Shown piece after piece: positions 1 through 64,000 of a stretch of 64,000 nt of DNA. The translations under genes and the position numbers were made by a program. This DNA is from Candidatus Latescibacterota bacterium (GTDB taxonomy: Bacteria > Latescibacterota > UBA2968 > GCA-2709665): positions 2,240,001 to 2,304,000 of the forward strand of contig OZ244937.1 in the NCBI GenBank assembly GCA_965222075.1, given 5' to 3'. Position 1 is the stretch's first letter; each line of letters opens with the position of its first letter. The notes under the pieces were generated by a model, which saw only the letters and a list, made by a program, of their open reading frames with translations, was not told where the DNA came from and did not search any database.

Positions 1-145
1 TCTCAAGAGGGGCCGTTGCCTCAGATGCGGCGAAGCCTCGTTTTCTCCCCTGCACCCGGGCGTAGACAGGTTCCGGATCGTGGAATCGGGGCACAGGGAG
101 CATGAATACGACGCCCGGGAATCAGCGCTTTTGCTCACAAATCCC

Positions 146-174
146 TTGACGGCAGTCAGAGCCTTTCGTACTTT
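146..174 (+). promoter_or_regulatory. sigma70-like promoter
   Basis: TTGACG-N17-TACTTT upstream of the 230 CDS, which has a GGGGAGG RBS. Confidence 0.5.
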
Positions 175-229
175 AGCACTCCACTATATTCAGGCGATAT
201 GAATAACAGAGAGAACGGAAAGGGGAGGA

Positions 230-1048
230 ATGGGCCGGTTTAAAATCGGAATACTGGAAAATGTGCTGAACGCCGACTGGGACGACGTCTTTCCACTGGC
301 AAAGGCGCTTGGATACGATGGAATCGAACTGGGTATTCGGGGGGAGAACTACCGGGACACGGAACTCTGGATGGAAGGTGGGCTGGATGCCCTGGCCCAC
401 CGATCGGAAGAATCCGGAATCCCGATCTTTTCCATCTGCCTTCACACCTTCTGGACGTATACGTTTGCAGACCCCAATGTGGCCAACCGGTGCACGGCAA
501 AACAGATCGCCTTCCACGTCATCAACGCCTGCAAAACCCTCGGCGTCCGGACCATTCTGATTCCGGTAACCAATCCTCTTGAACTCTCGTTGGAAGAGGC
601 CGCCCACCGGTGGACTTACGAAACCCGGGCAATCGCGGCCGACGCGGCAAAACATGAAGTCCACATCGGCCTGGAAAACGTGGGGCGCAGCCACATCGTA
701 ACCGGGGAGCAGGTCCTGGAAATGATCGAAGCGGTTGACAACCCCTTTGTCGGCGCCTACTTCGACGTTGGAAACGCCAAAATGCTTGGCAGCGATCCGG
801 TCGCCGATATCCACACCCTCAAAGACCGGATCGTACAGGTCCACATCAAAGACCCCAGGAAAGACCGGACACCTTGCTACCTTGGAGATGGCGACATTGA
901 TCTGGAGGGATGTCTCAAAGCCCTCACCGAGGTGGGCTACAGGGGTCCCCTCATCTTCGAAACCCCGGCCCTCAACGATCCGACAGCTACCGCGAAGCGC
1001 AACCTGATGGCTTTAAGCGCACTGACCGAGGCAGTCGGCGCAACCTGA
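230..1048 (+). CDS. sugar phosphate isomerase/epimerase (xylose isomerase-like TIM barrel)
   Basis: GYDGIEL, GLENV, YFDVGN, VHIKD, LGDGDID and FET motifs of the AP_endonuc_2 family. Confidence 0.85.
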   Translation: MGRFKIGILENVLNADWDDVFPLAKALGYDGIELGIRGENYRDTELWMEGGLDALAHRSEESGIPIFSICLHTFWTYTFADPNVANRCTAKQIAFHVINACKTLGVRTILIPVTNPLELSLEEAAHRWTYETRAIAADAAKHEVHIGLENVGRSHIVTGEQVLEMIEAVDNPFVGAYFDVGNAKMLGSDPVADIHTLKDRIVQVHIKDPRKDRTPCYLGDGDIDLEGCLKALTEVGYRGPLIFETPALNDPTATAKRNLMALSALTEAVGAT

Positions 1049-1155
1049 GGAGGAATGCATGGTGCTCGGCATGGTCACGCAACCTTATGTTTGCGACCAT
1101 CCTTGACCCGTCCTGTTTATCCACAGCGTTCCGAAGCATCTCGAACATTTTCTTA

Positions 1156-1923
1156 TCAGCCGCTATGCCGCCGGCAGGTCGAAGCCAGTCCGCGCAAAAT
1201 CAGGTCGGGCTCAACACGGTGAGCCGTATGGAGGTAAGGCGAGAGAAACGGCGCATCCCCGCCGGTGAGGAGGACCTGAGGATCGCCCTCAACGATTTCG
1301 GACAACTCTGCGATCACCCGGTCTACGCCCCCCGCAGTGCCGTAGGCCACCCCCGCCCGGATGCACGCGGGCGTCTCCCGTCCCAGCACCGATTCAGGAG
1401 CGGCAAGATCGACCTGCGGCAGAAGGCTCGTCCTGGCATACAGGGCCCACAGAGCCGTCCGGAGCCCGGCAGAGATGGTCCCTCCCACAAAACGCCCATC
1501 GCCTGAGACCAGATCGATCGAAACGGCCGTACCCAGGCCCACAAGGATAACCGGCCCACCGCAAAGGCGGTAGGCCTCCCCTGAGGCCAAAAGTCTGTCG
1601 ATGCCGACCGTCTCGGGCCTGGGCACGGCCGCCTCGATCCCCAGATCCATCGAAACGCTCGCCTCAATCAAAGATATTTCCCACATCTCATGCAACGCCT
1701 TCCCCAGCGTCGCCGCCATTCCGCGAACCACCGAAGCGGCAATTGCGGCCTCCAGACCATCGGCGGAAATACCGGTATCGGCAAACGCCCGCTTCAGATC
1801 CTCTGCATAAGCCTGCCACGGCCGCTGCGGATCGGTATCGAACCGCCAGCGGGCAACAATCCCGCTCCCGTCAAACAGGCCGCAATCAACGCTGGTATTT
1901 CCGATATCAAATGTGAGAAGCAT
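1156..1923 (-). CDS. coaX: type III pantothenate kinase
   Basis: MLLTFDIGNT, GIDR, GTAVSID, GGTISAG and TGGDA motifs; follows birA. Confidence 0.93.
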   Translation of the reverse strand: MLLTFDIGNTSVDCGLFDGSGIVARWRFDTDPQRPWQAYAEDLKRAFADTGISADGLEAAIAASVVRGMAATLGKALHEMWEISLIEASVSMDLGIEAAVPRPETVGIDRLLASGEAYRLCGGPVILVGLGTAVSIDLVSGDGRFVGGTISAGLRTALWALYARTSLLPQVDLAAPESVLGRETPACIRAGVAYGTAGGVDRVIAELSEIVEGDPQVLLTGGDAPFLSPYLHTAHRVEPDLILRGLASTCRRHSG

Positions 1924-1962
1924 CGATGTCCTGGCCCCCCCACCCATTGGGTATTAATCGAT

Positions 1963-2035
1963 TTTGGAATGCGGATTGCGGAACAAGAGGGTTTAAATCC
2001 GCATTCCACTTTCCGGAATTCGAAATTCGAAATCG
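1963..2035. repeat. inverted heptamer-type repeat element (GGAATGCGGATT...AATCCGCATTCC; TTCGAAA units) overlapping the birA 3' end
   Basis: 12-bp inverted repeat at 1966-1977/1996-2007; related copy at 3901-3947. Confidence 0.6.
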
Positions 2036-2985
2036 CCCGCCTGAACGGCCACCCGAACGCCTCCTGAAGTACGCACACAAAGCGCACCGTCTGGCGCAAG
2101 GTCTTCTGCAACGCCCTCAATCACACGCCCATCGCCTGCCACATGCACCGGTTGGCCCCACATCGTACTGCGCGCCTTCCAGAGTTTGCAGATACGATCG
2201 GGATCCAGATCGGCATACACAGATTCCAGGGCATACAGGAGGGCCCTCAAAAGGGCCGACCGTTCTTGAGACCGGCCGCTCTCTATCCTCAGCGATGTCG
2301 CCGTTTCCCGCAGGCCGTCCGGAAACGCTCGGACCTCCTGATTGACATTGATCCCGATCCCCAGCACCGCAAATCCCGGCCGGGTCTCTGTCAGAATCCC
2401 GGCAAGCTTGCGTCCGTCAATCCGGACGTCGTTGGGCCACTTGAGGTCCGCCGCAAGCCCGGTCGCCTCCTGCACCGCATCCACCACGGCCACCCCGGCT
2501 CCCAGCGTCAGCATCCACATCTCACGGAGCGCCAGGTTGAACCGAACAACAGAGGAAAACCAGAGACCCGCCCCCGGAGGAGAAAACCAGACCCGCCCCC
2601 GGCGTCCCCGGCCCGCCGTCTGGTGCTCCGCTGTAATCACCGCCCCGTGGGGCGCCCCCTCCAGCGCCGCCTGAACGGCCAGGTCGTTGGTCGATCCCAC
2701 CTCTAAGTAACACGCTAAGATGCGCCCCAACGCCTCCGTCTCCAGCCCCTCCTGAACCGCCTCTCTCCGAATCACCTCTACCTCTGTGCGAAGGCAAATT
2801 CCTGCAACGGGATGCTCCTCGACGCGGTACCCTACCCGCTTCAACGCCGCCAGGGCCTGCTGCAGGTCATCCGAATGCCCTCCCAGACGCTGGAGGAGAT
2901 CGGCCACCGGTAAAAAACGCCCGGGGACGCTGCCCAGGGTCTCCAGAGTCCGGTAGGCGAAGGGCGTATCAAGCAGAGAACTCAT
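1993..2985 (-). CDS. birA: biotin--[acetyl-CoA-carboxylase] ligase with N-terminal HTH-like region
   Basis: STND, QTAGRGRRGRVW, KWPND, KLAGIL and GIGINV motifs. Confidence 0.95.
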   Translation of the reverse strand: MSSLLDTPFAYRTLETLGSVPGRFLPVADLLQRLGGHSDDLQQALAALKRVGYRVEEHPVAGICLRTEVEVIRREAVQEGLETEALGRILACYLEVGSTNDLAVQAALEGAPHGAVITAEHQTAGRGRRGRVWFSPPGAGLWFSSVVRFNLALREMWMLTLGAGVAVVDAVQEATGLAADLKWPNDVRIDGRKLAGILTETRPGFAVLGIGINVNQEVRAFPDGLRETATSLRIESGRSQERSALLRALLYALESVYADLDPDRICKLWKARSTMWGQPVHVAGDGRVIEGVAEDLAPDGALCVRTSGGVRVAVQAGDFEFRIPESGMRI

Positions 2986-3006
2986 GGCGCAGTAGACAGG
3001 GACATA

Positions 3007-3882
3007 TCACGACCGCCGAAACAGCAGGCTCAGATCCAGCGCCGTTACCGAATGCGTCAGCGACCCGACCGAAATCAGGTCCACCCCCGTCTCGGCCACG
3101 GCGCGCACCGTCTCAAGCGTCACATTCCCGGAGACCTCCAGCCTGGGTCTGCCCGCACCGAGTTTTTGAACACGTCTGACCGCCTGGCGCGTCGTTTCCA
3201 AATCCATATTGTCCAGCAGAATCCAGTCCGCGCGTACGGCGATTGCGTCCTCCAGTTCGTCCAGAGCCTCCACCTCCACCTCCACCTTTACCGGCCGGCC
3301 CTCCCGCGCCATGGCCGCCTTGACCGCGAACACCGCCGGCCCGATCCCGTTGGCGGCCTCGATGTGGTTCTCCTTGATCAGCACCATATCGTAAAGCCCC
3401 ATCCGGTGGTTTTGCCCACCGCCCACAGCCACCGCGTACTTATCCAGCATCCGCAGCCCCGGAGCCGTCTTTCGGGTATCTAAAATCCGTGCCCCCGTAC
3501 CTTCCACCGCCTCCACATAGCGGGCCGTCATCGTGGCGATGGCCGACATCCGCTGTAAAAAATTCAGCGCCGTCCGCTCCCCCGTCAGAATTCCCCGGGC
3601 CGGACCGGAAATCTCGGCCAGCACATCCTGGGGGGCCACACAGGCGCCGTCTTTAACCGTCGCTTCAAAAGAAATCTTCGGCTCAACCACCTCAAATACA
3701 GCCCCGGCCACCTCCAGCCCGGCGGCCACACCGGGTGTTTTGGCAATCAAATCCGCCCGGACCGTGGTGTTCTCCCGAACCGCCCAGAGCGTTGTGACGT
3801 CCCCATCCCCCACATCCTCTTCAAGCGCCCTGGCAATCACCTCCCGGACCGCCTTCCAGTCCAGTGTAGGAACATCACCCAT
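3007..3882 (-). CDS. nadC: nicotinate-nucleotide diphosphorylase (carboxylating)
   Basis: ERTALNFLQ, DTRKTAPGLR, NHRMGLYD, IKENH, EVEVE and LLDNM motifs. Confidence 0.97.
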   Translation of the reverse strand: MGDVPTLDWKAVREVIARALEEDVGDGDVTTLWAVRENTTVRADLIAKTPGVAAGLEVAGAVFEVVEPKISFEATVKDGACVAPQDVLAEISGPARGILTGERTALNFLQRMSAIATMTARYVEAVEGTGARILDTRKTAPGLRMLDKYAVAVGGGQNHRMGLYDMVLIKENHIEAANGIGPAVFAVKAAMAREGRPVKVEVEVEALDELEDAIAVRADWILLDNMDLETTRQAVRRVQKLGAGRPRLEVSGNVTLETVRAVAETGVDLISVGSLTHSVTALDLSLLFRRS

Positions 3883-3900
3883 CGTTCACCCCACATATCA

Positions 3901-3947
3901 ATTGCGAATTGCAAATTTAGACCCTTTCAGTCCACAATCCGCAATCG
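3901..3947. repeat. heptamer-type repeat (ATTGCGA/ATTGCAA...TCCACAA/TCCGCAA)
   Basis: degenerate 7-mer units in inverted arrangement between uvrB and nadC. Confidence 0.45.
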
Positions 3948-3949
3948 CC

Positions 3950-5965
<2,016 letters not shown>

Positions 5966-6006
5966 AGCGCACCCCTTTCGGTGACCAAATGTGTAGATTG
6001 CCCAAC

Positions 6007-6035
6007 AATGTAGACAGAAAACGCCTCAAAAGCAA
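6007..6035 (-). promoter_or_regulatory. sigma70-like promoter of the uvrB-nadC-birA-coaX run
   Basis: TTGCTT-N17-TACATT on the minus strand. Confidence 0.4.
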
Positions 6036-6189
6036 GCGATAAGCATTCCGGACCAAAATTAAAACACACCCTCATGTTTTCAATAGACCCTCTCTCGCCT
6101 GCGATCCTCTACCGGGAGGGAAGGCCCGATTGAATTTTGGTCGCGCATTTTCTCGGGAAATCATATATATTTCCATATTAACAAGTCGT

Positions 6190-7800
6190 TACTCCACTTT
6201 TGCAGTGGCTGAGAGACGAGAGAAAGAGGGGTTTTACTCAGGGGAGTGGATAGACCCCACCCCTGCATTTGGCCTGAACATCCAAGCCAAGTTGGTCCTC
6301 AACTTTGGGAAAGCACTGCGTTTTTCGTTAATAGGAGACCGTAGCGAGTAAGGGTTGCATCACCTCGTCAAGGGTCTGTCCCTGAAAGAGCGCAGCTTGG
6401 ATGAAGGTCGCCAAAGCCCAGAGTGCTTGCGCTTGTGTGTTTCTCCGACAAGAGCCTGCTGAATGGCCCAAGTTTTTTTGGACGTTCTGGTGAAGTTTTC
6501 GAATCAGGGACTTGTCGTGTTGGGCTGCTCTCAGTAGCGAGTAGGTGACGGCGACAAGGGGATGTGTTTACCGATCGCCTCAAAGTCCCGTACCTGATAC
6601 TGATCGAGTCCATCAGCTTTGCCCTCTTCGTGGTAAACTTCCACCGGCCAGCGGTGTCGTCGGATGCGCGTGATGTTAGTGGCTTGCCACTTGAGCCTGT
6701 TGGATAGGAAGTAGCAGGGGGAGTCTGACAAGTCGGGCTCTTGGTGGTTGATGACTAATCGATGCTTCCCAAAGTTCTGGATGCGATGCGTATTGCAGTA
6801 GCTGTAATAGGTCTCTTTTTCGCCTTTGTAGGAAATGGTGATTTTATGAAAAACAGGCTTTTCTCCGTCGCTTAGGGCTTGATGATGCTCCTCTTGAAGA
6901 TGGGCATCAAAGTCCGTTAAGCGTTGATCTCCTGGCCAGATTGACCTGGTCCTCTCCGGTGAGCCCACGTAGGAGAGCTTGAGTTCTTCGCAGAAACTTG
7001 CAGAAGGAAGGTTGGGTATACCAGTTGTCAAAGGTGACCGGCAACCTGCTATGGGGATGATTCGAAAAGAAGTGGCGCAAAAGCGTTTGGCCGATAATCA
7101 GCTTACTTTGATAAATCTGTTGCACTTCCTCCTTTTTCTGATGCCGTTGCCAGACCCCCATCAAATATGTACGCCACTTTCGAGGATCGCGCTTCTTAAG
7201 CACATATTTGCCTTCTCGAACCGAATGCCGGCTGCTTTCAACCCCCTCTCCAATGTATCTGCCTCAGCCGGCTCCCATAGCCTGAAGGCAATCGGATAAT
7301 CGGTCACATCATCACTGTAATGCAGGTTGACCAGATTGTGTGCCCACACATAGGACCGACTCACTGGATCAAAAAGCTTGGCGATCTTCTCAAAGTGGTG
7401 GCCATAATGGGACAGACGTATCGTCTAAACTTAGCACCCCCTTCCGTTTGAACGCTGTACCAGGAAGACTGAAAAGCATATCCAAACGGGCACGATTTAA
7501 GGCGGACACGGAAAACGGACTCTCTGTCAATAGACGGTTCAGACTGCTCGGTTGCGCACATCCACCACAAAAATCCGGTTGATCCCTTCTACCGTCTTGT
7601 TCTGTGACATGATTAACCCGCTGACGTAACGCTGGAACCTGGAAGGCTTCTTGGGAAAATACCGACTCAAAATGTGGAGCAAAGTGCCGCACGATCTCGG
7701 GGATCTCGACTAACGGGATCATCGTCATTCCCTCCAGATGAAATGGAAAAACGAAGGCTGCCTGGAGGAATTTTATGATATCCGTCAGTTCTTGGCAATC
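6190..7800 (-). mobile_element. degenerate IS701-family-like insertion sequence; transposase pseudogene with several frameshifts
   Basis: Fragments 7390-7728, 7161-7364, 6907-7203, 6531-7031 and 6368-6613 give LSLDDT, VTFDNWY and RWPVEVYHEEGKADGLDQYQVR (DDE catalytic regions); lower GC; element ends approximate. Confidence 0.8.
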
Positions 7801-7946
7801 ACTACTTGGATCAGTTTATGACCGCTTATGCGCTGCAAAACCGGACTATTCGCTCCTGCATCATCGGCACGGACCTTGCAAGGTTCCTCAAACCAAAGGG
7901 AGTCCAGCGTCCGGTCCGGAATATCTCCCCACGCCTGGAGATAGAA

Positions 7947-8864
7947 ATGAAACCCATCGCGCTCCTGTTGCTCTTCAGCGTTCCCTGCCTGATCCCTCAG
8001 GACCTGAGCGCAGGCGCCTGGACCCTGCCCCGGGGGCACATCTGGAGCAAGATCACCTTTCTGAACCAGTCAACCGATGAAGAGTACGTCAGCGTGGGCG
8101 GCCAGGGCCGTCCCCCCAACACGGCCGTCAAATATGAGCCGGGCGACCGGGCGCGCTACCGATTCAACGGCAAATACAGCTCCCGGGCGCTCTTTTTTGA
8201 CCTCTTCTACGGCGCCACGGACCGCTTTGACCTGGGCCTGCAAATCCCCTTTTTCCGGCAGCAATTTCAGGACGATGCCCTCCTGACCGGCTTTGGAGAA
8301 CCCCGCACCGCAACCGGTTTCAGCGACATCCGGGCCTTCCTGAAATTCCGCCTCTTTCAGCAGCCCGCCATTGGCACCCTCAAGGTCGGCTTCAAGGTCC
8401 CCACCGGGAAATTCGTGAACGAAGACGGAATGATCCCCGTGGGCGAGGGGCAGTGGGACTTCGACTTCATCTTCCAGACCGGGCGCTCCTTCTGGCCCCT
8501 GCCGGCCTACGCCAACCTCGACCTGGGCTACCGGCTCCGCCTCAAGAACGACGAGATCGCCCGCGACCCCGGGGATGAATTCTTCTTCTCCGGCGAGGTC
8601 GGCTACAGCCCCAGGCCAAAGCTCCTGGTCGTCCTGAAGCTGGAAGGCATCCGGAGCAAGTCCGCCACGGTCCTGGGGATCAGAAGCGCATCCACCGTCA
8701 AACGCATCACCTACTTTGTGCCCACCCTCAGCCTGGGGCCTTTCAACAACCTCAGCATAGAGGCCGCCCTGCGTGCCTCCCTCAACGGGCGGAGCTTCCC
8801 CGCCGGGCAGATGCTGGCCGTGGGCCTCTCCTACTCCGGCAGCCCCTTCCAGCGGCAGAAATAA
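7947..8864 (+). CDS. secreted outer-membrane beta-barrel protein (MetA-pathway/'transporter'-like)
   Basis: signal peptide MKPIALLLL after GGAG; GFSDIR, KVPTG, GEGQWD motifs; alternating beta strands. Confidence 0.65.
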   Translation: MKPIALLLLFSVPCLIPQDLSAGAWTLPRGHIWSKITFLNQSTDEEYVSVGGQGRPPNTAVKYEPGDRARYRFNGKYSSRALFFDLFYGATDRFDLGLQIPFFRQQFQDDALLTGFGEPRTATGFSDIRAFLKFRLFQQPAIGTLKVGFKVPTGKFVNEDGMIPVGEGQWDFDFIFQTGRSFWPLPAYANLDLGYRLRLKNDEIARDPGDEFFFSGEVGYSPRPKLLVVLKLEGIRSKSATVLGIRSASTVKRITYFVPTLSLGPFNNLSIEAALRASLNGRSFPAGQMLAVGLSYSGSPFQRQK

Positions 8865-8906
8865 CGATATTAATCCATATTGAACAAATCTTATAAACTT
8901 GAACAC

Positions 8907-8941
8907 AAAAGGCCCCGGAGGATCTTTCTCCGGGGCCTTTT
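8907..8941. terminator. bidirectional intrinsic terminator
   Basis: AAAA-GGCCCCGGAG-loop-CTCCGGGGCC-TTTT between convergent genes. Confidence 0.85.
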
Positions 8942-8967
8942 GGCCTTCCAATCGGGGGTATCCGCCC

Positions 8968-10407
8968 TCAGACCACCACCTCCGCCTCGGCCCCCGGGAC
9001 ATCCCGGTTGGCCTCCAGAACCGGATCCACCTCGTCGGCGACAAACGCTTCAACCTGTTCGGGCGCCCGGCCGATAAACGCCTTCACGTCCAGGATCCCG
9101 TCCAGTTCCTCCCGCGTCATTCCATACGCCGGGTCGCCCGCAATCCGATCCAGCAGATCGTTCTCCCCTCCCTCCTCCTTTACCCGGCGCCCGGCCTCCA
9201 TCGCATGCACGCGGGTCTGCTCGTGCAGGGCCTGACGGTCGCCCCCCCGTTTTACGGCCGCCATCAGGATGTTCTCCGTGGCCATAAAGGGAAGTTCCAG
9301 GTCAATATGCCTGCGGATCACCCCCGGATAAACCACCAGGCCTCGAACCACGTTCATGTACAAAATCAGGATCGCATCGACCCCCAGAAACATCTGCGGC
9401 AGCGCCAGACGCTTGTTGGCCGAATCGTCCAGCGTTCGCTCAAACCACTGGGTGGCCGCGGTAAACGCCGGACTCTGCGCCATGGTCATCACAAATCGGG
9501 CCAGGGCGCACATCCGCTCGGTCCGCATCGGATTGCGCTTGTAGGCCATCGCGGACGAACCGATCTGCCCCGCTTCAAAAGGCTCCTCAACCTCCTTGAG
9601 GTGCTGCAGCAGGCGCAAATCGTTTCCGAACTTGTGGGCGGATTGTGCGATGCGGGAGAGCAGATCGGCCACCTGCGCGTCCACCTTGCGCGTATACGTC
9701 TGTCCGGTCACGGCATAGGTCGCCTGAAAGCCCATCTTTTCGGCCACGAGGCAATCCAGCGCCTGCACTTTCTCCGAATCGCCCTCAAAAAGCGCTAAGA
9801 AGCTGGCCTGGGTGCCCGTGGTCCCCTTGGCCCCCCTGAAGCGGAGCCTGGAGAGGTGGTGGTCCAAGTCCTGATAATCGAGCAATACATCCTGAAGCCA
9901 GAGGGCGGCCCGCTTGCCCACGGTAGTCAACTGCGCAGGCTGAAAATGGGTGAACCCCAGGGTGGGCAGGTCCCGATAGGTAAGCGCAAACGCCTTCAGA
10001 TCGGCCATCAAAGCCACCAGCTTACGCCCAACGATCCGGAGGGCGGCCCGCATCTGGATCAATTCCGTATTGTCCTGTACATAGGCGCTGGTCGCCCCTA
10101 AGTGGATGATGGGCCGGGCCTGTGGGCATTGCACGCCGTAGGCGTAGACGTGGGCCATCACATCGTGGCGCACCTCACGCTCACGCTTGCGGGCCACATC
10201 CTCATTCACCTGCTCCCGAAACCGCCGCATCTCCTCAATTTGTGCATCCCTGATGGGAAGGCCCAGTTCCTGTTCCGCCTCGGCCAGCGCGATCCAGAGG
10301 CCGCGCCACGTAGAAAATTTCTTCCCGGACGAGAAAATCTCGGCCATCTCCCTGCTGGCATAACGCTCGACTAAGGGGTTCTCGTAACGCATATCGTCTT
10401 TAGACAT
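8968..10407 (-). CDS. purB: adenylosuccinate lyase
   Basis: [23 protein letters not shown] and [11 protein letters not shown] signature; start could be 10437. Confidence 0.96.
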
Positions 10408-10442
10408 AGGCTTATGTTGGCGCTTCAAACGGCTCATCGGGG

Positions 10443-11081
10443 TCAACTCACCCATTCAAACAGCAGCCAGGTCGAGCAAAAGGCCATTCCACCCCCCAGC
10501 ACAACCTGCGCAGGGGTATGGGCACCCAGTTCCACGCGCGCCCAGGACACCGCCAAGGGCACCGGAACCAGGAAGAGGGCCGAGGGACCAAACAGCCAAA
10601 CCAGGGCAGCCAGCGGCCCCCAGACCCCCACGGCATGCAGGCTCACCTTCCACTGGAGGGTAAGCGCCCCCATCAGAACCCCGTGGACCACATAGCACAG
10701 CATCAGTCCACAGACCTCGGGCGGCGCAGACACACAGCGCAGGAGCGCTAAGCCGGCCAGATAACTCCCCAAACCGACCAGCAAGGGCCGCAAACGGGCT
10801 GCCCGCTGCGGGATAAAGAAGCTGTCGATATCCCTCCGGACCAGCAGAAATCCCACATACATCGTGGGCAGTAAGGTACCAAAAACCAGACAGATCCCCA
10901 GCAGAACCCCCAAACGGACCACCGGCTCATCCGTGCGGCAGATCATCAGGGCAAACACGGCTGCGGCGACAACGGGCGGATTGATCACCCCGGAGAGCCC
11001 CGCCGCCAGAACGCGTCGAAACTGCCGTTCGCACACAAAAGGGCCATCCGCTCTCAAAATGCTTAAAAAACCGTGCCCCAT
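10443..11081 (-). CDS. PAP2-superfamily-like membrane protein
   Basis: several hydrophobic helices; WKVSLH and [13 protein letters not shown] motifs. Confidence 0.65.
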
Positions 11082-11154
11082 TTGCCTCTGCCGTCTGCCA
11101 AATTGTATGGTTCGAGTAGATAGCGGATATACAATATACAATAGGGAATGATGC

Positions 11155-11183
11155 TTGACAAGGGCTTAAATTTGCTCTATACT
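11155..11183 (+). promoter_or_regulatory. sigma70 promoter
   Basis: TTGACA-N17-TATACT. Confidence 0.7.
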
Positions 11184-11294
11184 TTGGGGGGATTGATGAC
11201 ACGTTATCCATAATCTGTACAGGAAGTTGTGTCACTCCCACGGATCACCCATCCCAGGTCCCCGGACCCCTTATTTTAACAGGATACGATCCCC

Positions 11295-12734
11295 ATGCCC
11301 GTGCAGAACCCCAACGTCCGTCCTCCGGCCGTAGCCGGTCAATTCTATCCAGACAGGCCTTCGGAATTGAGGCTCCAGGTGGAAGACATGCTGGGCCGGG
11401 CACCCGATGCGGAGGTGGCAGAAGAGGTACGGGGTCTCATCGCCCCCCATGCCGGTTATCCCTATTCGGGTCAGACCGCGGCGGTCGCCTACCGCCAGGT
11501 GAGGGGTAAGCACTACGATTTTGTGGTCATCATGGCGCCCAGCCACCAGGAGGCCTGCAACGAGATCTCCATTTTTCCAGGTGAAGGCTACGAGACCCCT
11601 CTGGGCGTGGTCCCCGTAGACCAGGATGTGGCCCACGCCCTGGCCCAGGAGGATTCCAGCCTCCACCTCTCCCTGGCCGGACACCGGGTGGTCCCCACCA
11701 GAGGCCTCACCAACGCCCTGCGGGGGGAACACGCGGTGGAGGTCCAGATCCCCTTTTTGCAGGTCGCCCTGCCCAACCTGCGGGTCGTTCCCATCGTCAT
11801 GGACATCCGGTCCTTTGAAACCTGCCTGCGCCTGGCCGACGCGCTGGTCAGGGCCGCAGAGGGCAGGAAGGTCCTCATCGTCGCCAGCTCGGACCTCTAC
11901 CACGGATACGACTACGATGAATGCATCATCAGCGATGCCTGCACCTTAAGTGAAATCGAGGCATTCGATCCGAATCGGTTTGCCACCGACCTGGAAACCG
12001 GGCGTGTCCAGGCCTGCGGTGGGGCCCCTATTTTGGCGCTTATGCTGGCCGCCGACCAGATGGGTGCACACCGGGCCAAGGTCGTAAGCCATACCAATTC
12101 CAGCGATGTGGTCGGAGAACCGGGAGGTTACGTGGTGGGATACGGCGCAGCCCTCTTCTACGATGCACCGGCCAGTGAGGTCCATCAGGGTGAACTGACG
12201 GAGACAGACCGGGCCGCGCTGGGTCAAATCGCACGGGAAGCGGTGCAGCGGTCCGTGTGTGGCAACACGCTTGGTGAACCGACGCTCCACACGCCGGGGC
12301 TCAGATGCAAAAGGGGCGCTTTTGTTACCCTCCGCTGTCAAACCAAGCTTCGGGGCTGCATCGGCGACATCCGTGGAAATGAGCCACTGGGAATCACCAT
12401 ACAAAACATGGCGGTTGCAGCGGCATCCCGGGATCCCCGCTTTCCACCGCTCTTGGAAGTGGAACTGGGCGATCTGGAAATCGAAGTCTCGGTACTGGGT
12501 ACCATGCAGCGGGTCACCACCCCATCGGAAATCGAAGTCGGGCGCGACGGCCTCTGCATTCGACGGGGCAAGGACCAGGGCATCCTGCTGCCGCAGGTGG
12601 CCGTAGAGCAGGGATGGGACCGCAGCCAATTCCTCAACCACACCTGCCTCAAGGCCCAACTCCCACCCACGGCCTGGCAGCACCCTGACACAGAGATCTG
12701 GACCTTCGCCGCAGACGTATTCTCAGCTGACTGA
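11295..12734 (+). CDS. amrB: AmmeMemoRadiSam system protein B (Memo) fused to protein A (AMMECR1)
   Basis: RPPAVAGQFYP, PHAGYPYSG, EHAVEVQIPFLQ, ASSDLYH, VVGY, then GAFVTL, LRGCIG, DPRF, GILLPQV, KAQL. Confidence 0.92.
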   Translation: MPVQNPNVRPPAVAGQFYPDRPSELRLQVEDMLGRAPDAEVAEEVRGLIAPHAGYPYSGQTAAVAYRQVRGKHYDFVVIMAPSHQEACNEISIFPGEGYETPLGVVPVDQDVAHALAQEDSSLHLSLAGHRVVPTRGLTNALRGEHAVEVQIPFLQVALPNLRVVPIVMDIRSFETCLRLADALVRAAEGRKVLIVASSDLYHGYDYDECIISDACTLSEIEAFDPNRFATDLETGRVQACGGAPILALMLAADQMGAHRAKVVSHTNSSDVVGEPGGYVVGYGAALFYDAPASEVHQGELTETDRAALGQIAREAVQRSVCGNTLGEPTLHTPGLRCKRGAFVTLRCQTKLRGCIGDIRGNEPLGITIQNMAVAAASRDPRFPPLLEVELGDLEIEVSVLGTMQRVTTPSEIEVGRDGLCIRRGKDQGILLPQVAVEQGWDRSQFLNHTCLKAQLPPTAWQHPDTEIWTFAADVFSAD

Positions 12735-12744
12735 TCCCTCCCAA

Positions 12745-14940
12745 ATGAAACTGCGAGCCATATTAAGCCTGCAAACCATCCAGAAACTCCGTCGGATCGC
12801 AGGGGTGGCGGGCCTCTCTCCGGATCCGTCGGGCAATAAGACCGCACTGATTGACCTGCTCTGCGGCCCCCTTTCAAAGCCCGAAGCGGTCGCCGCTCGG
12901 CTGGACGCGCTCACCCCCGAGCAACGGGAATTTGCCACAGCCCTTGCCGCTGAGGGCGGGGAGCTCTTAGAAGCCGAGGCCGTTGGTGAACTGAGCAACG
13001 GATTTGTCCGCCCGTTTCGGGCCCTGCTTTGCGCCCTCTCAGAAGCGGGCCTCGTCTTCCAGGATTCTGAGACCCTGGGCCCCGATTGCCCCCTGGTGGG
13101 CATTCCCGACCCTCTGCTCAGATCGATCCCCGTTCCCCAAGCCGACCAGGGCCGCCTCCGGCAGGTCATGAAAACGACCTCTATCGGGCTGTTGCGGGCC
13201 TTTGCCCGGGACTTAGGGGCTCTGTCCCGGGATGCCCAGCGGCCCTTCGTTGTCCAGGCCATCCGCGCCCACCTCCTCAACCCGGAACATCTGAAGGCCT
13301 ATATGAACGGCCTGTCGGAAGAAAAAAGGGCCATCCTGAGCCGGATTCTGAAGGTCGATGAGATCACTCCGGAGGAAATCAGGGAAGGGGTGGGAGGCGC
13401 CTCAGCACGGGAACTGGACGAGATGCTCTGGAAGACCCCCCTCTTTTTCTCACCCCTGCCTGCCCGCCTGCGCGCTGCGCGCGGGCAGGCGCCGAGTTCT
13501 GCTCGGCAGGCAGGTCGGCAGGCAGGCGGAGACCGCAGCCGCCCGAACGCCGCAATCCGGCTGGCTACAGACCTGCGCCAGACCATGCAGGCCATCGCCG
13601 ATTCGCAGGGCGGTCATCTGCAAAGTCGGCCTGAGGAAGCCCTGAAAGAAATGCCGGAACCGCCCGCCCAGGTCCGGAACAATACCCCCTACCTCCTGCA
13701 CGACCTGGCCACCCTGCTGGGATTTATCGAGCAAAGGCGTCCCCGGCTGCTCAAACGCGGAGGTCTCGCCAAGGCAGAACTTGCCAGACAGTGCTATCGG
13801 GGCGACACCGATCCAGGATACCCGGAATTCCTGACGCTCTTTACCGAAGCCTCCGGGATGGTCCATCCCGAAGGCGGGTTCTGGCGCCTTTCGGAAAATG
13901 TTGGAGAACGGCTCGAAGAAGCCATCCAGATGCAGAAGGCCCTGCTCGCCTTCTGGCAGGAAACCGAGCGGTGGAACGAGTGGACCGCAGCCCGGCCCGC
14001 CTCCTCGGCGCGTCGGGACCGAATCGATGCGCTCAAATCCCTCCGGCAGGAAGTCCTCAAAGGACTCCGGACCTGCCCAAAGGACTGCTGGGTCGCCTAC
14101 CCCCGATTCTATCGCCTCCTTGTGGGATCCTCAGAACCGTTCCGGCACCTTGCCGGACACCCCGCAACCGGGCGCGCCCTGGCCGCAGGGGGCACAACAG
14201 CCGATGAGCTGCTCCGCCGGATGTTCCGGGGCGCGCTTACCTGGATGGGCCTGACCGTGCTTGGCAACCCGGACGCGTTTGCCCTGCCCCTGCACCGGGA
14301 AGAGCGGGCCTCGTTTCGGGTCACCCCCCTGGGTCGCGCCCTGCTTGAGGGAGAGGGAACAGAGGCCTTCCGGGACGCCGCGCCTCCAACGAACCCGGAC
14401 GCCCGGTTTGTCCTGCAGCCCAACCTTGAGATCCTCTCACCGCCCGACCTCCCCTATGCCCGGTTCATCGCCCTCTTCGGCCTTGCGGACCTGAAATCCA
14501 TCGACGTGATGACCCACTTTCAAATCACCCGGGAGGCGTTTCAAAGGGCGATGAACCGGGGGGCATCGGGGGACGCGATCCGGGAATTCCTGAAAACCAA
14601 CAGCGCCACCGGACTGCCTGACATCGTGGAGGCCCTGATTGAAGAGTGCGAAAGCAAACACGGCGAAATCGAAATCGGCCCGGCCTCAGGCTACCTGACC
14701 GTGGCGCGCGAGGCCTTACTCGACGAACTCTATGCCCAGACGCAGATTGCCGTCTGCTTAGGCCTCCGGGTTTCTCCAACCGAGGCGGTCCTCAAGCCAG
14801 ACACGAAGCCCGAAGCCCTCATTCAGCTCCTCCACAAACAGGGCTACATGCCCCGCCTGATGCACGCGCTTGAGGACGAAAAGAACGGGCGCCACCAGGT
14901 GGTCCAGCGCCCCGGAAAGTCGCCCGGATATCAAGCTTGA
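12745..14940 (+). CDS. helicase-associated (Helicase_C_3/XPB N-terminal-like) domain protein
   Basis: C-terminal FVLQPNLEI...FQITREAFQRAMNRG...FLKTNS..LPDIV..LI signature; no Walker motifs. Confidence 0.7.
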   Translation: MKLRAILSLQTIQKLRRIAGVAGLSPDPSGNKTALIDLLCGPLSKPEAVAARLDALTPEQREFATALAAEGGELLEAEAVGELSNGFVRPFRALLCALSEAGLVFQDSETLGPDCPLVGIPDPLLRSIPVPQADQGRLRQVMKTTSIGLLRAFARDLGALSRDAQRPFVVQAIRAHLLNPEHLKAYMNGLSEEKRAILSRILKVDEITPEEIREGVGGASARELDEMLWKTPLFFSPLPARLRAARGQAPSSARQAGRQAGGDRSRPNAAIRLATDLRQTMQAIADSQGGHLQSRPEEALKEMPEPPAQVRNNTPYLLHDLATLLGFIEQRRPRLLKRGGLAKAELARQCYRGDTDPGYPEFLTLFTEASGMVHPEGGFWRLSENVGERLEEAIQMQKALLAFWQETERWNEWTAARPASSARRDRIDALKSLRQEVLKGLRTCPKDCWVAYPRFYRLLVGSSEPFRHLAGHPATGRALAAGGTTADELLRRMFRGALTWMGLTVLGNPDAFALPLHREERASFRVTPLGRALLEGEGTEAFRDAAPPTNPDARFVLQPNLEILSPPDLPYARFIALFGLADLKSIDVMTHFQITREAFQRAMNRGASGDAIREFLKTNSATGLPDIVEALIEECESKHGEIEIGPASGYLTVAREALLDELYAQTQIAVCLGLRVSPTEAVLKPDTKPEALIQLLHKQGYMPRLMHALEDEKNGRHQVVQRPGKSPGYQA
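13455..13526. repeat. nested palindromic element (CCTGCCTGCC...GGCAGGCAGG) inserted in frame in a CDS
   Basis: 72 bp of stacked inverted repeats; related 33-bp copy at 44786-44818. Confidence 0.8.
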
Positions 14941-14965
14941 CATTTACCTTTGGAAACCCTATATT
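14937..14965 (+). promoter_or_regulatory. sigma70 promoter overlapping the upstream stop codon
   Basis: TTGACA-N17-TATATT. Confidence 0.65.
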
Positions 14966-15056
14966 GCTCGCGGTATCCGGGAGTTTGCCCCCCGAAAGTA
15001 GAGGTAAGGGCACAGTCTGGTGTGCCCTGTGTTGAACCCAGATACGGTACTCCTTC

Positions 15057-15872
15057 ATGGAAATCCGCTACTCAATCCGCGAGCCGATGGCCCCCGGCAA
15101 GACCCTCATTGAAAAATTCCGCAACCTCGCAGAGATCGGGATTGCCGGCATCGAAATGACCGCCAGCAGCACCTGGGAACACGCCGACGAGATCCGAAAG
15201 GCCTCCAGGAAGACCGGCGTCGTCCCCAACATCTTCTCCTCCCGGGGGGGGATGGGCCTCTTAGACGCCCGGCGAGACGAGCGGCAAAAAGCGATAAAAT
15301 CCCTCAAAGAGGCCCTCTCGCTCTGCGGAGAACTGGGCGGCATCGGCGTCATCTTCCCCCCGCTCATCGGCATCAAACTGGGAGGGGGCGAACGCATCCC
15401 CGACCTCTCTCCCCTGGCCGGCACCGCAGAACTGGAGCGCGACCTCCTCGTCGAGATCCTGAAAGGGGAGATCGCGCCTTATGCCGAAAGCTGCGGGTGC
15501 AGCGTCATCATCGAACCCCTCAACCGCTACGAGCAGTGGTGGCCCTGCACCCTGGCGGATGGCGTGGCCGTCTGTGAAGCCGTCGACAGCCCCGGCATTA
15601 CCGTCATGGCCGACTTCTTCCACATGAGCATCGAAGAGTGCGACATGGCCGATGCCATCCGGGTCGGGGGCAGTAGACTCACAAACGTCCACCTCGCAGA
15701 CAGCAACCGGGTCCTGCCCGGCTCTGGCCACACCGATTTCGGACCTGGCCTGGCGGCTCTGGGTGAAATCGGCTACGAACACTTCTGCGGGTTCGAATGC
15801 AGCATCCCCTCCGGCAGCGACCCCGGGGCCGAACTCAAGAGATCGATGGACTACCTCAACAGCCTGCTGTGA
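15057..15872 (+). CDS. sugar phosphate isomerase/epimerase family (D-tagatose 3-epimerase/IolO-like)
   Basis: IEPLNRYE, ADFFHMSIEE, VHLADSNRVLPGSGH and GFEC motifs. Confidence 0.85.
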   Translation: MEIRYSIREPMAPGKTLIEKFRNLAEIGIAGIEMTASSTWEHADEIRKASRKTGVVPNIFSSRGGMGLLDARRDERQKAIKSLKEALSLCGELGGIGVIFPPLIGIKLGGGERIPDLSPLAGTAELERDLLVEILKGEIAPYAESCGCSVIIEPLNRYEQWWPCTLADGVAVCEAVDSPGITVMADFFHMSIEECDMADAIRVGGSRLTNVHLADSNRVLPGSGHTDFGPGLAALGEIGYEHFCGFECSIPSGSDPGAELKRSMDYLNSLL

Positions 15873-15888
15873 GAAAGGCGCACGCACC

Positions 15889-16305
15889 ATGGACCAACCT
15901 TCCGAAAAAAGCCTGAAGAGAATGCGGATCTTCGTCGGGAAATACATGGAAAAAACCGGCACCACGGGCCATCCGGATGGTGGCGTCACAGAGGCGGTCG
16001 TCAACGGCCTTGCCGCTCACGTGGACGAACTCGGCCGTCCGCTCTGCCCCTGCAATTTTTACCCCGACAAAAAGGCGGAACTCGAACGCAGCCGGGAATG
16101 GGTCTGCGCCTGCGATGAAATGAAACAGTACAAATACTGCCACTGCCTCCTCTTCGTCACTCCCGAAGGGCTTCCCATCACGGAGTACCTCCCGGAAGAC
16201 CACGAAGGCCGCCAGGTCTACGGCCTGGTCAAAGACCCCACCCCCGACAAAGGCCGCGAAGCCCGCCATAAGATAAAAGACAAAGAAGCAGCCACCCAAT
16301 CCTGA
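15889..16305 (+). CDS. ferredoxin:thioredoxin reductase catalytic subunit-like protein
   Basis: GRPLCPC...WVCAC...YCHCLLF; ATG at 15889 after AAAGG. Confidence 0.88.
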   Translation: MDQPSEKSLKRMRIFVGKYMEKTGTTGHPDGGVTEAVVNGLAAHVDELGRPLCPCNFYPDKKAELERSREWVCACDEMKQYKYCHCLLFVTPEGLPITEYLPEDHEGRQVYGLVKDPTPDKGREARHKIKDKEAATQS

Positions 16306-16429
16306 ACTTGCTCCCGTAACAGAGCTTCAAGATCCAGCTCCGGCGCTTCCACCTGCCAGAACTGGATCTTTTGTATGCCTCCCGGCTGCCCGTCCGGTCC
16401 TGCTCGGGGTATGAACATAGGAGGAACAG

Positions 16430-17218
16430 ATGCTCCGCATCGCTCTGGCCGCCTTAAAACAGCAGGCCTCCATCCCTGAGGGGGTGGAAAAAATCAAAAC
16501 CGTCCTCCGCGAATGCAAAAAGAAAAAAGTAGACATCGTCTGCACCCCCGAAACCTACCTCCCCGGCCTGCGGGGGGCGAGCTTCGACCTGCCCCCGCCG
16601 GACCAGATCCAGATGGAAGCGGCGCTTCGGGAACTGCGCAGGAGCTGCCGGGAACACCGGGTAGCGGCCATCGTGGGAATGGAATGGATCACAAAGCGCG
16701 GCCTGGAGAACCGGGCCTATGTCATCTCCGCCTCCGGCAGGGTGCTGGGCCACCAGACCAAAAACCAGATCACCCCCGGCGGCGAATCGGACAACTACGT
16801 CCCCGATGGGCAGCGCAGCGTGTTCCAGGTCAACGGCACGAAATTCGGCATCACCATCTGTCACGAAGGCTGGCGCTACCCCGAAACCGTCCGCTGGGCC
16901 GTGGTGCGCGGAGCGAAAATCATCTTCCAGCCCCAGGTCACCGGAAGCGACACCAGAGGTCAAAAACTGAAAAAATGGGGCGACAACTTCTACGAAAAAG
17001 CGATGCAGTGCCGCGCCTTTGAAAACACCGTCTTTTTTGCCAGTGTGAACCAGGCCATGCGCTACCAGAACTCCGCCACCAGCCTCATCGACCCCCAGGG
17101 CTATAAAATCGCCCACATCCCCTATGGCAAAGAGGACCTCCTCATCGCGGACATCGACCCCAAAGACGCAAACAGAAAGATGGCAAAACGCTACAGGCCC
17201 GAGCTGTATCCCGAATAG
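16430..17218 (+). CDS. carbon-nitrogen hydrolase (nitrilase superfamily)
   Basis: E-K-C triad: TPET, HQTK, ICHE; CRAFEN; AGGAGG RBS. Confidence 0.88.
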   Translation: MLRIALAALKQQASIPEGVEKIKTVLRECKKKKVDIVCTPETYLPGLRGASFDLPPPDQIQMEAALRELRRSCREHRVAAIVGMEWITKRGLENRAYVISASGRVLGHQTKNQITPGGESDNYVPDGQRSVFQVNGTKFGITICHEGWRYPETVRWAVVRGAKIIFQPQVTGSDTRGQKLKKWGDNFYEKAMQCRAFENTVFFASVNQAMRYQNSATSLIDPQGYKIAHIPYGKEDLLIADIDPKDANRKMAKRYRPELYPE

Positions 17219-17231
17219 CGCACAAAAGCGA

Positions 17232-17259
17232 TTGACTCTCACCGAAAATTGTGTACATT
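17232..17259 (+). promoter_or_regulatory. sigma70-like promoter for riboswitch-folD
   Basis: TTGACT-N16-TACATT. Confidence 0.5.
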
Positions 17260-17278
17260 GAATATCACCTGACAAGAC

Positions 17279-17358
17279 CAACCGGCGCAACTGGCGGATA
17301 ACGTGGGAGCGACCACGGGGGAGCGTCGACCGATACGGAGAGCCGACCGCCTGGGCAA
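17279..17358 (+). ncRNA. ZMP/ZTP riboswitch (pfl motif)
   Basis: CGGCGC-AACTGGCG...GTGG..CCAC..GGAGCGTCG P1/P2, linker, then GCCGACCGCCTGGGCA 3' hairpin/pseudoknot; directly upstream of folD. Confidence 0.9.
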
Positions 17359-17381
17359 AACAGAAAACCCGGGCGGTTTTT
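17346..17381 (+). terminator. riboswitch expression-platform terminator
   Basis: ACCGCCTGGG pairs with CCCGGGCGGT followed by a T run; overlaps the aptamer 3' hairpin. Confidence 0.75.
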
Positions 17382-17421
17382 CGTCCGGGGCGGAATCTCC
17401 AAAGCGCAGGAGGGCGACCCG

Positions 17422-18309
17422 ATGGCAAAAATCCTCAGTGGAGAAGACGTATCCAAGGACATGCACCGTGAGATGGTGGCGGATGTTGCGCGCCTGAAAA
17501 CGGAGCACAACCTGACCCCGGGCCTGGCCGTTGTGCTGGTCGGAGAAGACCCCGCCTCGGCCGCATACGTAAGATCGAAACAGGCAGCCTGCAAAGAACT
17601 CGGCATCCACTCGGTAAAGCGCAAATTCGACGCCGACCTGCCCGAAGCCGACCTCCTCAAAGTCGTCCAGGAATTAAACGAAGATCCCGCCATTCACGGC
17701 ATCCTCGTCCAGCTCCCCCTTCCGGACCAGATCGATGAAGGGCGGGCGCTCAACGCTCTTTCTCCCTCCAAGGACGTGGACGGTCTCCACCCGATCAATC
17801 TGGGAAAGCTTCAGAGGGGCGAAGTGGGCTTCCTCCCCTGCACCCCCCACGGCGTGCAGCAACTCCTCTTGCGGTCCGGAATCGAAATCAGCGGCAAACA
17901 CGTCGTCATCGTCGGCAGGAGCACCCTGGTGAGCAAACCCTTAGCAGGCATCCTCCTCCAGAAAAGGCCCGACGCCAACGCCACGGTCACCGTTTGCCAC
18001 ACCGGCACCCGGGACATCGCCTCCTTCACCCGCCAGGCCGACATCTTGGTCGTTGCCGCTGGCAGACCCAGGACCATCACCGCCGACATGGTCTCCGAAG
18101 GCGCCGTGGTCGTGGACGTGGGCATCAACAGCATCCCCGCCCCCTCCAGAAAGCGGGGCTACCGTTTGGTCGGAGATGTCGATTTCGATGCGGTCAGCGA
18201 AAAGGCCGGCGCCATCACCCCCGTCCCCGGCGGCGTTGGCCCCATGACCATCACTCTGCTGCTTTACAACACCATCTGGTCGGCAAAACAAACCCACGGA
18301 ATTTCTTAG
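17422..18309 (+). CDS. folD: methylenetetrahydrofolate dehydrogenase/cyclohydrolase
   Basis: YVRSK, GILVQLPLP, KDVDGLHP, PCTP, DVGIN and TPVPGGVGPMT motifs. Confidence 0.97.
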   Translation: MAKILSGEDVSKDMHREMVADVARLKTEHNLTPGLAVVLVGEDPASAAYVRSKQAACKELGIHSVKRKFDADLPEADLLKVVQELNEDPAIHGILVQLPLPDQIDEGRALNALSPSKDVDGLHPINLGKLQRGEVGFLPCTPHGVQQLLLRSGIEISGKHVVIVGRSTLVSKPLAGILLQKRPDANATVTVCHTGTRDIASFTRQADILVVAAGRPRTITADMVSEGAVVVDVGINSIPAPSRKRGYRLVGDVDFDAVSEKAGAITPVPGGVGPMTITLLLYNTIWSAKQTHGIS

Positions 18310-18338
18310 CCCACCCCCTTCATTTTATCTGTGTCCAA

Positions 18339-20267
18339 ATGAAACGCAACATTTTAACGATCTTGATCGTGAGCCTGTTCGCTTACAGCCATCCGGCGAT
18401 GGCGCAGAAGTGGGGAAAGGTGTCCAGGGACGTTTTGGCAATAACCTCCATACCGGAAGACCCGGAGGCCGATGCGGTTATCCTCTTCGATGTAGGCGAG
18501 ATAAAGATCACACCGCAATTTGACCTCCTGTTTAAACGCCACCTTCGGACTAAAATTCTCACCGAACAGGGATTGAAGTACGCGGATATTTCGATTCGAT
18601 TCTGGCATGAAGATAAGATCCAAAGACTGAAGGCCCACACAATACTGCCAGACGGCAAAAAGGTAAAGCTGAAGAAAAAGGACGTTTTTGAGAAACGGGA
18701 CCGGTCCTGGAAGCAGAAGGTCTTTGCCATCCCCGGCGCAGAAGTGGGTGCAGTAATCGAATACACGTATGAAAAGTACAGCAAATATATCACCTTTTTA
18801 CAGCCCTGGTATTTCCAGAACCGGGAATTTACGAAGGTGAACAAACTGACGGTAACCTCCCCCCTGGGCCTGTATTACTCTATGTTCTTTACCAACTTTT
18901 ACGGCAATGATCCAAGTCCGGCCAAAGAGGAATTTATCTCCCCGGATGGCATTGTGGTGAAAGAATTCACCTGGACCGTTGAGAATCTACCCGCCATCAG
19001 GCAAGAACCCTATATGACAACCCCCAAAGATTACCTTGCCGCCATCTATTTTCAGCTGCATACCTATCAAAGTCCATATCACAACGTCACATATATCAAA
19101 ACGTGGGATGACCTTGCCGGGGTTGTAAGAAAACGATATAGACCCTTTCTCGAAGACGACAACGGATTGAAAGAACTGGTGTTGGAATTGCTGCCTGAGG
19201 CTGAAAATGACCGTCAAAAGGCGCAGATCCTTTACACCTATGTGAAAAATTCGATTGAAACAACCCCTTACCGCGGCCTCCTGAGCGATCAGTTGAAGCC
19301 CCCCCATCAGGTGGTTAAAGATAAAAAGGGAAGCGCAGTTGAAAAGAACCTGCTGCTCATCAACCTGTTGAAACGCGCCGGCCTTGAGGCCTACCCGCTT
19401 CTCATCAGCACCCGCAATCACGGCAGGTTCCACGACAGGTGGCCGCAATTGCAGCAACTCAACCATGCCATCGCAGGTCTTCGCCTGGGCAAATCGCCTT
19501 ATTCCTTAGACACGGGAGATAAGTACTGTCCTTTTGGAATGCTGTCCCCCAACGACCTGTCCCATAAGGGGCTTCTGGTTACCGATCAGAATGGCCTGGT
19601 TATAGACATCCCTATGCATAAGAAGGTCAACATGCGCCATGCGAGCACCAGCGCCACATTGACCCAAGAGGGGGATCTAATCTGCCAGACCGTCCTGAAG
19701 TTTGAAGGCTACCGCGGGATGTCGGAACGGTCAAAGCTGAGTCGAAAAAAGGAAAAAGACTATATAAAGGAGATCTTGGAAGATCGCTTCAGCGACGTGA
19801 CCATAGACACCTTTAAAATAACGGGCATCGACGAAATAGACACGCCGCTGGAGGCCAGGATCGATTACCGCGTGCACAATTATGCGCAGGTGGTCGGCGA
19901 CATGGTCTACCTCACGCCGGCGCTCATCCACCGCCTTCAATCCAACCCTTTTAAAAGAGAGAAACGGAGCTTCCCGGTTGAATTCAGCTACAGCCGCGTT
20001 TATGAGGAAAAAGTGAACCTGACGATACCGGAGAACTATCAAACGCTTGAAACGCCCATCTCCCTTCGGAAGCTCTCCCGCGACCTCTATTTCACCTCTG
20101 TTTGTCAGGCGGATAGCAACCTGGTTAAATTTCAGCGTCATTTTACATTAAACAAGGTATTTTATGACCCCACAGAATACCCTGCGCTTCGAGACACCTA
20201 TGAACAAATCGTCAATTCCGATCAGGGACAGATCGTGTTGAAACGCCTGGCGAAATCCGACGAATAG
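18339..20267 (+). CDS. secreted DUF3857 + transglutaminase-like + DUF3858 protein, catalytic Cys absent
   Basis: signal peptide at 18339; EVGAVIEYTY; GSAVEKNLLL in place of GDCKD; LNH. Confidence 0.8.
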   Translation: MKRNILTILIVSLFAYSHPAMAQKWGKVSRDVLAITSIPEDPEADAVILFDVGEIKITPQFDLLFKRHLRTKILTEQGLKYADISIRFWHEDKIQRLKAHTILPDGKKVKLKKKDVFEKRDRSWKQKVFAIPGAEVGAVIEYTYEKYSKYITFLQPWYFQNREFTKVNKLTVTSPLGLYYSMFFTNFYGNDPSPAKEEFISPDGIVVKEFTWTVENLPAIRQEPYMTTPKDYLAAIYFQLHTYQSPYHNVTYIKTWDDLAGVVRKRYRPFLEDDNGLKELVLELLPEAENDRQKAQILYTYVKNSIETTPYRGLLSDQLKPPHQVVKDKKGSAVEKNLLLINLLKRAGLEAYPLLISTRNHGRFHDRWPQLQQLNHAIAGLRLGKSPYSLDTGDKYCPFGMLSPNDLSHKGLLVTDQNGLVIDIPMHKKVNMRHASTSATLTQEGDLICQTVLKFEGYRGMSERSKLSRKKEKDYIKEILEDRFSDVTIDTFKITGIDEIDTPLEARIDYRVHNYAQVVGDMVYLTPALIHRLQSNPFKREKRSFPVEFSYSRVYEEKVNLTIPENYQTLETPISLRKLSRDLYFTSVCQADSNLVKFQRHFTLNKVFYDPTEYPALRDTYEQIVNSDQGQIVLKRLAKSDE

Positions 20268-20296
20268 GATCAGATCGACGTTGGAGGTACAAAAAT

Positions 20297-22186
20297 ATGG
20301 CGACCAAAAGTCAGATCCCTGTACTTGTCGTGCTCTCGCTGGTCGCGGCAAGCCCCTCCCCGGGCAGGGAAAAATTGTGGCCCGAGGACGTCGATGCGAT
20401 AATCGTGCTGGATGAAAATAAATTTCAGGTAAAAAATCAAAACAAGGCGACGTTTAAAAAACATCGCCTTGTATACATCTACAACGATGCAGGAAAAAAA
20501 TATGGGAACGTCACGGTCTATGAAAATAAATTCATGAAATGCAAAAACATCATCGGTAGAATCACAGATTTGGATGGCAACCTGATCAGGGAATTGGGCA
20601 AAGATGACATTCAAAAAACGGCTCACTTTCCTGAATTTGTCCTTTATGAAGACTCCAAATACTACTGGTTCCAACTCGGATTGAGCACATTCCCCTATGT
20701 TGTAGAATATTCTTATGAAGTAGACTATAACACCCTGTTCTTCTGGCCGAATTGGTACCCCCAGAAGGACATCCCGGTCTTAAAATCCTCCTACCAGCTG
20801 GATACAGGGGGCCGTATCCAATACCGGACGCACGCGATTGGGATCGAAATCGAGCCGCAGTCCGCGGAAAAATCGACATGGGTATGGCAGCTCGAAAACA
20901 TCAAGCCCAGGGTCAAAGAGCGATTCATGCCTCCGGAAAACAATGTGCAAATGGCCCTCTATTTTGCCTCTACCCGGTTTAAGATCGGGAATTACGGGGG
21001 TTCGTTTGCCTCCTGGGATGGATTGGCGGAGTGGTACAACGACCTGTCTTCAGGACGATATGAACTCCCGCCTGGAGCGAAAGCGCAGGTTCTGAAACAG
21101 ATTGACGAAACAGACACCCACAGGCAGAAGGTTCAAAAACTCTACGCTTTTATGCAGGACCACACCCGCTATGTCGCCATCGAGCTGGGAATCGGCGGGT
21201 GGCAACCCTATTCGGCCGTATCGACCTTCAAGAATCGGTACGGGGACTGCAAAGACCTTTCCACCTTCATGATCTCTATGCTAAAGGAGGTCGGCATCAC
21301 GGCCTATCCGGCCCTCACGCGCACCCGCAACAGAGGGGCCTTGGTCAGGGAGTTCCCGTCCAACCAGTTCAACCACTGTATTACGGTCGTCCCCTTGCAG
21401 CGAGACACCCTCTGGCTGGAATGTACGGCGGATCTCCTGGCCGCGGATATGCTCCCGGCCGATGTTGAAGGCTGTGACGTCCTGGTGGTAAAAGAAAATG
21501 CAGGAGAGATCGTCCGCACCCCTCAGAGCCAATACGGGGACAACGTATCGGTAAGCAAAATCGAAGGAAGCGTAACGCCATCGGGGGCATTCACCTTCAG
21601 CGGGGAAATAATGGCCACCGGCAATATAAGCGCGTATCTGAGAGGAAAATTGTATGGCCGCAAGCCCGAGGATCGCAAGCAATGGCTGAGAAAATCCCTG
21701 GGCAGGTATCTGCCCAAACTTGACCTGATAGAATATGAAATCGATCGCTTAGACCGGGACTTCGAAAAGCCGGTGATCATCCGGTTCAAAGGGGCCTTGA
21801 ACAAATTCGGTGTGCGCAGTGCGAAAAGACTGTTCATCAATCCCAACATCCTGAATCGGTTGACCCCCGACGATCTGCCCAGAGAGAAAAAACGCCGGTT
21901 TCCGATTCACCATCGGTATGCGTTCATAAAAGTCGATTCGCTATCCATCTCGATTCCCGCAGGCTTCGAACTGGAGGCGGCGCTTGATCCGGAAAAGACG
22001 GCGACCCCTTTTGGCCACTTCGAGACGGCCTACGCCTTTACGGATGGTAAGCTGACATACAGCCGGACGTTCAGACGGGAACTGACGCATATCCCCCTGT
22101 CGATGTACGGCGCGTATGTATCCTTTCTGAAAAAAATCGTAAAAAAGGATCAATCACCGTTCGTCTTCAAGAGAGTGCAAGGATAA
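20297..22186 (+). CDS. secreted DUF3857 + transglutaminase-like protein, catalytic triad intact
   Basis: TRYVAIELGIGGWQP, YGDCKD, FNHCI, WLECT motifs. Confidence 0.85.
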   Translation: MATKSQIPVLVVLSLVAASPSPGREKLWPEDVDAIIVLDENKFQVKNQNKATFKKHRLVYIYNDAGKKYGNVTVYENKFMKCKNIIGRITDLDGNLIRELGKDDIQKTAHFPEFVLYEDSKYYWFQLGLSTFPYVVEYSYEVDYNTLFFWPNWYPQKDIPVLKSSYQLDTGGRIQYRTHAIGIEIEPQSAEKSTWVWQLENIKPRVKERFMPPENNVQMALYFASTRFKIGNYGGSFASWDGLAEWYNDLSSGRYELPPGAKAQVLKQIDETDTHRQKVQKLYAFMQDHTRYVAIELGIGGWQPYSAVSTFKNRYGDCKDLSTFMISMLKEVGITAYPALTRTRNRGALVREFPSNQFNHCITVVPLQRDTLWLECTADLLAADMLPADVEGCDVLVVKENAGEIVRTPQSQYGDNVSVSKIEGSVTPSGAFTFSGEIMATGNISAYLRGKLYGRKPEDRKQWLRKSLGRYLPKLDLIEYEIDRLDRDFEKPVIIRFKGALNKFGVRSAKRLFINPNILNRLTPDDLPREKKRRFPIHHRYAFIKVDSLSISIPAGFELEAALDPEKTATPFGHFETAYAFTDGKLTYSRTFRRELTHIPLSMYGAYVSFLKKIVKKDQSPFVFKRVQG

Positions 22187-22207
22187 GACAACTTCTAAAA
22201 ACTTAGA

Positions 22208-22236
22208 TTGACAGGAAACGTCGATCACGGTATCAT
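22208..22236 (+). promoter_or_regulatory. sigma70 promoter
   Basis: TTGACA-N17-TATCAT. Confidence 0.65.
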
Positions 22237-22289
22237 TTGGAGGCAATAGGAGTTACCCAAGGAAGCCGGGTTCATCCGGAGGAGAGGGT

Positions 22290-23681
22290 ATGAAAAAGCA
22301 TGCGATCGTGTTATACGGGCTCTGCGCCCTCCTGCTGTTCGTCGCCGCCCATACCTGGTCTCAGGATTCGAGTGTCGCCGCCTCGGACTTCGACGGCAGC
22401 GGCACCGTGGACTTCAAAGATTTCGTCACCTTCGCCCGGGGATTCGGGAAAAGCAGCAGCGACCCGGACTTCGACGCACGCCTCGACCTGAACGGAAACG
22501 GCGCCGTCGACTTTGCAGACTTCGCCATCTTTGCCCGGAACTTCGGAAAATCGGTCTCACAGCCGGCCCGCACGCTCATCTACATCAGCGATCCGGACTT
22601 TCTGGACACGTTCGGGAAAATCGAGGTCTACGACGCCCAGACGAACCTGCTCGACCGGACCATTCTGGTGCCTCTCCCACAGGGGATGGCTTATTCGTCC
22701 ACCAACAGACAGCTCTACGTGACAAGCGCCGACACCTTCTACGCCTTCTCGGAATCTGATGTACGAGCCTTTACGATCCCTCTGAAAGACCCTTCCGAAG
22801 AACCCGAAGGCATACCGCAAAGCCGGGGAGGATCCAAAATCGCGTTATCAACCGACCATCGGTTTGCCTTTGTCAGCGAAAACCAGATCGGGCAGGTGGA
22901 AGTAATCGACCTTCAGCAGAAACAGCCGGTTGCCCAAATTCCTGTTGGCCCCAGGCCCAATCCGGACCAACTTTTCATTACCATGGGAATCGTCGCCACC
23001 CCGGACGGCAGTGAAGTCTATGTGGGGCATCTGGGAAACGCCATCGCTGTCATTGACGCAGTGGCGTTTAGCTTCAAAGACAGCATCGTCGTGGAAAATA
23101 TGGCGCGTCGTCGTCTCGCACTCTCTCCGAACGGAGACCGGCTCTACGTGCCCGGTTTCCAAATCGTTCCCACGCCCGGAAGCGCCGACTCCTCGGTGGT
23201 CGCACAGATCCTGGCGATCGATCCGGCGACGAGGGCCGTCGTGGACACCCTGCAGGTAGGCGACGCCTCCGATCCGGGCAGCTACGTGGGGGATCTGGCA
23301 ACATCGAAAGACGGCGCATTCCTGTACGCAACCCTGACCTGGGAATTCGAAGCCTTCAGCCCTCAGTTCGACTTAACAAGAACGCAATATAAGGGAAAAG
23401 TAGTCATCGTAGGTACGGACTCCTTCAAAGTCGCAGGAAGTATTGAAATCCCGGATGCGGACGTGCTGTTCAACCTCGGCGTTTCTCCGGATGGGAAAAC
23501 CGCCTATGTAGCGGGCAAGGAAGCCCCCTTTGAGCCTGCCGCCCAGGTCTTCATCCTGGACCTGGAAGCCCGGCAGTACGTCGGGCCGCTTCGAGGATTC
23601 ACCGCCCCAACCGACATCAAGTTCCGGTCGGGAAAACCGGTTCTGCGTCCTACCGTGCTTCCGGAGATCATCGTATTCTGA
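22290..23681 (+). CDS. secreted protein: dockerin-like double EF-hand + YncE/YVTN beta-propeller
   Basis: signal peptide; DFDGSGTVDFKDF/DLNGNGAVDFADF; repeated SPDG-x-x-YV blades. Confidence 0.8.
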   Translation: MKKHAIVLYGLCALLLFVAAHTWSQDSSVAASDFDGSGTVDFKDFVTFARGFGKSSSDPDFDARLDLNGNGAVDFADFAIFARNFGKSVSQPARTLIYISDPDFLDTFGKIEVYDAQTNLLDRTILVPLPQGMAYSSTNRQLYVTSADTFYAFSESDVRAFTIPLKDPSEEPEGIPQSRGGSKIALSTDHRFAFVSENQIGQVEVIDLQQKQPVAQIPVGPRPNPDQLFITMGIVATPDGSEVYVGHLGNAIAVIDAVAFSFKDSIVVENMARRRLALSPNGDRLYVPGFQIVPTPGSADSSVVAQILAIDPATRAVVDTLQVGDASDPGSYVGDLATSKDGAFLYATLTWEFEAFSPQFDLTRTQYKGKVVIVGTDSFKVAGSIEIPDADVLFNLGVSPDGKTAYVAGKEAPFEPAAQVFILDLEARQYVGPLRGFTAPTDIKFRSGKPVLRPTVLPEIIVF

Positions 23682-23700
23682 TTCACCGCAGAGACGCGGT
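23681..23700 (+). repeat. ATTCACCGCAGAGACGC-type intergenic repeat
   Basis: related copies start at stop codons at 33610-33640 and, truncated, at 31339-31347. Confidence 0.5.
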
Positions 23701-23853
23701 GTATCCCTCCCGGTACCAGACCTAACCGCAAAAAAAGTGTTGCACATATATCTCCATTCCATTAAATTTTCTGATAGCCCTGTGTGATGACACAGGGATA
23801 CAGGGATACAGGGGTCAGGGGGAAATCATTCACCCATACCAGGTGAGGAGAGC

Positions 23854-24909
23854 ATGCTCGCAACCCTTTTGCTGGAACCCGGCCGGCTGGAACTGCGGGA
23901 CATCGAAATCCCCAAGGCCGGTCCGGGCGAAGTGGTCGTCAGGGTTCGGACGGCGCTGACCTGCGGCACCGACCTGAAGGCGTTCAGGCGGGGGCATCCC
24001 AAGATACGCATGCCCGGTCTGTTCGGGCACGAATTCTCCGGCGATATCCATGAAGTGGGCGAAGGCGTGAAGGCGTTCAAAATCGGGGATCAGGTTATGA
24101 CCGCCCCCACCGCCCCCTGCGGGGAATGCGTCTACTGTAAAAAGGGCCAGGAAAACCTCTGCAGCCTGGTGATGGACACCATGGTCTGGGGGGCCTACGC
24201 GGAATACGTCCGGGTGCCGGCGCACATCGTCAAGAACAACATGTTCAAAAAACCCAAGCACCTCTCCTACGGCGAAGCCGCCATGCTGGAGCCACTCTCC
24301 TGTGTTGTCTACGGCATGGACCAGGTGGATATGCAGCCGGACGACACCGTCCTCATCATCGGCGCCGGAGCCATTGGGCTGATGCACATCATGGTCGCCC
24401 GCATCCTTGGCGCCGGGCGGATTATTGTTGCGGGCCACCGGGAGCACAGGGTGAAACTCGCCACCGCCCTTGGCGCCGACGCCGTCATCGATGCCGAGAG
24501 CGAAAGCACCATCGAGCGCGTCAAAGAACTCACCGACGGCATCGGTGCGGACCTGGTCATCGAATGCACCGGCCAGCTCGCCGTCTGGGAGAGTACGCCG
24601 GACCTCGTCCGGAAAGGGGGCACGGTCGTCCTCTTCGGCGGCCTCCCCAAGGGCACCCGCGCCACCTTTGACACCACCCGGCTGCACTACGACCAGATCA
24701 CCCTTAAAGGCGTCTTCCACTACAGCCGCAGCGCCGTTAAAAAGGCCTACCGGCTCCTCGCGGAAAAAAAGATCCAGGTCAACGGCCTCATCTCGGGCAC
24801 CTACTCTCTCTCGGACCTCAAACAGGTCTTCGATCTCCTCACGAAAAAAGGGAACGACGTCAAACTCGCCGTCGTTCCAACCGAACCCAACCCGGGCAAA
24901 GCAGGATGA
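23854..24909 (+). CDS. zinc-dependent medium-chain dehydrogenase (sorbitol/threonine DH-like)
   Basis: CGTD, GHE, C-x2-C-x2-C-x7-C, GAGAIG motifs. Confidence 0.9.
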   Translation: MLATLLLEPGRLELRDIEIPKAGPGEVVVRVRTALTCGTDLKAFRRGHPKIRMPGLFGHEFSGDIHEVGEGVKAFKIGDQVMTAPTAPCGECVYCKKGQENLCSLVMDTMVWGAYAEYVRVPAHIVKNNMFKKPKHLSYGEAAMLEPLSCVVYGMDQVDMQPDDTVLIIGAGAIGLMHIMVARILGAGRIIVAGHREHRVKLATALGADAVIDAESESTIERVKELTDGIGADLVIECTGQLAVWESTPDLVRKGGTVVLFGGLPKGTRATFDTTRLHYDQITLKGVFHYSRSAVKKAYRLLAEKKIQVNGLISGTYSLSDLKQVFDLLTKKGNDVKLAVVPTEPNPGKAG

Positions 24910-24920
24910 GGCCTTAGCGG

Positions 24921-25958
24921 ATGCGCGTCGCCCGCCTCTACGACTTTGGAGACATTCGCATCGAAGAAGCGCCCGTTCCCAGGATCGGGCCGGGCGATGC
25001 CCTCGTCAAAATGGCGGTCTGCGGCATCTGCACCAGCGACACCCTTCCCTGGTACGTCCGCCGAAAAGCCCCCACCGTACTCGGGCACGAACCCGCAGGA
25101 ACCCTCATAGAGGTCGGGGCCGATGTCCGGGGATTTGCCCCGGGAGACCGGGTCTTCATCCACCACCACGCCCCCTGCATGGTCTGCCGCCTCTGCCGGG
25201 TGGGGCATTATTCAATGTGCCCCACCTGGAAGGCTTCCGCTCTCGATCCGGGGGGCCTTGCAGACTACGTCCGCGTTCCCGCCCTCAACCTTCGGATCGA
25301 CTCGATCTGCCTGCCCGATGCCCTCTCCTTTGAAGACGGCGCGCTCGTAGAACCCACCGCCTGCGCCGTACAGGCCCTCAAACGGCGCGCGCGCATGCAG
25401 CATGGCGACCGGGTGCTCATCATCGGCATGGGCATTATGGGGCAGATCCTCGCCCTGGTTGCCCGCCACTACGGCGCCCGCACCCTCATCGCCGCCGACA
25501 TGGTCCCCTACCGCCTGCGGGTTGCCTTCGACCTGGGCGCCGATATGGCCGTAGACGTCTCCCGGGAAGACCTGGCCGAATCTGTGGCTGTTGCTACGGA
25601 AAATGAAATGGCCGACCTCGTCGTGGTCGGCCCCGGCACCCTCCCCGCCATCCAGTCGGGCCTCGCCTGCACCGGCACAGGCGGCACCCTTCTCCTCTTC
25701 ACCCCAACCGAACCCGGCCAGACCCTTCCGATCAGCCCCTACGACTTCTACACCAAAGACATCACGCTCATCACCAGCTACTCCTGCGGCCCTCCCGACA
25801 CCCGAGAAGCCCTGGACATCATCGCACTGGGCGTCGTCACCGCAGAAAAACTCGTCACCCACCGCTTCCCCCTCGAAGAGGCCGCCGCCGGCTTCAAAAC
25901 CGTGGCAGAGGCGAAGGACTCCATCAAAACCCTCATCATCTTTGACGAAGAAATGTAG
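24921..25958 (+). CDS. zinc-dependent medium-chain dehydrogenase, second paralog
   Basis: CTSD, GHE, C-x2-C-x2-C-x7-C, GMGIMG motifs. Confidence 0.9.
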   Translation: MRVARLYDFGDIRIEEAPVPRIGPGDALVKMAVCGICTSDTLPWYVRRKAPTVLGHEPAGTLIEVGADVRGFAPGDRVFIHHHAPCMVCRLCRVGHYSMCPTWKASALDPGGLADYVRVPALNLRIDSICLPDALSFEDGALVEPTACAVQALKRRARMQHGDRVLIIGMGIMGQILALVARHYGARTLIAADMVPYRLRVAFDLGADMAVDVSREDLAESVAVATENEMADLVVVGPGTLPAIQSGLACTGTGGTLLLFTPTEPGQTLPISPYDFYTKDITLITSYSCGPPDTREALDIIALGVVTAEKLVTHRFPLEEAAAGFKTVAEAKDSIKTLIIFDEEM

Positions 25959-25969
25959 AGACACCGTAC

Positions 25970-25989
25970 GGGCACGGCATGCCGTGCCC
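25970..25989. repeat. REP-like perfect palindrome GGGCACGGCATGCCGTGCCC
   Basis: 20-bp palindrome preceded by GTAC; second copy at 30202-30225. Confidence 0.75.
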
Positions 25990-26017
25990 ATCAATCCTAC
26001 CAGACAAGGAGACACCT

Positions 26018-26206
26018 ATGCCCTTTGTCACCGTCAAAATGCTCAAAGGCCGCACCGCAGACCAGAAAAGAGAACTGGTTAAAACCATCACAGACGCCAT
26101 GGCCACCATCTGCAACGCCAAGCCCGAAGGCACCATGGTCGTTATCGAAGAAATTGCCCGCGACCACTGGGCCCGGGGCGGTGTCCTGATCTCGGAACGG
26201 GAATAA
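26018..26206 (+). CDS. 4-oxalocrotonate tautomerase family protein
   Basis: MPFVTVKMLKGRTADQK with catalytic Pro-1, WARGG; AAGGAG RBS. Confidence 0.92.
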   Translation: MPFVTVKMLKGRTADQKRELVKTITDAMATICNAKPEGTMVVIEEIARDHWARGGVLISERE

Positions 26207-26387
26207 ACAGGCTTCCACGATTGGAGAGATCACCGTGTCAGACGCCTGCATCTTCACCATACCCCAATCCACCTTCCACGCCGACCCTCTCAACGCGGTC
26301 CCGGTGGAACCATCCCATCTGTGGAAAGTCTAAAAATAGAGGGCTTATGGTGGACCGTGGAAAGGGCTCGCAACGATGGTTTGAGAC

Positions 26388-26416
26388 TTGACAGAAACAG
26401 CCCGGCGAACTATATT
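26388..26416 (+). promoter_or_regulatory. sigma70 promoter
   Basis: TTGACA-N17-TATATT. Confidence 0.6.
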
Positions 26417-26468
26417 GACACCATCCCTTGGGAATCAATCATAGAATTAGAATTTATAATGGAAAGGA

Positions 26469-27713
26469 GTGCGTGTGATGAGACCTGTTTTATCCCATCG
26501 ATCGGTCCGGTGGCCGGGTGTCACCGCCATACTGCTGGTTGTTGCCCTGGGGGCGCTGAGCGTGGGCACGGACACCGCCGTCGCTCAGGGGCAGAAAAAG
26601 AAGGTGTCCAAAGGGGACGCCGCCGTTGCCAAGCGATCGGGCAAATCCTATATGAAACTCCGGCTGTTCGACAAGGCCATTGAGCAGTTCGAAATCGCCA
26701 TAGAAGGCAATCCCAAAGATGTGGAATCCCAGTACTGGCTCGGCTTTCTCTACTCGAACAGGGGCCTCGTCGAAGAAATGGTCCAGCAGTTCGACAAGGT
26801 TCGCGCGTTAAAGAAGGGCGAAAAATACAAGAAAGACATGCAACAGATGCGGAACAGCTGGTGGACGCGCAAATTCAACACCGGCATAAACGCGATGAAG
26901 ACCCAGGACTTCAGCGAAGCGATCGAGGAATTTCAACTCGCCGAAACGATCATGCCCGAACGGGCGGACACCTATAAAGGGATCGGCCTGTGCTACCTGA
27001 ACATGGGACAGCACGAGGCCGGGATTGAATCCTACCTCAAAGCCATCGAACTGGACAGCACCGACGCCATGGTCCGGTACAACCTGGGAATCGCCTACTT
27101 GAACATCAATGAGCTCGAAAGTGCGAGACAGACCCTCCTCAAAGCCCATAAACTGGACCCGGAGGACCTGAACGCCCTGGAAAAACTGGCCCTCGCGGAG
27201 CAACGCATGGGCAATCCGGAAGGCGCGCTTCATGCCGCCGAAAAGGCCTTGAAGATCGACCCCGACAAGCTCGAGGTCCTGAGCATGGCGGGGCAGATCT
27301 ACCTGATGGGCGACGATTATGCCCGGGCGGCCGAACTTATGGAGAAGGTTGTGGCCCAACAGCCGGACAACGCCGCAGTCCTCTTCAACCTGGGGGCGGC
27401 ATACAAGGCCCTCAAACAGCACGACAAGGCAATAACCCAGTTCCTGAAAACCGTAGAAGTCACTCCCAACGATACCGACGCCTGGTACCAGCTGGGGCTC
27501 ATTTACGACCATCAGGAGGACCTTGACAGCGCCATTGCGTCCTTCGAGAAGGTGGTGGACTTGAAGCCGGGGAACGCGAAGGCCTGGGCAGCGCTCGCGC
27601 GCGCGTATGCGAGAAAGTCAAATACGACTTCAGGAGCGGAGGCGAAGGAGCTTGTGCGCAAGTCCAATGAAGCCGGTGCGATGTACCAGAGCCTGCTGGA
27701 TCAGGGGTCTTAA
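26469..27713 (+). CDS. secreted tetratricopeptide repeat protein
   Basis: signal peptide; many A-x-x-x-P..A.Y.LG TPR units. Confidence 0.85.
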   Translation: MRVMRPVLSHRSVRWPGVTAILLVVALGALSVGTDTAVAQGQKKKVSKGDAAVAKRSGKSYMKLRLFDKAIEQFEIAIEGNPKDVESQYWLGFLYSNRGLVEEMVQQFDKVRALKKGEKYKKDMQQMRNSWWTRKFNTGINAMKTQDFSEAIEEFQLAETIMPERADTYKGIGLCYLNMGQHEAGIESYLKAIELDSTDAMVRYNLGIAYLNINELESARQTLLKAHKLDPEDLNALEKLALAEQRMGNPEGALHAAEKALKIDPDKLEVLSMAGQIYLMGDDYARAAELMEKVVAQQPDNAAVLFNLGAAYKALKQHDKAITQFLKTVEVTPNDTDAWYQLGLIYDHQEDLDSAIASFEKVVDLKPGNAKAWAALARAYARKSNTTSGAEAKELVRKSNEAGAMYQSLLDQGS

Positions 27714-27778
27714 CAGGGGCAGGCGGTCGTGCCTCCTGATTTGAACCCTGCCGGCAAACCGATAAAACGGAGCATCCT

Positions 27779-28789
27779 ATGTACCTGACGGACGAAAAAG
27801 TAGCGGTCCTGGGAGCAGCCGGCGCCATCGGCTCCAACCTCGTCCAGGCCCTGCTCGCCTCCGGAACCGCAAACCGCATCGCCATGTACGACCCCTTTGA
27901 AAAGGGGCTGGAGGGAGCTGCCGAGGAGATCTACCACTGTGCTTTTCCCGAGGCCGACGTTACCTGGACCGTCGAAGTCGGAGAGGCCCTCACAGACGCG
28001 GCTTACATCATCACCTCCGGCGGCGCGCCCAGAAGAGAGGGGATGACGCGGGAAGACCTCACCCGGGACAACGCCCGGATCGCCCAGCAGCTTGGACGCG
28101 ACATCAAGCAGCACTGCCCGAAATGCAAATTTGTCCTCGTCATCTTCAACCCCGCCGACATCACCGGCCTCATAGCGCTGGTCCACTCCGGGCTGCCGCC
28201 GGGCAGGGTCTCTACCCTGGCCGGCTTAGACAGCACCCGTTTGCAGTCGGCCCTTGCCCAGCACTTCAACGTTCGCCAGAGCCGCGTCACCGGCTGCAAA
28301 ACCTACGGCGGGCACGGGGAACAGATGGCCGTCTTCAAAGGCGGCACGCAGGTAGACGGCGTCCTCTTGGAAGAAATCCTGAACGGAAAAACCGCCAACG
28401 GCATCGGCATGACCCCGGATGAGTGGACAGGCATCCAGGACCAGGTGCGCAGGGGAGGCGCCAGGATTATCGAGCTTCGCGGCCGGTCCTCCTTCCAGTC
28501 GCCTGCCCAGCAGAGCGTCTTCATGCTCCGTGGCGTGCTCGGACAGCCCTACGAATGGCCGTGCGGGGCCTACGTAGACGGAGAGGGATTCAACCACATC
28601 ATGATGGCCATGCCGACAACCCTCTCCTCAGAGGGCGTCTCCTGGAGCATGCCCGAGGCAACCCCTGAAGACCTCCAGTCCCTCAGGGACTCTTACAAGC
28701 ACCTGGTCGCCCTCCGCGATCAGATCGTTGCCGACGGCATCCTGCCCCCCCTCTCCCAGTGGAAAGAGAGCAACCCGAACCTGGACTGA
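27779..28789 (+). CDS. mdh: malate dehydrogenase
   Basis: GAAGAIG, GAPRREGMTREDL, FNPAD, LDSTR, YGGHGE, GRSS motifs. Confidence 0.92.
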   Translation: MYLTDEKVAVLGAAGAIGSNLVQALLASGTANRIAMYDPFEKGLEGAAEEIYHCAFPEADVTWTVEVGEALTDAAYIITSGGAPRREGMTREDLTRDNARIAQQLGRDIKQHCPKCKFVLVIFNPADITGLIALVHSGLPPGRVSTLAGLDSTRLQSALAQHFNVRQSRVTGCKTYGGHGEQMAVFKGGTQVDGVLLEEILNGKTANGIGMTPDEWTGIQDQVRRGGARIIELRGRSSFQSPAQQSVFMLRGVLGQPYEWPCGAYVDGEGFNHIMMAMPTTLSSEGVSWSMPEATPEDLQSLRDSYKHLVALRDQIVADGILPPLSQWKESNPNLD

Positions 28790-28859
28790 GGGAATCGAAC
28801 CGGAGGATCAGGGGTGGGAGACGATCCTGTGAGCCGTCTCGGGTAGGGAGAAAACCATG

Positions 28860-28898
28860 GGTGGGGCAGGCCGAACGCTTGCTTCCACCTCTTTTTTT
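28860..28898 (+). terminator. intrinsic terminator after mdh
   Basis: GGTGGGGCAGGC/GCTTGCTTCCACC stem followed by T7. Confidence 0.65.
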
Positions 28899-29042
28899 AC
28901 ATACTTTGCGCACAGCCCTTCCTGCAAAACGTGATTTCAACAGCACCATGCGACAGGGTCCTGCACCGATCGTACCTCAAGTAGGGCGCCAGGGCCTTCC
29001 ATAAGGCCGGATTCGAGATTTTTTCACAGGAGTCAAGCTGCA

Positions 29043-30194
29043 ATGCAACCCCAATACGACCTCCTCATCCGGGGCGGCACCCTCATCGATCCCGCTCAGG
29101 GCCTGCACGCCGTGCGGGACATCGCCATCTCGGGAGACCGCATCGCCGCTGTGGCGGACGAAATCTTCGAGGAAGAGGCACAGACCGTCATCGATGCCTC
29201 GGGCAAGCTGGTCACGCCGGGGCTGATCGACCTCCACGTCCACGTCTGGTGGGGCGTCTCACACTACGGCATCGAACCCGATTCGACCTGTGTGGCCCGG
29301 GGGGTCACAACCGCCTTCGACGCCGGTTCGGCGGGGGCGGATACCTTTCCCGGGTTCAAGAAATACGTCATCGACGTGAGCGCCACACAGATCAAGGCCT
29401 TCCTGCATCTCTCCTCTCAGGGCATGTTATCCGCAGACATCGGAGAGCTCACCGACCTCCGCTACGCCGACGTCAACCGCGCCGTCCGGATGTGTGAGAC
29501 CTACAAGGACGACATCGTCGGCGTCAAAATCCGGATGACCAGGAATCTCGTGGGAGAGAATGGGGAGGAAGGCCTTAAACGGGCGCGTGAGGTCTGCGAG
29601 GCCACCGGCCTGCCCCTTATGCTCCACCCCAACGCCAGCCCCTTGAGCCTGGCGGACATGCTCGCCCGGATGCGTTCCGGAGACATCCTCACCCACTGCT
29701 TCCACAAAAGCGACACCGGCATCTTAGACGACGGCGGAACCCTCCGCCCCGAGGCCCGAAAAGCCGTTGAAGAGGGCATCCTCCTCGATGTGGGACACGG
29801 CGCCGGGAGCTTCGCCTTCGACGTTGCTGAAGCCGCGCTTGCGCAGGAGACGCCACCCGGCACCATCTCCAGCGACCTCCATATCTACAACCTGCACGGC
29901 CCCGTCTACAACCTGCTCACCTGCGTCTCCAAATTCCTCCTCCTGGGCCTCTCGCTGGACGATGCCCTCGAAAAGGTCACCGCCGCGCCCGCCCGGGCCA
30001 TGGGCATGCTCGGCGAAATCGGCACCCTCCAGCCGGGCACCCTGGCCGACCTGGCCATTCTGGAACTCAGCACCGGATCCTTCACCTTCACCGACTCGAA
30101 AAAGCAGACCCGTCAGGGGGAACAAAAACTCGATCCCATCTCCACCATCAGAGCCGGCCGGCTTTATGACCCGTCGGCCTTCGACTATCAATGA
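29043..30194 (+). CDS. amidohydrolase/deacetylase family metallohydrolase (dihydroorotase-like)
   Basis: PGLIDLHVH, DAGSAG, GVKIR, THC, DVGHGAGSF, ISSDLH motifs. Confidence 0.88.
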   Translation: MQPQYDLLIRGGTLIDPAQGLHAVRDIAISGDRIAAVADEIFEEEAQTVIDASGKLVTPGLIDLHVHVWWGVSHYGIEPDSTCVARGVTTAFDAGSAGADTFPGFKKYVIDVSATQIKAFLHLSSQGMLSADIGELTDLRYADVNRAVRMCETYKDDIVGVKIRMTRNLVGENGEEGLKRAREVCEATGLPLMLHPNASPLSLADMLARMRSGDILTHCFHKSDTGILDDGGTLRPEARKAVEEGILLDVGHGAGSFAFDVAEAALAQETPPGTISSDLHIYNLHGPVYNLLTCVSKFLLLGLSLDDALEKVTAAPARAMGMLGEIGTLQPGTLADLAILELSTGSFTFTDSKKQTRQGEQKLDPISTIRAGRLYDPSAFDYQ

Positions 30195-30201
30195 GACCCC
30201 C

Positions 30202-30225
30202 AGGGGCACGGCATGCCGTGCCCCT
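30202..30225. repeat. REP-like perfect palindrome AGGGGCACGGCATGCCGTGCCCCT
   Basis: 24-bp palindrome followed by TCTAC. Confidence 0.75.
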
Positions 30226-30241
30226 TCTACGGAGCCCGTGA

Positions 30242-31339
30242 ATGTTTCATTCCCCCGTTGGCATGGAAAAATGGGCGCTGGACACCCCGGCGCTGCTGCT
30301 CGACCTCGACCGCCTGGAAGCCAACATCGCCCGCATTGTCTCCCGCTGCCGAGAATGCGGAATTGCCTGGCGCCCCCACATCAAAGGCAACAAAACCCCT
30401 GCGATTGCGCACAAACTGCTCAGCGCCGGAGCCATCGGGATCACCTGCGCCAAACTGGGAGAGGCTGAAATCATGGCAGCAGCAGGCATCCGGGACATCC
30501 TGATTGCCAACCAGATCGTGGGAGACCTCAAAATCGCCCGCCTCGTCCACCTGCAGCGACACGCCGATGTCATGGTCGCCGTGGACCATCCCGTCCACAT
30601 CCAGGCCATCTCCGAGGCGGCCCAGGCGGTGGGCGTGGAGGTCCGGGTGCTCGTCGAGATCGACATCGGCATGCACCGCTGTGGGGTGCAGCCCGGCAGG
30701 CCGGCCCTGGAACTGGGTTATCAGGCCCACGCCGCCCCCGGGGTGCGCTTCGCCGGAATCATGGGCTATGAAGGGCATGCCATGATGCTTCCCGACGACG
30801 AAAAAAAGCCCGCCTGCGCCGAAGCCATCGGCCACCTCGCAGAAACCCGGACCCAACTTGAAGCCTCCGGCCTGGAGGTCGGCATCGTCAGCGCCGGGGG
30901 CACCGGCACCCTTGCTTTTACCCCTGCCTGCCCGGGCCTCACCGAAATCCAGGCGGGCGGCGGCATCATGATGGACACCCTGTACAGCGGCGGGATGTAC
31001 GTCGAAGGGCTTGAACACGCCCTGAGCGTCCTCACCACCGTCGTCAGCCACCCTGCCCCCGACCGCGCCTTCATCGACGCGGGGCGGAAAACCACGAACG
31101 CGGAATACAGCCTGCCCCGGGTCATGGAAAAAGCAGGCGTCACGGTCACCGCCCTCTCGGCCGAACACGGATACCTGAGGCTGGAAGGCCCCGGTACCTC
31201 GCTGCAGATCGGAGAAAAAATCGAACTGATCTCGGGCTACAGCGACCTGACCGTATGCCTGCACGACCGGCTCTATGGCATCCGGAACGACCGCGTCGAA
31301 GTCGTCTGGGACATTCTCGGCCGGGGTAAGCTGCAATAA
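30242..31339 (+). CDS. DSD1 family PLP-dependent enzyme (D-threonine aldolase/D-serine dehydratase-like)
   Basis: DTPALLLD, RPHIK, HRCGV, GYEGH, GGTGT, DAGRK, SAEHG motifs. Confidence 0.9.
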   Translation: MFHSPVGMEKWALDTPALLLDLDRLEANIARIVSRCRECGIAWRPHIKGNKTPAIAHKLLSAGAIGITCAKLGEAEIMAAAGIRDILIANQIVGDLKIARLVHLQRHADVMVAVDHPVHIQAISEAAQAVGVEVRVLVEIDIGMHRCGVQPGRPALELGYQAHAAPGVRFAGIMGYEGHAMMLPDDEKKPACAEAIGHLAETRTQLEASGLEVGIVSAGGTGTLAFTPACPGLTEIQAGGGIMMDTLYSGGMYVEGLEHALSVLTTVVSHPAPDRAFIDAGRKTTNAEYSLPRVMEKAGVTVTALSAEHGYLRLEGPGTSLQIGEKIELISGYSDLTVCLHDRLYGIRNDRVEVVWDILGRGKLQ

Positions 31340-31347
31340 TTCACCGC

Positions 31348-31878
31348 CGGGGTTTCGGGGGGAGCCGGCAGCCCTGGATGCGCACACAGGCGCTGCACAA
31401 CCGGGGGACGGCAGAGATCAGCCCGGAGGAGGCGACCGTCACGAATATCGAGCAGGCCCACGAAGCGATCGACGCGGAGTATAGTGTCGAACGGACCGGG
31501 GCCGACCGCTTTGTGGTGCGGAATATGACCCGGCAGGAGGTGGTCTACGACGGCCCTTACGGTATCGGACAGGATATCCCTGGCATTGCGGGGTTCAAGG
31601 TCCAGCTGGACGGGCTGCCCGGGGATAAGTTTCTGGAATACCGTGCACGAGGGGGTATCGGACAGGATATCCCTGGCATTGCGGGGTTCAAGGTCCAGCT
31701 GGACGGGCTGCCGGAGATCGGGGATAAGTTTCGGGTGCAGACGTGGGGAGTGGGTCCATTGGAATACACCGTGCACGAGGGGATGATCCTCTACCTGATC
31801 GCCCAGTTTATCGAGCTGGCCCTGAACAAGTGTTTGGCCGTCGGTGACGTACAGCGCACGGGGAACAAGATCTTTTGA
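31348..31878 (+). pseudogene. gene fragment with internal tandem duplication
   Basis: 59-bp exact repeat at 31561-31619/31654-31712; G-rich unlike flanks; no RBS or signal peptide. Confidence 0.55.
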
Positions 31879-31908
31879 GCGGGTGGCGGCGTTTTACAGT
31901 ATGGAGAA

Positions 31909-31939
31909 ACGGCAGTCTTTGGGACTGCCGTCTTTTTTT
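31909..31939 (+). terminator. intrinsic terminator
   Basis: ACGGCAGTC-TTTGG-GACTGCCGT then CTTTTTTT. Confidence 0.8.
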
Positions 31940-32245
31940 GGGGGATAAGGATGAAGGCAGAGATCGGAATAACTCCACTCACACCACGAAGGGAACCTGT
32001 TGTCAAATTTCACAGTTGTGCTCAAACAACACAGATCGGCATTCGGGAACTATGCGTATATCCCTACATTTATCAATAGATTAAACAAAATAAACTTTTG
32101 GCACAGTACTTGCAGGAACACAGTTACGATGCGCCTGCGGTGCCGCCGCACCACAATCAACCACAACAGCGGCTTCAGGGGCACCAGGCTCAAAACCCTG
32201 TAACAATGCTTAAATCACCCCCAATTCCGTTTCCGGAGCACCACC

Positions 32246-33610
32246 GTGACCGTCCGACGTTTCAACCTCACCTGTCTGGCCATCCTGACCGCCCTGACCG
32301 GCTGTGCCACCTATACGCACAACACAGGGGCCTTCCGCAGCAGCCTGGCGCACGGAAACTACGGGGATGCCCTGCAAAGCCTCAGCAGTGCCCGCAAAGG
32401 CCCCAACCGGCTCCTCTTCCTCCTGGAAAACGGCCTGGTTGCCCATGCCCGGGGGCACTACCGGCGGTCCAACGCTTACTTTGAACAGGCCGAACGCCTC
32501 GCCGACCGGCTCTTTGCCCGCTCCCTCACCCGGGAGGTCGCGGCCCTGATCACCAACGATGCGGTTCGCTCCTACCGGGGGGAGGAATTCGAACTCGTCT
32601 TCATCCACTACTACCGGGCGCTCAACTACTGGTACCTGGGGCTTCCCGAAGACGCCCTGGTCGAATGCCGCAAAGCCAACCTCAAGCTGGCCCACCACGC
32701 CTCGGCCGCAGAATTCGACGCCACCTACCGCAACGACGCCTTTATTCATTATATGACCGGACTCTTCTACGAAGCCACCGGCGAACTCAACGACGCCTAC
32801 ATCTCCTATCAGGATGCGGAAAAGGCCTACCGGACCTATGCCGAAACCTTCGGACTACAGCCTCCTCCTGCCCTCCGGGACGACCTCCTCCGGGTGGCCG
32901 GAGCGCTCGGCTACACAGACGGTGTGCAGGTCCGGCTTGCATCGGCAGGGCGGCCCCACCTGCGCTCAGACGGCGAACTCGTCCTCTTTTCAGAAATCGG
33001 CTTTATCCCCCGCAAAGTACAGGAAGAACTCAGCCTCCCTCTCTTTGAAGACGACATTAAAAAGGCCCATAAGAAAGATGTCAAAACCCTCTCCAAACGG
33101 ATCGCCCGCGGCTATCACACCCCCTATAACAGGCACCAGAAAGTCAAATACTGGCTTCGGGTGGCCCTTCCCGCCTACCAGGAAGTCCTGCCCAGCACCC
33201 GGGGCATCAGGCTCAGCGCCTCGGGAAGAACCGGCCGTGCGGTTCCCGCCCAGGACCTCGCGGCCATCGCGCGCATCACCTTTCAAGACAAGCAGCCGGT
33301 CATCCTGGCGCGTACAATCGCCCGAAGCCTGGCCAAATACTTTACGACTGAAGGGATTAAAAAGAAAAACAAGGTCCTCGGCTTCTTCGCCAACCTCTTC
33401 GCCTTCTCCACAGAGGCCGCCGACACCAGAAGCTGGATCTCCCTGCCCCACACCGTGCACATCGGCAGGCTCCGTCTGCCTCCGGGCGTCCACGACCTCA
33501 CCGTCCAGACCCTCGACGCCCGGGGAAACGTCATCGAGCAGAAGGTCTTTTCAGAGGTCCGCATCCGTCCCGGCACCCGGACCTTTTTGAACCATAGAAC
33601 CTACAGATAA
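32246..33610 (+). CDS. COG3014-family lipoprotein (TPR-like)
   Basis: lipobox LTGC; LLFLLENG, YRGEEFE, YYRALNY, EAADTRSWISLP motifs. Confidence 0.8.
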   Translation: MTVRRFNLTCLAILTALTGCATYTHNTGAFRSSLAHGNYGDALQSLSSARKGPNRLLFLLENGLVAHARGHYRRSNAYFEQAERLADRLFARSLTREVAALITNDAVRSYRGEEFELVFIHYYRALNYWYLGLPEDALVECRKANLKLAHHASAAEFDATYRNDAFIHYMTGLFYEATGELNDAYISYQDAEKAYRTYAETFGLQPPPALRDDLLRVAGALGYTDGVQVRLASAGRPHLRSDGELVLFSEIGFIPRKVQEELSLPLFEDDIKKAHKKDVKTLSKRIARGYHTPYNRHQKVKYWLRVALPAYQEVLPSTRGIRLSASGRTGRAVPAQDLAAIARITFQDKQPVILARTIARSLAKYFTTEGIKKKNKVLGFFANLFAFSTEAADTRSWISLPHTVHIGRLRLPPGVHDLTVQTLDARGNVIEQKVFSEVRIRPGTRTFLNHRTYR

Positions 33611-33672
33611 TTCACCGCAAAGACGCAGAGGACGCAGAGAACCTGAAAACCTGTATAAAAGGAGGAAAAACG

Positions 33673-34482
33673 ATGAACCGCTTTCGCTCAACCCCGATCT
33701 TCGCAGCCGTCCTGATACTCCTGGGACTCTGCGCAGCGGCTCACGCCACAGACGTCCCCACCAGAGGCCCCGTCGTCAACATCGTCGAATGGGACGGCGG
33801 AGAGCTTCCGCCCGTCTACGAACGGTCGGACCAACTCCCCCTCACACGGGAAGACATCCTCAACCTCAGCCGGAACGACTTCACACCCGAAGGCATCGCC
33901 CGCATGGTTGAAGAACGCCGCTTTGTGGGCGACGCCTCTCCCGGCGCGCTGATCCAGCTCAAAAAGGCCGGCGTCACCCCGGAAGTCATCCAGGCCGTCT
34001 CCCGCCATGCCCTCCCCCCCAACCGTGTCCTCACCCTCTCGATCCAACTCGAATTTGAGGGCACCTCTGCGGAGGCCCGCAGGCGCTACCTCTATGTTGT
34101 CATCCCCGACGGCCCATACGAAAGGACCTTTACCGCCGACATAGGCGCTGTCCTGGCCAGGCGCTGGCAGCGGGACACCGTGGTGGACCAGACCGATCCC
34201 CTCCTGCCCAAACAGGTCCGCCACGTCACCTTCTCCGGCAGCGTGCCCCTCAAAACTTACGGACAGAAAGAGGTCCTGGTCTTCGCCTCAACCAAACCGG
34301 ACGTTTACACCTCCGCGGACATCCCCAAGGCCGACCGTGCAGGCGTTCGGAAATACCTGATGGACTACCCGGCCAGTTCCCTCCTGCAGGACTGCCGGCT
34401 GCGGGTCCGCTTCCGGCAGGACAGCGTCCTGCCCTACAAATGGCAGATGGTGGGATCACATCTTGAGTGTGAATGGAATTAA
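33673..34482 (+). CDS. secreted hypothetical protein
   Basis: AGGAGG RBS, signal peptide, small helical LIQLKKAGVTPEVIQAV domain. Confidence 0.7.
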   Translation: MNRFRSTPIFAAVLILLGLCAAAHATDVPTRGPVVNIVEWDGGELPPVYERSDQLPLTREDILNLSRNDFTPEGIARMVEERRFVGDASPGALIQLKKAGVTPEVIQAVSRHALPPNRVLTLSIQLEFEGTSAEARRRYLYVVIPDGPYERTFTADIGAVLARRWQRDTVVDQTDPLLPKQVRHVTFSGSVPLKTYGQKEVLVFASTKPDVYTSADIPKADRAGVRKYLMDYPASSLLQDCRLRVRFRQDSVLPYKWQMVGSHLECEWN

Positions 34483-34514
34483 GCGCCCTATCGCATAGAA
34501 AGGAGAAACACGCA

Positions 34515-35108
34515 ATGAAACACGTAATCTGGATCATAGCCCTTGCGCTCACCGTCGGGTGCGCAGGCCCCAGGGCCTTTACAAAAGGGTCCTACGAAGA
34601 CCCGAAGACCATCGCCCTGCTGGACGACCGCTTCAACGAAAACGACATGCAGCTCATCGCCAAAAAGATGGTCAACTCTCTGGTGGCGGCCTCCGAACAC
34701 ATCGCCGGAAAGGCCGAACAGCTCGTCGTCATCGTCGGGAAAATGCGCAACCGCACGACCGAACACATCGATCTGAAAATGCTCTCGGACAAGATCCAAA
34801 CCGCCCTCATCCAAAGCGGCAAATTCCGATTTGCAGACGTCGAAAACCGCCGTGACATTGCCGAGGAGTACGAATACCAGCAATCCGGGTATGTCGACCC
34901 CACACAGGCCAAAAGCCCCGGCAGCCAGACCAGCGCCGACTACCTCCTTACCGGCACCCTCACCTCCAACGTCCAGCAGGTCGGCAAAGACAAGCTCGTC
35001 TACTACAAAGCCACTTTCCAGTTCACCAACCTGCTCACTTCGGAAATCGTCTGGACCGATGAAAAGGAGATCCGGAAGGCCTACAAAAAACGCAGCATCG
35101 GGCTCTAA
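34515..35108 (+). CDS. LpoB-like (CsgG/HfaB-fold) lipoprotein
   Basis: lipobox TVGC; NRTTEHID, SGKFRF, ADYLLTG, EIVW motifs. Confidence 0.8.
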   Translation: MKHVIWIIALALTVGCAGPRAFTKGSYEDPKTIALLDDRFNENDMQLIAKKMVNSLVAASEHIAGKAEQLVVIVGKMRNRTTEHIDLKMLSDKIQTALIQSGKFRFADVENRRDIAEEYEYQQSGYVDPTQAKSPGSQTSADYLLTGTLTSNVQQVGKDKLVYYKATFQFTNLLTSEIVWTDEKEIRKAYKKRSIGL

Positions 35109-35144
35109 GAAGAACACGTTTCACATATCGAAAGGAGAACCCCT

Positions 35145-35699
35145 ATGAAACCCGCAAATATTGTCCCGATCTTCGTGCTTTGCTTCTGCGCCGTTGCCCT
35201 CTCGGCAAATGCCGAGGAAACAGGCCGCACCGACGGCTCGGAAGCCAGTGAATACGGTAAAGGCGGTTACCCCTTTGGCGGGCCGATCGGCCGGTTCTAC
35301 ATCAGCCCCGCTTTTGGCTCCGGCATCTTCAACACCTCGGGGCTCGGCAACCGGTCCGGCCTCCTCTACGGCCTCGACATCGGTTACGAGCGGGACGGAT
35401 GGATCGGCATCCAGGGGGGCTACGCCTATCTCTCCGACCGCAAGATGTCGATCTTCAGCCTCGGAGCCCGCTTCGCCTATCCTGCAGAGCCATTCGTCTA
35501 CCATCTCTCGACCCAGGCCGGGTACTACGCCCCGGACACCGGGTCCAAACACTTCGGCCTCGCGCCGGGGGCCGGCATCGATATCGTCGTCAGCGACCGG
35601 ATCCAAATCGGCCTCAACTACACACACGACTTCATCTTTGCAGACACCGGCACAGACCACTTGGACAGGGTCTACGCCGGCCTGAAGGTCTACTTCTAA
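35145..35699 (+). CDS. outer-membrane beta-barrel protein (OmpA-like membrane domain)
   Basis: signal peptide, amphipathic strands, C-terminal YAGLKVYF. Confidence 0.75.
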   Translation: MKPANIVPIFVLCFCAVALSANAEETGRTDGSEASEYGKGGYPFGGPIGRFYISPAFGSGIFNTSGLGNRSGLLYGLDIGYERDGWIGIQGGYAYLSDRKMSIFSLGARFAYPAEPFVYHLSTQAGYYAPDTGSKHFGLAPGAGIDIVVSDRIQIGLNYTHDFIFADTGTDHLDRVYAGLKVYF

Positions 35700-35755
35700 G
35701 AAGCTGCTCAGAAAATAAGAGCGGACCGGCTTCCCACCATTCCATTCTTTTGCTC

Positions 35756-35791
35756 TTGGCCTTTTTCTTGCTCGCCCAAGAAAAAGGCCAA
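35756..35791. repeat. 15-bp inverted repeat (terminator or MITE remnant) at the island border
   Basis: TTGGCCTTTTTCTTG-N6-CAAGAAAAAGGCCAA. Confidence 0.55.
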
Positions 35792-36588
35792 AAAAGAAGG
35801 GCGCCTGATGGGGCGTCTGGCGCCGTCCACTCCGGCGTAGCCGAAGCTGTTGTGCGGCGTCGGTCTCAGGCGGGAGCCGATTTACGTGGTTGACCAGCAG
35901 GGACGCATCATCCGCACCATAGGCGACTGATTGCTCGCGTTTTCGCTCAAAAATTTAAGTTTCTATAATATAAAGAGTTATGGAGCAGCCCGTTTTTTTT
36001 GGAACTTTACCCAGGACAAAAGCGTAAAAAAAAACAACAGTCGGCAAGAGTTGATGATGACAAAGTTGACCGACGAGACTTCTCGAGCTTTTCCCATCAT
36101 ACCAGCAGCGTTAACGATTCTTGTATCGGGAGGAAATTGCCACTATCAATAACGTGAACAGGTTTTTAAATCTTTAAAAACTCATAGTTATGCAAATTGG
36201 ATTTGGGATTTGCAAGTTATCGAAACAAATCCCTACAAATTCCACAGGACCAGATTTCGGCCCCGATTTGCAAAGGTGTTCACACCATTGGTTATGGCGT
36301 TTTCTCTTAAATTTCATCCCCTCGCGCTCGGCATCGCCAGTCTGCTGAGCCTGAATTTCTCAATTTCCTCGGGATCGCTTTTTCCGCAGATCAGTCGATT
36401 CACATTCCCTCCGGATCGTTCTACAGCCGACCAGGCTACATCCTCACCTGACGTATCTTCCGATCGAACTGTTCCCATTCAAATTTCCGGCGATGGATAT
36501 TCAAACATGTACCGGAGATTCCATACGCCATGTATGTCTGCGTGCCGTGAATACAGGCAACTCTGATTGTTTACAGGGGACTTAACGC

Positions 36589-37314
36589 ATGGAAAAGCGG
36601 AAAATATTGATTGTAGATAGCGAGCCAGTTGTAACATCGGAACTCGTAGGATTCCTGAAAGAAGAACCTTATGAGACAGTCACCGCGGAAAATGGAGCGG
36701 AAGGACTCGAAATATTGAGAAAAGAGAAGATTGACGTTGCCGTGATCGAGGCATGTGTCGAGGATATGGATGGGACAACACTTTTGGAGGGCGTGAAGGC
36801 AGAGAAAACTCAGACAGCTATGCTGCTCGTGACAAGCCTGGAAACCCTGGAGATGGGAGAGAAAGTGCAGAGGGCTTTTGCCATGAGCGCATTTGATAGG
36901 CCAATAGACAGAGACGCATTTTTGGCGAATATTAGAAAATATATGCCGCTACAAGACGTGTGGAAGAGCCGCCTGGAATCATTTCTGGAAGACAACTACA
37001 ACAATCCGGAGTTGAAATTCGAAGATGTCACGCGCTACTTCAAGTTCTCCAGGACCTACGGATATGCATTGTTCAAGAAACATTTGGGAGAATCGTTCAG
37101 CAGCTGCCTGCGAAATGTACGCCTGGCAAAGGCTGAAGAAGCATTGAAGAACACTTCAGCCTCCGTTTCGGAAATTGCCTATGTGTGTGGTTTTGCGTCT
37201 TTATCGACCTTTAGCAAGGTTTTCAAAGCGAAATATGGAAATAATCCAACCACATATCGCAAAAAATGGAAACTGGGACAAGTTTTGAACGGTAGGACAA
37301 ACTTGTTGTCTTGA
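36589..37314 (+). CDS. response regulator-like protein: atypical receiver + AraC HTH
   Basis: KILIVDSE...DVAVIE...MDG receiver; SVSEIAYVCGF..LSTFSKVFK..YG..P..YR AraC signature. Confidence 0.88.
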   Translation: MEKRKILIVDSEPVVTSELVGFLKEEPYETVTAENGAEGLEILRKEKIDVAVIEACVEDMDGTTLLEGVKAEKTQTAMLLVTSLETLEMGEKVQRAFAMSAFDRPIDRDAFLANIRKYMPLQDVWKSRLESFLEDNYNNPELKFEDVTRYFKFSRTYGYALFKKHLGESFSSCLRNVRLAKAEEALKNTSASVSEIAYVCGFASLSTFSKVFKAKYGNNPTTYRKKWKLGQVLNGRTNLLS

Positions 37315-37527
37315 CATAATATGTAGGATGCGTATTATCATTCTGTCAATATACGACCTGAAGTTAGAAAGAGATTGAAAAAGGTGAGCAGGACACTTCA
37401 GATTATCCTTTAATTCCTGTATCCTCAAGCAGTTCTATCAATTATACCCTGTGAGTTACACCCTGTTTAAAGTCACCCATCATGTCCTATTCAGAATCTA
37501 CCCATCATCAACAAAAGGAGGCGTAAC

Positions 37528-37968
37528 ATGAAGAAATTACTGATCTTAGCAATGGCGGTGGTGGCCCTGTCGGGTTGCATGACTGCCTCGCAGCATAAAA
37601 GGTCTGTCCAGGATGATTCTGCTGACCGCATGACCGTCGGAAAGGTTCAAAAGGAAATAAGAGTTGGTATGAGCGGTGCCGAGGTTGCCCAGGTTCTCGG
37701 ATCGCCCAATATCGTTTCAACAGATGAAGAACGGCGTGAAGTATGGATATATGACAAAATTTCGACAGAAACAGCATACTCAACCAGTAAGGGCGGTATT
37801 TCTTCTCTCATCCTTGTAACCCTGACCGATGTTTTTACCGGAGGGGGTGGCGGAGCGTCAGGTTCATCCGGAGCCAGTTCAACATCGCAAAGAACCCTCA
37901 CTGTCATAATAAAATTTGATGAAAATAAACAGGTGAGGGATTTCGCGTATCACGCATCGCGGTTCTGA
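37528..37968 (+). CDS. SmpA/BamE-like lipoprotein with Gly/Ser-rich insert
   Basis: lipobox LSGC; IRVGMSGAEVAQVLGSP, EVWIY, LTVIIKFDENKQV; AAGGAGG RBS. Confidence 0.8.
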   Translation: MKKLLILAMAVVALSGCMTASQHKRSVQDDSADRMTVGKVQKEIRVGMSGAEVAQVLGSPNIVSTDEERREVWIYDKISTETAYSTSKGGISSLILVTLTDVFTGGGGGASGSSGASSTSQRTLTVIIKFDENKQVRDFAYHASRF

Positions 37969-38009
37969 GGCAGACACACCGGTAACGTGGGGCGTATAGA
38001 ACTGTGAAG

Positions 38010-38098
38010 TCGTCTTCTTCAGGACCTGCGATACATAACCCTTTGATCGTGCTTCACTCATCTATGGAAGCTGTGGAACTGCCTGGTGGGGAGATCAC
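38010..38098 (+). repeat. 89-nt leader repeated at 40198-40286
   Basis: only 3 mismatches between copies; each directly precedes a type-A ATG. Confidence 0.9.
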
Positions 38099-38701
38099 AT
38101 GACAAAAAAAAATCGTCTCTCAGTACTACTTACCATAGTGGTACTGGTTTTAACAGGCTGCGGGAGTAGTTTGCCCAAACATGTCTTGAGGCTAACACCA
38201 GATACATTGCAAAACAGGGTATTACAAACAAGAAAATACGAAGGTATTCCAGAAGCCGATCTTTTATCGGCATCTACTGGTGTGATTCAAGATCTGGGAT
38301 TCATCATTGATGAGAGTGAAACAAAACTCGGACTTATCGTTGGCTCAAAAAAAAGAGATGCGCCTCCTGATGCAGGACAGCGGATCGGTCAAGTGCTTGT
38401 TACAACAACTTCACTATTTCTTGCGGCTATTGTTGCGGTTATTACAAAAGGCGAGTCGGGTGAAGATCTTATATACGTTCCGCCTGTTGACGACTATCAA
38501 AAGCTATGGGCGTCTATTGTTATCCGTCCAACATCGGAAGATGACGATAAAACACACTATGTCAGGGTGACATTCCAGAGAATTGTTTGGAATACCGAAG
38601 ACGAAATTGCGAGACTCCAAAGCCTGAATGAGCCTGAAATGTATCAAAAGTTCTTTGATCTTCTTTCAAAATCGGTCTTTCTGGAAGGGCAAAAAATATG
38701 A
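38099..38701 (+). CDS. uncharacterised lipoprotein, type A copy 1
   Basis: lipobox LTGC; QTRKY...QDLGF..DESETKLGLI; central hydrophobic segment; C-terminal LSKSVFLEGQKI. Confidence 0.8.
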   Translation: MTKKNRLSVLLTIVVLVLTGCGSSLPKHVLRLTPDTLQNRVLQTRKYEGIPEADLLSASTGVIQDLGFIIDESETKLGLIVGSKKRDAPPDAGQRIGQVLVTTTSLFLAAIVAVITKGESGEDLIYVPPVDDYQKLWASIVIRPTSEDDDKTHYVRVTFQRIVWNTEDEIARLQSLNEPEMYQKFFDLLSKSVFLEGQKI

Positions 38702-39144
38702 AAATCTCCAGGATATTGAGCGCCGCGATTGCCGCATCCATATTAATCGCGTTGTCCGGATGCGCATCATCAAAAGAGCAATTGCTGAAGATGGATGAAA
38801 GTCAGGTCAAGCTGCGAAGCATGCAAACCCGCGCGTTCGACACCACAGATAAAGATAAAATGCTTAGAACTGTAATATCCACACTTCAGGATTTAGGCTA
38901 TATCGTGAAGGAAGCAAATGAAGTGATTGGAACGGTTAGTGCCCGAACAACTCACATTAAATCTAAAAAGAAAAAATATCCACTGCTAATAACGGTTACT
39001 GTTCGGCCAAGGGGCGAAACCCAATTGTTGGTACGTGCGAACGCTCAATACAAACAAAAGGCTGTTAAGGACCCAACAGTATATCAAAATTTCTTCACTG
39101 TTTTGGAAAAATCAATTTTTTTGACTGCTCACGAGGTTGATTAA
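38698..39144 (+). CDS. uncharacterised lipoprotein, type B copy 1
   Basis: lipobox LSGC; RSMQTRAFDTT...LQD...YQNFF..L.KS.FLTAH; ATGA overlap with A1. Confidence 0.8.
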   Translation: MKISRILSAAIAASILIALSGCASSKEQLLKMDESQVKLRSMQTRAFDTTDKDKMLRTVISTLQDLGYIVKEANEVIGTVSARTTHIKSKKKKYPLLITVTVRPRGETQLLVRANAQYKQKAVKDPTVYQNFFTVLEKSIFLTAHEVD

Positions 39145-39211
39145 ACGACCATTGTGTCGACCTCATCGACGCAATACTGATACAAGTAAAAATACTCAAG
39201 GAACATAAAAT

Positions 39212-39640
39212 ATGGCAATTCTTAGGATATTGGCGGCTGTAATTGCCACCTCCATATTAATTGGGTTGTCCGGATGTGCGTCATCCCCTCCAAGACAATT
39301 GATGAAAATGGATACAAGTCAAGTCAATTTGCGAAGCATGCAAACCCGTGTATTCGACACCACAGATGAAAAAAAGACGCTTAGAACTGTAATATCCACA
39401 CTTCAAGATTTCGACTTTCTCGTAGATGAAGCAAATAAAATGCTTGGATTGGTCAGTGCCACAAGAATGACCGATTGGTTGCAAATAACAGTTACTGTTC
39501 GTCCAAAAAGTGAAACACAAGTGTTGGTGCGTGCGAATATGGAATACAATCAAAAGGCTGTTGAAGATCCATTAGTATATCAAAAATTCTTCACGTATTT
39601 GGGAAAATCGATGTTTCTGACCGCTCACTCGGTCGATTGA
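39212..39640 (+). CDS. uncharacterised lipoprotein, type B copy 2
   Basis: paralog of B1; lipobox LSGC. Confidence 0.8.
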   Translation: MAILRILAAVIATSILIGLSGCASSPPRQLMKMDTSQVNLRSMQTRVFDTTDEKKTLRTVISTLQDFDFLVDEANKMLGLVSATRMTDWLQITVTVRPKSETQVLVRANMEYNQKAVEDPLVYQKFFTYLGKSMFLTAHSVD

Positions 39641-39698
39641 ACGACCATTGTGTCGGCCTCATCGACGAAATGCCGATACCAACCAAAGGAATACAAAT

Positions 39699-40121
39699 AT
39701 GAAAATCTCCAGGATATTGACGGTCGCAATTGCCACCTCCATATTAATTGGGTTGTCCGGGGGTGTGTCATTTTCGCAAAAAATAGAATTACATGAAAGT
39801 CAATTAGAAATTCGAAGTATGCAAACCCGTGCATTCGACACCACAGATGAAAATAAGACGCTTAGAGCTATAATAGCCACACTTCAAGATTTCAGTTTTG
39901 TCATAAAGAAAGCAGATGAAGCACTTGGAACGATTACTGCCATAAGAATCGACAAATATCCATTGCGAATAACAGTTACTGTTCGTACAAGGGGTGAAAC
40001 GCAAGTGTTAGTGCGTATGAATGCGTACTACGGTCAGCCTGTTAAAGATCCAATAATATATCAAAATTTCTTCACATCTCTGGCAAAATCGATGTTTCTG
40101 ACCGCTCACTCGGTCAATTAA
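39699..40121 (+). CDS. type B paralog copy 3, lipobox Cys lost
   Basis: LSGGVSFSQ in place of LSGCASS; remainder conserved. Confidence 0.78.
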   Translation: MKISRILTVAIATSILIGLSGGVSFSQKIELHESQLEIRSMQTRAFDTTDENKTLRAIIATLQDFSFVIKKADEALGTITAIRIDKYPLRITVTVRTRGETQVLVRMNAYYGQPVKDPIIYQNFFTSLAKSMFLTAHSVN

Positions 40122-40286
40122 ACGACCATTGATTGTCGGTCTCATTAACACAATGCTCCCATACCAGAGGAATACCTCTTGACATTGAACCAGTAGATCG
40201 TCTTCCTCAGGACCTGCGATACATAACCCTTTGATCGTGCTTCACTCACCTATGGAAGCTGTGAAACTGCCTGGTGGGGAGATCAC

Positions 40287-40838
40287 ATGACAAAAAAAAA
40301 TCGTCTATCAGTACTACTTACTGTGGTACTGGTTTTAACAGGCTGCGGGAGTCGTATCCCCAAAGATGCCTTTCAACTAACACCGGAATTATTGCAAAAG
40401 AGAGTTTTAAAAACGAGAAAATACGAAAGCATTTCAGAAGCTGATATTTTATCGGCATCTGCTGGCGTGCTTCAAGATTTGGGATTCACTCTTGATGAGA
40501 GTGAAACAAAACTCGGACTTATCGTTGGCTCAAAGGAAGCAGATGCGACTGAGATAGGACAGGAGATCCGATGGTGGATTACGGCGTTGCTTACTTACGG
40601 GTACTCGGCGCTTGGTGATGAGACTGATGATTATCAAAAGTTCAGGGCGTCTATTGTTATACGTCCAACATCGGAAGATAACGATAAAATACACTATGTC
40701 AGTGTGACATTCCAGCGGATTGTTTGGAATACCGATGACAAAGTTTCGAAACAAGAGACCCTGTACGCGCCTGAAATATATCAAGAGTTCTTTGATCGTC
40801 TTTCAAAATCAGTCTTTCTGGAAGGGCAAAAAATATGA
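40287..40838 (+). CDS. uncharacterised lipoprotein, type A copy 2
   Basis: paralog of A1 with a different central segment. Confidence 0.8.
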   Translation: MTKKNRLSVLLTVVLVLTGCGSRIPKDAFQLTPELLQKRVLKTRKYESISEADILSASAGVLQDLGFTLDESETKLGLIVGSKEADATEIGQEIRWWITALLTYGYSALGDETDDYQKFRASIVIRPTSEDNDKIHYVSVTFQRIVWNTDDKVSKQETLYAPEIYQEFFDRLSKSVFLEGQKI

Positions 40839-41263
40839 AAATCTCCAGGATATTGAACGCCGCGATTGCCGCATCCGCATTAATCGCGTTGTCCGGATGT
40901 GGATCATCAAAAAAGCATTTGTTGAAAATGGGTGATAGCCAGGTCAAGCTGCGAAGCATGCAAACCCGTGCGTTCGACACCACAGAAAAAAATAAGATGC
41001 TTCGAACTGTAATAACCACACTTCAAGACTTCGACTACGTCCTGGATAAAGCGGATGCAACGCTTGGAATGGTTAGTGCCACAAAACTCGACAAACATCA
41101 ATATCGAATAACGGTTACCGTTCGGCCAAGGGGCGAAACCCAATTGTTGGTGCGTGCGAACGTACAATACAAAAAAAAGACTGTTAAGAATCCAATAGTA
41201 TATCAAAATTTCTTCACCTCTTTGGCAAGATCGATATTTCTGACCGCTCACTCGGTCAATTAA
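40835..41263 (+). CDS. uncharacterised lipoprotein, type B copy 4
   Basis: paralog of B1; ATGA overlap with A2. Confidence 0.8.
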   Translation: MKISRILNAAIAASALIALSGCGSSKKHLLKMGDSQVKLRSMQTRAFDTTEKNKMLRTVITTLQDFDYVLDKADATLGMVSATKLDKHQYRITVTVRPRGETQLLVRANVQYKKKTVKNPIVYQNFFTSLARSIFLTAHSVN

Positions 41264-41432
41264 ACGACCATTGATTGTCGGTCTTATCAACGCAATGTCC
41301 CCATACCAGAGGAATGCCTCATCTCACACCTTCGCACTGGCATCGTTAGCCTGCTCCTCTCGATTTCCCCGTGGTCTCTTTCCACACAGATCGGTAGCTT
41401 TTCCCTTTCTCCGATATTGAGTATATAAACCC

Positions 41433-44400
41433 ATGAAAAAGTCCATTCTTTATTCTGCCTGTTTTGCGTTAGTCCGTCTCAATCTCGCCCTCTTGTTGGT
41501 CGCATTCCTGTTCGTACAGGACAGCCGTGCTCAAAACCCCCTTGAAGGGCATACCGATGCGGTCGAATCTGTGGCATTTTCACAAGATGAAATGCTGCTT
41601 GCTTCCGGGTCAGTGGATGGTACGGTCAAGCTATGGAACATAGAGACGAGACGAAATACCGACACCTTTGAGGGGCATACGGATGTGGTCAGTTCTGTGG
41701 CATTTTCACAAGATGGAATGCTGCTCGCTTCCGGATCATCAGTGGATGGCACGGTCAAGCTGTGGAACGTGCAGGCGGACACAAATATCGCCATCCTTGA
41801 GGAGCATACGGATGTGGTCAGCTCTGTGGCGTTTTCACAAGATGGGACGCTGCTCGCTTCCGGATCAGTGAATGGCGAGATTCTGCTGTGGAACGTGGCG
41901 ACGGGAAGCGCCACCAGCCTTAAGGGAGAGGCGGTCAGCTCTATGGCGTTTTCGCAAGATGGGATGCTGCTCGCTTCCGGGGCAGTAGATGGCACGATTC
42001 TGCTTTGGAATGTGTCGAAGGAAAACGCCACCACCCTTAGGGGCCATACGGATGATGTCTCATCTGTGGTGTTTTCATCCGATGGGATGCTGCTCGCTTC
42101 CGGATCTGATGATAACACGGTCAAATTGTGGGATATGCAGACGGGCACAGACAGGACACTTGAGGGACATACGGATGCGATCAGTTCTGTGGCGTTTTCA
42201 CAAGATGGGACGGTACTCGCTTCCGGGTCAGTAGATGGCACGATTCTGCTGTGGAACGTGGCGAAAAGAAAACAGATCACCACCCTTGAGGGACATAGGG
42301 ATGCGGTCAGCTCCGTGGCGTTTTCACAAGATGGGACGGTACTCGCTTCCGGGTCAGTAGATGGTAGAATTTTGCTTTGGAACGTATCTGAATGGACGCA
42401 GCCTCGCCCTCATACACTGGAGAAAATCTCCGGCGATGACCAGCAAGGCACGCCCAGGGCAATGTTGGCGAATCCCCTGATGGTTGAAGTGAGAGATCAG
42501 AACAATAATCCCTTACCGGATGTGCAAGTCACATTCAGGGTTACCGCAGGCGCGGGAAAGCTCAGCGGGCGCTTCACGATTGAGCACGCAACAACCGATT
42601 CCAACGGACGTGCAGAGGGAACGCTTACGCTTGGTCCCAATCCGGGAACAAACACCGTTGAGGTATCTATCGTCGGGCGTGAGCCGGAGACGTTTAATGC
42701 AGTGAGCATTGGAACGCCTGCTGTGCCGAGCCTGGACGGGGATTATCCAACATGGCATGTCCCCGACGGTGCAATCGCACGCCTGGGAAAAGGACCCATT
42801 GGCACAGGGGACAAAGCGGTGGCATTCTCGCCGGACGGTCAACGCCTCGCTGTGGCAAGTGGCATTGGCGTATGGCTTTACGATGTGCCGACCTCCCGTG
42901 AACTCATGCTACTACCCTCTGCGAGTGCAGTCAATTCTGTGGCGTTTTCGCAAGATGGGATGCAACTGGCTTCCGGGTCAGTAGATGGCACGGTTGCGCT
43001 GTGGGACATTGAGACGGGACGAAATACCGACACTTTTGAGGCGCGCAGGGGCAATGTCTTTCCCGTGGCATTTTCCCCCGATGGGACGCTGACAGCTTCC
43101 AGGTCAGTCGAATCTGTGGCGTTTTCCCCCGATGGAACGCTGATCGCTTCCGGGCTAAAGGATGGCACGGTTGTGCTGTGGGATATTGCAACTGGAAACG
43201 CCACCACTTTTGAAGGGCATACGGATTGGGTCAGTTCTGTGGCGTTTTCTCCCCGTGAAGATGGGACGCTGCTACTGGCTTCCGGGGCTTTGGATAGAAC
43301 GGTCAAACTGTGGGACGTGCAGGCAGGCACAAATGCCGCCACCTTTGAAACGCGCAGGGGCAATGTCTTTTCCGTGGCATTTTCACCCGATGGGACAATA
43401 CTGGCCTCCGGATCTGGGGATGGCACGATTCTGCTGTGGGACATTGAGACGGAAAACGCCATCCCCCTTGAAGGGCATACGGATGATGTCAACTCTGTAG
43501 CATTCTCACCCGATGGGACAATACTGGCTTCCGGATCTGATGATAATACGATCAAGCTGTGGAACGTGCAGGCAGGCACAAATATCGCCACCTTTGAAGA
43601 ACATACGGATGTCAGTTCCGTATCCCTGTCGCAGGATGAGGATGGGGTGCTGCTACTGGCTTCCGGGTCAGTGGATGGCACGATTCTGCTGTGGGACGCA
43701 GCGACGGAAAACATCACCCCCCTTGAGGGACATACGCAAGCGGTCAGCTCCGTCGCGTTCTCTCCCGATGAAGATGAGACGTTACTGGCTTCCGGGTTAC
43801 GGGACGGCACGATTCTGCTGTGGGACACAGCGAGAAGAGAGCAGATTACCACCCTTGAGGGACATACGCAGGCGGTCAGCTCCGTCGCGTTCTCTCCCGA
43901 TGGGAGGCTGATAGCTTCCGGGGCTTTGGATGGCACGATTCTGCTTTGGAACATTGCGACTGGAAATACCACCCCCCTTGAGGGACATACGCAGGCGGTC
44001 ACCTCCGTCGCGTTCTCTCCCGATGAGGATGAGACAATACTGGCTTCCGGGTCTTTGGATGGCACGATTCTGCTGTGGAACATTGCGACGGAAAACGCCA
44101 CCTCCCTTGAGGGACATACGCAGGCGGTCACCTCCGTTGCGTTCTCTCCCGATGAAGATGAAACAATACTGGCTTCCGGGGCAGTGGACGGCACGATTCT
44201 GCTGTGGAACATCACGACTGGAAATACCACCCCCCTTGAGGGACATACGCAGGCGGTCACCTCCGTCGCGTTCTCGCAGAATGAGGATGGGGCGTTGCTG
44301 CTGGCTTCCGGGGCTTTGGATGGCACGATTCTGCTGTGGGACGTGGCGACTGGAAATGCCACCATTCTTGAGGGGCATACGGGCAATGTCTTTTCCGTGG

Positions 44401-44840
44401 CCTTTTCGCCGGATGGGACGATACTGGCTTCCGGGGCTTTGGATGGCACGATTCTGCTGTGGGATGTAGCGACTGGAAATGCCACCATTCTTGAGGGGCA
44501 TACGGGCAATGTCTTTTCCGTGGCCTTTTCGCCGGATGGGATGTTGCTATCTTCCGGATCAGGGGATGGCACGATTCTGCTGTGGGATATGTCACCGGAT
44601 ATCACACCTCAAACTCCCAATCCCGACTTTGATGGCGATGGCCGTGTTGGCTTTGGCGATTTTGTGCAGTTTGCGGCACGGTTCGGGTTGAGTCAAGGCG
44701 ATGAGAGGTATGATGCGCGGTACGATCTGGATGGGGATAGCACCATCGGATTCAGCGACTTTGTGATCTTTGCCAATGCCTTTGGCCTGCCTGCCGAGTC
44801 GTCTTCGGCGCAGGCAGGCAAAGAAGTATCATCGAATTGA
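41433..44840 (+). CDS. secreted WD40 repeat protein: 7 WD40 + Ig-like (Big-1) + about 14 WD40 + dockerin-like EF-hand
   Basis: GHT..V.SVAFS.DG..LASGS.DGTI.LW repeats; KISGDDQQG...VEVRD Ig domain; DFDGDGRVGFGDF. Confidence 0.92.
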   Translation: MKKSILYSACFALVRLNLALLLVAFLFVQDSRAQNPLEGHTDAVESVAFSQDEMLLASGSVDGTVKLWNIETRRNTDTFEGHTDVVSSVAFSQDGMLLASGSSVDGTVKLWNVQADTNIAILEEHTDVVSSVAFSQDGTLLASGSVNGEILLWNVATGSATSLKGEAVSSMAFSQDGMLLASGAVDGTILLWNVSKENATTLRGHTDDVSSVVFSSDGMLLASGSDDNTVKLWDMQTGTDRTLEGHTDAISSVAFSQDGTVLASGSVDGTILLWNVAKRKQITTLEGHRDAVSSVAFSQDGTVLASGSVDGRILLWNVSEWTQPRPHTLEKISGDDQQGTPRAMLANPLMVEVRDQNNNPLPDVQVTFRVTAGAGKLSGRFTIEHATTDSNGRAEGTLTLGPNPGTNTVEVSIVGREPETFNAVSIGTPAVPSLDGDYPTWHVPDGAIARLGKGPIGTGDKAVAFSPDGQRLAVASGIGVWLYDVPTSRELMLLPSASAVNSVAFSQDGMQLASGSVDGTVALWDIETGRNTDTFEARRGNVFPVAFSPDGTLTASRSVESVAFSPDGTLIASGLKDGTVVLWDIATGNATTFEGHTDWVSSVAFSPREDGTLLLASGALDRTVKLWDVQAGTNAATFETRRGNVFSVAFSPDGTILASGSGDGTILLWDIETENAIPLEGHTDDVNSVAFSPDGTILASGSDDNTIKLWNVQAGTNIATFEEHTDVSSVSLSQDEDGVLLLASGSVDGTILLWDAATENITPLEGHTQAVSSVAFSPDEDETLLASGLRDGTILLWDTARREQITTLEGHTQAVSSVAFSPDGRLIASGALDGTILLWNIATGNTTPLEGHTQAVTSVAFSPDEDETILASGSLDGTILLWNIATENATSLEGHTQAVTSVAFSPDEDETILASGAVDGTILLWNITTGNTTPLEGHTQAVTSVAFSQNEDGALLLASGALDGTILLWDVATGNATILEGHTGNVFSVAFSPDGTILASGALDGTILLWDVATGNATILEGHTGNVFSVAFSPDGMLLSSGSGDGTILLWDMSPDITPQTPNPDFDGDGRVGFGDFVQFAARFGLSQGDERYDARYDLDGDSTIGFSDFVIFANAFGLPAESSSAQAGKEVSSN
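44786..44818. repeat. 33-bp palindromic element inserted in frame
   Basis: CCTGCCTGCCGAGTCGTCTTCGGCGCAGGCAGG; removal restores FGKEVSS, matching FGKDVSS in the LRR protein. Confidence 0.85.
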
Positions 44841-44921
44841 CTGCCGCTTCTGAAGTCACAAATCGCGTTCTACAGGACCAAAAATCAGTGTCAATTGGCA
44901 AAACTGTTCACAGGATTGATC

Positions 44922-47900
44922 ATGAAATCTCCTGTTAAATTTCTCTCCTTCGCGCTCGGCATCAGCATTCTGTTGAGCCTGATACTCTTGATTTACCCGT
45001 GGTCGCTATCCCCACAGACCAGCAGCTTTTCCCTGTCTCTGGATTTGGATAATTCTGCGGGTGATCAGGCGGCGTCCTCTCTCGATGTATCTCCCGATCA
45101 AATTGTTTCCATTCAGATTTTTGGCAAAGATATTCAAAATGCCAATGGTCTTTCCACGCTGCTTGAATACGATGCAACCCAGGTTATTTACAAAAAATTT
45201 ACTGTGGGCGATGTATTGCCCAATCCACTTGTAGAGCAGGATTCAACCTTCGGCCCTGCTCAGGCCAAAGCCTTTGTCCAGATCGACATGGCGTCTCTGG
45301 AGGGATCTACAACAGCCAATAGCAGCCTGATTGGCACACTGCGTTTTCACACCACAGATGCGTTTTCGAGCACAGAGATTCGATTGGTGCGTGCTGGCCT
45401 TGGCAGGGAAGGACAATTCGAGACTGTGACCACGGCCATCAGTGTTGCCTTACAGGTCGCTGCGGCGCCTTCTCCCGACTTTGACGGAAGTGGAACTGTG
45501 GATTTTCCCGACTTTTTGGCGTTTGTAAGCGTGTTTGGGTCTGAGGAGGGCCAGGATAACTACGATGCAAAATACGACCTCAATAGCGATGGCAAAATTG
45601 TATTTGAAGATTTTCAGATCTTAACCCACAGCTTTGGCAAAACCGTCGTGGCACAGAAGCCACCAACGCCACCAAAGTCACCAAAGGTATCGGCCCAAAG
45701 CACGCCCGCCAGTAGTCCTGATCTGATCGTTGAATCGTTTTCAGTCAGCGATAGTATTTTGGATGCAGGCGCAACCTTCACGCTGAGTGCGACTGTTCGC
45801 AATCAGGGCACCGGTACTTCTCCCCTCCTTATGAATTTGGACTATTATCGGTCAACCGATGAGACAATCTCGACAAGCGATACGAAAGTGGGCTGGGACC
45901 TCGTAAGACGCCTTGCGGCTTCTGAAATTAGTGATGAGTCGACTCGTGTGTGGGCACCGTCAAGTGGTGGCACATACTACTACGGGGCCTGTATCGAGGC
46001 CGTCTCCGGAGAATCCGACACAGACAACAACTGCTCCAATGCTGTCACCGTGACCGTGGGCAGTCCTGATCTGATTGTTGAACCGCCTTCGGTCAGCGAC
46101 AGCAGCCCGAAGGCAGGCGCATCTTTCACGCTGAGTGCGACTGTTCGCAATCAAGGTAATGGTACTTCTCCCTTCCTTATGACGTTGAACTATTATCTGT
46201 CAACCGATGCGACGATCTCGACAAGTGATACGAAAGTGGGCTGGGACCACGTAAGCCGCCTTGCGGCTTCTGGAACCAGTGATGAGTCGGCTCGCGTGAG
46301 GGCACCGTCGAGTGATGGCACGTACTACTATGGGGCCTGTATCGAGGCCGTCTCCGGAGAATCCGACACAGACAACAACTGCTCCAATGCTGTCACCGTG
46401 ACCGTGGGCAGCACAACCACCCCGCCCACCCCCAATCAGCCCCCGGTGTTCAGTGAAGGGGCGAGCGCCACGCGCAGCATAGCCGAGAACACAGGCGCAG
46501 GTCAGAACATCGGCAACCCGGTCAGCGCGACGGATGGCGACGGAGACCGCCTCACCTACAGCCTTGAAGGCAGGGATGCCTCTGCGTTCACCATCCAGTC
46601 CAATAGCGGTCAACTCGTGACCCGGTCGGGTGTGACCTACGACTATGAGACGAAGAACAGCTATTCGGTAACCGTGCGGGCACAGGACGGCAAAGGCGGC
46701 AGTGCGACCATTATCGTGGAGATCACCCTCACCGATGAGAATGAACCACCGGGCAGACCCGATGCGCCCACAGTCACGGCCTCAACACTGAACAGCCTGA
46801 GCATCCGTTGGACAGCCCCCACCAACCCCGGCCCTGCCATCAGCGACTACGACGTGCAGTACAGGGCAGAGGGTGGCAGTTTCACCGACTGGCCCCATAC
46901 CGGCACGGGCACGACCACGACCATCACGGGCCTGACCGCAAACACCCGTTACGAGGTACAGGTGCGGGCGCGCAATACTCAGGGAGAGAGCAACTGGTCG
47001 CCATCGGTTAACGGAACGACCATAGCCAATCAGTCTCCAGCCTTCAGTGAGGGAACCAGCACCACGCGCAGCATAGCCGAGAACACAGGCGCAGGTCAGA
47101 ACATCAACAACCCGGTCAGCGCAACGGATGGCGACAGCGACCGCCTCACCTACAGCCTCGAAGGCAGGGATGCCTCTGCATTCACCATCCAGTCCAATAG
47201 CGGCCAACTCATGACCGGATCAGGTGTGACATACGACTATGAGACCAAGAACAGCTATTCGGTAACCGTGCGGGCACAGGACGGCAAAGGCGGCAGTGCG
47301 ACCATTGCCGTGGAGATCACCCTCACCGATGAGAACGAACCGCCGGGCAGACCCGATGCGCCCACGGTCACAGCGGCCTCTTCTACCAGCCTGAAGGTGA
47401 CATGGACAGCCCCGGATAACCCCGGGCCAGCGATCAGCGACTATGATGTGCAGTACAGGGCAGAGGGTGAGCGCAGTTTCACCGACTGGCCCCATACCGG
47501 CACGGGCACGACGACCACGACCATCACGGGCCTGACCGCGAGCACCCGTTATGAGGTGCAGGTCCGGGCGACCAGCGACGAAGGCACGGGCGACTGGTCG
47601 CCACCTGGCAGTGGGATGACCAGTAGTGGTGGTGGTAGTGGTGGTGGTGGTAGTGGTGGTGGTGGTAATAATCCTGATCTGATTGTTGAATCGCCTTCGG
47701 TCAGCAACAGCACCCTGGGGCCGGGGGAATCCTTCAGGCTAAACGCCACTGTCCGCAACCAGGGCGGCAGTCGGTCTGCCTCTACGACCTTGCGCTATTA
47801 TCTGTCAACCGATGAGACAATCTCGACAGGTGATACGGAGGTAGATACGGACTACGTGAGCCGCCTTGATCCTTCTGGAATTAGTGATGAGTCTGCTCGT

Positions 47901-50900
47901 TTGACGGCGCCACCGGGTGAGGGCACATACTACTATGGGGCCTGTGTCGTGGCAGTCACTGGCGAATCCAACACAGACAACAACTGCTCCAGTCCTGTCA
48001 CCGTCACTGTTATTGGCCCTGACCTGGTCGTTGAATCCCCTTCGGTCAGCGACAGCACCCTGGGGCCGGGGGAATCCTTCTACCTGAATGCGACTGTGCA
48101 CAATCAGGGTGGCAGTCGGTCTGCCTCTACGACCTTGCGCTATTATCTGTCAACCGATGAGACAATCTCGACAGGTGATACGGAGGTAGATACGGACTAC
48201 GTGAGCCGCCTTGACGCTTCTGAAAGCGGTGATGAGTCGGCCCGTTTGACGGCGCCACCGGGTGAGGGCACATACTATTATGGGGCCTGTATCGAGGCCG
48301 TCTCCGGAGAATCCAACACAGACAACAACTGCTCCAGTCCTGTCTCCGTCACTGTTGTTGGCCCCGACCTGGTCGTTGAATCCCCTTCGGTCAGCGACAG
48401 CAGCCCGAAGGCAGGCGCGTATTTCACGTTGAGTGCGACTGTTCGCAACCAGGGCGGCAGTCGGTCTGCCTCTACGACCTTGCGCTATTATCTGTCAACC
48501 GATGAGACAATCTCGACAGGTGATACGGAACTGGATACGGACTACGTGAGCCGCCTTGCGGCTTCTGAAAGCGGTGATGAGTCGGCTCGTGTGAGGGCCC
48601 CATCAAGTGAGGGCACATACTACTACGGGGCCTGTATCGAGGCCGTCTCCGGAGAATCCGACACAGACAACAACTGCTCCAATGCTGTCACCGTGACCGT
48701 GGGCAGCACAACCACCCCGCCCACCCCCAATCAGCCCCCGGTGTTCAGTGAAGGAACGAGCGCCACGCGCAGCATAGCCGAGAACACAGGCGCAGGTCAG
48801 AACATCGGCAACCCGGTCAGCGCAACGGATGGCGACAGCGACCGGCTTACCTACAGCCTCGAAGGCAGGGATGCCTCTGCATTCACCATCCAGTCCAATA
48901 GCGGCCAACTCGTGACCCGGTCGGGTGTGACCTACGACTATGAGACGAAGAACAGCTATTCGGTAACCGTGCGCGCACAGGACGGCAAAGGCGGCAGTGC
49001 GACCATCGCCGTGGAGATCACCCTCACCGATGAGAATGAACCACCGGACAGACCCGATGCGCCCACGATCACGGCCTCAACACTGAACAGCCTGAGCATC
49101 CGTTGGACAGCCCCCACCAACCCCGGCCCTGCCATCAGCGACTACGACGTGCAGTACAGGGCAGAGGGCGGCAGTTTCACCGACTGGCCCCATACCGGCA
49201 CGGGCACGACCACGACCATCACGGGCCTGACCGCAAACACCCGTTACGAGGTGCAGGTGCGGGCGCGCAACACTCAGGGAGAGAGCAACTGGTCGCCATC
49301 GGTTACCGGAACGACCACCACCAATCAGTCCCCAGTATTCAGCGAGGGGACGACCACGATGCGCAGCATAGCCGAGAACACAGGCGCAGGTCAGAACATC
49401 GGCAACCCGGTCAGTGCGACGGATGACGACAGCGACCGCCTCACCTACAGCCTCGAAGGCAGGGACGCCTCTGCATTCACCATCCAGTCCAATAGCGGCC
49501 AACTCATAACCAGATTGGGTGAGAGATATGACTATGAGACGCAGGACAGCTATTCGGTAACAGTGCGGGCACAGGACGGCAAAGGCGGCAGTGCGACCAT
49601 TGCCGTGGAGATCACCCTCACCGATGAGAACGAACCACCGGGCAGACCCGATGCGCCCACGGTCACAGCGGCCTCTTCTACCAGCCTGAAGGTGACATGG
49701 ACAGCCCCGGATAACCCCGGGCCAGCGATCAGCGACTACGATGTGCAGTACAGGGCAGAGGGTGAGCGCAGTTTCACCGACTGGCCCCATACCGGCACGG
49801 GCACGACCACGACCCGCACGGGCCTGACCGCAAACACCCGTTATGAGGTGCAGGTCCGGGCGACCAGCGACGAAGGCACGGGCGACTGGTCGCTATCGGG
49901 CAGTGGCACGACCAGCAGTGATGGTGGTAATAATCCTGATCTGACTGTCGAATTGCCTTCGGTCAGCAACAGCACTCTGGCACCAGAGCAATCCTTCAGG
50001 CTAAGCGCCACTGTCCGCAACCAGGGCGGCAGTCAGTCTGCCTCTACGACCTTGCGCTATTATCTGTCAACCGATGAGACAATCTCGACAGGTGATACGG
50101 AGGTAGATACGGACTACGTGAGCCGTCTTGATCCTTCTGAAATTAGTGATGAGTCTGCGCGTTTGAAAGCACCGTCAAGTGATGGCACGTATTACTACGG
50201 GGCCTGTGTCGTGGCCGTCTCCGGAGAATCCGACACAGACAACAACTGCTCCGGTCCTGTCACTGTCACTGTTGTTGGCCCTGACCTGGTCGTTGAATCC
50301 CCTTCGGTCGATAATAACACCCCGACACCTGGGCGATTAATCAAACTGAGCGCCACTGTTCGCAACCAGGGAGGCGGTCGGTCCTCCTTTACGACGTTGC
50401 GCTATTATCAGTCAACCGACGAGACGATTGATTCGAGTGATACGGAAGTATATAAGAACTACGTGAGCTCCCTTGATCCCTCTGAAATTAGTGACAAGTG
50501 GATTCTTTTCTCTGCCCCGTCGAGTGCTGGCACATACTACTATGGAGCCTGTGTCGAGGCAGTCACTGGCGAATCCGACACGGACAACAACTGCTCCAGG
50601 GCTGTCACCGTGACCATAAGGAGCGCCCCCCCTCCACCTGCTCCCAATCAGCCCCCGGTATTCAGCGAAGGAGCAAGCACGACCCGCAGCATAGCCGAGA
50701 ACACAGGCGCAGGTCAGAACATCGGCAACCCGGTCAGCGCAACGGATGACGACAGCGACCGCCTCACCTACAGCCTCCAGGGCAGGGATGCCTCTGCATT
50801 CACCATCCAGTCCAATAGCGGCCAACTCGTGACCCGGTCGGGTGTGACATACGACTATGAGACGCAAGACAGCTATTCGGTAACAGTGCGGGCACAGGAC

Positions 50901-53057
50901 GGCAAAGGCGGCAGTGCAACCATTGTCGTGGAGATCACCCTCACCGATGAAAACGAACCACCGGACAGACCCGATGCACCTGTAGTCACGGCCTCAACGT
51001 TGAACAGCCTGAGCATCCGCTGGACAGCCCCCACCAACCCCGGCCCTGCCATCAACGGCTACGACGTGCAGTACAGGGCAGAGGGCGGCAGTTTCACCGA
51101 CTGGCCCCATACCGGCACGGGCACGACCACGACCATCACGGGCCTGACCGCAAACACCCGTTACGAGGTGCAGGTGCGGGCGCGCAACACTCGCAACACT
51201 CAGGGAGAGAGCAACTGGTCGCCATCGGTTACCGGAACGACCATAGCCAATCAGTCTCCAGTCTTCAGCGAGGGGACGACCACGATGCGCAGCATGGCCG
51301 AGAACACAGGCGCAGGTCAGAACATCGGCAACCCGGTCAGTGCGACGGATGGCGACAGCGACCGCCTCACCTACAGCCTCGAAGGTATGGATGCCTCTGC
51401 ATTCACCATCCAGTCCAATAGCGGTCAACTCATAACTGGATCGGGTGTGACGTATGACTATGAGACACAGGACAACTATTCGGTAACAGTGCGGGCACAG
51501 GACGACAAAGGCGGCAGTGTGACCATTATCGTGGAGATCACCCTCACCGATGAGAACGAACCGCCACGTAGACCCGATGCGCCCACAGTCACAGCCTCGT
51601 CGAATAGCCTGAGCATCCGTTGGGCAGCGCCGGAGAATACCGGGCCTGCCATCAGCGACTACGACGTACAGTACAGGGAGGCAGGTGGCAGTTTCACCGA
51701 CTGGCCCCATATTGGGCCGGGCCTGAACACGACGATTACGGGCTTGACCTCTGATACCCGTTATGAGGTGCAGGTCCGGGCGACCAACGACGAAGGCACG
51801 GGCGACTGGTCGCCATCGGGCAGTGGCACCCCCCTTAGTCCCCCTCCCGGCTTTGCCCCGGTAGACCAGAATGCATTCAACGCGCTTGTTGTTGACAAAG
51901 TCCTCTCAGTAGAAACCTATTATATTGAGTTTGTATCTGCTGGTCGCTTTGAGGAAAACAATGAATATCCGGGAAGCTATACATATTCAAATACCGGCTC
52001 GAATACCGGCACGCTTACGCAAAATTATGATGGGGGGCAGCTGGGTGGTACCTGTACAATCGAACTGACCTTCTCTTCAACAACCACAGGCACGTTACGC
52101 GCCAGATGTGGAAGCGACGAAAACTACGATCCACCCCAGGAGTGGCTGCTTTCCGATGCGCCCGACCCCAGCGCCTTCAATATCGAAGTCATTTGGGTCG
52201 GCGGCGAGCCATCTGAAGATCACAGGGCAGCCTTCAATGCCGCGGTTACGCGTTGGGAGAGCATCATCACGAGTGACATCCCTGATATTTTTGTTGATAT
52301 AGGGACCGGGGGTGAGACAGACGGCGTTAAGGTCTTCGGTCTCATAGACGACCTGCGGATCTACGCACGCCTCACGGATATTGATGGCGAAGGTGGAACC
52401 CTGGGCAGAGCAGGCCCCCGATTAAGGCGCGGACAATCGAAATTGCCGATCGTAGCGCGAATGGAATTCGACACGTCCGACCTGGGCGATTTTACGCCTG
52501 AAGCCCTGCAAGATCTCTTTCTGCATGAAATGGGGCACTGTTTGGGGGTCGGCACTTTGTGGGAACGCCTCGGCTTGTTAGAAAATCCCTCAATCGTCAC
52601 GTTTTTTATTTTTCCCGTAGAGGTGGATGATGCCGACACGCATTTCACGGGTGCAAGTGCGATTGAGGCGTTCAATGACGCTGGCGGAACGGACTACGCG
52701 GATGGAAAGGTGCCGGTGGAAAATGAGAAAGGGGGAGCGGGTACACGGGACGGTCACTGGCGGCAGTCTGTGTTCGGCCCCAATGAGCTCATGGAAGGAT
52801 TCGCTTCTCCCAGTGCTGCGATGCAACAACCGTTGAGCGCGATCACGATCCAGTCTCTGGCCGATCTGGGCTACATCGTCAATGTCAACCAGGCAGATGA
52901 GTACACGCTACCCTCTCCTGCCGCTACAAAATTGGCGATATCATCTGAGCACCTGATCCCGATCAACTGCATCATAATAGAACCCATCGGCGTGATTGAT
53001 GAGCACAGGCCGATCGAGTTGAAGCCCAAGCGTGTGAAGATGCCTGAGGATCAATGA
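44922..53057 (+). CDS. giant surface protein: cohesin-like, dockerin-like, 7 CARDB, 6 cadherin-like, 6 FN3 domains and C-terminal leishmanolysin-like (M8) metallopeptidase
   Basis: PDL.VES..YYYGAC..ES.T.NNCS (CARDB); NQPPVF..ENT..YDYET (cadherin); W.AP..YEVQVRA (FN3); HEMGHCLG...GHW...ELM. Confidence 0.9.
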   Translation: MKSPVKFLSFALGISILLSLILLIYPWSLSPQTSSFSLSLDLDNSAGDQAASSLDVSPDQIVSIQIFGKDIQNANGLSTLLEYDATQVIYKKFTVGDVLPNPLVEQDSTFGPAQAKAFVQIDMASLEGSTTANSSLIGTLRFHTTDAFSSTEIRLVRAGLGREGQFETVTTAISVALQVAAAPSPDFDGSGTVDFPDFLAFVSVFGSEEGQDNYDAKYDLNSDGKIVFEDFQILTHSFGKTVVAQKPPTPPKSPKVSAQSTPASSPDLIVESFSVSDSILDAGATFTLSATVRNQGTGTSPLLMNLDYYRSTDETISTSDTKVGWDLVRRLAASEISDESTRVWAPSSGGTYYYGACIEAVSGESDTDNNCSNAVTVTVGSPDLIVEPPSVSDSSPKAGASFTLSATVRNQGNGTSPFLMTLNYYLSTDATISTSDTKVGWDHVSRLAASGTSDESARVRAPSSDGTYYYGACIEAVSGESDTDNNCSNAVTVTVGSTTTPPTPNQPPVFSEGASATRSIAENTGAGQNIGNPVSATDGDGDRLTYSLEGRDASAFTIQSNSGQLVTRSGVTYDYETKNSYSVTVRAQDGKGGSATIIVEITLTDENEPPGRPDAPTVTASTLNSLSIRWTAPTNPGPAISDYDVQYRAEGGSFTDWPHTGTGTTTTITGLTANTRYEVQVRARNTQGESNWSPSVNGTTIANQSPAFSEGTSTTRSIAENTGAGQNINNPVSATDGDSDRLTYSLEGRDASAFTIQSNSGQLMTGSGVTYDYETKNSYSVTVRAQDGKGGSATIAVEITLTDENEPPGRPDAPTVTAASSTSLKVTWTAPDNPGPAISDYDVQYRAEGERSFTDWPHTGTGTTTTTITGLTASTRYEVQVRATSDEGTGDWSPPGSGMTSSGGGSGGGGSGGGGNNPDLIVESPSVSNSTLGPGESFRLNATVRNQGGSRSASTTLRYYLSTDETISTGDTEVDTDYVSRLDPSGISDESARLTAPPGEGTYYYGACVVAVTGESNTDNNCSSPVTVTVIGPDLVVESPSVSDSTLGPGESFYLNATVHNQGGSRSASTTLRYYLSTDETISTGDTEVDTDYVSRLDASESGDESARLTAPPGEGTYYYGACIEAVSGESNTDNNCSSPVSVTVVGPDLVVESPSVSDSSPKAGAYFTLSATVRNQGGSRSASTTLRYYLSTDETISTGDTELDTDYVSRLAASESGDESARVRAPSSEGTYYYGACIEAVSGESDTDNNCSNAVTVTVGSTTTPPTPNQPPVFSEGTSATRSIAENTGAGQNIGNPVSATDGDSDRLTYSLEGRDASAFTIQSNSGQLVTRSGVTYDYETKNSYSVTVRAQDGKGGSATIAVEITLTDENEPPDRPDAPTITASTLNSLSIRWTAPTNPGPAISDYDVQYRAEGGSFTDWPHTGTGTTTTITGLTANTRYEVQVRARNTQGESNWSPSVTGTTTTNQSPVFSEGTTTMRSIAENTGAGQNIGNPVSATDDDSDRLTYSLEGRDASAFTIQSNSGQLITRLGERYDYETQDSYSVTVRAQDGKGGSATIAVEITLTDENEPPGRPDAPTVTAASSTSLKVTWTAPDNPGPAISDYDVQYRAEGERSFTDWPHTGTGTTTTRTGLTANTRYEVQVRATSDEGTGDWSLSGSGTTSSDGGNNPDLTVELPSVSNSTLAPEQSFRLSATVRNQGGSQSASTTLRYYLSTDETISTGDTEVDTDYVSRLDPSEISDESARLKAPSSDGTYYYGACVVAVSGESDTDNNCSGPVTVTVVGPDLVVESPSVDNNTPTPGRLIKLSATVRNQGGGRSSFTTLRYYQSTDETIDSSDTEVYKNYVSSLDPSEISDKWILFSAPSSAGTYYYGACVEAVTGESDTDNNCSRAVTVTIRSAPPPPAPNQPPVFSEGASTTRSIAENTGAGQNIGNPVSATDDDSDRLTYSLQGRDASAFTIQSNSGQLVTRSGVTYDYETQDSYSVTVRAQDGKGGSATIVVEITLTDENEPPDRPDAPVVTASTLNSLSIRWTAPTNPGPAINGYDVQYRAEGGSFTDWPHTGTGTTTTITGLTANTRYEVQVRARNTRNTQGESNWSPSVTGTTIANQSPVFSEGTTTMRSMAENTGAGQNIGNPVSATDGDSDRLTYSLEGMDASAFTIQSNSGQLITGSGVTYDYETQDNYSVTVRAQDDKGGSVTIIVEITLTDENEPPRRPDAPTVTASSNSLSIRWAAPENTGPAISDYDVQYREAGGSFTDWPHIGPGLNTTITGLTSDTRYEVQVRATNDEGTGDWSPSGSGTPLSPPPGFAPVDQNAFNALVVDKVLSVETYYIEFVSAGRFEENNEYPGSYTYSNTGSNTGTLTQNYDGGQLGGTCTIELTFSSTTTGTLRARCGSDENYDPPQEWLLSDAPDPSAFNIEVIWVGGEPSEDHRAAFNAAVTRWESIITSDIPDIFVDIGTGGETDGVKVFGLIDDLRIYARLTDIDGEGGTLGRAGPRLRRGQSKLPIVARMEFDTSDLGDFTPEALQDLFLHEMGHCLGVGTLWERLGLLENPSIVTFFIFPVEVDDADTHFTGASAIEAFNDAGGTDYADGKVPVENEKGGAGTRDGHWRQSVFGPNELMEGFASPSAAMQQPLSAITIQSLADLGYIVNVNQADEYTLPSPAATKLAISSEHLIPINCIIIEPIGVIDEHRPIELKPKRVKMPEDQ

Positions 53058-53088
53058 AATTCCGATACCGAGAAATTGCTGAAATACA

Positions 53089-54525
53089 ATGCTAAATCTC
53101 ACACCCTTGTCTTTTGTCATGTCCATTCTTAAACCCATGACACTCTGTTCTCTATTCACATCACTGCTCTTGATCCCATCGTTTGCACAACACTTTTTAG
53201 GCGCGTTTTCAGGGTTGGTACTCCAGGTTGATACGCAACTCGAAAGTCCTGTGCAAAACAACAATGTGCAGACCCTTCCCGAACAAGAGACGGGGGATAC
53301 GATCCGGTTTCAGCTTTTCGTACCAGCAGGCGCGGGTCACTCTACCAATGGTTATACAGTAGAACTCGATCTGCCGGGCAAGACATTTTCCAGCTATATC
53401 GGGAATGTATCAGGCAAGGATTGGACAGGAGGAGCGCTGATAGGCACTGGCTCTACAAAGTCCGCGTTATTCACCACGGGTGTTTCTGTGCCCTCAACGG
53501 GTTATTTGGGGCAGCTTGATTTACAGGTGATGAGGCCGCTTAAGGATGGGGCGACACTGATCGTCAAAAGCCTTTCAATAACCAGTGGGAGCAATGTTGA
53601 CGTGTTGGATGTGTCAAATGCGATCATCTCTTTTACTGTACTGACAACTGGTCCCGGTGATTTTGATGGCAGTGGGGACGTAAATTTGGCGGATTTTCTG
53701 CTCTTTGCCGCAGTTTTTAACAAGTCATCATCGGATGTGGAGTTTGATGCGCGGATGGATTTTGATGGCAATGGGAACGTAAATTTGGCAGATTTTCTGG
53801 TGTTTGCGGAGGTGTTTGGCACAACGTATTCCACAGGCGGCGGGCAAGGCGGTGGAGGGCAAGAAGGGATCGGCCCGAATCAGGCGCCGAGGGCGGTAGA
53901 AAACATCGCCGACCAGGACATGATCCAGGGAGAGGGTGACGCTGTGTTGGATGTATCCCCGTACTTCCGGGACGGGGATAGAGACGAGTTGACGTTCGCA
54001 GCGGTGTCGAGCGACGAATCGGTCGCGACGGTCGTGATATCCGGTTCGACGGCGACAATCAAACCTGTATCGCCAGGTAGTGCCGCGGTGACGGTGACAG
54101 CCATGGATCCGGGTGGATTGAGCGCCACGCAGCGTTTCCGGGTGTATGTGGAAGCCCCCGGCCCCCCACTGACAGGACCCTATGAACCGCTGGAATGGAT
54201 CAGCGTCTCTCCCGGCCGGATCGTGTGGCGGCCCGTCTCCTTCATTCCCTTCAGGTGCCTCGGTTGGTCGGTTGCCACCGTAAACGGCGTTACGTACGAA
54301 ATCCACTTTTCTCAGTGGCAGAGGAGAGACAACTCAAGAAGCCCCTGGACCGATATCCCCGGTACGAGAAAAGCCAGAAAAATGTGCGGCTACACCCCTG
54401 ACACATCGGGTGAATACAGACTCGTTATGGAGCTATCGATCAACGGAATCCGGGGACGATACGCCAGTTCGAACACGATTACCGCGATATGCGATGGCGG
54501 GGAGTGTCGATTTTTCCAGCTATAG
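53089..54525 (+). CDS. secreted protein: cohesin-like + dockerin-like EF-hand + Ig-like + Cys-containing C-terminal domain
   Basis: GDTIRFQLF..NGYTVEL beta-sandwich; DFDGSGDVNLADF twice; NQAP..YF.D.D.D.LTF.A.SSD.SVA Ig. Confidence 0.78.
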   Translation: MLNLTPLSFVMSILKPMTLCSLFTSLLLIPSFAQHFLGAFSGLVLQVDTQLESPVQNNNVQTLPEQETGDTIRFQLFVPAGAGHSTNGYTVELDLPGKTFSSYIGNVSGKDWTGGALIGTGSTKSALFTTGVSVPSTGYLGQLDLQVMRPLKDGATLIVKSLSITSGSNVDVLDVSNAIISFTVLTTGPGDFDGSGDVNLADFLLFAAVFNKSSSDVEFDARMDFDGNGNVNLADFLVFAEVFGTTYSTGGGQGGGGQEGIGPNQAPRAVENIADQDMIQGEGDAVLDVSPYFRDGDRDELTFAAVSSDESVATVVISGSTATIKPVSPGSAAVTVTAMDPGGLSATQRFRVYVEAPGPPLTGPYEPLEWISVSPGRIVWRPVSFIPFRCLGWSVATVNGVTYEIHFSQWQRRDNSRSPWTDIPGTRKARKMCGYTPDTSGEYRLVMELSINGIRGRYASSNTITAICDGGECRFFQL

Positions 54526-54616
54526 GCGGATGCGACGTGTACCTGCTCATTTCCCGCCAGCCGTTTCCGGGCACAAGATGACCTGAAATGAACATGATTT
54601 GGAGCAACCTGAACCC

Positions 54617-54787
54617 ATGAAAACCTCCGTTCTCCAATCCGCGTTTCCTGCCTTAATGGCATTCGTACTCTCGCTCCCGACCGTCGGCTATGCCTCTTCC
54701 TCCGCATTCGAGTGGCTGCTCCTCTACCGACACGCAGGCTACGACTCACCTACAACCTGCGAGGAAAGACACCAGACATGGGCTTGA
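54617..54787 (+). pseudogene. orphan signal-peptide remnant related to the 63225 peptidase
   Basis: MKTSVLQSAFPALMAFVLSLPTVGYASS aligns with MKPPVLRFTLFAMLGVFLCLPVAGHASP. Confidence 0.5.
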
Positions 54788-57084
54788 CACCCAAGCCTGA
54801 AACCGTCCACGAAACCGGGGTAACTCCAGGACAGCGGCAAAGACGATACGCAAATTGCCGGTTGGTTCAACGCTTTTTTGCTTTGGGTTTGTTTTTTTGG
54901 TGTTTGAGTTCCGTTCTATTTTACGCTTTTCCCACTTTTTCAGAACAAAGACCCCGAGTCGCTCTTGTGTTCAGTGGGGGTTCACGTGGAGGAGCGCATA
55001 TAGGGGCATTGCGTGCGCTCGAGCGCGGAGGCGTGCCGATTGATTTGATTGTGGGCGTGAGTTATGGCGCATTGGTTGGAGGATTGTACGCTGCCGGATA
55101 TTCCGTTGATGACCTTGAACGCATTATTCTGGAGACGGACTGGGAGAAAATGGCTGACGACAATCCCGACCGCCGACTGTTGAATATGAATCGCAAACCC
55201 ATAAGCGATCGACAGATGATAGAATTCAGGCTGGATAAATTGGAACCGAGTTTGCCGCTGGGGCTGGGGATTTTTTCAGGGCAAAAGATGCAGCAGTTTC
55301 TCAATCGATTGACCATCGGCGCAACGAGCAAGGCGCGAAACGACTTTGATCGGCTTCCAACGCCCTTTCGCGCAATTGCAACAGATGTTTTATCTGGCGA
55401 ACAGGTCGTGCTTAAGAGTGGCCTGCTCGGCACGGCACTCCGAGCGAGTGTTACATGGCCTGGGCTGTTTGCACCGGTGAGCACTGAACAAACCCATCTC
55501 GTGGATGGTGGTATTATCAACAATTTGCCCGTAGATGTCGCATTGGACGCCGGGGCCGATTTTGTTATTGCCATTGATTGTACAACGCCATTGAAGTCTC
55601 AAAAGCATGAGATTGAAAATCTGATCAATGTGATCGGTCAGATCATTGGTTTTCAAACTGAAAAGCGAAACATAGCAAATCGAAAACGCGCCCATGTGTT
55701 GATCAGGCCCAACTTGAGTGAATTTGATGCGATCAATTTTGATCAAGAGCACCTTCTGATCCCAGTCGGAGAAAAAGAAGCCGAAAAACATCTGGATGCG
55801 ATTTGGAAGACTCTGCAATCGCTTGGGATTTCGAGGCGCGTTGGAAAGCCGAGACCGTCCGTATTACCGGACGATTTTAATCCTGAAACCTGGCCAGGAA
55901 TGCCATTGGATATGATGATTGACCGGGTTCAGATTGAGGGATTGGAACGCTATACCCGAGAGGTTTTTACATCGCGGTTGAAGAAGCTCGTTAATAGGCC
56001 CATATCGTTTCGAGAACTGGATAGGGAAGCAGCCCTGCTTTATGCGACAGGATTATTTCAAACGGTGGATTATCAGATTCTCTATCGGGATAACCAGATC
56101 GATTTGGTCTTTGTTGTGCGCGAAACCAATCCTTGGGAAGTGAAAGTGGGATTTCATTACGACCATGATTTTCAGTTTTTGATGTTGGGAGAATTTGCGC
56201 GTCAAAATACTTTTGGGCGCGTGCCGAGATTCTATGTTCGCGGTTTGGGTTTGTCCGACAAATTGCACTTTGCCGAAACGGGTCTGATTTTTCGTCCACC
56301 TATTGGCCCGCGTATTTTGGGCGAGGCTCAATGGTGGGATCAAGAACGGTTGTATTTTCAAAATGGGCACCGCCAGGGCGAGTATCGGGAAGGGCGTTTT
56401 CGCACGCGTTTGGGACTGCAGGTTTTGTTCCACAGTTGGGGAAGTTTCAAAGCGGGGTATCTGGTTGAGCATGTCCGCATTCGCAATACGGTCCATTCAA
56501 TGGACAATGTGTCCGAATATGTACCCGGCTATTGGCTGTCTGCAAGCGTTGACACCCGAGACGATGGGATATTGCCAAAGCGAGGCATCTATTTTCAAAC
56601 GCAGGCAAAGTGGGCTCACCGGACATTTTCATACCAACAGGTGCAAACACAGCTTGCGTACTTCGCCAGTCCCCATCCGAAATTAAGTGTGGGTGTTTGG
56701 TCTCATGGAGGCTATGTGCCGCAGTCTGCACCAATTTACGAACGCTTTCACATGGGAGGTGCAAGGCATTTTAGCATGGCAGCATTGCGCGTGATCGGTC
56801 TTAGGCGAGATGAACTCAGGGCTTCCAGGTTCGTATCGGCGGGTATTTCTGTTTGGAACCATGTGAAACTTTGGGATGACCTGTCGCGCAGCGCAGTTGG
56901 AATTTTCTATCAGGGCGGCCTGTACAATTCGGCGCCCGATTCGAATCAACCAAATACCTGTATTCACGGTTTTGGCATGGGATTTTATATTGGCACGCGG
57001 TTTTTGGGGCCCATTCGCGTTGATGTTGTGGGCAAAAATAAAAAAGATATCCAGATTTATACCGCAATCGGATTTGCGTTTTGA
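54778..57084 (+). CDS. PlpD-like patatin phospholipase + POTRA + Omp85-type beta-barrel (type Vd autotransporter-like)
   Basis: ALVFSGG.RG.AHIG, GVSYG, VDGG; LYATGLFQTV POTRA; C-terminal GPIRVD...IGFAF; start uncertain. Confidence 0.87.
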   Translation: MGLTPKPETVHETGVTPGQRQRRYANCRLVQRFFALGLFFWCLSSVLFYAFPTFSEQRPRVALVFSGGSRGGAHIGALRALERGGVPIDLIVGVSYGALVGGLYAAGYSVDDLERIILETDWEKMADDNPDRRLLNMNRKPISDRQMIEFRLDKLEPSLPLGLGIFSGQKMQQFLNRLTIGATSKARNDFDRLPTPFRAIATDVLSGEQVVLKSGLLGTALRASVTWPGLFAPVSTEQTHLVDGGIINNLPVDVALDAGADFVIAIDCTTPLKSQKHEIENLINVIGQIIGFQTEKRNIANRKRAHVLIRPNLSEFDAINFDQEHLLIPVGEKEAEKHLDAIWKTLQSLGISRRVGKPRPSVLPDDFNPETWPGMPLDMMIDRVQIEGLERYTREVFTSRLKKLVNRPISFRELDREAALLYATGLFQTVDYQILYRDNQIDLVFVVRETNPWEVKVGFHYDHDFQFLMLGEFARQNTFGRVPRFYVRGLGLSDKLHFAETGLIFRPPIGPRILGEAQWWDQERLYFQNGHRQGEYREGRFRTRLGLQVLFHSWGSFKAGYLVEHVRIRNTVHSMDNVSEYVPGYWLSASVDTRDDGILPKRGIYFQTQAKWAHRTFSYQQVQTQLAYFASPHPKLSVGVWSHGGYVPQSAPIYERFHMGGARHFSMAALRVIGLRRDELRASRFVSAGISVWNHVKLWDDLSRSAVGIFYQGGLYNSAPDSNQPNTCIHGFGMGFYIGTRFLGPIRVDVVGKNKKDIQIYTAIGFAF

Positions 57085-57277
57085 TACGTTGGAAAAAGGG
57101 GAAAGAAAAGGTTACGGTAGTCCAGTACTTGAGTAACAGAAGTGTAGGTAACTGACTAATTTACAATAAGATCCGATATGTTAACGGTCAATATGGCAAA
57201 GTTGCTTTAAAATCAGCCATTATGCACTGAATTTTCGGTCAAGGTGTCGTTTTTGAGGATATAAAAGGAGGGCCACC

Positions 57278-58765
57278 GTGAAAGTACTTCTGATCAGTCC
57301 GCCACTTCACAGCCTCTACCACGCCGTCAGGATCATCATTCCACCCCTGGGTCTTCTCTATATCGCCGGCAAGCTCGACGCAGACGGTCACGACGTCGAA
57401 GTGCGGGATATGTCATTTTTCGATGGGCCGGAGACCTATGACGACTACGACCTGGTCGGCATTACGTGCACGACTCCCCAGTACCCGGCGGCGCTTCAGT
57501 ATGCCAGGCATGCCCACGATGCCGGGTGCCGCACCCTGATCGGCGGCACGCACGTCACCTTCACCACCCAGACCACCCTTCGCCTCGTTTATGTCGATTT
57601 CGTCATCCGGGGCGAGGGCGAGCAGGCCACCTCTATTTTGGTGCGCAACCTGGAGGAGGAAGGCTCCCGGTTCGATCCCCGGAAGGTCCCCAGCCTCTCC
57701 TGGTACGATCCGGAAACCAAAACCGTGGTGAACAATCCCCAGATCCCCGACATCGGCACCGTAGACGATCTCCCCCGTCCGGGACGTCATCTGCTTGATA
57801 TGGAGCCCTACAAAGTCACCGAACTCCTGGGAAATCCGGTAACTACCATGATCACCAGTCGGGGGTGTCCCTACAACTGCACCTTCTGTTCGGTGCCCAC
57901 CCTCTACCAGAAGCGCAAGTGGCGTTCTCGGGAGGCCGTCCTGGCCGTAGACGAGATAGAATACCTGGAGGAAACCTACGGCTTTGGCGGGGTACTCCTG
58001 GTCGACGACCTGCTGACAACCAACCATGTACGCGTCCACGAACTCTGTGCGGAAATCATCGACCGGGGCCTGAAGATAAACTGGTGGTGTCAGTCCCGCG
58101 CAGATATCCTGGTAAAACACCCCGAACTGGTGGAACACATGGCGGCGTCGGGCTGTTCCAACGTTTTCCTCGGCCTCGAGTCGGGAAACGAACACGTCCT
58201 GACCCACTGGAACAAAAAGATGAAGCTCGATATTGGCGGACAGGCCGTGGAACTGCTGCGCCAGCACGACATCCGGGCGCTCACCGCCTTCATTATCGGC
58301 ATGGAATTCGAGACCGAGGAGGATATCGACCGGACGATCGAATACGCCATCACCCTGGATGCCCACCAGGCGCAGTTCTCTATTCTCACCCCTTATCCGG
58401 GCACGGCCGACTGGGACCGAAACATCCCGCGCATCTTCGACAACAACTGGGCGAACTACACCGGCAGCAAGGTCGTCTTCCACCGGGATACGCTGCCGCC
58501 TGAAGTCATCGAGGCCAAACTCCGCAAAGCGTATATCTCGTTCTACAACCCCCTTCGCCGGTGGGATAAGCTCCTGAAAAACGTACCCGGGTTGAAGCCC
58601 GGTGAACTCTGGAGCGTCTGGCGCAAACTGCGCACCCAGCGCAAAGAGGTGATTTCCGAGATGGACCCCGTATCGAACCTCATCCCCCTGGCGCCCGAAT
58701 CGCGGGAGGAATGGCTGGCCGCTCAACCAAAGCCCCCGGTCGAGGGACTGATTGCCGCATCTTAA
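57278..58765 (+). CDS. B12-binding domain radical SAM protein
   Basis: PPLGLLYIA, GGTHVT, GEGE, SRGCPYNCTFC, GLESG, TPYPGT; GTG start after AAGGAGG. Confidence 0.92.
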   Translation: MKVLLISPPLHSLYHAVRIIIPPLGLLYIAGKLDADGHDVEVRDMSFFDGPETYDDYDLVGITCTTPQYPAALQYARHAHDAGCRTLIGGTHVTFTTQTTLRLVYVDFVIRGEGEQATSILVRNLEEEGSRFDPRKVPSLSWYDPETKTVVNNPQIPDIGTVDDLPRPGRHLLDMEPYKVTELLGNPVTTMITSRGCPYNCTFCSVPTLYQKRKWRSREAVLAVDEIEYLEETYGFGGVLLVDDLLTTNHVRVHELCAEIIDRGLKINWWCQSRADILVKHPELVEHMAASGCSNVFLGLESGNEHVLTHWNKKMKLDIGGQAVELLRQHDIRALTAFIIGMEFETEEDIDRTIEYAITLDAHQAQFSILTPYPGTADWDRNIPRIFDNNWANYTGSKVVFHRDTLPPEVIEAKLRKAYISFYNPLRRWDKLLKNVPGLKPGELWSVWRKLRTQRKEVISEMDPVSNLIPLAPESREEWLAAQPKPPVEGLIAAS

Positions 58766-58817
58766 ACCTTACGCCCCAATGGCCAAACAAATTCTGACAC
58801 AGAGGAGTGTTACCCAA

Positions 58818-60941
58818 ATGTATTCAAAAAAGAGCATGTTGGTAATTGCCATCCTCGGGTTCCTGGCCTTTGTGGGTCAAACCTACGCCGCCCCCAATGC
58901 TAACGCCGTTTTGCCGCTGGACCCTATTGCCGACGACGCAACGGGTGACGGAACGAATGACGACGCCACATCGGACTTTGTTTCTGCTGAGGACACGACC
59001 ATTGCCGCTGGCAAAGTCATTACCACAAGTGTGATTACGTCCAATACCGCGCCTTCGCCTGACTTCGATGGCGACGGTACGGTTGGTTTCTCCGACTTCC
59101 TGATCTTCGCAAGCGTGTTCGGGTCGCGTCAGGGCGATGGGAAGTACAATGCCCGGTATGATTTGAATGGCGATGGTTCCATTGGTTTTCCGGACTTTCT
59201 GATCTTTGCGCAGAACTTCGGCAAAGACGTATCGTCGCCCGGGGGCGGGGAGACAACGATAGTTGCCATTCCGGATGCAAACCTGTATGCGGTCATTGCG
59301 GACAGTCTCGGCAAGGCGCACGGTGCGCCAATCACTCAGGCAGAGATGGCGACCTTAATTCGCCTTGATGCATCGAACAAGAGTATTCGCGATCTGACCG
59401 GGCTTGAGTTTGCAATTAACCTGACAGAGTTGGTCCTTGGTGGAGCGGAAGGGAGATTGTGGGAGGTGAACATCAATGAGATAGCCAACCTTTCACTACT
59501 ATTGACCAATATAATAGAACTATGGATTAACTTTTCCTTCAACCTTTCCTACAACAGCATATCGGATGTGGTGCCACTATCTAACTTGACCCGTCTGGAA
59601 TTGCTGGATCTTTCCGGCAACAGCATATTGAATGTGGCGCCACTATCTAACTTGACCAATCTAAGAGGGCTGGATCTTTCCGGCAACAGCATATCGGATG
59701 TGACGCCGCTATCTAACTTGACCAATCTGGAATTGCTGTCTCTTTCCTACAACAGCACATCGAATGTGTCTGCACTGTCAGGATTGACCCGTCTGGAATG
59801 GCTGTCTCTTTCCGACAACAGCATATCGAATATGGCACCGCTATCTAACTTGACCAATCTGGAATTGCTGGATCTTTCCGGCAACAGCATATCGGATGTG
59901 ACGCCGCTATCTAACTTGACCAATCTGAAATGGCTGTCTCTTTCCGATAACAGCATATCGGATGTGACGCCGCTTGTGACGCTTCTATCTAACTTGACCA
60001 ATCTAAGATCCCTATCTCTTTCCGATAACAGCATATCGGATGTGACGCCGCTATCTAACTTAATCAACCTGGAATGGCTGGAGCTTTCCGGCAACAGCAT
60101 ATCGGATGTGACGCCGCTATCTAACTTGACCAATCTAAGAGCCTTGGATCTTTCCAGAACCAGCATATCGAATGTGTCTGCACTGTCAGGATTGACCCGT
60201 CTGGAATGGCTGTCTCTTTCCGACAACAGCATATCGAATATGGCACCGCTATCTAACTTGACCAATCTGGAATTGCTGGATCTTTCCGGCAACAGCATAT
60301 CGGATGTGACGCCGCTATCTAACTTGACCAATCTAAGAGCCTTGGATCTTTCCAGAACCAGCATATCGAATGTGTCTGCACTGTCAGGATTGACCCGTCT
60401 GGAATGGCTGTCTCTTTCCGACAACAGCATATCGAATATGGCACCGCTATCTAACTTGACCAATCTGAAATGGCTGTCTCTTTCCGACAACAGCATATCG
60501 AATGTGTCTGCACTGTCAGGATTGACCCGTCTGGAATGGCTGTCTCTTTCCGACAACAGCATATCGGATGTGACGCCGCTATCTAACTTAATCAACCTGG
60601 AATGGCTGGAACTTTACAGCAACAGGATCTCAGACCTCGCGCCACTGGTAGCAAACACGGGATTGGGTGAAGGAGATATAGTTGATGTGAGTGACAATCC
60701 CTTGAGTGCCACATCAATCAACACACACATTCCGGCACTTCAGCGCAGAGGGGTTGACGTGGATTTCAGCGCATCGAAGCCTGCGGTGCAGAAGAAAAAA
60801 CGGGGCATGCTCCCTGCGGTGATGGACACGTACAGGGGTGAGGGGCGGGAGGCAGACGGTTATATCTATCGCGGACGGATGGAGAATCGGAAGGAGGTGA
60901 CCAGGCAAAAGCTGCGCCCGTCCATCGGAGCTGAGAGGTGA
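58818..60941 (+). CDS. secreted internalin-like LRR protein with dockerin-like EF-hand
   Basis: signal peptide after GAGGAG; DFDGDGTVGFSDF; IPDANL cap; about 17 regular 22-aa LRRs. Confidence 0.92.
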   Translation: MYSKKSMLVIAILGFLAFVGQTYAAPNANAVLPLDPIADDATGDGTNDDATSDFVSAEDTTIAAGKVITTSVITSNTAPSPDFDGDGTVGFSDFLIFASVFGSRQGDGKYNARYDLNGDGSIGFPDFLIFAQNFGKDVSSPGGGETTIVAIPDANLYAVIADSLGKAHGAPITQAEMATLIRLDASNKSIRDLTGLEFAINLTELVLGGAEGRLWEVNINEIANLSLLLTNIIELWINFSFNLSYNSISDVVPLSNLTRLELLDLSGNSILNVAPLSNLTNLRGLDLSGNSISDVTPLSNLTNLELLSLSYNSTSNVSALSGLTRLEWLSLSDNSISNMAPLSNLTNLELLDLSGNSISDVTPLSNLTNLKWLSLSDNSISDVTPLVTLLSNLTNLRSLSLSDNSISDVTPLSNLINLEWLELSGNSISDVTPLSNLTNLRALDLSRTSISNVSALSGLTRLEWLSLSDNSISNMAPLSNLTNLELLDLSGNSISDVTPLSNLTNLRALDLSRTSISNVSALSGLTRLEWLSLSDNSISNMAPLSNLTNLKWLSLSDNSISNVSALSGLTRLEWLSLSDNSISDVTPLSNLINLEWLELYSNRISDLAPLVANTGLGEGDIVDVSDNPLSATSINTHIPALQRRGVDVDFSASKPAVQKKKRGMLPAVMDTYRGEGREADGYIYRGRMENRKEVTRQKLRPSIGAER

Positions 60942-61024
60942 TAATACCATCGGCTCAAGTGCGGTTTCAAGTCGGCCAACACGATACTTTTATAACCGAA
61001 GGATATTAAAAGGGAGGAGTTTCA

Positions 61025-62968
61025 ATGAGCTATCGAGACCGTCTAATCTCAACAGCTGCTGATATTGCCTGGAAAATCTTTCAAAGCGTCAACACACGTA
61101 TCCCCGAAGGTCAGCCGTTTCAGCCTGCATGGGCTCCAGCGCCCCTGTTGAAAAGCTACGAACGCAGCAAGCCCCAGCTTGGGTTTCCCCGTGAGACAGA
61201 CTCGCTGTGCCCCGACTGCGTCAAAGAGGTCAGAAATGCGGTCATCGAAGGCCGGCGCGACATCCGCGAACTGGTTGAAGGCCATCCCGGTGAGATCAAG
61301 ATGCAGATGTTGGAGGAAAACGGGCAAATCGTCCTGCGCAAGACCTGTCCGATACACGGCATCTACGAAGACATTCAGTCGATCGATCCCGAATTCAGTC
61401 AGATCATTGAGAGCCGTTTCCCCGGCCGCGACTACCGCACCTTTGGCGACGAACACATCCACCACCACGGCACCTCCAGCATCAAGTACGGGCGTGGGGC
61501 GGTGCTCACCATCGATCTGACCAACCGCTGCAACATGATGTGCAACCCCTGCTTTATGGACGCCAACCAGGTGGGGTATGTGCACGAATTGACCCTCGAT
61601 GAGGTCAAGCGCATCCTGGATGCGTCCATCTCATTCAAACCCAGGCGGCAGATGTCGGTTCAGTTCTCCGGCGGTGAACCCACCATCTCCCCGCACTTCT
61701 TAGAAGCCTGCCAGTATGCCAAAGAGGTGGGATACTGGTGCGTGCAGGCGGCAACCAACGGGGTGCGGTTTGCCCAGGATCCCGAATTCGCGTTTGCCGC
61801 CAAGGAGGCCGGCCTGGACATGGCCTACTTGCAGTTCGACGGGGTGACCAACACGGCCAACCAGCACCGCCACATCTCCAACCTCTTCGACGCCAAGCTC
61901 CTGGCCATGGAAAGCCTCGCCAGGGCCGACATCGACATCACACCGGTCACTACGGTGTTAAACACCATCAACAACGACCAGGTGGGTCCCATCCTCCAGT
62001 TCTGCATCGACAACAGCGACAAGGTCGGCTCCATCTCCTTCCAGCCGATCTCGTTTACCGGCCGCGACGAAGACATCAGCAATGAGCTTCGCCACCAGCA
62101 GCGCTACACCATCTCCCACCTCGCCCACGACCTGGAGGAATGGTCAGGAGGGAAGCTGCAGGCCCACCGCGACTGGTATCCGCTGGGTGCGGGCATCCTG
62201 TTTACCACCCTGGCCGACCACCTGCGCGGTCCGGACATCCAGTTTGGGGGTCAGACCTGTTCCTGCCACCCCAACTGCGGCTCTGCCCTCCACATTATGG
62301 TCAACGAAAAGACGAAGGCGTGGGCGGCCATCACTGAGTTCTTCGATCAGGACCAGTTTATGAAAGACATTGAAGTGATGACCGACACTTCGCGCGACCC
62401 CAAGCTGATCAAAGTGCAGGCGGCTCTCTCCCTGCTGCGCAACTTCAATTTGAAGAAGGCACCCCCGGGGTTCAAGCTGGAAGACCTGGGGCGCATCTTC
62501 GACCGCAGAGTGGGCGGCTCCATAAGCGGGGGTGAGCGCCCGGAAGACAGGGAGTGGCGGATTATGTGGGTGGGCGGCATGTGGTTCCAGGACCTGTGGA
62601 CCTACGACTTTCGCCGCACCGAGATGTGTGTGATCCCCTATGCCACCCAGGATGGCGAGATCTCCTTTTGCGCCTACAACACCGGCATCGGCTGGCGTCA
62701 GATCATCGAGAACATACACATGACCGCCACCACGGCCGAATGGTTCAAGACGGTTGGCCGGCATTCCATATACGCGGGTGACCGGGACATGCCCCTGCCG
62801 GATGCGCAGCACACATTGAGGGTGCGGGAGAACGAGAACGGCGAACTGGAGCTGCCCGTGGTCGATGAGCAGTCCGGCAACAGCAGCTGTGGCTGCTCCT
62901 CTACCGACACACAGGAGGAGATTAAGAAGATTGTCTCCGCGCCGGTAGAAGAGGGCACCATCGCGTAG
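61025..62968 (+). CDS. tes: tetraether lipid synthase (Tes/GDGT-MAS, MJ0619 family) homolog, radical SAM
   Basis: SLCPDC...CPIHG rubredoxin-like site; IDLTNRCNMMCNPCF; SGGEPT; YLQFDG; SCHPNCG; FQDLWTYDFRRTEMCVIPY...ISFCAYN. Confidence 0.82.
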   Translation: MSYRDRLISTAADIAWKIFQSVNTRIPEGQPFQPAWAPAPLLKSYERSKPQLGFPRETDSLCPDCVKEVRNAVIEGRRDIRELVEGHPGEIKMQMLEENGQIVLRKTCPIHGIYEDIQSIDPEFSQIIESRFPGRDYRTFGDEHIHHHGTSSIKYGRGAVLTIDLTNRCNMMCNPCFMDANQVGYVHELTLDEVKRILDASISFKPRRQMSVQFSGGEPTISPHFLEACQYAKEVGYWCVQAATNGVRFAQDPEFAFAAKEAGLDMAYLQFDGVTNTANQHRHISNLFDAKLLAMESLARADIDITPVTTVLNTINNDQVGPILQFCIDNSDKVGSISFQPISFTGRDEDISNELRHQQRYTISHLAHDLEEWSGGKLQAHRDWYPLGAGILFTTLADHLRGPDIQFGGQTCSCHPNCGSALHIMVNEKTKAWAAITEFFDQDQFMKDIEVMTDTSRDPKLIKVQAALSLLRNFNLKKAPPGFKLEDLGRIFDRRVGGSISGGERPEDREWRIMWVGGMWFQDLWTYDFRRTEMCVIPYATQDGEISFCAYNTGIGWRQIIENIHMTATTAEWFKTVGRHSIYAGDRDMPLPDAQHTLRVRENENGELELPVVDEQSGNSSCGCSSTDTQEEIKKIVSAPVEEGTIA

Positions 62969-62978
62969 CCGAACCGGG

Positions 62979-63095
62979 GCCGCCGAGATTCAGCATCCGG
63001 GTGCGGTCCTTTCGGTGGCGTTTTCGCGCGAAGGCACCACCCTCGCGTCCGGGTCAGAGGATGGCACGATGCTGCTGTGGGATTTGAAATCGAAG
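62979..63095 (+). pseudogene. single orphan WD40 repeat remnant
   Basis: reads QHPGAVLSVAFSREGTTLASGSEDGTMLLWDLK with no RBS or start of its own. Confidence 0.7.
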
Positions 63096-63104
63096 GCGTT
63101 TTAC

Positions 63105-63138
63105 GAGACAGGTTGTCCGCTTGTGGACAACCTGTCTC
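63105..63138. repeat. 14-bp perfect inverted repeat (REP-like)
   Basis: GAGACAGGTTGTCC-N6-GGACAACCTGTCTC. Confidence 0.7.
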
Positions 63139-63224
63139 TGACCATGACGCCGTAATGCAGAACGCCGACGCATCCGGCGATCAAGACGGTAGGATGGCTG
63201 TTTCTGGGTAAGGTGGATAACACC

Positions 63225-64000
63225 ATGAAACCTCCCGTTCTTCGTTTCACTCTATTCGCGATGCTCGGCGTCTTTCTCTGTCTGCCGGTAGCCGGCCATG
63301 CGTCGCCCCCGCCGGCCGACAGCGTGCATGTCTGCGCGTACTTCGATTACGAGCAGTGGCGACGGGATCACCCCCGCCCGGCGGCCAAGCCGCTGGCGGA
63401 CCTGGACGTGGGCGAGCCTCGCACCGTGCGGATGATCTACTTCCTGCCCAACGACCGTCCTTTTCGTCAGGAGGTGGTCGATTCGATGAGAGTCCGGATC
63501 CGGCAGGTGCAGACTTTCTTTGCGGAGCAGATGGAGGCCAACGGACGAAGCAGCGGGACACTCCGTATTGAAACCGATCCCCAAGGTGAGCCGCTGGTCC
63601 ATCGCGTGGATGGGCAGCACCCGGACAGCCACTACCTCGATGTGACGGGCATTGTGTACGAGGAGATCGACCAGGTCTTCGACCTCGAGGAGAACATTTA
63701 CCTCATCGTCGTCGACAACAGCATTGATGCAATCGGGATTGGCGGCGGCAGGCTTGCGGGAGGAACCGGCGGGGGCTACAAGAAGCGTGGCAGTGCGCTG
63801 GTACCTGGGAGTGTATTCTTCAATACGGTTGCCCACGAAATGGGCCATGCCTTCGGCTTGCTGCACGACTTCCGCGATGGTGAGTACATCATGTCCTACG
63901 GCCCAGGACGGACTCGCTTGTCGGCCTGCGCTGCGGAGTTTCTGGCGGTGAATCCCTACTTCAATCAAGACAGCTCTCTTGAGAGTGACTGGGAGCGGAG
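63225..64000 (+). CDS. secreted metzincin-type zinc metallopeptidase (partial, runs off the window)
   Basis: absent from the ORF track; translated by hand: signal peptide, TVRMIYFLPND, HEMGHAFGLLH, IMSY Met-turn. Confidence 0.85.
   Translation, partial: MKPPVLRFTLFAMLGVFLCLPVAGHASPPPADSVHVCAYFDYEQWRRDHPRPAAKPLADLDVGEPRTVRMIYFLPNDRPFRQEVVDSMRVRIRQVQTFFAEQMEANGRSSGTLRIETDPQGEPLVHRVDGQHPDSHYLDVTGIVYEEIDQVFDLEENIYLIVVDNSIDAIGIGGGRLAGGTGGGYKKRGSALVPGSVFFNTVAHEMGHAFGLLHDFRDGEYIMSYGPGRTRLSACAAEFLAVNPYFNQDSSLESDWER

Follow-up and report, generated by a model that had tools for sequence, protein, structure and literature searches.

A type-B bacterial Tes homolog copied into the neighbourhood of a cobalamin-type radical SAM gene in Candidatus Latescibacterota: a candidate pair for membrane-spanning lipids

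RESULTS

Gene content and composition of the locus

The window, i.e. the whole 64,000-nt stretch of contig OZ244937.1 that was analysed, carries three co-oriented genes in an island of surface-protein genes rich in duplicates, and all three open reading frames were recovered on the plus strand, as the preliminary description had claimed. The features of the locus are as follows:

57278..58765, plus strand: B12-binding radical SAM gene (495 aa; Pfam B12-binding and Radical_SAM)
58555..58740, plus strand: 3′ 186 bp of the B12 gene, repeated as a stub at a second site (genome 4717686-4717871)
58752..60941, plus strand: LRR/dockerin surface-type protein gene (729 aa; Pfam LRR_4 and Dockerin_1)
60999..63003, plus strand: duplicated segment of 2005 bp, matching genome 3379775-3381779
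61025..62968, plus strand: type-B bacterial Tes homolog, radical SAM (647 aa; from Pfam, NCBIfam, structure alignment, tree and metal-site counts)
63006..63155, plus strand: short open frame after the duplicated segment, called from its translation and marking the insertion site

The locus had been taken to run from 57256 to 62968; its end was retained, while its start lies 22 bases ahead of the first start codon (57278). The start of the LRR gene runs 14 bases over the stop codon of the B12 gene, and the frame at 63006..63155 has a translation that we take to resemble a WD40-repeat fragment. The GC-rich codon style ascribed to both radical SAM genes was borne out, with a GC of 0.592 in each (GC3 0.756 for the B12 gene and 0.793 for the Tes-like gene) against 0.593 for the genome; the LRR gene is lower (GC 0.502, GC3 0.589), and so is the upstream patatin-Omp85 gene (GC 0.493). 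In the Pfam scan the LRR protein matched LRR_4 at 199.6 bits and Dockerin_1 at 24.0 bits (cut-off 22.9), and its gene contains internal repeats in a 66-nt register with self-matches inside 59544-60625. Promoter and terminator matches around the B12, LRR and Tes-like genes were no better than chance level. The suggestion of a sponge symbiont agrees with the presence of the Tes-like gene in sponge-labelled RNA runs.

The Tes-like protein belongs to a divergent branch of the Tes / GDGT-MAS superfamily

The protein encoded at 61025 is a type-B member, divergent and bacteria-only, of the Tes / GDGT-MAS superfamily; 'type B' is a label coined in this analysis for the divergent bacterial branch, type A being the canonical one. 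Pfam matches of this protein were to Radical_SAM at 59.5 bits and, over a cut-off of 27, to Zn_ribbon_HMPTM at 39.2 bits; the best NCBIfam family was Tes itself (NF045702: 303.4 bits, E 2.6e-90, profile 2-481 of 486), a score short of the curated threshold of 450 bits; on the same profile three archaeal Tes scored 735-753, a Bryobacteraceae paralog 593.8 and the Tes of genome G064 577.9 bits. Residues 92-563 align to the GDGT-MAS structure 7TOL at 204 bits. A maximum-likelihood tree of 24 rows, generic radical SAM proteins included, split the Tes-like rows from the generic ones at 100/100, supported the bacterial Tes set at 100/100, and placed our protein inside a 15-row type-B clade, again at 100/100, whose stem measures 1.35 changes per site. 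Within that clade it is 51% identical to a below-cut-off Bryobacteraceae paralog and 52% identical to a Planctomycetota homolog. The phylogenetic check proposed earlier thus put the protein inside the Tes-like clade and apart from generic radical SAM proteins.

Judged by the metal-site list for GDGT-MAS (PMC9433317), most of the cofactor scaffold is kept. All three cysteines of the radical SAM CX3CX2C motif, the N-terminal rubredoxin-type C-x2-C...C-x2-H site, and the cysteine columns of the C-terminal auxiliary [4Fe-4S] cluster together with the labile Met are kept without exception in the 126 type-B sequences, ours included. The cysteines of the N-terminal auxiliary [4Fe-4S] cluster (C73, C77 and C80 of GDGT-MAS), which all five references possess (three archaeal, two bacterial type A), occur in none of the 126, being replaced throughout by L/H/R/K, H and S. 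The Tes-like protein further has a 22-residue insert between the two ribbon halves and extensions of ∼55 aa at the N-terminus and ∼80 aa at the C-terminus, with conservation at both ends. Hence the earlier assignment to the Tes/GDGT-MAS family stood at the level of the tree, but the protein lies outside the archaeal Tes equivalog by score and by its lack of the N-terminal cluster cysteines.

The 57278 gene encodes a cobalamin-type radical SAM enzyme

The 57278 gene is a cobalamin-type (class B) radical SAM gene, its product matching B12-binding (PF02310, 60.1 bits, cut-off 32.1) and Radical_SAM (PF04055, 66.8 bits, cut-off 29.5); across 21 sequences the CX3CX2C motif shows no variation at C197 and C204, and conservation of at least 90% at C201. 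Against the named NCBIfam equivalogs it fell below every cut-off, and the best solved structure by profile was AprD4 (6FD2, 122 bits). Ten further genomes in the phylum have orthologs of 70-91% identity, and these make up a Latescibacterota orthogroup with it. The tree placed the protein in a bacteria-only clade and left the branching order relative to the archaeal clade unsettled. Radical SAM/SPASM genes neighbour the wider B12 clade at 11 bacterial loci, and one of these neighbour types is 41% identical to the gene preceding the B12 homolog in Archaeoglobales; the archaeal B12 homologs (32-36% identity) likewise come after a radical SAM/SPASM gene.

Both radical SAM genes reached the island by duplication or relocation

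Window positions 60999-63003 agree with genome 3379775-3381779 in 2004 of their 2005 bases, the sole difference being at 62991. The duplicated segment includes the ribosome-binding site and the entire Tes-like gene, and ends within the hairpin 3′ of the other copy. The arrangement at the 3.38-Mb site is common to seven of seven family relatives; this is the ancestral Tes copy, beside tig-like, clpP and clpX genes, and the 61025 gene is a second copy that is either very recent or held identical by gene conversion.

The B12 gene had moved as well. Its 3′ part recurs at 96.8% blastn identity over 186 bp, the tblastn match spanning residues 424-488, and the neighbours of the B12 gene in relative G004 correspond to sites at 4.72 and 4.89 Mb of this genome. 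The B12 gene itself was relocated into the surface-protein island, with the 186-bp stub remaining at the ancestral site at 4.72 Mb. The B12/Tes neighbourhood in the window is therefore a lineage-specific rearrangement and no conserved operon.

Runs X1, X3 and X7 have loose ends at 58555, fitting a second context for the 3′ end of the B12 gene; runs from three studies contain the stretch and display the repeat-edge pattern, and unitigs of three runs end at 62990, one base ahead of the sole difference between the copies.

Tes and B12 genes co-occur across the phylum and are adjacent in a few lineages

Tes was found in 10 of the 11 genomes with a B12 ortholog versus 27 of 168 across the phylum, and in the one exception (G050) the B12 frame is shortened (415-429 aa). 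Direct adjacency was seen in genus g9 (G038, G086), where the B12 gene follows Tes after gaps of ∼110-160 bp, and a third lineage (G064) has the canonical Tes mentioned above followed by a B12 homolog 42% identical to ours. A Tes copy lies 2.2 kb from the B12 gene in the present genome (G000), and a broken, IS-flanked one 5.4 kb from it in G049. Elsewhere the genes are separate: they are 1.3-5 Mb apart in the three closest genomes with both (G003, G004, G007), apart in G077, and found on separate contigs in both G078 and G079, while the B12 ortholog sits between trmD and rplS in three genomes of family f3. In genus g2, Tes is present and the B12 ortholog absent in every one of the 15 genomes.

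Ten metagenome loci of the B12 ortholog were collected, six of them with sufficient flank (L163-L167 and L169), and in five of these six no Tes was present within 2.5-10 kb, L166 being judged on its upstream side only; the single positive, L163, is the G086 lineage again. Among 80 loci from the wider B12 alignment, none had a full Tes near the B12 homolog. The earlier proposal to look for adjacency in relatives thus gave a divided answer: the g9 pair, the G064 homolog pair and the co-occurrence speak for a link, but the megabase distances in the closest relatives and the trmD-rplS site speak against it.

Ether-lipid genes and lipid context

An ether-lipid cluster lies at 4592416-4598975 of this genome, encoding FAR (NAD_binding_4 and Sterile), an AGPS-like protein (FAD_binding_4 and FAD-oxidase_C) and an SDR, in line with the expectation of ether-lipid genes; a search for PlsA/Ger via the HGD-D family gave no match in this genome. 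In a Bryobacteraceae genome the type-B Tes stands between a gene with two BcrAD_BadFG domains plus DUF2229, i.e. of Ger/PlsA type by the domain rule of PMC13159169, and a further radical SAM gene, all on one strand; Solibacter usitatus of the same family is a proven brGDGT producer with two Tes homologs (PMC10087280). C30-C31 ether lipids that span the membrane, in part methyl-branched, are present in sponges, and in the available part of that preprint (10.64898/2026.06.23.733905) tes was seen in Acidobacteriota MAGs only. Tes homologs occur in just 3 of 14 iso-diabolic-acid-producing Acidobacteria (PMC13159169).

DISCUSSION

A candidate coupling-plus-tailoring pair

The Tes-like and B12 enzymes could plausibly form a candidate coupling-plus-tailoring pair for membrane-spanning lipids, a tentative reading that might about as well fail as hold. 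The radical SAM cluster of the Tes-like enzyme would abstract a hydrogen at the terminus of one lipid tail, and its C-terminal auxiliary cluster would hold that carbon, as in GDGT-MAS, until a second tail joins; glycerolipids of acyl or alkyl-ether type may serve as substrates, the genome having the FAR-AGPS-SDR cluster, and the product may be a membrane-spanning lipid of diabolic-acid or brGDGT type. The B12 enzyme may tailor the same hydrocarbon chains. To our knowledge, sequence does not reveal which reaction a B12 radical SAM enzyme carries out; C-methylation would be the most likely one by analogy with archaeal B12 radical SAM lipid methylases, and ring formation or desaturation are other candidates. 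The B12, LRR and Tes-like genes may form one transcript. Of the two-enzyme module as initially conceived, the membership in the Tes clade, the g9 and G064 pairs, the co-occurrence and the ether-lipid genes are all in its favour, but the linkage in this genome is new and not inherited.

The strongest competing explanation is that the two genes are unrelated neighbours, chance arrivals in a recombination-prone surface-protein island, with the B12 enzyme acting on a non-lipid substrate such as RNA, a ribosomal protein or a small molecule. The island is indeed full of duplicates, the arrivals were separate and of different times (B12 stub 96.8% versus Tes copy 99.95% identical), and an LRR gene stands in between; the flanking genes of the B12 gene vary from family to family, including the trmD-rplS setting in f3, and most B12 ortholog loci have no Tes nearby. 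Against chance stand the direct Tes-then-B12 order in g9, the canonical pair in G064, the presence of Tes in nearly all genomes with the B12 ortholog and the comparable landing of Tes near B12 in G049, as well as B12 relatives adjoining lipid-type radical SAM genes; moreover, a 2-kb copy would fall within a few kb of a given gene in a 5.4-Mb genome at ∼0.2% if sites were uniform, a figure that hot spots raise. On balance we regard mere neighbourhood as somewhat unlikely, while still giving it real weight.

Alternatively, the type-B enzyme may act on a greasy substrate without end-to-end coupling, making an intramolecular cross-link or modifying another lipid (quinone, hopanoid or glycolipid), in which case the long type-B stem and the one lost cluster would be signs of a changed function. 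The conserved extensions at both ends, the score under the curated cut-off and the scarcity of Tes homologs among the iso-diabolic-acid producers (PMC13159169) point the same way. However, every type-B sequence retains the C-terminal cluster, on which GDGT-MAS carries its carbon-sulfur intermediate, along with the Met, and a type-B Tes adjoins a Ger/PlsA-type gene in the family of the brGDGT producer Solibacter usitatus (PMC10087280). We estimate this alternative to be distinctly improbable.

A misassembly as the source of the second Tes copy is scarcely credible: the assembly is a single contig from an uncultured organism with an estimated contamination of 5.24%, and the copies differ by one base only, but unitigs on the LRR side reach 19-30 letters into the segment in three runs from three studies, others exit it at 60999 and continue into sequence flanking the 3.38-Mb copy, and all halt one base short of the only difference. 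Since none of these unitigs qualifies as a bridge under a rule of 31 letters on each side, the support for the second copy is good, not formal.

Returning to the coupling-plus-tailoring pair, a broader proposal is that, together with the wider B12 clade of bacteria, the 57278 orthogroup corresponds in bacteria to the GDGT/GMGT methylases of archaea, adding mid-chain methyls to membrane-spanning lipids of Tes, Mss or Gms type; this is speculative and we think it rather unlikely. If true, the family would be a concrete candidate for the C5/C6 methylase behind brGDGT methylation proxies, and also for the methyl-branched C31 membrane-spanning ether lipids of sponges, and the recurrent arrival of Tes copies at the B12 gene would represent operon formation in progress.

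Branched tetraether lipids are widely used to infer temperature and pH in the past, and their bacterial coupling enzyme is still called unproven in the literature as far as available; no enzyme adding their extra methyls was named in the literature found, by a search that was not exhaustive. The locus brings sponge-type Latescibacterota among the candidate producers and yields a short testable list of two candidate genes. The analysis also sets the common, cluster-poor type-B branch apart from canonical bacterial Tes, and highlights one B12 radical SAM family recurring beside Tes-type and related genes. Should the pair have no lipid effect, a popular assumption on bacterial Tes homologs would be weakened.

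Comparison with known systems

Bacterial Tes homologs have already been published as brGDGT candidates (PMC8941075, PMC10087280, PMC11868695), and the available parts of PMC8941075, PMC11868695 and preprint 10.64898/2026.06.23.733905 contain no experimental test of any of them. The Tes-like protein falls in the clade of the homologs proposed for brGDGT or iso-diabolic acid in Acidobacteria, Planctomycetota and others (Zeng 2022, Halamka 2022, Black Sea survey); the host here, a sponge-type Latescibacterota, differs from the published candidate hosts, and a split into types A and B was not found in this literature as far as its text was available. Mss of Thermotoga and Thermoanaerobacter, compared by description, has the proposed product class and radical tail-to-tail coupling in common (PMC13159169), but belongs to a different radical SAM family from Tes and is active only under anaerobic conditions. 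With GDGT-MAS/Tes (MJ0619; 7TOL, 7TOM; NF045702) the Tes-like protein shares the overall domain order, yet it is only ∼28% identical to the three archaeal Tes scored above, and while the archaeal enzyme acts on isoprenoid tails, its own putative substrate is bacterial.

For the B12 protein the best named family was BchE (TIGR02026, 198.8 bits versus a cut-off of 481), and HpnJ (TIGR03471, 154.3 versus 578), HpnR (TIGR04367, 134.6 versus 650) and the ladderane-type B12 radical SAM protein (TIGR04072, 81.7 versus 360) scored lower still. In domain architecture it resembles, by description, the archaeal lipid-tail enzymes GrsA/B (rings), Gmm/Cgm/Pgm (methylation) and Ted (desaturation), which have an N-terminal cobalamin domain and a radical SAM core as well. 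The radical SAM-then-B12 order in Archaeoglobales matches the published gms-gmm arrangement (PMC11214058), and the logic of gms-gmm, a tailoring gene beside a C-C-bond-forming radical SAM gene, is like that proposed for B12 and Tes here (PMC11214058; preprint 10.1101/2025.10.20.683597).

Three co-oriented genes in an island of surface-protein genes

The genome under study (G000) is a single contig of 5.36 Mb, of which the window covers C1:2240001-2304000. Genes for eukaryote-like surface proteins, of a kind typical of sponge symbionts, form an island in the last third of the window (41-64 kb). The island section at 41433-57084, whose GC content lies below that of the rest of the genome, and the three genes that follow it contain these features:

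Within 41433-57084: WD40 protein, 1135 aa, 20 repeats
Within 41433-57084: fn3/cadherin/CARDB protein, 2720 aa, internal repeats of ~2.3 kb at 77-90% identity
Within 41433-57084: dockerin/Ig protein
Within 41433-57084: patatin-POTRA-Omp85 protein
57278-58765, forward strand: B12 gene, 495 aa; Pfam B12-binding and Radical_SAM
58752-60941, forward strand: LRR gene, 729 aa; Pfam leucine-rich repeats and dockerin
61025-62968, forward strand: Tes-like gene, 647 aa; Pfam Radical_SAM and an N-terminal Zn ribbon of HMPTM/Tes type

The open reading frames and the Pfam and NCBIfam matches agree with the preliminary description of three co-oriented genes, with an LRR gene between a B12 radical SAM gene and a Tes-like gene. 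The GC-rich codon style that it had reported is common to both radical SAM genes (GC 0.592 in each, GC3 0.756 in the B12 gene and 0.793 in the Tes-like gene, genome GC 0.593), whereas the LRR gene between them is lower in GC (0.502), as is the patatin-Omp85 gene upstream (0.493); that observation thus stands on the frames, the family matches and the genome-like composition of both radical SAM genes. The B12 and LRR genes overlap by 14 bases and an 83-base gap lies ahead of the Tes copy, a spacing that would allow a single B12-LRR-Tes transcript. Promoter and terminator scans of 56800-63600 were uninformative (6 matches versus 4.2 expected, and 6 versus 5.6, respectively).

For the B12 protein, the named NCBIfam equivalogs all scored below their cut-offs (BchE 198.8 against 481, HpnJ 154.3 against 578, HpnR 134.6 against 650, ladderane-type lipid protein 81.7 against 360). 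In sequencing runs from three studies, 0.80-0.92 of the sampled words of 58000-64000 were found, and 0.26-0.27 of the words in four RNA runs labelled sponge metagenome.

Several repeats were observed as well. The stretch 53867-54738 recurs at genome 2312413-2313283 (97.4% identity) and 35764-36295 at genome 2713934-2714464 (97.7%), and the patatin-Omp85 gene (54865-57090) has a 78% paralog at genome 328844-331060. The low-GC stretch 38010-41320 (0.41-0.46) consists of diverged tandem copies of ~2.2 kb (77-89% identity), and one of its ORFs, 38099-38701, matched no Pfam family.

The Tes-like protein belongs to a divergent bacterial Tes branch

The best NCBIfam match of the Tes-like protein was Tes (NF045702), at 303.4 bits along almost the full length of the profile, against a curated cut-off of 450, followed by TrsS at 203.9 bits against 490; it also aligned to GDGT-MAS 7TOL over residues 92-563 with 204 bits. 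Tes reference proteins were taken from genomes reached via other loci. Against NF045702, three archaeal proteins scored 735-753 bits, the two proteins of a Bryobacteraceae genome 593.8 (above the cut-off) and 317.3 (below it), a Planctomycetota protein 321.9, and the protein of the Latescibacterota genome G064 577.9.

In a 24-row tree (LG+G4), all Tes-like rows were split from generic radical SAM proteins (100/100), and the bacterial rows formed one group (100/100), in which the proteins above the cut-off, here called type A, sat on short branches. A 15-row clade, type B, was separated by a stem of 1.35 changes per site (100/100); besides the window protein, it took in the related Latescibacterota sequences, database proteins named Gemmatimonadota and, from Bryobacteraceae and Planctomycetota, the proteins that score below the cut-off. 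The window protein shares 28% identity with archaeal Tes, 35% with type A and 51-52% with type B from other phyla. GDGT-MAS metal sites, as listed in the available part of the structure paper (PMC9433317), were checked in 126 type-B sequences, namely the window protein, 120 among the matches listed and 5 others: all 126 retain the radical SAM Cys, the rubredoxin-type C/C/C/H, and both the Cys and the Met of the C-terminal cluster. The N-terminal [4Fe-4S] cluster cysteines are lacking in all 126, and this lost cluster sets type B clearly apart from canonical Tes, a split that is new. Membership in the Tes clade, whose failure the preliminary description had named as one of the outcomes that would refute its proposal, thus holds at the level of the superfamily (tree 100/100), but the protein lies outside the archaeal Tes equivalog (303.4 bits against the cut-off of 450).

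The Tes-like gene is a near-identical duplicate

The segment 60999-63003 is repeated at genome 3379775-3381779 with a single difference, at 62991 (2004 of 2005 bases identical), and the similarity stops abruptly 26 bases 5′ of the start codon and 35 bases 3′ of the stop. As read from the sequence, the 3.38-Mb copy has a hairpin and then a T run downstream, and the window copy is truncated inside that hairpin. In all seven relatives of family f1 compared (G003, G004, G006, G007, G010, G020 and G021), the single Tes gene had the same neighbours as the 3.38-Mb copy (a 429-aa gene, clpP-like, clpX, engB-like, on to purA); in G010 ORF picking masked the Tes frame at the locus, and its presence was taken from the genome search instead. 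Among 41 genomes searched, two Tes matches occurred in G000 only. Directly 3′ of the duplicated segment, the open frame 63006-63155 resembles a WD40-repeat piece, and the Tes copy apparently inserted into, or next to, a broken WD40 gene.

The duplication was checked in contigs of three DNA runs (X1, X3 and X7) from three studies. The LRR-side unitigs stop at 61028 (X1) or 61017 (X3, X7), i.e. 30 or 19 letters inside the segment, as k-mer unitigs behave where paths merge; other contigs diverge at 60999 and continue with the letters that flank the 3.38-Mb copy (29-30 of 30 equal), and the long unitig of the Tes-like gene ends at 62990 in all three runs, one base ahead of the only difference between the copies. 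An assembly artefact as the source of the second copy was rejected on this unitig pattern. Since no unitig had 31 letters on both sides of a segment edge, the formal bridge rule, we rate the duplication as well supported, short of proven. Contig depth was 1.2-3 times higher in the Tes-like gene than in the B12 gene, which fits a repeat and does not give a copy number. In RNA run X14, contig coverage is confined to 61274-62908, where the two copies are indistinguishable; its absence over the B12 and LRR genes carries no weight. An RNA contig of 1509 letters matches 61400-62908 with zero differences, whichever copy it derives from and whether from RNA or carried-over DNA.

That the similarity breaks off so sharply at either end argues for a recent insertion of the Tes copy. 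An older duplicate homogenised by gene conversion is an alternative that these data do not separate from it: in X3 and X7, some contigs match the window from 60988 on with different letters upstream, so that other strains carry a third context 5′ of the Tes copy, and this variant leaves an older origin possible.

The B12 gene is relocated

A 186-bp stub of the 3′ end of the B12 gene lies at genome 4717686-4717871 (96.8% identity). In G004, an f1 relative, the right-hand neighbours of the B12 gene map to G000 4718408-4724837, directly beside the stub, and the left-hand ones to G000 4885278-4892473. On this mapping the B12 gene is relocated in G000, and the stub and the neighbour mapping, taken with the near-identical Tes duplicate, suggest that the island gained the B12 gene first and the Tes copy later. 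The linkage in the window, which had been proposed as a two-enzyme locus, is therefore new and not inherited, as the Tes duplicate, the B12 stub and the f1 synteny at the 3.38-Mb copy indicate.

B12 orthologs and Tes recur together in Latescibacterota

Orthologs of the B12 protein (identity at least 70%) were found in 11 of 168 genomes of the phylum (G000, G003, G004, G007, G038, G049, G050, G077, G078, G079 and G086), the closest, at 91% identity, in a Latescibacterota MAG of the same family as G000. A Tes homolog was present in 10 of these 11 versus 27 of 168 overall, counts that overstate independence because the genomes are related; only G050, whose B12 frame is shortened, carries the ortholog without Tes. 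G038 and G086, of one genus, carry Tes then B12 on one strand with gaps of 157 and 107 bases, and so does the metagenome locus L163, whose B12 protein is identical to that of G086. G064 has, after a glycosyltransferase gene, a canonical Tes followed by a B12 homolog of 42% identity, and in G049 Tes occurs twice, the copy split into two frames lying 5.4 kb from the B12 gene. The recurrent pairing, and with it this B12 orthogroup as a Tes companion, is a new observation.

The two genes are far apart in G003, G004, G007 and G077, and all 15 genomes of genus g2 have Tes without a B12 ortholog. In the f3 family genomes G077 and G078 the B12 gene follows ffh, rimM and trmD and precedes rplS; in G079, also f3, rimM and rplS adjoin it and trmD was not recovered by ORF picking. 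At the thresholds applied, no Tes homolog and no B12 ortholog turned up in the only other genome of the genus of G000 (G001; 4.0 Mb, 320 contigs, 94% complete), which could reflect loss or an assembly gap. Of ten metagenome loci with a B12 ortholog, six had sufficient flank (L163-L167 and L169), and in five of these Tes was absent within 2.5-10 kb (L166 on the upstream side only). A metagenome scan with the single B12 protein as query found no relative and was repeated with an alignment; the wider B12 alignment led to 80 loci, all of 27-41% identity apart from L051, the 91% ortholog, and these contained no full Tes, only five short radical-SAM-core matches to the Tes query. A tblastn search of the B12 protein against plasmids gave nothing above 31% identity.

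Two arrangements were seen in passing. In G049, copies of a gene for a 466-aa DDE transposase lie on both sides of type-B Tes, as in a composite transposon (L141 on C4, 8214-13472; L132 on C7, 6136-13148). At L134 of G077 (6485-11338), and also at L136 and L138, the B12 ortholog sits inside the ffh-rimM-trmD-rplS row and overlaps the trmD stop codon.

The wider B12 clade adjoins other radical SAM genes

In a quick-search tree of 71 rows, the B12 orthogroup (14 rows, support 100) fell within a 38-row bacterial clade (support 99) that includes the G064 protein; archaeal homologs formed separate clades, whose branching relative to the bacterial one the tree does not settle. Many clade members adjoin a second radical SAM gene. 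A first, Gms-like SPASM type, in G044 and G045, shares 41% identity over its full length with the gene preceding a B12 homolog in an Archaeoglobales MAG, and its pairing with a B12 homolog is present in Methanobacteriaceae too; in G000 no homolog of this type was found (best match 56 bits, partial). A second type (~470 aa) adjoins a B12 homolog in nine loci (L053, L056, L057, L061, L063, L069, L213, L216 and L217) from Zixibacteria, Planctomycetota, two Geobacter, a deltaproteobacterium, Bacteroidetes, G041, G065 and G070; with 24% identity to the Gms-like type and no fitting NCBIfam equivalog, it may, as a guess, be Mss. From these neighbours across loci, the B12 clade would usually work beside another radical SAM enzyme, in several cases of the type forming C-C bonds between lipid tails.

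Lipid genes and proposed function

Ether-lipid genes, which the preliminary description had suggested looking for, are present in the genome, away from the window:

G000:C1:4592416-4598975 (L161 8417-14976), ether-lipid type cluster: fatty-acyl reductase (NAD_binding_4 and Sterile), 673-aa gene without family, AGPS-like FAD enzyme, SDR

A FabH-type gene is encoded on the opposite strand, 1.6 kb upstream, and a search of G000 for the HGD-D family gave no match. Type B itself stands in a gene row of a Bryobacteraceae genome:

G174, L209 8375-16825, one strand, in order: 553-aa gene without family, 1187-aa gene with two BcrAD_BadFG and DUF2229, type-B Tes, 361-aa radical SAM

No specific NCBIfam family fitted the SPASM-type partners, these Bryobacteraceae neighbours or the 673-aa ether-cluster gene. 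The 'BBD' domain set, which the 1187-aa gene carries, is described as conserved in Ger/PlsA-type ether-lipid enzymes (PMC13159169, in the part available), and for Solibacter usitatus, a Bryobacteraceae member and proven brGDGT producer, two Tes homologs and PlsAR homologs have been proposed (PMC10087280, likewise). The row is a candidate brGDGT operon and the best evidence here that type B may act on glycerolipids.

We propose that the type-B enzyme would join two lipid tails end to end by means of its radical SAM cluster and C-terminal cluster, in the manner of GDGT-MAS, and that the B12 enzyme would then modify the coupled chains, most likely by methylation, by analogy with the archaeal enzymes Gmm, Cgm and Pgm. 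According to the available part of a preprint (10.1101/2025.10.20.683597), ring formation (Grs) and desaturation (Ted) are also catalysed by this enzyme class. The coupling-plus-tailoring module first proposed is partly supported: the family placement, the recurrent Tes/B12 pairing and the ether-lipid genes speak for it, but the adjacency here is recent and the Tes score lies below the equivalog cut-off.

Comparison with known systems

C30-C31 membrane-spanning ether lipids, some methyl-branched, are reported from all sponges studied, with tes assigned to Acidobacteriota MAGs only, in the available part of a preprint (10.64898/2026.06.23.733905); Latescibacterota of this family would be a further candidate source. 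In the supplement of PMC11214058, as far as available, Gms and Mss but no Tes are given for the Latescibacteria MAGs listed. Bacterial homologs of Tes have already been published and widely catalogued as candidates for brGDGT synthesis, with their function described as still untested in the parts available (PMC8941075, PMC11868695, PMC13459092), and no bacterial brGDGT methylase was named in the literature found, at listing or abstract level. A B12 tailoring partner has precedents in archaea, and the SPASM-then-B12 order matches gms-gmm (PMC11214058, in the part available) at the level of gene arrangement; new here are the Latescibacterota lineage and the stepwise assembly of both genes in one island.
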